27,465 bases of DNA, from the NCBI GenBank assembly GCA_038061115.1, contig JBBTZY010000165.1, forward strand, positions 1 through 27,465, in the 5' to 3' direction. The notes under the pieces were generated by a model. That model was not told the DNA's origin. It ran no database searches and saw nothing but the letters and a program-made list of their open reading frames with translations. The stretch is from Patescibacteria group bacterium. Lineage in GTDB: Bacteria; Patescibacteriota; Patescibacteriia; Veblenbacterales; UBA10138. This document shows, piece after piece, positions 1-27,465 of the stretch. The translations under genes and the position numbers were made by a program. Numbering within the stretch: position 1 is the stretch's first letter; every line of letters begins with the position of its first letter.

Positions 1-3000
1 TAGGGTCTACCGGACAAGAATCAATTACATTGCCAGCGCGATCGTGAAGTTCAATTGTATCAGGTAAATTTCGCGCTTCATTCCAAGTATCTGAATCGGT
101 TTGCGCATAAGCATTTAAATCGTGAGTTTTATAATCAAATGGCAATTGGGTAAATTTAACTGACTTACCATCTACTAATCCTTCTTGCCAAGTGAGATTT
201 TTAAATTGATTAGGTTCAGCTTCAGTTGATGATTCTAAAGCAGGCGACGATTTACTAGTTTCAGGATGAAGTGCGGCAGCAGCGCGACGTAGCTCTGTTT
301 CAGCCACAGCTTCCGCGGCTCGTCCAGAAGTGCTTTGTACTTCTACTACCCGACCATTTTCACGCAACCAAACTGTATCGCCTTTATGAATTCTATTTAA
401 AAGATCATCGCCATCACCCATTTTGATATTATGAGTGCTAAATTTACCTACGGCCTCTCTCAATAAATCAGGACGATTATCATCCGTAATAACTGTTTCA
501 TCGCCTAATTCATTGTGAATAAAACCATCTTGAGTAGAAGTTGGCGCACCGTGAAGTGCTTTATCCACTGCTTCACTTACAGTATCAATATTTCCTCCAA
601 TTTTAATAGCAATAGGCGGATGTTCAGCTTGAACTCCTGGCCCTTTATTTATATTGTGAGTTTCGGTATTTAATTCACCGGCATTTTGTGAACCCTTACT
701 AGTACCAGCTTCTACTACTACCTTACTACCAGAACCACCTTTAAATAATTCACCAGCCGCCATGGCCGCCCAACTTGTTGCCGCACCAACTGCTGTACCT
801 ACGGCATAAGCCACATTTTCAGTAGCTCGTTCTATTTTTAACTTTTTTTCTAAAGATTTTACTCTAGCTTCTACTATTGATTGGTCAGGCATAATACCCT
901 GCTCAGCCGCTTGCTGAATTAAACTTTCAGCGCGTGCTTGAAGCAATGGATCATTCACCAATAAACCGCTAACTAAATAAGCCATCACCTCGTTGGCCCG
1001 TTTTTGACCATTAACCTCAGTCATAATATTACCAGCACCAGCAATCTTTTTTTCACCCCAACCAAAACTTACTTTTTTTAAAATCTTTTTGGTTACACTT
1101 CTATTCTGCTCTAATCCTAAAATCTGTTCACGCATTATTTGATAACGCTCTTCAATACCCATGCGCCGCAAAGCTGATTTAATTTGCCCACCCATTGTGA
1201 ATGCACCAAAGGCGCCACCCCAAACTTGTCCTAACCCAGGCACCCAAGCCATTACTGCGGCCATGGTACCACCAGCGATAGCTGATTTAGTAGCGCTATT
1301 TAACAAACCGTTTAATTTCAACCTCTCCATGTACTTAGCCAACTGTTTTTGATTACCTTGTTTAATCTGTTCAATGGCAGCCAATTCCCGGCTAAAAGAT
1401 TCTATTTGAGCTTCATTTTCAAAAGCCGATCCACAATGCTCTTTTAATAAACTTTTTATAGTATCGATATTAGTTTCTGACGTTAAAGCCACATGACCTT
1501 TTAATTTTTCAGCCAATAATTCACTCAAAACCTGTTTACCTAAAGTTTTAACTGTATCAGTGGTAAAAAATTTATTCACCACTTCTACACCCGCTTTATG
1601 CAAAGATGATTCATTCTCTTTACCTAATATTAAACTATTTAATTCTGGCATCAATCCACGGTTAATCAAAAACCGACCGCCACCAGCACCTGCGCCCATA
1701 ACACTAAAACCGCCGACTCGCGCTACATTGCCAATAGCATGACTAGCCGCTTCCGCGACGCCAGATAGCCAACGTGTCATAGCAATCCCACCACTCAATG
1801 CTAATTGCAATCCGAACTGCAAACCAATTTGCTTCTTGTGATATTTTAATGATTTGGCTTCTTCTAATTTAGCTTGTCCATCTAAACTTTTAGACATTCT
1901 ATCTTCAATCGTCTGTACTAAATTTTTTAGAATATCACTCTTTATTTCTTCTGGTATATTTTTTTTATCTAACAAGTTAGCAAGTTCATCCTTACTTTCA
2001 GATTTAAGATTTACTGTAAATTCGTTAAATGATTCAGTGATAGCGTTGCCTTTTTTGTCACGCTTGACACTACCATTATCATCTAACACCTCCACTTGAT
2101 TAGATTTAACTTGCCAATCATATTTTAATTCTGGTAAATCTTTTAACTTCAATTCATTCATTAATTTAGCCACATCAACCTTACCCCATTTTTTCTTTGG
2201 GGCTTCTGTGGGAGCTGGTGAAGTTTCGGTGGAAATAATTGGTGCGCGACCAGCTTGATCTCTTTCTTCCTGCTTTCTTGTAAATTCATTTAAGTATATT
2301 TGCTCTTCAGGAGTTAAAATTCCACCTATTTTAATCTTTTCTAAATATTCATTCACTTTTTTTGGTTCTTCCCCTTCTGATAATACGACTGACTCTACCT
2401 CAGTTGTCGCAACGACTGGCGCAACTTCGGGACCAGTTGGATTAACTACTGGCGCAACAGGTTCGGTAGTTAAAGTAATTTCTGGCTCAACTGGCGGAAT
2501 AACGACATCTGGTATTATAGGTTCAACAGTAACTTTAGGCACAGGTTCTGCTAGTGGTCCTACTTTAACTGACTCAGGTTTTATTGTTGGGTCAACTTTT
2601 AATTCAGATGGTGCCACTGGCTCGGCTTTCATACCTTCAATTGGTAAACCCTCATTTTGGTATAACTTAACTCTATCACTTACACTTTTTGGACTACGTA
2701 AAACTTTATTAACCTCACCACTAATCGCATTAACTAAATCTTCACCTCTTAAGCGCTTGAATTTTTTATTATTTTTAACTTGTTCTTTAATTGCCTTGCC
2801 TTGAGTTTCCAAAATTATTTCTGCTATTATTTTTTCATCCGCAGTTAATTCACGAGTAAATTTTATACCAAAACTATCATCCATAACCGATTTTGATTCT
2901 GCTTGATCTTGGTCAATAGTAACAATATTTTTATCTGCCTCAACCTGTTTAATAGCATTTTGAGCTTGTAACGCCTCCGCCTCCATTTGTGTTTTTATTC

Positions 3001-3268
3001 TTTCCAGTTCTTCTTTGGTTTGTTTTATATCTGCATCAATTTGTTTATTATTTGATGACTTGTCTTTATCTAATAAATTTTTTTGCTCTTCTTTTAATGA
3101 TTTTACATTACTAGATATAAAACCTCCTATCTCCTTAATATACTTTTTGGCGAATCCAATTAAACTTACCCCATTTCTTTCTTCAAAGGATTGAGGTGAA
3201 TCAATTTTTTTCTTTGGCTCAACTTGAGCTTGTGCTTCAGTTGACGGTTGTTTTAGTATCTCTGACAT
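1..3268 (-). CDS. Giant hypothetical protein, >1089 aa, 3' end outside the window; coiled-coil N-terminus, Pro/Val/Glu-rich tract, three Gly/Ala-rich hydrophobic segments, possible divergent LysM-like region
   Basis: Manual translation from ATG 3268 (MSEILKQPSTEAQAQVEPKK...) stays open to position 2 (...GNVIDSCPVDP); frame checked at 3268, 1162 and 4. It is absent from the ORF track because no stop lies in the window. Confidence 0.9.
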   Translation of the reverse strand, partial: MSEILKQPSTEAQAQVEPKKKIDSPQSFEERNGVSLIGFAKKYIKEIGGFISSNVKSLKEEQKNLLDKDKSSNNKQIDADIKQTKEELERIKTQMEAEALQAQNAIKQVEADKNIVTIDQDQAESKSVMDDSFGIKFTRELTADEKIIAEIILETQGKAIKEQVKNNKKFKRLRGEDLVNAISGEVNKVLRSPKSVSDRVKLYQNEGLPIEGMKAEPVAPSELKVDPTIKPESVKVGPLAEPVPKVTVEPIIPDVVIPPVEPEITLTTEPVAPVVNPTGPEVAPVVATTEVESVVLSEGEEPKKVNEYLEKIKIGGILTPEEQIYLNEFTRKQEERDQAGRAPIISTETSPAPTEAPKKKWGKVDVAKLMNELKLKDLPELKYDWQVKSNQVEVLDDNGSVKRDKKGNAITESFNEFTVNLKSESKDELANLLDKKNIPEEIKSDILKNLVQTIEDRMSKSLDGQAKLEEAKSLKYHKKQIGLQFGLQLALSGGIAMTRWLSGVAEAASHAIGNVARVGGFSVMGAGAGGGRFLINRGLMPELNSLILGKENESSLHKAGVEVVNKFFTTDTVKTLGKQVLSELLAEKLKGHVALTSETNIDTIKSLLKEHCGSAFENEAQIESFSRELAAIEQIKQGNQKQLAKYMERLKLNGLLNSATKSAIAGGTMAAVMAWVPGLGQVWGGAFGAFTMGGQIKSALRRMGIEERYQIMREQILGLEQNRSVTKKILKKVSFGWGEKKIAGAGNIMTEVNGQKRANEVMAYLVSGLLVNDPLLQARAESLIQQAAEQGIMPDQSIVEARVKSLEKKLKIERATENVAYAVGTAVGAATSWAAMAAGELFKGGSGSKVVVEAGTSKGSQNAGELNTETHNINKGPGVQAEHPPIAIKIGGNIDTVSEAVDKALHGAPTSTQDGFIHNELGDETVITDDNRPDLLREAVGKFSTHNIKMGDGDDLLNRIHKGDTVWLRENGRVVEVQSTSGRAAEAVAETELRRAAAALHPETSKSSPALESSTEAEPNQFKNLTWQEGLVDGKSVKFTQLPFDYKTHDLNAYAQTDSDTWNEARNLPDTIELHDRAGNVIDSCPVDP

Positions 3269-3295
3269 AAATAGCTTGGATTTCAAATTCTAAAA

Positions 3296-3472
3296 TTATT
3301 TATCTATATTATTTTGTTTAAGTGATTTTAAAATCTCATCGGCTCGCAGATGGTCAATCTTCTTTAAGGTATTATGAATTACTTGATGGGCACGCGTTCG
3401 ATGATATAATATCTTACGTTCAAAATCGGCGTAGATACTTTCAATTTTTTTAATTTTTTCTTCGTCGGTCAT
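3296..3472 (-). CDS. Small helical hypothetical protein, 58 aa (MTDEEKIKKIESIYADFERKILYHRTRAHQVIHNTLKKIDHLRADEILKSLKQNNIDK)
   Basis: ATG 3472 to TAA 3296; fills the gap between two co-oriented genes; amphipathic helical pattern resembling small CPR proteins. Below the ORF-track length cut-off. Confidence 0.75.
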   Translation of the reverse strand: MTDEEKIKKIESIYADFERKILYHRTRAHQVIHNTLKKIDHLRADEILKSLKQNNIDK

Positions 3473-3480
3473 ATGTTTAA

Positions 3481-3549
3481 GTTCCTAGTTCCTAGCCAAT
3501 AGTTCCTAGTTTTATTTCTCTAGTGGCTAAGAACTAATTGCTAGTGGCT
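3481..3549. repeat. Intergenic heptamer (GTTCCTA) hairpin element
   Basis: GTTCCTA x3; 3486-3502 TAGTTCCTAGCCAATAG is an inverted repeat of 3520-3536 (2 mismatches in 17); a further partial copy (CTAGTGGCT) supplies the TAG stop at 3541. Confidence 0.8.
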
Positions 3550-3870
3550 TTTACTCAACTTCACAAACTCTTCCACCGTTTCATCCAAAACCTGTTTTAA
3601 AAATGTTTGATACTCAGGAATATGTTTACTAAAAAATTCTATTTGCGCGGGAAGCGAAACATCATCGGCCGTTTGTATAAATTCCGCATAAGCGGTAGTA
3701 TCTGCCTCATTTAAAGCATTTAAAGATGTTATATAAAGTTTTTCTTCTAAAACACTAGCCAACTCCTGCCTTAACACAGTAATTTGTTCAGACGACAAAA
3801 CACCCCTAGAGGATTTCTCTAATGCTTGGTTTAAATAATCATCAAATAATTCGGGTCCGGATTTTTCCAT
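3541..3870 (-). CDS. Acidic helical hypothetical protein, 109 aa, DUF5663-like (CPR-enriched family)
   Basis: ATG 3870 lies 1 nt after the upstream TAA (3872), so it is preferred over TTG 3897. The pattern LEEKL...LNEAD...FFSKHIPEY...EEF resembles DUF5663 from memory; not searched. Confidence 0.7.
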   Translation of the reverse strand: MEKSGPELFDDYLNQALEKSSRGVLSSEQITVLRQELASVLEEKLYITSLNALNEADTTAYAEFIQTADDVSLPAQIEFFSKHIPEYQTFLKQVLDETVEEFVKLSKSH

Positions 3871-3871
3871 A

Positions 3872-6811
3872 TTATTTAACTTTAGTATTAACTTCAAATT
3901 CTTTATAATGTTTTATATACTCATTATACAACAGACGTTTAAGAGCGGCCAATTTGTATTGCCAAGCACGCTCAAATTCTTGCTCTTGCTCAGCTGAATC
4001 AGTAGCTTTAGCACTAGGAGGTAAATTGTCATACCAAACCTTTAATTCTTTTTTTATCTCAGTTTTGTCAATAGCTTGCCAATGTTCTTCAATTTTATTT
4101 TCTAAAGTTAAATACTCTTTGAGTTTGCCTTGTGCTTTATTGGCTAAGCCGGGTGACAAAGTATTTAAAGCTTCACGTAAAGTTACTGTTAATTCCCGTG
4201 TATCAGAAGGTTTTACTCCCATTACTCCACGTACATCCCGTCTTTGTTCTAAATTACCAAGTAATTTATGAATCGGCGGGGCTTCTTTGCGCACAGTATT
4301 TACCACAAAACTGCCAATTTGAGGAGAGAATTTTATGAGACCAGTAAAATCTTCAAATGCTCGTACCACATTATGATCCACCGCGTCACGACGTTTACCT
4401 TGTTTGTCAACAAAATACATAGCATCATCAAAATCTTGTACCATAATAATAAATTTTAACTCCACCTTTTTTCCAGCTTGTTGATAAGGAACGCGCACTA
4501 AACGACCAGCGGCTTCTAATTTTTCATCTCGTTCTCTTTTTTTAACAATCAGTTCTCCAGCTTTTCTTATTTTATAAGCTTCTTCGTCTTCATCTGGTAA
4601 GCGGGGAATATCAACATAAAATAATTTTTTAGCGGCTGCTATTTTTCTACTAACAAAATCAGTTTTATCAACATTTTTATACTTTAAACCGAAACTCCCT
4701 AACTCACTGTCTGACAAAGTTTGATTATATAAATCTTTCTTAAATTCTTCAAAATTATTTTCAGTAATTGTTTTATTTTCTAAATTATTTACAATGTAAT
4801 CGTATATGTTATCTATGCTATTAACTTGGCCAGCTAACCCTCTTAAAGTTCGACTACTATTCATAAATTGATATACATTAGTAATCAATTCACCATTATC
4901 ATCTTTATTTGCTAAATCAACTAACACTTGAAGGGCCCAAGTATTAAATTTATCTTTTTCAGCATCACCTACATTGGCCGACTCTTTTAACCAACCGCCG
5001 GCTTTAAATAAACGATAAGCTTGATAAGCCGCCGAAGTTTCTAAACCATGACGATGTTGGTGATTATCTAAAGCTAAAAGCACTTGATTGGGTTGTTGTT
5101 CTAATTCAATTGGGGATTTATCTGGTGACCACGACTGACTCACAGCCATAGTTGGGCCTGAGAAACCACCAGCATCAAACATTATCCCCTTATATACTTC
5201 ATTATCCCCCATTACAACATTTTTTTCTTTATTATCAAACCCCGCTTTTTTAGCTAACCACAAACTCACGATTACATCTAAATCTCGATCATCTTGTAAT
5301 TGTGGCTGATCTTTATAAACACGCCATTTACCACTATAAGCCACATGATTAAATAATTTTTTCATCGCCTGACGGCGCAACGCATCACGCTCCTCTAGTG
5401 GCTTTTTTTCAAATTCATTTCTACCTTCATCTCCGTCTAATTTCGCTACAGCACAGGCAGTTTTAGTTAATAATTCAAAAGCTGGGTCAAAATTTCCTTT
5501 TTCTACTCTAATTAAAAATTTTCTTACTTCTTCTTGCCAAACATTATTGTCTTTCATTAATCTCGCCACATAATCATCAGCTTTATAATAATCTGGCAAA
5601 TATTTACCATTAATAAAATACTGCCTCATTTTATCAGGCATTAACCCCTTCAAATCTTCTCCTTCTAAAAATTCTTGAATTTCTTCACGCAAACGATCTT
5701 TTTCTTTATTCTCTCCACTGCCATCATCTCCGCCCTTTTTATTTTTTTCAACTACCAATGTTTGATCTTTTGTAGATTCATTGGTCACTCGTTTAGTATT
5801 AGGATGCGATTCCGTCTCCAACTCATTTTTCCAATTTTTCAAATTCTTTATTAAATCGTTGGTTCGTTTTTTTAAATCATCAGCCGATTCAACACTCACA
5901 CCAACAAATTTATTCGCATCTACCATACGATCCAATTCTTCGAGCGCTAAAGCGGCTGATTCTAAATAATCTTTACCTCGATACTTTAATCGCAAAGGAT
6001 CCTTTTTATTTAATTCTGCTACTGACTTAGCTAATTCAGTAAAAAGCTTATCTGCCGAAGCATATAAACTTGTCAACTCTTTTTGTTGAGCTTCGCTAAT
6101 TTCAGAAAGAGGTATTGTTTCACTTTGTTCATTATTCAACATACTTTTTTGAACTAATCCTTTGTCAATTTCTGCTGTATCATCTGAATTTGACACTATT
6201 GGTTCAGGTGTAATTTTACCATTATCACTTTCTACCTCTGACACAGGGCTGTAATTCACGCCTGTTAAATAATCCTCAATGGCTAGTTCTAAAATATTAC
6301 CTTTATTTTTTGCATCAACAAACATGTGTACTTCCTTTTCTTCTGGTTCACCTTCGTCCTCAATGTATTTATAATTACTACCAAGAATTAATTCCAAAAC
6401 AAATTTGGGCTTATCTAATTTAGAAATGCCTTTTTTGATTCCTTCTAAATAGCTACGGAACTGACTCAACCTTCTCGGTTCTACTTCATCTTCTTCTACA
6501 GCCCTTAATACTTCTTTATCTTCACCAAAATACTTAGCCGCTAAAGATAATAATTCTTCGTCTACATTTGTTTTTTTATTGAACGTCGAAAACAAACTCA
6601 CTCTACCATCTGGATCATTTTTCCAATAGTCAAAAATTTCATCTAAATCTTCTCGATATTTAACATAATCAGGGGTATTTCTAATTACTTGAGGATCATG
6701 ATCTAATGTAACTCTTTTTCCGTCCTCAATATTAAAAACTTCTACTTTTTGAGTATCTGAACCTACCTGTCTGTTATTATCCATCGATGACAAGACGCTT
6801 TCTGATGACAT
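3872..6811 (-). CDS. Large hypothetical protein, 979 aa, with a DHH/MYG1-like phosphoesterase motif set in the C-terminal half
   Basis: Long open ORF; motifs D510-L-D512, FD546AGG, LD582-N-H-Q followed by TSAA, and D637/D638 occur in DHH-superfamily order. Alternative start is ATG 6784. Confidence 0.85.
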   Translation of the reverse strand: MSSESVLSSMDNNRQVGSDTQKVEVFNIEDGKRVTLDHDPQVIRNTPDYVKYREDLDEIFDYWKNDPDGRVSLFSTFNKKTNVDEELLSLAAKYFGEDKEVLRAVEEDEVEPRRLSQFRSYLEGIKKGISKLDKPKFVLELILGSNYKYIEDEGEPEEKEVHMFVDAKNKGNILELAIEDYLTGVNYSPVSEVESDNGKITPEPIVSNSDDTAEIDKGLVQKSMLNNEQSETIPLSEISEAQQKELTSLYASADKLFTELAKSVAELNKKDPLRLKYRGKDYLESAALALEELDRMVDANKFVGVSVESADDLKKRTNDLIKNLKNWKNELETESHPNTKRVTNESTKDQTLVVEKNKKGGDDGSGENKEKDRLREEIQEFLEGEDLKGLMPDKMRQYFINGKYLPDYYKADDYVARLMKDNNVWQEEVRKFLIRVEKGNFDPAFELLTKTACAVAKLDGDEGRNEFEKKPLEERDALRRQAMKKLFNHVAYSGKWRVYKDQPQLQDDRDLDVIVSLWLAKKAGFDNKEKNVVMGDNEVYKGIMFDAGGFSGPTMAVSQSWSPDKSPIELEQQPNQVLLALDNHQHRHGLETSAAYQAYRLFKAGGWLKESANVGDAEKDKFNTWALQVLVDLANKDDNGELITNVYQFMNSSRTLRGLAGQVNSIDNIYDYIVNNLENKTITENNFEEFKKDLYNQTLSDSELGSFGLKYKNVDKTDFVSRKIAAAKKLFYVDIPRLPDEDEEAYKIRKAGELIVKKRERDEKLEAAGRLVRVPYQQAGKKVELKFIIMVQDFDDAMYFVDKQGKRRDAVDHNVVRAFEDFTGLIKFSPQIGSFVVNTVRKEAPPIHKLLGNLEQRRDVRGVMGVKPSDTRELTVTLREALNTLSPGLANKAQGKLKEYLTLENKIEEHWQAIDKTEIKKELKVWYDNLPPSAKATDSAEQEQEFERAWQYKLAALKRLLYNEYIKHYKEFEVNTKVK

Positions 6812-6842
6812 AAAACAAAACTAAGCCGAAAGTTCCGGCTTA
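6812..6842 (-). terminator. Intrinsic terminator-like hairpin immediately before the 979-aa start codon
   Basis: Minus strand TAAGCCGGA-ACT-TTCGGCTTA (9 bp including one G.U) followed by GTTTTGTTTT, then ATG 6811. Confidence 0.65.
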
Positions 6843-6869
6843 AAATAAAAACACCACACCTTAGTGGTG
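6842..6869 (-). terminator. Intrinsic terminator-like hairpin
   Basis: Minus strand CACCAC-TAAGGT-GTGGTG followed by TTTTTATTTT. Confidence 0.65.
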
Positions 6870-7200
6870 GGTTGAACTAATAGTTTCATCAAATAAAATC
6901 CAAAGTGCGCCACGACGAATTTGTTGCCAAACTCTCGAACCGAGATTGAGATTGGTTGGTTTGCGCCATGTACAAACATAATGGGCACTTGCGCTTGCGC
7001 GCTTTTTAGAATTAGCTTGAAAATTGGATTGAAATCCCGGCCGCATAAATTTTATTCCACCTTCGCCTAAATACTTAGGGAAAACTAGAAATTAAGCAAA
7101 GATGAAAACTTTCTGAAACACCCCAAGAATTTGATGCTACGGCGGATTCCGCCGTAAAAAATCATTTTCTGTAGGAGCTTCATTTTATTTTATTATTTAT
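6843..7200 (-). other. Candidate ~350-nt structured transcript (sRNA, leader or small-ORF mRNA)
   Basis: Bounded by a consensus promoter and tandem terminators; contains several stems plus 32-aa (7085-7183) and 61-aa (6861-7046) ORFs; no tmRNA, RNase P or SRP signature seen. Confidence 0.35.
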
Positions 7201-7206
7201 ATATCT

Positions 7207-7235
7207 ATTATACAGGAAATTTTGGATGTTGTCAA
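7207..7235 (-). promoter_or_regulatory. Consensus sigma70 promoter TTGACA-N17-TATAAT
   Basis: -35 TTGACA at 7235-7230, 17-nt spacer, -10 TATAAT at 7212-7207. Confidence 0.85.
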
Positions 7236-7261
7236 ACAAAAATCGCCCCGAAAGGCGATTT
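7234..7261 (-). terminator. tRNA-Asp terminator
   Basis: AAATCGCC-TTTCGG-GGCGATTT stem (UUCG-type loop) followed by TTGTTT, 11 nt after the tRNA CCA end. Confidence 0.85.
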
Positions 7262-7272
7262 ACACATTATAC

Positions 7273-7350
7273 TGGCGGGCCCGGCCGGATTCGAACCGGT
7301 GATCTTCTCCGTGACAGGGAGACGTGTTAACCGGGCTACACCACGGGCCC
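7273..7350 (-). tRNA. tRNA-Asp (GTC), CCA encoded
   Basis: Acceptor stem GGGCCCG/CGGGCCC, discriminator G, D stem GTGT/ACAC, anticodon stem TCTCC/GGAGA with loop CTGTCAC, T loop TTCGAAT. Confidence 0.97.
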
Positions 7351-7367
7351 ACGAAATGTGCCTTGCT

Positions 7368-7395
7368 ACTATAACATAACTAAAATACTTTTCAA
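7368..7395 (-). promoter_or_regulatory. Promoter of tRNA-Asp (TTGAAA-N16-TGnTATAGT)
   Basis: Extended -10 TGTTATAGT (7376-7368) and -35 TTGAAA (7395-7390) overlapping the lgt stop codon. Confidence 0.6.
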
Positions 7396-8198
7396 GTTGT
7401 GGGTAATTTATTACCCCTTTTATATGATTTATAAATCAAAACAATACCTATTACTATTACAAGTAAACTAATTAGTAATCCAATCCTAATACCCACAATC
7501 ATTAACTGTTCATCTACTCGAATAAACTCTAAAGCGAAACGCAATAGCCCGCTACCAATTAAATAATAAGCAAAAATTGAACCAACTGGTTTTAAGCGCC
7601 GCCCGAGTAATAATAAAATAATAGTTAAAATTACTAACCCAATTGATTCGTATAAAAACGTAGGGTGAAAATAATTTTGAGCGCTAAACTCATTGGGGCG
7701 AAACTCGGGCGCAATCGGAATACCCCACGGTAAATTAGTTGGTAATCCAAAAAGTTCTTGATTAAAATAATTACCAAATCTACCAATCGCCTGCCCTGCC
7801 GCAAGCGCTGGCGCTAAAATATCAAGCAGTGATAAAAAATTTATGCTTTGCTTTTTACACCACCACCATAAATAAACTCCACCAAAAATAATTGCGCCGT
7901 GGAAAGCTAACCCCCCTTGCCAAATATAAAAAATTTCTGATAGGTGATTCTTAAAGTACCACCATTCAAATAAAAAAACATTAGTGAGGCGCGCGCCCAA
8001 CAAACCAATTAAAACTAGCGGTAAAAACAAGTTGTCAAACTTGGCTTTATCGTGTCCGGCTTTACCAAAATAATAACGCGCTAAAAAATAACCCGCTACA
8101 ACTCCCACAGTTAACATAATCCCGTACCAACGAATTGGCACGGGACCGATGGTTACAGCGATAGCATTGGGAACAGTGTTATGGAGTAAGGCCAACAT
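7392..8198 (-). CDS. lgt: Prolipoprotein diacylglyceryl transferase
   Basis: Motifs IRWYG, WQGGLAFHG, GRFGNYFNQELFG, HPTFLYE and RFALEFIR; multiple TM helices. Confidence 0.96.
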   Translation of the reverse strand: MLALLHNTVPNAIAVTIGPVPIRWYGIMLTVGVVAGYFLARYYFGKAGHDKAKFDNLFLPLVLIGLLGARLTNVFLFEWWYFKNHLSEIFYIWQGGLAFHGAIIFGGVYLWWWCKKQSINFLSLLDILAPALAAGQAIGRFGNYFNQELFGLPTNLPWGIPIAPEFRPNEFSAQNYFHPTFLYESIGLVILTIILLLLGRRLKPVGSIFAYYLIGSGLLRFALEFIRVDEQLMIVGIRIGLLISLLVIVIGIVLIYKSYKRGNKLPTT

Positions 8199-8200
8199 TA

Positions 8201-8293
8201 TTTTAGAAGCTAGAATATAGAAGTTAGAATCTAGAATTCGGACTGTCTGGCTTCGCCAGATCTCGCGAAGTGATGATACTTATCTAAATTCGA
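8201..8293. repeat. GATAAGT-core heptamer hairpin element (reverse orientation, truncated) with a 31-nt nested insert
   Basis: The reverse complement matches 20492-20547 apart from an insert at 8246-8276 (containing TCTGGC-TTC-GCCAGA) in the core. Confidence 0.8.
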
Positions 8294-8297
8294 CGCC

Positions 8298-8400
8298 CTA
8301 AATCCGAAATCCGAAACTCTAAATTCAAATGTTTAATAACTTTTTTGGATTTTAGTCATTAGGATTTATTTAGGATTTAGAAATTAGGATTTAGGATTTT
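8298..8400. repeat. AAATCC/GGATTT heptamer hairpin element with AAATGTTTAA core
   Basis: AAATCCG/CTAAAT arms versus TTAGGAT arms; core at 8327-8336. Confidence 0.8.
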
Positions 8401-8406
8401 TATTAC

Positions 8407-8432
8407 TGGATTCCCGCTTTCGCGGGAATGAC
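8407..8432. repeat. REP-like palindrome ATTCCC-N8-GGGAAT (dRS3/RPE-like)
   Basis: TGG-ATTCCC-GCTTTCGC-GGGAAT-GAC; sister copies at 13385 and 23178. Confidence 0.88.
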
Positions 8433-8475
8433 AACCGCTACTTAACTCTTACTCTAAGCTCTTACTCTTACTAAC

Positions 8476-9075
8476 CTACCCTCCAACCAACTTCGCTTGA
8501 ATCAATTCCTTAAGTTTACTCCAATCTTCTACTTTCTCACCATTCAAGAAAAAAGTTGGTGTACCATTTACATTTCTTTTATCCCCTTCTTTCATTTCCT
8601 CACGCACCACTTTATTTTTAGCACGTGAATCAAGACAAGCCGCAAAATCATCCGCCTTAAGTCCAAGCTGACCAGCGTAGGCCTTTAAGTCTTCGGGTGA
8701 AAATTGCGGTTGCTTCTCAAACAAAATATCGTGGTATTCCCAAAATTTACCTTGATCATTAGCACATTCGGAGGCCAGTGCCGCACGGAAGGCCTGCGTG
8801 TGAATAGTAAGTAAAGGGAAATGACGATAGCTAAATTTTATTCTACCGCCTAAAGTTTCAATCAAATCCTTAACTATTGGTTGAGCCGCTTTACAAGCTG
8901 GGCATTGAAAATCAGAAAATTCTTCCACCACCACACTTGAATCAGCTAATCCTAAAAATGGTCGGGGTGAATTTACCTCCGGGTATTTTGGTGTATCGGT
9001 TTTACTAAATTGCCACAAACCAATTAAAACTACTACTATTACAACTAGGGCAATAATTAAATTTTTCTTATTCAT
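8476..9075 (-). CDS. DsbA-family thiol-disulfide oxidoreductase (CPAC), N-terminal TM anchor
   Basis: EFSDFQCPAC, YRHFPL, and the cis-Pro loop GTPTFF. Confidence 0.92.
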   Translation of the reverse strand: MNKKNLIIALVVIVVVLIGLWQFSKTDTPKYPEVNSPRPFLGLADSSVVVEEFSDFQCPACKAAQPIVKDLIETLGGRIKFSYRHFPLLTIHTQAFRAALASECANDQGKFWEYHDILFEKQPQFSPEDLKAYAGQLGLKADDFAACLDSRAKNKVVREEMKEGDKRNVNGTPTFFLNGEKVEDWSKLKELIQAKLVGG

Positions 9076-9087
9076 AGTTGAATTATA

Positions 9088-9214
9088 TTAAATTCTAAAT
9101 ACTAATATCTAAACTCTAAACAATATCAAAACCCAAAATTAAAATGTTTAAAACTTTTGAATTTTACATATTTGGATTTATTTAGGATTTAGTGCTTCGG
9201 ATTTAGGATTTTAA
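9088..9214. repeat. AAATGTTTAA-core hairpin element; apparent gene-less copy of the four-helix-bundle cassette
   Basis: 9115-9130 TCTAAACAATATCAAA equals the start context of the 21415-21783 gene; 9142-9153 AAATGTTTAAAA equals its stop context. Confidence 0.8.
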
Positions 9215-9218
9215 CATC

Positions 9219-9995
9219 TTACTTCGCCAACTCTTGATCCACCACGGCTTTCAACTGTTCAAACGGCACGGCGCCCTCCACGGGAGTACCATTTACAAAT
9301 GTAGTTGGCGTACCACCTACCCCAAAACCAGCCCCCTCTTGTAAATCAGTTTGTACTTTGGCGGCAAATTCGCCGTCATCTAAACATTTCTGAAATTTGG
9401 TTTGATCCACACCTACTTCTTTTGCTAGCGGGCCAAGCTTATCCAAAGCAAAACCAGTACCACCAACGGTGCTGCGTTCAAAAATTTTATCAATAAAACT
9501 CCAATACTTGTCAGCCCCACCCAACTTGCCTACGCATTCCGAAGCTTCGGCCTCTTTTTGAGCATTAGCGTGGAATGATAATGGGAAGTGACGGTAAATT
9601 AAACGCACCTTACCTTTGTAATCATTCATTAACTTAAGCACACCCGGATGAAATCTTTTACAAAATGGGCATTCTAAATCAGAGTACGTAATTACAGTAA
9701 CCGGCGCATTTTTACTACCACGAATATAATCTGATGATTTTACTTTAATGTCTTGCTTCCCAAGAGGTGGTGGAGGCACCTCTCCACCCGGCGCATTAGG
9801 CACACCGGCTTGTGGCGATGGATTAACTGCCAAATTATTACCGAGTTTTGCTAATAACCCTGGGGTGGCGGAAGTAGCTATTAGCACAAAACCAATTAAA
9901 CTCACAGCCGCTACACCGCTAACTAACCCCATAATAAAAGTAAACTTGGGTGAAGCGCCGGCAAACAAACTTGGCTTGTTGTAAAGTTCAGACAT
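9219..9995 (-). CDS. DsbA-family thiol-disulfide oxidoreductase (CPFC), TM anchor and Pro-rich linker
   Basis: YSDLECPFC, YRHFPLSFH, GGTPTTF. Confidence 0.92.
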   Translation of the reverse strand: MSELYNKPSLFAGASPKFTFIMGLVSGVAAVSLIGFVLIATSATPGLLAKLGNNLAVNPSPQAGVPNAPGGEVPPPPLGKQDIKVKSSDYIRGSKNAPVTVITYSDLECPFCKRFHPGVLKLMNDYKGKVRLIYRHFPLSFHANAQKEAEASECVGKLGGADKYWSFIDKIFERSTVGGTGFALDKLGPLAKEVGVDQTKFQKCLDDGEFAAKVQTDLQEGAGFGVGGTPTTFVNGTPVEGAVPFEQLKAVVDQELAK

Positions 9996-10098
9996 AAATT
10001 GATGTGAATAATAAATAAATGGTTAAATAAAGTATTTTAAGTATAACATAAAATTTTAAATGCCAAAAGGATATGTTTTAAATCTGAAATCCGAATAT

Positions 10099-10198
10099 CT
10101 AAATCTTATTCATTAGAACACTAGAGCATTTAAACATTAGAACATTATTAATAAAAAACTTTTTGTTCTTATGATCTAGTGATCTAATGTTCTAGTGA
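10099..10198. repeat. 8-nt-period (TAGAACAT/TAGAACAC) hairpin element, copy A
   Basis: About 95% identical to the reverse complement of 11711-11809. Confidence 0.88.
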
Positions 10199-10210
10199 TA
10201 ATTATTACAC

Positions 10211-10924
10211 TCATTTACTAAACCTTTCTTTAATCGCCGCTTGGATAATTTTTTGCCAATCATTTTTACTTATTACGCCTTCAATTTTACGCCCATTCAC
10301 AAACCAAGTGGGCGTACCACGCACTCCGGCGCGAAAGCCAGCTTCTAAATCATCTTTCATTTCCATTAAACCACTTTTATTATTACGACAAGTCTCAAAA
10401 GCAGTTAAATCTAATTTTAGATTTTTAGCCAATTCATCATAAAGCGCCTCGCTTAATTTTTCTTGACTTCCAAATAATAAATCATGATACTCCCAGAATT
10501 TTTTTTGCTTAGCAGCACAATTTGCTGCCACAGCTGCCGATACAGCTTGGGCATGAATTTCAACCACTGGATAATCACGATAAATTAAACGCACCGCCTC
10601 AGAATTATTTTTAGCTACGGCGCGAATGATTGGCGCGGCCGCGCGACAATACGGACATTCAAAATCACCAAATTCCACTATTACCACTGGTGCATCGGTT
10701 GGGCCGAGCTGGGGATCATCGGTAGTTTCAACTTGTACCAAACCTTGATTTTTAGCTTCGCTTTGCCCCGGACGCACCGTAAAACCAGTGCCCGTAATTT
10801 GACCCGGCCACAACCAATTAAATAACACCGGCACGCCAAACCAAAAAATGATGAGAATAATAAGCCACAGCCACCAATGGTGGAACCAGGACTTAGATGT
10901 GTTCGAAAAAATATTGATTGACAT
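10211..10924 (-). CDS. DsbA-family thiol-disulfide oxidoreductase (CPYC), TM anchor
   Basis: FGDFECPYC, YRDYP, RGTPTWF. Confidence 0.92.
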   Translation of the reverse strand: MSINIFSNTSKSWFHHWWLWLIILIIFWFGVPVLFNWLWPGQITGTGFTVRPGQSEAKNQGLVQVETTDDPQLGPTDAPVVIVEFGDFECPYCRAAAPIIRAVAKNNSEAVRLIYRDYPVVEIHAQAVSAAVAANCAAKQKKFWEYHDLLFGSQEKLSEALYDELAKNLKLDLTAFETCRNNKSGLMEMKDDLEAGFRAGVRGTPTWFVNGRKIEGVISKNDWQKIIQAAIKERFSK

Positions 10925-10954
10925 AGTTATAAATATTAAATCCTAAATCATTAC

Positions 10955-11040
10955 GTCTCGAATCACGAATAACGAATTACGAATCAAGATAAGTACTACT
11001 AACATTCGTGATTCTTAATTCTTGATTCTAGATTCGGGAC
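10955..11040. repeat. 86-nt GATAAGT-core heptamer hairpin element
   Basis: GTCTCGAA-(ACGAAT-type 7-mers)-AGATAAGTAC-(ATTCTT-type 7-mers)-TTCGGGAC. Confidence 0.88.
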
Positions 11041-11050
11041 AAATCGTCTA

Positions 11051-11077
11051 TGAATTCCGAATTAAATCCGGAATGAT
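11051..11077. repeat. Degenerate ATTCC...GGAATGA REP variant
   Basis: ATTCC-GAATTAAATCC-GGAAT-GA; same ends as the ATTCCC-N8-GGGAAT-GAC copies with a 1-nt longer centre. Confidence 0.5.
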
Positions 11078-11112
11078 AAAAATATTAACTCCCACTATAT
11101 CCTCTTATTAAA

Positions 11113-11685
11113 CTACACCTTCTTCTTCAACTGTCTTCGAATATAAATATTCAGCCCCACAATTACCGCCACCACAATCCCCGCCGCGAGAGTTACATCG
11201 CGTAATGCATGTTGTAGTACCGAAAAACTGGCGCCAAATACGTAACCTAGTAAGCTAAATAAAATCGCCCACAGTAAACTAACTGGTACATCAACTTTAA
11301 GAAATTCACGCCAACTCATTTGAGCAATTCCCGCCACAATTATCGAAGCGTGACCAAAACTATAAATAAATTTAGTGACAAATAATGTCTTTTTGCCATT
11401 CTCAGCAAAATGCCCTTCCAACCACTGTAAACGGTTGCGAGTAATCCACAGCACTCGGCCCCAGCGTAGCAAACAAGCTCGCCCCCATTTTCGCGCTATC
11501 CAAAACCAAATTATATCACCAATCACCGCACCCACAAAAGTTATTAAAATTACTAACCACAATTCAAGTAGCCCGAGCGACGCCGCCGCACCAGCCACTA
11601 GTGGAAAAATTTCACCTTCCACCACCACACCTAAAAAAAGTAGTGGGTAACCGTATTGGACAATAAGAGCGAGAATGGTTTCCAT
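11113..11685 (-). CDS. DedA/SNARE-associated family membrane protein
   Basis: VEGEIFP, GAVIGDIIWFWIARKWG, typical DedA hydrophobic layout, 190 aa. Confidence 0.88.
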   Translation of the reverse strand: METILALIVQYGYPLLFLGVVVEGEIFPLVAGAAASLGLLELWLVILITFVGAVIGDIIWFWIARKWGRACLLRWGRVLWITRNRLQWLEGHFAENGKKTLFVTKFIYSFGHASIIVAGIAQMSWREFLKVDVPVSLLWAILFSLLGYVFGASFSVLQHALRDVTLAAGIVVAVIVGLNIYIRRQLKKKV

Positions 11686-11710
11686 GGTTGTTTAGTAAGA
11701 GTAATAATTT

Positions 11711-11809
11711 TCACTAGAACATTAAATCACTAGAACATAAGAACAAAAAGTTTTTTATTAAAATGTTCTAATGTTTAAGTGTTCTAGTGTTCTAATGAAT
11801 AAGATTTAG
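11711..11809. repeat. 8-nt-period hairpin element, copy B (inverted relative to copy A)
   Basis: 4 substitutions plus 1 indel versus the reverse complement of 10099-10198; overlaps the gatA stop. Confidence 0.88.
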
Positions 11810-13275
11810 GATTTTATTTCTGGTGTTAACTTTATCCACTCTGTTGCCTGTTCATAATTATACGCCACTTTCAAAATCTTCTCTTCCTGCCACATATTGC
11901 CAATCAACTGTAACCCTACTGGTAATCCATCTGATAATCCACAGGGCACGGAAATAGCTGGCAACCCTGCGATATTCACGGGCACAGTATAAACATCAGC
12001 CAAATACATAGCGAGTGGATCTTGATTTTTACTCCCCAGCTCAAAAGCGGTAGTTGGTGTAGTTGGTGTGGCGAGTATATCTACTTCTTTAAATACGCGA
12101 TTAAAGTCATTCTTAATTGCTTGGCGTGCGGCGAGGGCTGACTTATAATAAGCATCATAATAACCAGCTGATAAAACAAATGTGCCTAGCATTATGCGAC
12201 GTTTTACTTCGCGTCCAAAAAGTTCGCCCCGAGTTTTCGCTAAAGTACTTAACAAATCTGCTTCTCTTAAACTTTCTCCATATTTCAAACCATCAAAGCG
12301 CGCTAAATTTGTACTCACTTCGGCTGGACATAAAATATAATAAGCGGCCAGAGCATACGGCATGCTTGGCAAACTAACGGGGATAATTTCCGCGCCCAAC
12401 TCGGCTAATTTATCAATCGCCTCTTCAACTACTTTTTTTACATCGGCTGATAATCCTTCGCCAAAAAATTCTTTAGGCACACCAATTTTTATTTTTTTAA
12501 TATCTTTATTTAATAATGATGGATAATCAGGCACTACTGATTTGACACTCGTGGCGTCTTTTTCATCAAATCCTGCTATTATTTTTAGTAATAATGCGGC
12601 ATCGGCTACAGTATGAGTAAAAGGCCCAACTTGATCAAGTGACGAAGTCATCGCCATTATACCAAAACGTGACACTCGACCATAAGTTGGTTTAAGACCA
12701 ACCACACCACAAAATGCCGCGGGTTGACGAATGGATCCGCCCGTATCAGTGCCTAGCGCTATAGGTGCAAATCCAGCCGCTACCGCCGCCGCGCTACCGC
12801 TAGATGAACCACCGGGTACGCGAAGTACATCCCACGGATTATGGGTCGGAAAAAATCCTGAATTCTCTCCTGAAGCGCCCATGGCAAATTCATCGCAATT
12901 AGTTTTACCAATTACTATTGCGCCAGCATTTTCTAACTTCTCTACTACCGTAGCTGAATATGGCGGTACATAATTTTTTAAAATTTTAGAACCAGCGGTA
13001 GTAGTTATGCCGCGGGTTACAATAATATCTTTGACCGCGATTGGTACGCCAGCCAGTTCGCCTGCTTCTTCACCGCTAGCAATTTTTTCATCAATTTCAT
13101 CGGCTCGACTTAATGCTTGCTCTGAAGCCAAAGTTAAATAAACACCTAATGATTTTTTAGACGTAAAATCAGCCGTTGATTTTTTTAAATAATCAGATAC
13201 TACCTCACGTGCAGTCACAGCTTGTGATTTTATTTTCTGACTTAATTCAGATAAATTGTATTGGGTTAAAGACAT
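11806..13275 (-). CDS. gatA: Asp/Glu-tRNA(Asn/Gln) amidotransferase subunit A
   Basis: Amidase signature PGGSSSGSAAAVA, GTDTGGSIRQPA, EVKRRIMLGTFVLSAGYYDAYY. ATG 13275 is preferred over TTG 13290. Confidence 0.97.
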   Translation of the reverse strand: MSLTQYNLSELSQKIKSQAVTAREVVSDYLKKSTADFTSKKSLGVYLTLASEQALSRADEIDEKIASGEEAGELAGVPIAVKDIIVTRGITTTAGSKILKNYVPPYSATVVEKLENAGAIVIGKTNCDEFAMGASGENSGFFPTHNPWDVLRVPGGSSSGSAAAVAAGFAPIALGTDTGGSIRQPAAFCGVVGLKPTYGRVSRFGIMAMTSSLDQVGPFTHTVADAALLLKIIAGFDEKDATSVKSVVPDYPSLLNKDIKKIKIGVPKEFFGEGLSADVKKVVEEAIDKLAELGAEIIPVSLPSMPYALAAYYILCPAEVSTNLARFDGLKYGESLREADLLSTLAKTRGELFGREVKRRIMLGTFVLSAGYYDAYYKSALAARQAIKNDFNRVFKEVDILATPTTPTTAFELGSKNQDPLAMYLADVYTVPVNIAGLPAISVPCGLSDGLPVGLQLIGNMWQEEKILKVAYNYEQATEWIKLTPEIKS

Positions 13276-13290
13276 AGTATTTAATTTCAA

Positions 13291-13380
13291 ATCAAATCCA
13301 AATAACTAAATGTTTAAAAATTTTGAATTTGTGATTTTGGATTTATTTGTGATTTAGGGTTTCGGATTTAGGATTTTTTG
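13291..13380. repeat. AAATGTTTAA-core heptamer hairpin element
   Basis: Core at 13308-13317; right arm TTTGGATTT...TTCGGATTTAGGATTT. Confidence 0.75.
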
Positions 13381-13384
13381 TTCC

Positions 13385-13410
13385 TGGATTCCCGCCTCCG
13401 CGAGAATGAC
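13385..13410. repeat. REP-like palindrome ATTCCC-N8-GAGAAT (one mismatch)
   Basis: TGG-ATTCCC-GCCTCCGC-GAGAAT-GAC. Confidence 0.85.
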
Positions 13411-13426
13411 GACTACTACAAGTCAC

Positions 13427-13714
13427 CTACTCCCCAAATACTGGCGGAACTACTACCATATTATTTTCATTCTCGGGTGCTTGTTTAATTAATTCACTGC
13501 CCTCACCCCATACTTTTACTTCATCGGCCCGCGCTACATTTTTATAATTAACACCCGTGGCTTGTAGCTTGGTAACTGGCTTAACTTCCTGCACTTTCAC
13601 CACATAACCTAAAATACTCTGTAAATCTTCCGCCAGAGTACTTTTTTCCTTTGTATTTAACTCTAACCGCGCTAAATGAGCGAGTTTTTCTATATTAATA
13701 GTTTCAGTGGACAT
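13427..13714 (-). CDS. gatC: Asp/Glu-tRNA amidotransferase subunit C
   Basis: IEKLAHLARLEL...LQSILGYV...R.DEV...AP......VVP pattern; 95 aa; directly upstream of gatA. Confidence 0.95.
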   Translation of the reverse strand: MSTETINIEKLAHLARLELNTKEKSTLAEDLQSILGYVVKVQEVKPVTKLQATGVNYKNVARADEVKVWGEGSELIKQAPENENNMVVVPPVFGE

Positions 13715-13744
13715 AATGATATTGTAATGGAAAATTAGTAATAA

Positions 13745-13870
13745 TGGAATATAAAATTAAAATGACTAATGTCTAATTACTAATTTCTAAAAAAACCTAA
13801 ATTCAAATGTCTAATTTTAATAATTTTAGTTATTAGTCATTTTTAGAAATTAGAGCTTAGTTATTAGTGA
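13745..13870. repeat. CTAATTT/AAATTAG heptamer hairpin element
   Basis: AATGACTAA...CTAATTTCTAA left arm versus TTAGTCATT...TTAGAAATTAG right arm. Confidence 0.7.
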
Positions 13871-13871
13871 T

Positions 13872-15869
13872 TCAAACACTAATCATTCTCATTAATTCTT
13901 CCTCACTCAACACCTTCACTCCCAATTTCCTCGCTTTCTCCAATTTACTCCCCGCCTCTACGCCCGCCACCACGTAATCGGTTTTAACGCTTACACTCTC
14001 TGATACTTTGCCACCCGCAGCGATTATTTTTTGTTTCGCTTCATCACGCGTTAAATTTAATAATGTGCCAGTGAGCACAAAAGTTTTACCAACTAATCCA
14101 CCTGCTTGTTTTTTAGCGTCAGCAACTCGCACGCCATTTTTAAGTAAACGTTCAACTAACTGCTGACTTTTTTTATTATTTACAAATTCAAATAAACTTT
14201 GTGCTACCACTGGCCCTACATCACTAATTTTTTGAAATTCTGAAAATTCAACCGACATAAAATTGGCTAAACTTCCAAATTTTTCGGCTACCGCCCGTGC
14301 GGTTTGCTCACCCACATGCCTGATTCCCAAAGCATAAATAAATTTATCTAAAGAAATAGTACGCGCTTTATTTATTGCCTCAACTAATTTTACCGACGAT
14401 ACTTCGGCAAATCTTTCTAAGCCTACCAAATCAACTGGCTTAATAATAAATAAATCTGCCGCATCATGAATTTTACCTTCATCCATTAGTTGATCAATAA
14501 TTTGTGGGCCAAGTCCATCAATATTAAAAGCCGTACGCGATACAAAATGATACAAACCTTCGCGCCGTACACTTGGGCAATTTTTATTACTGCAATACCA
14601 CGCAACGAAATCTTCTTTTCTTTTGGTTTGCGAATTACAAACTGGGCAACTTTTAGGCATTTGCCAAATTTTTTCTTTCCCTGTTCGCAATTTAGGCAAT
14701 ACTTGCACTACATCAGGAATAATATCACCAGCTTTTTCAACAATCACTGTATCACCAATTCTAATATCAAGTCGTTTAATTTCATCTTCGTTATGCAAAG
14801 TAGCGCGCGATACCACAGAACCCGCAAGTTTTACTGGCGCAAGAACTGCCACTGGTGTAAGCACACCAGTACGCCCCACTTGAATAATAATATCTTGAAC
14901 TTGAGTGGTGCCTTGCTCCGCTGGGAATTTATAAGCTAACATCCATCTATCTGATTTTCCGACACTACCTAATTTCTTTTCTTGTTTAATGTCGTTCACC
15001 ACTAAAACCACACCATCGGTTTGATAAGGTAATTTCGCGCGAGAATTTTCCCATTGCTTTAAATATTTAGAAATAGATGACAAATCTGGAAGCGTTTTGC
15101 AATGAGGATTAGTTTTAAACCCGAGCTTATTTAATAACTCATGAACCTCAGCGTGTGTCGTTTGTCCTAAATCAGTCATCAATTCAAAGGCGTAAAATTC
15201 TAAATATCTCCCGGCAGTAATTTTAGGGTCAAGTTGACGAATTGTACCAGCCGCCAAATTACGCGGATTAGCAAAGGCAGGTAGATTATTTTTGCTTTGT
15301 ACTTGATTAATACGCTCCCATTCTTTTTTAGTAATTACCACTTCGCCCCGAATATCAAGGCGAGCTGGCAATTTTTTATTCATTTTTTCTAAAACCAGTG
15401 GCACACTTTCCATAGTACGCACGTTGCTGGTAACATCTTCCCCCCACTCGCCATCACCACGCGTAGCGGCACGTACTAATTGGCCATCTTGATATGTTAG
15501 CACCATTGATAACCCATCCATTTTTAATTCACCAAAATAGCCCAATATTTTGGCGCCCAGAATTTTTTCATTGCGCGTTTGCCAATCAGTGATTTCTTCT
15601 AAATCAAAAGCATCTTCAATTGAAATAATTGGCTGAAGATGTTTTACTTTTTTGAAATCAGGCGCAGGTTCACCGCCCACGCGCTGAGTGGGTGAATCAG
15701 CGGTAATAAATTCTGGGTATTCTTGTTCTAATTTATATAATTCGTGCTTTAAAGAATCAAGTGCCGAATCTGAAATAACCGGCTTATCGAGCACATGATA
15801 AAGATAGCGGTGGTGGTTGATTTCATCGCGTAGTTTTTTGATACGAATTTTGGTCTCACTTTTATTCAT
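13872..15869 (-). CDS. ligA: NAD-dependent DNA ligase
   Basis: Adenylation motif ELKMDG, NPRNLAAGTIRQLD, AYKFPAE, Zn finger CPVC...C....C, HhH region, BRCT (GKTFVLTGTL). Confidence 0.98.
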   Translation of the reverse strand: MNKSETKIRIKKLRDEINHHRYLYHVLDKPVISDSALDSLKHELYKLEQEYPEFITADSPTQRVGGEPAPDFKKVKHLQPIISIEDAFDLEEITDWQTRNEKILGAKILGYFGELKMDGLSMVLTYQDGQLVRAATRGDGEWGEDVTSNVRTMESVPLVLEKMNKKLPARLDIRGEVVITKKEWERINQVQSKNNLPAFANPRNLAAGTIRQLDPKITAGRYLEFYAFELMTDLGQTTHAEVHELLNKLGFKTNPHCKTLPDLSSISKYLKQWENSRAKLPYQTDGVVLVVNDIKQEKKLGSVGKSDRWMLAYKFPAEQGTTQVQDIIIQVGRTGVLTPVAVLAPVKLAGSVVSRATLHNEDEIKRLDIRIGDTVIVEKAGDIIPDVVQVLPKLRTGKEKIWQMPKSCPVCNSQTKRKEDFVAWYCSNKNCPSVRREGLYHFVSRTAFNIDGLGPQIIDQLMDEGKIHDAADLFIIKPVDLVGLERFAEVSSVKLVEAINKARTISLDKFIYALGIRHVGEQTARAVAEKFGSLANFMSVEFSEFQKISDVGPVVAQSLFEFVNNKKSQQLVERLLKNGVRVADAKKQAGGLVGKTFVLTGTLLNLTRDEAKQKIIAAGGKVSESVSVKTDYVVAGVEAGSKLEKARKLGVKVLSEEELMRMISV

Positions 15870-15889
15870 AATGAATAACTACTAATTGT

Positions 15890-16053
15890 ATTTAAATCCA
15901 AATTACAAAATCCAAATGTCAAATCAATATCAAATGAATAAATGACTAAATTTTGGGAATTGGGATTTGGGGCTTGGGAATTTAAGAGATTGCCACGCTC
16001 GTCTGATGACTCGCTCGCAATGACGTACTACGTGCTACCTGCTACCAGCTAAC
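15890..16053. repeat. Composite element: heptamer hairpin, GAGATTGC...CTCGCAATGAC REP (15986-16024) and CTAC-rich 7-mers
   Basis: Direct reading; the REP matches those at 17090, 19494 and inside pilD. Confidence 0.8.
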
Positions 16054-16905
16054 CTACTTTTTAACCTCCTGCTCCGAGAATAGTACATAATCAGCAATGC
16101 CATAAGCTGGGACAGAAGTAGGAATGCTAACTTGTACCGTATAACCCACATCGCCCTTTTTACCACGGGTTTTTAATTTTACATAATTATCAAATCCACA
16201 AATAACACAACCGTTGGGTATAATTTCTAAATCTTTAATATCACCACTAACTGCCCGAAAACGAACTTTTTGAGTAACCAACTGGGGAACATTAGGTGGA
16301 TCTAAACTAATAATTTGTCCTGTACATTGTCCTCCAGATGCGCCAGCACCACACGAATATGGTACGCCTATTGGATGTGGTTGACGTGTAACAATAGGTG
16401 TATTATCTGCAGTTTTATTAACATAAGTAATTACTAAGCTTGGATCAACGCCATCTCCCCGTTTCCAAGTAAACTGCAAACCAGTATAAGATCTTGGGTC
16501 AGCTGACGGAGGTGCTACATCAAGTTCAAAAGTTTGATCTGAAGATAAAATCGGCACACTAACATTGGGTGATGGAGAAAATGTTTGATTAAAATTTACT
16601 GATGTACAACCTAAATCAGAATTATCAACTGTTGAATTTACTGGACACTTTGGAGTATCGGCATCTGTAATAGGATTTATTTCGTTTAACTTCCTAGCAC
16701 TATATAACCCTTCTTCCAAAGCCGATTCGGCTTCGTAGTGCGCAATCATACCAGCATCTATCACCCGCGACTGACGAAGTTGGCTAGTCACAATTGAAGT
16801 CAAAGCCAAAGTTCCCACCATACCACCAGCGAGCATAAGGAGGGCGAGTAATAAAACATTGCCGCGGCGAGCAGTTGAACGATTATGAAAAAAGTTTATG
16901 AGCAT
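16054..16905 (-). CDS. PilX/GspK-like minor pilin
   Basis: Class III signal RRG|NVLLLALL without Glu5; AHYEAESALE PilX-type motif; 6 Cys. Confidence 0.8.
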   Translation of the reverse strand: MLINFFHNRSTARRGNVLLLALLMLAGGMVGTLALTSIVTSQLRQSRVIDAGMIAHYEAESALEEGLYSARKLNEINPITDADTPKCPVNSTVDNSDLGCTSVNFNQTFSPSPNVSVPILSSDQTFELDVAPPSADPRSYTGLQFTWKRGDGVDPSLVITYVNKTADNTPIVTRQPHPIGVPYSCGAGASGGQCTGQIISLDPPNVPQLVTQKVRFRAVSGDIKDLEIIPNGCVICGFDNYVKLKTRGKKGDVGYTVQVSIPTSVPAYGIADYVLFSEQEVKK

Positions 16906-16914
16906 AACTGTTTG

Positions 16915-17157
16915 AAAATTTCTAATTTCTAATCACTAATTTCTAAAAAATACTGAAATTTTTAATTTTAAATTTTTAATCAATAACTAAATGTTTAAAT
17001 ATTTTAAAATTAAGTCATCAAAAATTGATTTAAAATTATAAATTTAAAATTTAATCTTGGGGATTGGGATTTTGGTCTTGGGGATTTTTAAGATTGCTTC
17101 ACTCGTCTGATGACTCACTCGCAATGACTACCCGCTACGCGCTACTCGCTACCAACC
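16915..17157. repeat. Composite element: AT-rich heptamer arms, REP (17090-17128) and CGCTAC 7-mers
   Basis: AATAACTAAATGTTTAAA (16982-16999) is identical to 13301-13318; the REP is nearly identical to 15986-16024. Confidence 0.75.
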
Positions 17158-17757
17158 CTACCTAACATACGCTCTCGCCGACACGGTGGTTTGTAAATAA
17201 AACGCTTTAGTTTCAGATGGACGTGGATTTTTTGGTGCGTTGCTAGCTTTTAAAACTATGGTAACACGTGGTTGTTTGTCCTCTGTTGTTGACAATACAT
17301 TAGTAGGAAATGGATCAGTTAACGGTGAAACGTAAAATTGCAAATGTTCTACGGCTAAATTTTTTGAGGTGATAGATGAAACTGTGCCACCATCGCGACT
17401 TATCGTGGCACATTTATAAACTGTTCCACAAGTAACAGCGTCTGAATGAGCCAAAACCACAGGTGTACCAGATGGCGACTTAAGCGACAAAACATCTGTA
17501 TTTACAGGTAATGGCTGACCAGTATAATCAATAAAATCCGAGCGCACTTCCCGCGCGATTACTTCTAATAAATATCTAGCATCGGTAATTAATTCTTGAT
17601 TATCTCGCACCCTGCGCTGGGTAGTTTGCATATTCACAAAAATCCCGGCAATAAGTACACTGGCGAGAGCGAATAAGGCAAGAACGATTACGATTTCCAT
17701 TAGAGTGAAACCGGGGACACGCTTGGAAGTAAAAATATTAATCTTATAATTAAACAT
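17158..17757 (-). CDS. PilW/GspJ-like minor pilin
   Basis: G|FTLMEIVIV prepilin motif; ARYLLEVIAREVR; C-terminal LQTTVSAR; 2 Cys. Confidence 0.85.
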   Translation of the reverse strand: MFNYKINIFTSKRVPGFTLMEIVIVLALFALASVLIAGIFVNMQTTQRRVRDNQELITDARYLLEVIAREVRSDFIDYTGQPLPVNTDVLSLKSPSGTPVVLAHSDAVTCGTVYKCATISRDGGTVSSITSKNLAVEHLQFYVSPLTDPFPTNVLSTTEDKQPRVTIVLKASNAPKNPRPSETKAFYLQTTVSARAYVR

Positions 17758-17779
17758 AGTTTATATACCAATTATTTAT

Positions 17780-17865
17780 GTCTCGAATCTAGAAGCTAGA
17801 ATTTCGAATTTAGATAAGTACAGTACTAATTCTAGATTCTAACTTCTAGATTCTAGATTCTAATC
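17780..17865. repeat. 86-nt GATAAGT-core heptamer hairpin element (TAGAA type)
   Basis: GTCTCGAA...AGATAAGTACAG...TTCTAATC. Confidence 0.88.
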
Positions 17866-18577
17866 ACTTCCAATTATACAAATACTCCACCATACTCACG
17901 CTACTTCTACCCGAACCACCTAAAAGTCCGCTACGAGGCCAGGAAACGCGCGCTTCGGCTCGGATGCCGATTTTTGCATCAGTTCCATTACATTCTACCT
18001 TGGCCACATTTACATAAGAATCACCATCATCTTCTTGACACACGGGATCAAGGGCTAAAATGCGACGAAAATTACTATCTGTATAAGTATTATCAAAAAC
18101 CGAACCACTTTGTTGCCATAAATAACCATTCGCTTGACTACTGCGATACAAATGAATCTTAGTTTCGTCTAAAGAAGTTATTTCGCTTTCCTCACGTGAA
18201 TTATTATCAAAACTTACAAATTCAATACTAAACATTGCTGGATCAGGATCAACTGGTGGCTCAAAAACAACTACCGCCGCCTGATCATCATCATTTGGCA
18301 CCAAGCCAGTGTCCCACTGTGTGTCTGCTGGCGCGCTATTGCCAACTTTCAGCCAATTACTATCGCGAATATTACGCGCTACTTCAATAGCCTCACGCGC
18401 TAAATTCTGCCCGATTAATTGTTGATTACTCACGGTAGTGGCTTGGGTACTTTGCAAAGTCATCGCCATAAGGGCACCAAGCCCAACCATAATAATGCCG
18501 ATGGCCAACGTTGCTTCCAAAAGGCCTTGACCGGAAGGATATTTTTTATAGTGATTAGTAGTTGAAAAATTAAACAT
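17864..18577 (-). CDS. PilV/GspI-like minor pilin
   Basis: G|QGLLEATLAIGII with Glu5; NLAREAIEVARNIRDSNWL; 2 Cys. Confidence 0.85.
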   Translation of the reverse strand: MFNFSTTNHYKKYPSGQGLLEATLAIGIIMVGLGALMAMTLQSTQATTVSNQQLIGQNLAREAIEVARNIRDSNWLKVGNSAPADTQWDTGLVPNDDDQAAVVVFEPPVDPDPAMFSIEFVSFDNNSREESEITSLDETKIHLYRSSQANGYLWQQSGSVFDNTYTDSNFRRILALDPVCQEDDGDSYVNVAKVECNGTDAKIGIRAEARVSWPRSGLLGGSGRSSVSMVEYLYNWK

Positions 18578-18598
18578 ATTAGAGTGTAACTATAGATT

Positions 18599-18717
18599 GT
18601 TTCGAATTACGAATAACGAATTACGAATCAAGATAAGTACAATAAATCCCCCTCGCCCCCTTTTTTAAAGGGGGAATAACATTCGTGATTCTTAATTCTT
18701 GATTCTTTATTCGGGAC
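18599..18717. repeat. GATAAGT-core element (86 nt) with a 33-nt nested CCCCCTTTTTTAAAGGGGG REP
   Basis: About 91% identical to the reverse complement of 26515-26634. Confidence 0.88.
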
Positions 18718-18780
18718 AAATTTTATTTGCTAAACAATAATAACTAACTTTTATTTTTTAGTTAGATCTAAAACATAGTA

Positions 18781-19371
18781 CTACTCAATAAACACCTGCC
18801 CACTTAGTAAATTGATTTTTACTGTTTTTGTTTTTAATGTTTTTCTATGTTTTAAAGTAACGGTAACAGAATTAGCGCCATTTACCGTCCCTCCGTCGAA
18901 CCCGTCAATTTTAGACACCTCACTACCAGAAGTAAAAATCAAATCTAAAATTCCAGCACTTACGTTATTATCTTTCTTTTTTTCAAAAATAATGACATTA
19001 GAACCTAAATCAATATTTTGTACAACTACATCTGTGGTACTGAGATTATATTTATAATTATTATCAGCTGGTGGCGCATCATTATAATTACAATCCCCAA
19101 ACCACAGTGCAATGCTATTATCAGCCGAAATATTCAACCCAAACCCACCCAATGGAGCTGATTTTGGAACAGTGTTGCAAACCTCCTGCCCGCCGATCGC
19201 CGCGGCTTGAGCTTCACGCACTGCATTCTCCACTGCTTTAGCGCCGGCTTGCAATTCATCTGAATATTGTCCAGCGCGGAAATTCACCATCACCATTCCG
19301 CCAATCATCATAAAAATGCCAATGGATATTGTTAGCTCGAGGAGAGTAAAGCCGTGGCTATTTTTATACAT
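18781..19371 (-). CDS. FimT/GspH-like minor pilin
   Basis: MYKNSHG|FTLLELTISIG; C-terminal KINLLSGQV; the ORF-track extension to 19449 merely translates a repeat arm; 2 Cys. Confidence 0.85.
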   Translation of the reverse strand: MYKNSHGFTLLELTISIGIFMMIGGMVMVNFRAGQYSDELQAGAKAVENAVREAQAAAIGGQEVCNTVPKSAPLGGFGLNISADNSIALWFGDCNYNDAPPADNNYKYNLSTTDVVVQNIDLGSNVIIFEKKKDNNVSAGILDLIFTSGSEVSKIDGFDGGTVNGANSVTVTLKHRKTLKTKTVKINLLSGQVFIE

Positions 19372-19400
19372 AAAACTTAATTTTATAGAATGGATAATTT

Positions 19401-19479
19401 GTCTCGAAGCTAGAATATAGAAGTTAGAAGCTAGATAAGTACAGTCCAAATTCTAAATTCGAAATTCTAGCTTCTAAAC
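19401..19479. repeat. 79-nt (86 minus 7) GATAAGT-core element
   Basis: GTCTCGAA...AGATAAGTACAG...TTCTAAAC. Confidence 0.85.
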
Positions 19480-19493
19480 ACTTAGTAATCTAC

Positions 19494-19539
19494 GAGATTG
19501 CTTCGTCCCGCGCCTCTTCGGCGGGTCCTCGCAATGACA
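19494..19539. repeat. GAGATTGC...CTCGCAATGAC REP with an internal CCCGC/GCGGG stem
   Basis: Same termini as the copies at 15986 and 17090. Confidence 0.85.
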
Positions 19540-19579
19540 ATCACTGGTTGCTTAATTCTAGATTCTAACCACATTCATT

Positions 19580-20419
19580 TTACCATAAAATCCCCATATA
19601 CCATTGCCAAATTTTGTTACCCCATATCAGCCCAATTAACGCGGCTACTGTAAGAAACGCTCCCATTGGCAGTTTGGCGCCACGTTTTACTTTGCCCAAT
19701 AATAATAAAATAATGGAGATAATGGCACCGCCGATGTAAGCCATAAAAAAAGTGGTTAAAAGTAACTGCCAAGTGCCCAGCATTAAACCAATTAAAGCAC
19801 CGAGTCGAATATCACCATCGCCCACCCATTTACCTTTTGATACAAAGTATTGCGCGCCAAACCAAGCCGCACCAGCTAATCCTGCAATAAGTAAATTAGT
19901 AATGGAAACGCTGAGGAATAATTGTAAAATTATAACGATGACGATGGCAGGAATGGTAATTTGATCAGGCAAAATGTACCAACGAAAGTCGAACACAAAA
20001 AGAACGAGTAAAATGGTTACGAATACACCAAAAGTAGTAAAGACGAGCCAATCGTTAGGTGTCATTGCGAGGAGGACGCTCGAAGCGGACGACGTGACAA
20101 TCCCGTTACTAAATGTTGAGATTGCCGCGCTACGCCTGATGGCTTCGCTCGCAATGACAAACGCCACCACCCACAAAACACCGCTCGTAAGTTCCACTAG
20201 TGGATATTGCCAAGAGATTGGTTGTTTGCACGAAGCGCATTTCGCGCGTAAAAAAATAAAAGAAAGTAGCGGAATATTTTCAAACCATTTAAGTTGCCTT
20301 AAACACTTTGGACATTGCGAACGGCCAAGAATTGACTTGTCGTCTTTTAGGCGGAAGATAAGGACGTTGAGGAAACTACCTAAGCAAAGGCCGAAAGTGA
20401 AGATTAATAGAATAGTCAT
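19580..20419 (-). CDS. pilD: Prepilin peptidase/N-methyltransferase (A24) carrying a 33-aa in-frame REP insertion
   Basis: GSFLNVLIFR, Zn motifs CPKC and CASC, YPLVEL, catalytic Asp contexts FDFR and GDGD. Confidence 0.95.
   Translation of the reverse strand: MTILLIFTFGLCLGSFLNVLIFRLKDDKSILGRSQCPKCLRQLKWFENIPLLSFIFLRAKCASCKQPISWQYPLVELTSGVLWVVAFVIASEAIRRSAAISTFSNGIVTSSASSVLLAMTPNDWLVFTTFGVFVTILLVLFVFDFRWYILPDQITIPAIVIVIILQLFLSVSITNLLIAGLAGAAWFGAQYFVSKGKWVGDGDIRLGALIGLMLGTWQLLLTTFFMAYIGGAIISIILLLLGKVKRGAKLPMGAFLTVAALIGLIWGNKIWQWYMGILW
20060..20159. repeat. REP doublet inside pilD
   Basis: 12-bp perfect terminal inverted repeat TGTCATTGCGAG (20060-20071) / CTCGCAATGACA (20148-20159). Confidence 0.92.
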
Positions 20420-20454
20420 GAATACTAAGTAAATTTAACAATTAAATAAAATGC

Positions 20455-20547
20455 GTTTCGAATCTAGAGGCTAGAATATAGAATCTCGAATTTAGATAAG
20501 TGCAGTCCGAATTCTAGATTCTAACTTCTATATTCTAAATTCTAAAC
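20455..20547. repeat. 93-nt (86 plus 7) GATAAGT-core element
   Basis: GTTTCGAA...AGATAAGTGCAG...TTCTAAAC. Confidence 0.88.
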
Positions 20548-20621
20548 ATAATGTTTTAGCGACCAACACAATTCAGTATAACAACTTTTATATAATCTAG
20601 CACAATGTTACCGCCTATTCC

Positions 20622-20662
20622 ACAAAAACAAAAACCCTCCCCCGTGTGGACGGAAGAGGGTT
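20622..20662 (-). terminator. Strong terminator after the major pilin
   Basis: 13-bp stem (2 G.U) AACCCTCTTCCGT-CCAC-ACGGGGGAGGGTT followed by TTTGTTTTTG. Confidence 0.88.
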
Positions 20663-20676
20663 GAATGTTTTAAAAA

Positions 20677-21171
20677 TTAATTTGGAATACTACAAGCTCC
20701 CGTATCAATCACACCGCCTGGTTTTGCACAATAAATAGATCCCTTAATTAAACTATTACCAGTTGTTTCTGGTACAAATTCAATACCATAAGCTGAACCA
20801 GTTGCATTACTAGTATATTTATAATCAGTTCCAGAGCTTGCACTTGGGTCAGCAGGAACTTTAGCCATATATACTGGATCAATACAAGCACTAGCTAAAA
20901 AACCATTAGTCGGCGTTCCTCCTAAACATTTATAATTACCTTCTCCTAACACTTGGGCAGCTAAAAGCGCAGCAGAAAATGGATAATAAGTTTTATCAGT
21001 ATAATACAATTCCAAAGCTGTTTGAACTGATTTAATATCACTCAAACGTACTGCATCTCTTCCTTTTTCTCTTGCCCCTTGAAACGACACCACCGCTAGG
21101 GTGGACAAGACGCCGATGATGGCGATAACCACCAAGAGTTCTATCAACGTAAAACCTTTACGAATGTTCAT
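20677..21171 (-). CDS. Probable major type IV pilin (GspG-like CPR pilin)
   Basis: KG|FTLIELLVVIAIIGVL, RDAVRLSDIKSVQTALELYY, 4 Cys; has its own promoter, SD and terminator. Confidence 0.9.
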   Translation of the reverse strand: MNIRKGFTLIELLVVIAIIGVLSTLAVVSFQGAREKGRDAVRLSDIKSVQTALELYYTDKTYYPFSAALLAAQVLGEGNYKCLGGTPTNGFLASACIDPVYMAKVPADPSASSGTDYKYTSNATGSAYGIEFVPETTGNSLIKGSIYCAKPGGVIDTGACSIPN

Positions 21172-21221
21172 TGTCTCACCCCCTTTCCTTTAATAGTTAC
21201 TTAGCTAAACTTATTATAGCA
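21172..21221 (-). promoter_or_regulatory. Extended -10 promoter and Shine-Dalgarno site of the pilin
   Basis: TGCTATAAT at 21221-21213; AAGGAAAGGGGGTGAGACA immediately before ATG 21171. Confidence 0.75.
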
Positions 21222-21254
21222 CAAATCAAGAATTAAAAGCCAACTGTAAATAAA

Positions 21255-21825
21255 ATCTCAAAAATTCTAAATCCTAATACCTAAATACTAAACAAATCCC
21301 CGCCTACCTAAAGCCACAAAATATTGCCCTTATTCTAAGTAGCTTATACCACGCCATAAATTATTTAATGTAAACTATTTGAGGCCTTAGGCGGGCAGGC
21401 AAAATTCTAAAATTTTAAACATTTGGCTTAGATTTTTCTATAATTGCTCCAAAAATCTTCATTAATTCAGTAACTTCCTGTATAAGTTTATCTTTGCTAG
21501 TATTCATTTCTGGTAATACTTCAGCTAATTGTAGCCAAAAACGAGTTTCTTTGGCTTCCTTACGGGAAATTTTAATACGCATTAAAAAATCTTTTCTACT
21601 CAACGCTTCGTTTGCTTCTAAATAATTTGCGCCAATTGAACTAGCTGAACGCACTAACTGTTTTCCATATTCTTTATTAGGAACCGTGAGTGGTAATTTA
21701 TTAACATAAATAGCAACTTCTTTTGCAAAATACAGCGTTCTATTTTCTAAATCATACTGTTTTGAATTTTGAATTTCGGTCATTTGATATTGTTTAGAAT
21801 TTAGGGTTTAGTGCTTAGGATTTTA
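21255..21825. mobile_element. Putative four-helix-bundle cassette bounded by heptamer inverted arms
   Basis: Arms 21255-21297 / 21401-21424 and 21784-21825 flank and overlap the gene; gene-less look-alikes occur elsewhere in the window. No transposase is present, so mobility is inferred. Confidence 0.5.
21415..21783 (-). CDS. Four helix bundle protein (23S rRNA IVP-like family)
   Basis: YDLENRTLYFA...QLVRSASSIGANYLEA...DFLMRIKISRKEAKETRFWL...ELMKIFGAI signature; 122 aa. Confidence 0.93.
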   Translation of the reverse strand: MTEIQNSKQYDLENRTLYFAKEVAIYVNKLPLTVPNKEYGKQLVRSASSIGANYLEANEALSRKDFLMRIKISRKEAKETRFWLQLAEVLPEMNTSKDKLIQEVTELMKIFGAIIEKSKPNV

Positions 21826-21827
21826 AT

Positions 21828-23036
21828 TTATGCTCCTGACGACAACCGATACATCGGAAGCAGTATCGCCGACACCATAAACCCTACCGATACGCCCATT
21901 ACCAACATTACCATTGGTTCAAGCAAAGTTACTAAATTAGCTACTAGGTTATTGGCTTCGCGAGTATAAAAATCGGATAAACGTTTAAATACTTCCTCGA
22001 GTCGCCCAGTTTTTTCACCCACAATCATCATTTGCGACACCATTGAAGGAATTACCTTGCTTTGCGAAAACACCGTGGCAATGGAATTTCCATCTTCTAC
22101 TTCTTTAATAGTTTGGTCAATAATATCTTTGAATACCGCATTGCCGACCACATCGGAAACAATCGCTAAACTGCGAGTTAAAGGCACACCACCAACAATT
22201 AGCGTGTACATTGAGCGAGTAAAGCGCACTAAATAAATATTTTGGTAAATTGTGCCAACCACTGGAATTTTAAGCTGAATTAAATGCCACAAATGTTTGC
22301 CCTGCGGAGTTTTTACACCAAAACGAAAACCAATACCACCACCCACTAGCATCATACCAAATAACCACCAAAAATTTCTTAAAAAATTACTAAAACCAAT
22401 GAGAATTCGGGTGGAAAGTGGCAAAGCCACACCTGATTCCACTAAAATAGAAGTGAGTTTCGGCACCACAAAAATCATCATCACTGCGCCAACCAAAAGT
22501 AAGCCACCCAAAATAAAGGCCGGATAAATCATCGCCCCGCGAATTTTACTTATCATATCGTAATTTTTTTCTTGCTCATCAGCCAAATAATTCAGCACTT
22601 CATCGAGCTTACCTGAGGTTTCACCACTCGCCACCATATTGATGTAAAAGTCAGAAAATACCTCGGGGTATTTAGCCAGCGTGGAGGAAAATTTGGCACC
22701 ACCTTCTACTTCATCGGCAATTTCGGAAATTATTACTTTTAATTTCGGATTGGTAGTTTGTTTTTCTAAAATTCTAAGCGCCTGCACAATTGGCACGGTG
22801 GCGGAAGCCATCACTGAAAGCTGACGCGACAGTACTACAATATCTTTAATTTTGATGCGGGAAAGCTGATTGCCAAATAAAAATTGAAAACGATTTACCT
22901 TTCTTTCTTCTACTGTAATAGGAGTAAGGCCTTTGTCGGTTAAAATTTCTACCGCCGCCTCATGCGACGCCGCATCGATCATACCCTTTAGGGCACGACC
23001 TTCTAAATCTTTAGCTTCGTAGGAGAACAAGGACAT
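21828..23036 (-). CDS. pilC: Type IV pilus platform protein (T2SS F family)
   Basis: SRQLSVM...PIV.AL, GETSGKLDEVL, KIRGAMIYP, GEKTGRLEE, LLEPMVM; two F-family repeats. Confidence 0.95.
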   Translation of the reverse strand: MSLFSYEAKDLEGRALKGMIDAASHEAAVEILTDKGLTPITVEERKVNRFQFLFGNQLSRIKIKDIVVLSRQLSVMASATVPIVQALRILEKQTTNPKLKVIISEIADEVEGGAKFSSTLAKYPEVFSDFYINMVASGETSGKLDEVLNYLADEQEKNYDMISKIRGAMIYPAFILGGLLLVGAVMMIFVVPKLTSILVESGVALPLSTRILIGFSNFLRNFWWLFGMMLVGGGIGFRFGVKTPQGKHLWHLIQLKIPVVGTIYQNIYLVRFTRSMYTLIVGGVPLTRSLAIVSDVVGNAVFKDIIDQTIKEVEDGNSIATVFSQSKVIPSMVSQMMIVGEKTGRLEEVFKRLSDFYTREANNLVANLVTLLEPMVMLVMGVSVGFMVSAILLPMYRLSSGA

Positions 23037-23042
23037 AAAATT

Positions 23043-23262
23043 AAATCCGAAATCCGAAATCCGAAATCCTAAAAAAATCCAAAATCACAAATTTTAAAAA
23101 AATAATTTTAGTCATTAGGATTTGGAGTTTAGGATTTATTTGGGAATTAGTCATTAGGATTTAAGATTTTCTGTTTCTAGATTCCCGCCTCCGCGGGAAT
23201 GACAACTACTATAACTCTTACTCTATGCTCTTATTTATCCGCCGATGAGGCGTGACTCTTAC
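23043..23262. repeat. Composite element: AAATCCG heptamer hairpin, ATTCCC-N8-GGGAAT REP (23178-23203) and ACTCTT-type 7-mers
   Basis: Same module order as 8298-8475 and 13291-13425. Confidence 0.85.
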
Positions 23263-24335
23263 TTAACCCGCAACATCGACCCAATCACTTCTTTATTCAC
23301 GGCGTGGGCCACCGCATCTTCTTGTGTAATTTCGCCAGTTTTTACCAAATCTGATAATCTTTTTTCTAAAGATACCATACCATCTTCACGCGATAACTCC
23401 AACACATTTTGTAATTGTAAAATTTTACCATCATGAATTAATGATTTAACCGGCGTATTGCCTAAGAGGCATTCCACTACCATTACCTTGCCACCACCAA
23501 CTCTGGGCACTAGGCGCTGAGAAGTAGCGATGAGTAGTGTTTCACTTAATAATTGTTTTAAACTATCAGCTTCAGCACCAGGCCAACTTAAAATTAAAGA
23601 TTCCAGTGCTCGCACTGAAGTATCGGCTTCCATTGCCACAAAAACTAAAGTACCACTGCGCGCACGAGTAAAAATTTCCCGCCACGCCGCCATATTTAAG
23701 GGCACATCAATCGCTAGTACATCTACATCTTCATCTTTAAGGCCACCCAAAGCTTCCTCTACGCTTGGAATATCGTCGCCAACATCTTTTTGTTTGATAA
23801 ATGATTTATCATTGGTCAGTAAATATTCCACCGGATCTTCAATCGTTACAATATGCTTAGCCGCGGTATGATTAATGTTATCAAGTAGAGCCGCGAGCGT
23901 AGCGCTACGCCCCGACCCTTGCAACCCACTCAAAAGAATTAAGCCCTCTTTTTCTTTTATAGAATTAAGTAAAATTTTAGGCAAACCCATAGTTGTAACA
24001 TCGGGTGCTTGCCATGGCACATAATGTAAATCTAAAGCTGGATAACCTTTTTGGTAGCTTCCGTGCACGCGAAAACGAGCGCGTGTGCCAAAATTATAAG
24101 TTAAGGTTAAAGTTTGAGCACTCTTGAAATGCTCACGTTTATTTTCAGGAATAAAAAATTCTACCAACTCTTTCATAAATTCTTCGGTAATGGGTGGTTC
24201 GTTGGTTAAGGTTTCTAGTTTTCCGTCGCGCCGTACTGCTGGATTCGCCCCCACAGCAAAATGAAGGTCGGATACCTGCCTTTCTGCGGCTTCAGTGAGT
24301 AAGCGGTTGATGGTGAGAGAATCGGTTGTGGACAT
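23259..24335 (-). CDS. pilT: PilT/PilU-like ATPase with degenerate catalytic motifs
   Basis: SDLHF..G..P..R.DG.L, RFRV, TIEDPVEY and SQRLVP give the PilT fold; Walker A reads GLQGSGRS, and the Walker B Glu and His box are absent. Confidence 0.8.
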   Translation of the reverse strand: MSTTDSLTINRLLTEAAERQVSDLHFAVGANPAVRRDGKLETLTNEPPITEEFMKELVEFFIPENKREHFKSAQTLTLTYNFGTRARFRVHGSYQKGYPALDLHYVPWQAPDVTTMGLPKILLNSIKEKEGLILLSGLQGSGRSATLAALLDNINHTAAKHIVTIEDPVEYLLTNDKSFIKQKDVGDDIPSVEEALGGLKDEDVDVLAIDVPLNMAAWREIFTRARSGTLVFVAMEADTSVRALESLILSWPGAEADSLKQLLSETLLIATSQRLVPRVGGGKVMVVECLLGNTPVKSLIHDGKILQLQNVLELSREDGMVSLEKRLSDLVKTGEITQEDAVAHAVNKEVIGSMLRVK

Positions 24336-24394
24336 GGTAAGTTTCCTAGGACTATAAATAATTAATAAGTGGTTGTGGAATTTATATAAATTTT

Positions 24395-24480
24395 GTTTCG
24401 AATCACGAATAAAGAATTACGAATCAAGATAAGTGCAGGCCGTATTCGTAATTCGTAATTCCTGATTCTTAATTCGAGAC
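24395..24480. repeat. 86-nt GATAAGT-core element
   Basis: GTTTCGAA...AGATAAGTGCAG...TTCGAGAC. Confidence 0.88.
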
Positions 24481-24550
24481 ACTAATTATCGTTCGATGAA
24501 TCTTAACGCTTATTTATTTTTTAACACTATAACAATCGGGCGTGCATAAC

Positions 24551-26305
24551 TTAGTCCTGCGCCGCGGTCAAAACTTCCTCGAGCGATGTCATACCCGACA
24601 GCACTTTCAAATATCCATCTTGCATCAAACTAGTGCTACCTTGTCGTACAAACTCCGCTTTTAATTCATGTGGTTTAGCGCCATCAGCAATTATTTTTTG
24701 TAGTTCTGCGGTATTCGCCAGTATTTCCGTAATCGCCACCCGGCCACGGTAGCCAGAATTTTCGCAGTGCGAACAACTCCCTGCTTCGTAAGTTGTCCAC
24801 GGTTCAGCTGGAACTTCCTCTTTCGCTCCCGCGCCCATTCCGGCAAATGAGTCCTGAATTTTCTTAAGCATTTCTGGCGGCAGTGTTCCGGGTTTGCGAC
24901 AACTTTCACATAACTTTCTGACCAAACGTTGACCAATTATTACATTCACAGTGGAGGCAATTAAAAACGGTTCAATATGCATATCAGTTAAACGTAAAAT
25001 AGCGGCCGGCGCATCGTTGGTGTGGAGAGTTGAGAGTAATATGTGACCAGTGAGCGAAGCATGAATCGCGAGCTCCGCAGTTTCCGAGTCACGAATTTCA
25101 CCGACCATAATAATATCTGGATCTTGCCGGAGAATTGACCTGAGACCATTGGCAAAAGTATAACCCACTTCCGGATTCACCTGCGATTGGTTCACACCAC
25201 CCATAAAATATTCCACTGGATCTTCTAGTGTAATAATATTTACTTCTTCGCGATTTAAAATATTAAGCACGGCGTAAAGCGTGGTTGTTTTACCACTGCC
25301 GGTTGGCCCGGTAACTAAGAACATACCATGCGGTTTTTGAATCGCTTCTTTTAGAATCCGTAATTTTTGGCCAGTGAAACCCAAACCTTCAAAAGTACGC
25401 ACGCCAGTGGTTGGATCTAAAATACGCATCACCACTTTTTCATTACCAATTACTGGCATAGTGGAGATACGGAAGTCAATTACTTTATCCACTACCCGCA
25501 GGCGAATACGGCCATCTTGCGGTTGACGCGTTTCATCAATTTTTAAATTAGCTAGTACTTTAATACGCGAAATAACCGCCGAATGAATATATTTCGGTAA
25601 GGTAAGTGAAGTACGAAGAATGCCGTCAACTCGAAAACGCACGCGACTATCGGCATCGCCCGGTTCAATATGAATATCCGAAGCGCCACCTTCTACGGCG
25701 TGCCGGAGAATTGAGGCCACCATTTTCGCCACCGGCGCGGCTTTTAATACTTCTTCAAATTCTTGTACGTTTTCATCTTGCCTTAAAGCTGATTGATCAT
25801 CATCTTCCGCCATTTTTAAGGCCTCACCGACTTCGGAAGTAAGCGAACTATATTGACGAAGCACTTTAAGTAATGAAGTTGAGGTAGTAATGGCGTATTT
25901 TGGTTTCCAGCCGTGTTGACGACCTAAAACATCAACCGCTTCCATTGATTTATAATTTTCTGGATGTACCAAGGCAATCCACACGTCGTTGTTGTCACGC
26001 CGGAAAGGCACTAATTGATAGTATTGAGCGAGCTCAAGTGGCACTAAGCGTAACACCATTTCGGTAACCGCTTGTTGAGTTAAATCAACTGCTGGTAAGC
26101 CATAAAAAGCGCTTTTGGCTTTAAGTAGTGCCTCGGGTGTTAAAGCCGCACGCTCCATTAAAACTTCCTCAATGCCTCGCTGTTCGGCCTGCGCAATTTT
26201 TCTATATTCAGCTAAACGCGCCACGGTTAAAATATTTTGGGTAACTAAAAAATCACCAATATCACCGGTGTTACCTGATTTTGCCATGATTGCTTCGTCG
26301 GGCAT
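24551..26305 (-). CDS. pilB: Type IV pilus extension ATPase (GspE/PulE family)
   Basis: GASDIHIEP, RQPQDGR, Walker A GPTGSGKTT, TLEDPVE, Walker B ILRQDPDIIMVGEIRD, His box TGHILLSTLHTN, CESC/CSHC Zn site. Alternative start is ATG 26287. Confidence 0.96.
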   Translation of the reverse strand: MPDEAIMAKSGNTGDIGDFLVTQNILTVARLAEYRKIAQAEQRGIEEVLMERAALTPEALLKAKSAFYGLPAVDLTQQAVTEMVLRLVPLELAQYYQLVPFRRDNNDVWIALVHPENYKSMEAVDVLGRQHGWKPKYAITTSTSLLKVLRQYSSLTSEVGEALKMAEDDDQSALRQDENVQEFEEVLKAAPVAKMVASILRHAVEGGASDIHIEPGDADSRVRFRVDGILRTSLTLPKYIHSAVISRIKVLANLKIDETRQPQDGRIRLRVVDKVIDFRISTMPVIGNEKVVMRILDPTTGVRTFEGLGFTGQKLRILKEAIQKPHGMFLVTGPTGSGKTTTLYAVLNILNREEVNIITLEDPVEYFMGGVNQSQVNPEVGYTFANGLRSILRQDPDIIMVGEIRDSETAELAIHASLTGHILLSTLHTNDAPAAILRLTDMHIEPFLIASTVNVIIGQRLVRKLCESCRKPGTLPPEMLKKIQDSFAGMGAGAKEEVPAEPWTTYEAGSCSHCENSGYRGRVAITEILANTAELQKIIADGAKPHELKAEFVRQGSTSLMQDGYLKVLSGMTSLEEVLTAAQD

Positions 26306-26309
26306 ACCC

Positions 26310-26318
26310 AGTATATCA
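26310..26318 (-). promoter_or_regulatory. Extended -10 element upstream of pilB
   Basis: TGATATACT; similar TGnTATAnT elements at 10040-10048, 20575-20583 and 24526-24534. Confidence 0.45.
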
Positions 26319-26514
26319 ACTTCGCTACGCCAAAATAAAGCGTAGGAAAGTTTGGTAGTTAATGATTAGATTATGATTTAAAGAGAGTAACATAGTTAAG
26401 TTATAATTTGGCGATAGCTTAAGCGAAGTTGTATTTCTGGGCATGTGTTTGTTATAAAATTATAATTTCCTATTAATCTTCCAAATATACAAACAATAAC
26501 ATTAAAGACAAATC

Positions 26515-26634
26515 GTTTCGAATCTAGAATTAAGAATTAAGAATCACGAATGTTATTCCCCCTTTAAAAAAGGGGGTGAGGGGGGATTTGTTGTACTTAT
26601 CTTGATTCGTAATTCGTTATTCGTGATTCGGGAC
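26515..26634. repeat. GATAAGT-core element with nested CCCCC...GGGGG REP, interior reversed
   Basis: The reverse complement aligns with 18599-18717 (10 substitutions, 1 indel). Confidence 0.88.
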
Positions 26635-26691
26635 ACTGTTCAATACTCTAACCTTATAAACTACAATAATATTCTAAAACCGAACTATCAT

Positions 26692-27108
26692 CTACTTCTG
26701 CTGACATGTTTCTAAATCAATCGGCGGTATTATTAATTTCTTCTGACCGTGTGAACCGATGCTTAAATACGGCGGATTTTGTTGTTCCATTTCTAACCAC
26801 ACACACCACTCATCCTCTTTGGTACTGCGATATAAATTATAACCTTTTTCATTCTTGTTGTCACGCGGAATTTCTTCGAGTAGTCGAGCGGTAATCAACT
26901 CCTCAAACGAGCCATATTTTTGAAAACGATCAAAATAAAACTCCTGCGCTTGAGAAATCAAGCGTAAATTTTCTAAGCGCGCTGTTTCGCGTTTGGTCAA
27001 ATTCTGTTTACGTCCGATAGTAATTAAAACAAAAGTGGCGGCTAAAACAACCGCCACCCCAACTATTACTATGAGAAGAATTATGCCACTGGGATTTTGC
27101 TTGGGCAT
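26692..27108 (-). CDS. Pilin-like protein, 138 aa, class III signal lacking Glu5
   Basis: MPKQNPSG|IILLIVIVG hydrophobic helix, then RLENLRLISQAQEFYFD (GspG-like helix) and WCVWLEME. ATG 27108 is preferred because the ORF-track start 27216 overlaps the upstream gene. Confidence 0.75.
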   Translation of the reverse strand: MPKQNPSGIILLIVIVGVAVVLAATFVLITIGRKQNLTKRETARLENLRLISQAQEFYFDRFQKYGSFEELITARLLEEIPRDNKNEKGYNLYRSTKEDEWCVWLEMEQQNPPYLSIGSHGQKKLIIPPIDLETCQQK

Positions 27109-27145
27109 ATTGAAGTTAATTGTATAATAAAAGTAAATCAAGCAA

Positions 27146-27465
27146 CTAACCACCTGTACCACCTGTAGCATCGGTACACAAATTAGTATCACAAACACAA
27201 ACATCCGTATTATCATCCCAATCCCCTGTCGAAGGCACTTCTTTAGAGCTTAAACCTCTTTCAGTAACAATCAAATAATTATTAGCTCCTTCTAATTTCG
27301 TATAAACGCAGTAATGCTGTAATTTATCATCAAATGTATCATTAGGATTAGTATCAATTTGCTTAGCAAAAGGATAGGCACTAGCTTCTCCAATCTTAGG
27401 ATCTTTTAAGGGAGTTGGGAAAAATCTATTTGACCCCACTATCCCAACCCACCAACCAGGCGCAG
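27146..27465 (-). CDS. C-terminal part of a probable pilin (5' end outside the window)
   Basis: The frame is open to the right edge (APGWWVGIVGSNRFFPTPLKDP...); PLKDP and HYCVYTKLE resemble CPR pilin C-terminal motifs; Cys-rich tail. Confidence 0.7.
   Translation of the reverse strand, partial: APGWWVGIVGSNRFFPTPLKDPKIGEASAYPFAKQIDTNPNDTFDDKLQHYCVYTKLEGANNYLIVTERGLSSKEVPSTGDWDDNTDVCVCDTNLCTDATGGTGG

Follow-up and report, generated by a model that had tools for sequence, protein, structure and literature searches.

The gene-bearing cassette between pilC and the pilin gene

The window analysed here, a 27,465-nt stretch of the 972-kb genome of a groundwater bacterium (G000; relatives are labelled G001 etc., G001 being a sister species of the same genus), carries on its minus strand, at positions 21415-21783, a gene for a four-helix-bundle protein of 122 aa. 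This copy has pilC and a pilin gene as its neighbors and does not lie within rRNA. The protein scored 54.8 bits against PF05635 (1.3e-14, cut-off 33.8) and 74.9 bits against TIGR02436 (5e-21, cut-off 24), and it carries the family motif Q..R...S...N..E, matching the R...S...N..E motif described for the TIGR02436/PF05635 family (PMC3936711). When the genomic copies were aligned, the Q, R, S, N, E and E columns were invariant in 9/9. The closest solved structure is PDB 2RLD (E 1.2e-12), an entry deposited with five chains. The first-pass annotation had related the protein to Avd, and the shared fold holds good. However, in a profile search the window protein did not reach the cut-off of the Avd model NF033474, and no reverse transcriptase (RT) lies beside its gene; the protein encoded on contig C121, with a score of 90.2 against that model (cut-off 80) and an adjacent RT, is a true Avd. 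We conclude that the window gene encodes a TIGR02436/PF05635 four-helix bundle and is not an Avd. Compared with its G001 ortholog, it has a dN/dS of 0.08. Values for the cassette proteins range from 0.03 to 0.08, comparable to that of pilC (0.05), and the cassette proteins are under strong purifying selection.

Terminal inverted repeats on either side of the gene can pair into a long stem. The 5' arm (21784-21830, minus strand) consists of about five 7-nt units of the TAAnnnC type; it begins directly after the stop codon of pilC (T2SSF), ends 3-6 nt ahead of the ATG and shares 84% identity with the arm at this position in G013. On the other side, the stop codon is followed by a linker of sequence AATTTTAGAATTTTG (21400-21414, minus strand), which is common to the loops of gene-less hairpins. 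Between the stop codon and the 3' arm stands a nested GC-rich palindrome of ~100 nt (21298-21399, boundary +/-1 nt, no strand assigned) that is missing in the sister species; one contig from a second groundwater sample spans both gene and nested insert. The 3' arm (21255-21297, minus strand) is built of TTAGnAT-type units. The duplex of the two arms (21784-21830 with ~21255-21297) has a predicted energy of -26.2 kcal/mol (z -3.5), with 0/300 shuffles equally stable, and the minimum free energy fold of the whole cassette has 34 pairs linking its first and last 60 nt. Both codons that delimit the gene had earlier been placed within the repeat arms. They do overlap the words shared with gene-less elements, but they belong to loop-proximal linkers and lie outside the paired stem.

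Gene-less hairpins in the window

A gene-less hairpin of the same family as the window cassette occupies positions 9088-9214 (plus strand), in an orientation opposite to the operon. Two words are common to both forms. The 16-mer TCTAAACAATATCAAA is found at 9115-9130 (plus strand) and, as its reverse complement, at 21782-21797, where it extends into the ATG of the minus-strand gene; the 12-mer AAATGTTTAAAA is found at 9142-9153 (plus strand), and its reverse complement at 21413-21424 includes the TAA stop. Between the two words lie 11 nt in the gene-less element and ~358 nt in the gene-bearing one; this spacing, like the positions of both words and of the gene, had been read correctly in the first pass. 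The loop of 9088-9214 retains the cassette 5' junction (9115-9130) together with the stop-codon region (9142-9166). Its fold is weak but non-random (z -2.8 on the minus strand and -1.8 on the plus strand). Genome-wide, the 16-mer has only two sites in 972 kb, this element and the window cassette, and the 12-mer occurs 12 times, always in intergenic sequence. The core AAATGTTTAA, whose recurrence at 8327, 13308 and 16989 was confirmed, occurs 36 times in the genome, 25 times between genes and about 20 times in hairpin loops. A 20-mer spanning the last codons and stop of the cassette gene has a second copy on contig C22, and a 13-mer containing its ATG has a second copy at 15925.

The other gene-less hairpins of the window fall into several arm types. 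TTAGGAT-type arms are found at 8299-8402 (plus strand, z -3.75), with AAATGTTTAA in the loop (8327), at 13291-13381 (plus strand), with AAATGTTTAAAA in the loop (13308), and at 23041-23175 (AAATCCG/TTAGGAT units, no strand assigned); the hairpin at 13285-13385 is weak (z -0.9). The loop of the hairpin at 15890-15990 (plus strand) contains CAATATCAAATGA, which is the cassette 5' junction including the ATG. Hairpins of the CGAATCA type lie at 24386-24490 (z -5.8) and 10955-11044, neither with an assigned strand, and at 18598-18728 and 26504-26635, each of the latter two with a small G/C-rich palindrome nested in its loop. The 24386-24490 element has a gene-bearing relative on contig C57, and in the sister species the orthologous spacer holds a gene-bearing cassette of a different type. 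A GTTCTAG-type hairpin at 11698-11809 (no strand assigned, z -7.6) has a twin at 10099-10211 and a gene-bearing relative on contig C41. The TTTCTAA type is represented at 13752-13872 (no strand assigned), likewise with a gene-bearing relative on C41, and at 16915-17045. For the TCTAGAA type, found at 17779-17866 (no strand assigned, z -4.5), 8199-8246, 19400-19487 and 20463-20548, gene-bearing relatives occur only in other genomes (G008 and G019).

The gene-in-hairpin layout in other genomes

Nine of the ten PF05635 genes in the genome, comprising all nine non-DGR copies, are embedded in hairpins; the tenth is the true Avd adjoining an RT. When 973 genes were ranked by flank complementarity, 8/10 PF05635 genes were among the top 36. 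One copy, on contig C69, lies inside the 16S rRNA gene and is the only rRNA copy in the genome. Arms also flank 25/29 family copies in related genomes, so that other four-helix-bundle genes proved to be armed as well, which the first-pass annotation had put forward as a check. In a wider search of GTDB genomes, made with a single-protein query, arms flanked 52/71 loci from many phyla compared with 1/71 displaced controls. Arms bracket 6/8 cyanobacterial plasmid copies; in one plasmid copy the arrays are direct rather than inverted.

A complete cassette opens with four to five tandem units of 7 or 8 nt as its 5' array, continues with a gene for a four-helix bundle of 115-150 aa that starts within a few bases of this array, and closes with a reverse-complement array at, or shortly past, the stop codon. 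Among 85 cassettes the period was 7 in 61 and 8 in 13, and the median arm measured 31 nt. Cassettes share the orientation of the upstream gene in 30/31 cases and of the downstream gene in 29/31, with median gaps of 47 nt; lying in sense and tight between co-directional genes, they must be part of the operon transcript. The arm repeat varies together with the protein clade: in a Mantel test of protein identity against arm similarity, the observed value was reached in 0/2000 permutations.

Gene-less hairpins genome-wide

Hairpins were found in 268/668 spacers of the genome, compared with 11 in shuffles, and the lag-7 autocorrelation was 0.46, against ~0.27. Seventy-one of the 122 periodic gene-less hairpins match the arm of a resident cassette and only 13 match none. 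Gene-less and gene-bearing hairpins share arm families and, as in the window, junction words, which bears out the relatedness proposed in the first pass. Gene-less forms exceed gene-bearing ones by ~15-25 to 1. Heptad hairpins were present in 12/19 sampled genomes with the gene and in 1/9 without it, in small samples and with relatedness ignored; yet G033, with 13 cassettes, has no gene-less hairpin in 40 kb. Gene-less hairpins carrying the loop motif are antisense to the operon in 16 cases and sense in 4, opposite to the cassette genes. We saw no G.U asymmetry between sense and antisense hairpin RNA (70 vs 73 of 147), and therefore no sign of selection on transcript structure. A search of Rfam with the hairpins matched no family. 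When hairpin loops were compared with ORF ends and ORF interiors, we obtained 26 and 1 matches, respectively, at a score of at least 11. However, ORF ends are AT-rich like the loops, and because this composition confounds the loop-relic statistic we relied on long exact words instead.

Presence, absence and position of cassettes in related genomes

At the pilC-pilin spacer, the same hairpin carries the gene in G000, G001 and G004 and is without it in G013, so that an orthologous site both filled and empty, as sought in the first pass, does exist. The pilC tree is a polytomy and gives no order of gain and loss at this spacer. Four further sites differ between G000 and G001, the two species of one genus. 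The same gene with its arms (88% aa identity) stands at non-homologous sites in these two genomes, and the spacer on contig C64 holds a whole cassette in G001 and no heptamer hairpin in G000. Similarly, in other genera, clade members that share an arm type occupy non-homologous loci. These comparisons show that, among related genomes, the arms and gene of a cassette come, go and are replaced together as one unit. No cassette was caught in the act of moving, and neither an excised nor a circular form was found. No target-site duplication was seen at the junctions compared, and no clean empty site was found among the orthologous spacers, most 'empty' ones carrying other sequence. Four groundwater read runs contain the locus in the form of assembler contigs, which end at repeats and would not reveal rare forms; the joints in these contigs are repeat cross-joins.

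Origin of the gene-less hairpins

We favor, with a probability of about 0.6 for the explanation as a whole including deletion, binding and copying, the reading that the window holds one gene-bearing and about fifteen gene-less hairpin cassettes of the kind known from rRNA intervening sequences (IVS). The gene-less hairpins would have arisen from cassettes by internal deletion and would have multiplied to 100-270 copies in the genus. In the transcript, the arms may pair as a long stem cleavable by RNase III, by analogy with the rRNA IVS; the genome has an RNase III gene. By homology the protein would be a pentameric ring, and each subunit may bind one of the tandem units in the arms of its own cassette. 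An action of the protein on the hairpins, as proposed in the first pass, has indirect support in the co-variation, the co-occurrence and the purifying selection. New copies could arise elsewhere through host replication or recombination at extruded hairpins, without an element-encoded enzyme. The first-pass annotation had left the choice between deleted derivatives and landing pads for a mobile cassette; because arms travel with the gene, and because arm repeat and protein clade co-vary, deletion fits better than the landing pad.

Alternatively, the heptamer hairpins could be older host elements of the kind of the cyanobacterial short tandemly repeated repetitive (STRR) hairpins, placed between operon genes as RNA-stability, processing or termination signals, and the gene a passenger that landed in their loops. 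This would account for the large excess of gene-less over gene-bearing hairpins and for the presence of other inserts in loops, namely the nested GC-rich palindromes at 21298-21399, 18640-18680 and 26560-26590, and a role in transcript stability or coupling has been considered for hairpins of this sort (PMC2670836, PMC4692102). We nevertheless consider it unlikely, since arms move together with the gene (the C64 spacer has the full cassette in G001 and no heptamer hairpin in G000), close gene relatives keep one arm type at different loci, the arm unit follows the protein clade, and sampled genomes without the gene are nearly devoid of such hairpins; an RNA-stability role would also have to do without strand asymmetry. 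A REPIN- or MITE-like origin, with hairpins moved in trans by a conventional enzyme and the four-helix-bundle gene irrelevant to their spread, appears quite improbable. The enzymes considered were an IS200/RAYT-type tyrosine transposase, another transposase and a small nuclease. The layout does recall REPIN/RAYT, in that a gene stands between inverted copies of a genome-dispersed repeat, and the genes of G000 include a single one for an IS200-like Y1 transposase and nine for small GIY-YIG nucleases. However, no Y1 transposase was found in cassette-bearing G001, G002, G004, G007, G012, G015, G016 and G021, the GIY-YIG genes are associated with GC-rich REP-like palindromes or tRNA genes rather than with heptamer arms, and PF13366 was not found in the genome. 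Mobilization by RAYT/IS200 was itself rejected, Y1_Tnp being present in only 9/40 relatives and its sole G000 copy being without heptamer arms.

Avd, which has the same fold, binds both RT and template RNA in DGRs. Cassettes might therefore spread via RNA, an Avd-like protein bringing RT to hairpin RNA once this is excised, with DGR-like integration of the cDNA, and in G000 the RT genes do number three or four and a true Avd is present. We regard this as very improbable: no RT was found in several genomes with cassettes (13 in G033 and six each in G004, G011, G016 and G021), RT occurs without cassettes in G005, G003, G024 and G029, and true Avd genes form a separate, armless and low-scoring subgroup adjoining RTs. 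RT-dependent spread was rejected, as cassette number is not tracked by RT presence across 40 relatives. Finally, spacers of ~20-30% G+C are repetitive and AT-rich, and some hairpins are weak (z -0.9 at 13285-13385), so that complementarity might arise by chance and the shared 16-mer and 12-mer be coincidental. The probability of this is negligible, given the shuffle and displaced-flank controls (268 hairpins vs 11; arms at 52/71 vs 1/71 loci) and the restriction of the 16-mer to two elements in 972 kb, which refute it; the pattern also persists with GC-rich arms in other phyla.

Relation to known systems

The cassettes have close parallels in the ORF-bearing 23S rRNA IVS of Leptospira and Coxiella burnetii (S23p), which measure ~430-590 nt, are suspected to be mobile and encode a proposed mobility factor (PMC4990558). 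The protein family is the same, the ORF likewise lies in the loop of an inverted-repeat stem (PMC4990558), and one genomic cassette even lies in the 16S rRNA gene. In contrast to the IVS, the cassettes described here sit between protein-coding operon genes and have large gene-less progeny, and their proteins are strongly purified by selection whereas the Coxiella ORF is decaying (PMC4990558).

STRR of filamentous cyanobacteria and the GGGAATC/GGGGAYT arrays of Xanthomonas and Nostoc are tandem 7-nt units, about four per array, that are transcribed, have no known function and often form convergent hairpin-capable pairs between aligned genes; the papers describing them name no associated gene and see no tie to a mobile element (PMC2670836, PMC4692102). 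The cassettes share with STRR hairpins the tandem 7-nt units, the convergent arrays and the aligned neighbor genes, but in the present case a specific gene family lies between the arrays, in cyanobacterial plasmids too (6/8 copies), and gene-less forms match resident gene-bearing ones. Since rRNA stem-loops with an ORF and gene-less heptamer hairpins have each been published, the system can be called undescribed, as it was in the first pass, only in part; in the literature we found no paper connecting the four-helix-bundle gene to heptamer repeats, and the window adds filled and empty sites and gene-less progeny.

As in REPIN/RAYT systems, a single gene stands between inverted copies of its own repeat, gene-less copies are dispersed in spacers, and every gene lineage has its own repeat type. 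The gene product, however, is a four-helix bundle for which no catalytic site is known rather than a Y1 HUH transposase, and the repeats are tandem heptamer arrays rather than a conserved palindrome. MITEs such as the Correia elements of Neisseria, whose RNA is cut by RNase III, are likewise short non-autonomous hairpin repeats in transcribed spacers that derive from a coding parent by internal deletion; here the parent has no transposase, no target-site duplication was seen and arm sequence depends strongly on family. DGR Avd has a homologous four-helix-bundle fold, forms a pentameric ring and binds nucleic acid and RT, but the window gene falls under the Avd-model cut-off, has no RT neighbor and, in its distribution across genomes, does not follow RT.

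The hairpin with and without its gene at one orthologous site, the tracking of arm type with protein clade and the matches of gene-less hairpins to resident cassettes tie together, in one genome, two puzzles of about thirty years' standing: the role of the conserved protein encoded in rRNA intervening sequences, and the origin of the heptamer hairpins that abound between genes in cyanobacteria, xanthomonads and others. Going further, it is conceivable, though on balance doubtful, that the four-helix-bundle pentamer binds tandem 7-8-nt units sequence-specifically and drives copying of its own cassette with no nuclease, transposase or RT of its own, the gene-less heptamer hairpins of many bacteria being progeny. 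If so, this would be a new class of mobile element, and cyanobacterial STRR, Xanthomonas GGGAATC arrays and the spacers of this groundwater bacterium would all be non-autonomous progeny. Recognition by the protein of its own repeats would make for a simple system of just one protein of 120 aa and one repeat array of 35 nt, and would suggest a mode of DNA mobility without an obvious enzyme.

As a separate observation, cassettes interrupt operons, cas operons among them, and may mislead repeat finders and annotation.

Shared junctions of the window cassette and its gene-less relative

The G000 assembly, of groundwater origin and including the window as contig C165, comprises 972 kb in 187 contigs with 37% G+C, and the relatives returned by protein searches with window proteins are Patescibacteria/CPR. 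Every window gene lies on the minus strand. A type IV pilus operon at 17-27 kb, coding for PilB, a PilT-like protein, PilC/T2SSF, a pilin, a prepilin peptidase and minor pilins, is followed on the same strand by ligA, gatC, gatA, three DsbA-like genes, lgt and a tRNA. The sister species G001, of the same genus, has a PilC 96% identical to that of G000 and is syntenic with it across the entire window.

The window cassette consists of a four-helix-bundle gene (21415-21783, minus strand) between complementary arrays of a 7-nt repeat (arms); a gene-less relative lies at 9088-9214 on the plus strand. The first-pass annotation had described the two as filled and empty versions of one cassette, and all of its coordinates proved exact when re-checked. 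The 16-mer that they share, TCTAAACAATATCAAA, has two copies in the genome, one at 9115-9130 and one, as the reverse complement, running into the ATG of the cassette gene. The shared 12-mer, AAATGTTTAAAA, is found 12 times, always in intergenic DNA, and one copy includes the stop codon of the same gene; a 10-nt core occurs 36 times (25 intergenic), mostly within the apical loops of hairpins. The start and stop codons had also been taken for parts of the repeat arms. They lie in the loop-side linkers and not in the paired stem, which is formed by 21784-21830 and about 21255-21297 (-26.2 kcal/mol, z -3.5). A GC-rich palindrome of 100 nt (21298-21399) is nested downstream of the stop codon, ahead of the 3' arm; it is missing from the G001 cassette, where the 3' arm begins 12 nt past the stop codon. 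Similar CCTGCC...GGCAGG palindromes adjoin TTAGGAT-type hairpins on contigs C61, C110, C126 and C173, and the loops of hairpins 18598-18728 and 26504-26635 also hold small G/C-rich palindromes.

Four-helix-bundle genes and their arms

The window gene matches PF05635 and TIGR02436 far above their cut-offs and does not reach that of NF033474, the model for the DGR accessory protein Avd. The nearest solved structure to its product is 2RLD, with five chains in the deposit. Ten PF05635 matches are present in the genome. The weakest of them, located on C121, is a true Avd (90 bits against NF033474, cut-off 80) that lacks arms and adjoins a reverse transcriptase (RT) gene, the two forming a DGR-like module (C121:171-1379; loci L010 and L099) in which Avd is divergent from an RT split over two frames. 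More RT genes are located on C163 and C171. The remaining nine PF05635 genes are all enclosed by complementary arrays, which adjoin or overlap the start and stop codons. The copy at C69:292-651 (locus L005), with CAAC-type heptamer arms, interrupts the 16S rRNA gene in its 5' part and is a classical, true rRNA intervening sequence (IVS) of the same element family as the window cassette. When 973 genes were ranked by the complementarity of their flanks, eight of the ten PF05635 genes fell within the top 36; the lower rank of the window gene is due solely to its nested insert. Most other high scorers have two complete REP-like palindromes at their flanks and no half-hairpins. The cassette proteins keep the family motif, and purifying selection constrains them as strongly as it does pilC (dN/dS 0.03-0.08 versus 0.05).

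The mobile cassette proposed in the first-pass annotation predicts arms around other members of the family, and these were found in 25 of 29 related genomes, with one gene taken from each. In a broader sample of 71 loci (Bacteroidota, Omnitrophota, Planctomycetota, Proteobacteria, Atribacterota, Patescibacteria and others), 52 had arms, compared to a single one among 71 displaced control flanks. Six of eight copies on cyanobacterial plasmids lie between inverted heptamer arrays, and a seventh has direct arrays on either side. On a Pseudanabaena galeata plasmid (locus L205), the gene is located between cas6 and cas4, with long arrays (AAAGCTA x14, AAAGCCA x10) in direct orientation. Among 85 cassettes, 61 have an arm period of 7, 13 of 8, one of 6 and none of 9, and the median arm length is 31 nt. 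In the 5' arms, TAG outnumbers every other triplet, and 42 of these 85 arms carry stops in all three frames, versus 13% of shuffles. Cassette genes share the orientation of the upstream neighbor in 30 of 31 cases and of the downstream neighbor in 29 of 31, with a median gap of 47 nt.

Stem-loops in rRNA bearing ORFs of the PF05635/TIGR02436 family have been published, with the suggestion that the ORF serves mobility (PMC4990558), and members of the family are known from insertions in the rRNA of CPR bacteria (PMC11270868) and from sites between cas genes (PMC3936711). For cyanobacteria and Xanthomonas, the literature describes heptamer hairpins that lack a gene and lie between aligned genes, and associates no gene with them (PMC2670836, PMC4692102). 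Our literature search found no paper connecting the four-helix-bundle ORF stem-loops with the gene-less heptamer hairpins.

Gene-less hairpins as probable derivatives of cassettes

Hairpins are held by 268 of 668 spacers, versus 11 in shuffles, and their arms have a period of 7 nt. Comparison of 122 periodic gene-less hairpins with cassette arms matched 71 to the nine cassettes resident in the genome and left only 13 without a match to the arm of any known cassette. Element 9088 keeps both cassette junctions in its loop; in one C22 hairpin the loop combines the 5' junction with a 20-mer that runs from the third-last codon through the stop to the ninth base beyond it, and element 15890 retains 13 nt of a cassette junction, ATG included. 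The loop motif is confined to the window's genus. In the form AAATGTTTAA (window positions 8327, 9142, 13308 and 16989), it lies between co-directional genes and runs antisense to them in 16 spacers and sense in 4; gene-bearing cassettes show the opposite bias.

Protein identity correlates with arm similarity (Mantel test, 0 of 2000 permutations reaching the observed value), and one clade goes with one arm type at non-homologous loci across different genera. Heptad hairpins were found in 12 of 19 sampled genomes with the gene versus 1 of 9 without it (Mann-Whitney p 0.005, for small samples and with kinship ignored). At C171:17294-18211, a ParB-like gene (305 aa) lies between two complementary TTAGGAT half-arms, resembling a housekeeping gene in a hairpin loop. 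In four groundwater metagenomes (X1-X4), arm words from window positions 8000-8566, 20474-22174 and 22742-23308 reach 15-300x the depth of the organism's unique DNA; therefore, the same arm families must be abundant in other community members.

Filled and empty sites

Orthologous sites that differ in the presence of the gene, as expected of a mobile cassette, are exemplified by the pilC-pilin spacer, where the hairpin has a gene in G000, G001 and G004 and none in the related genome G013. The G013 arms are the same as those of the filled genomes and start directly after the pilC stop codon; the 5' arm, with CTAAACAATAT as its last bases, shows 84% identity, the 3' arm begins with ATTTGTTTAG, and a 23-nt loop replaces the gene. 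In G011 and G017, this spacer carries genes from the same subfamily with different arm types, and in G003 it is bare and 79 nt long. The spacer in G005 (locus L014), a genome with no PF05635 match, still has MGRDFREQLRGKMDQL... following CACTAGA-type repeats, which suggests a C41a-type cassette in decay. The pilC tree is a polytomy, and four of its five lineages have a same-subfamily gene at this site.

Spacer 24336-24550 holds a gene-less CGAATCA hairpin in G000 versus a gene-bearing cassette with GTTCTAG arms in G001. The latter cassette is found in G000 on C41, with 88% amino acid identity and the same arms, and the counterpart of that site in G001 holds a gene-less hairpin of a third type. 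Two further G001 cassettes correspond in G000 to a small palindrome only (C64) and to a hicA/hicB-like toxin-antitoxin pair (C60:4169-4789). These site comparisons show that cassettes vary in presence as whole units and that one unit can be found at different sites. At about 8974-9573 on C41, a cassette plus its arms is 100% identical to that of G001 (locus L072), with flanking genes at 76-96%; the block was either transferred or converted recently, or is an assembly chimera.

A working model and other repeats

RT and Y1 transposase genes did not co-occur with cassettes across the genomes compared, and PF13366 was not found. RNase III is encoded in the genome. Sense and antisense versions of the hairpins were alike in RNA stability, so complementarity either is maintained at the DNA level or is simply young. 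Most likely, the element works in five steps. Genome comparisons suggest that cassette and operon are transcribed together; by analogy with rRNA IVSs, the arms could then pair and be processed. The ring-shaped protein would bind the tandem units, and host replication or recombination at the hairpins would give new copies. Internal deletion, to which the genome comparisons again point, would give gene-less copies that persist or spread in trans.

Small GIY-YIG genes were ruled out as cassette partners, being tied to a different repeat system. Nine stand-alone genes for such nucleases (82-96 aa) are located on C64, C135, C16, C123, C172, C89, C148, C184 and C81; two lie between inverted GTCATYC...GRATGAC palindromes and four beside or between tRNA genes. 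The window also contains copies of this REP-like palindrome (about 8405-8430, 13385-13410 and 23180-23205). Distinct from it is a repeat of roughly 170-230 nt, dispersed in over a dozen copies that are 75-91% identical, at L074:405-577 and 1713-1949 and on C55, C103, C10, C145, C66, C171, C57, C126 and others.
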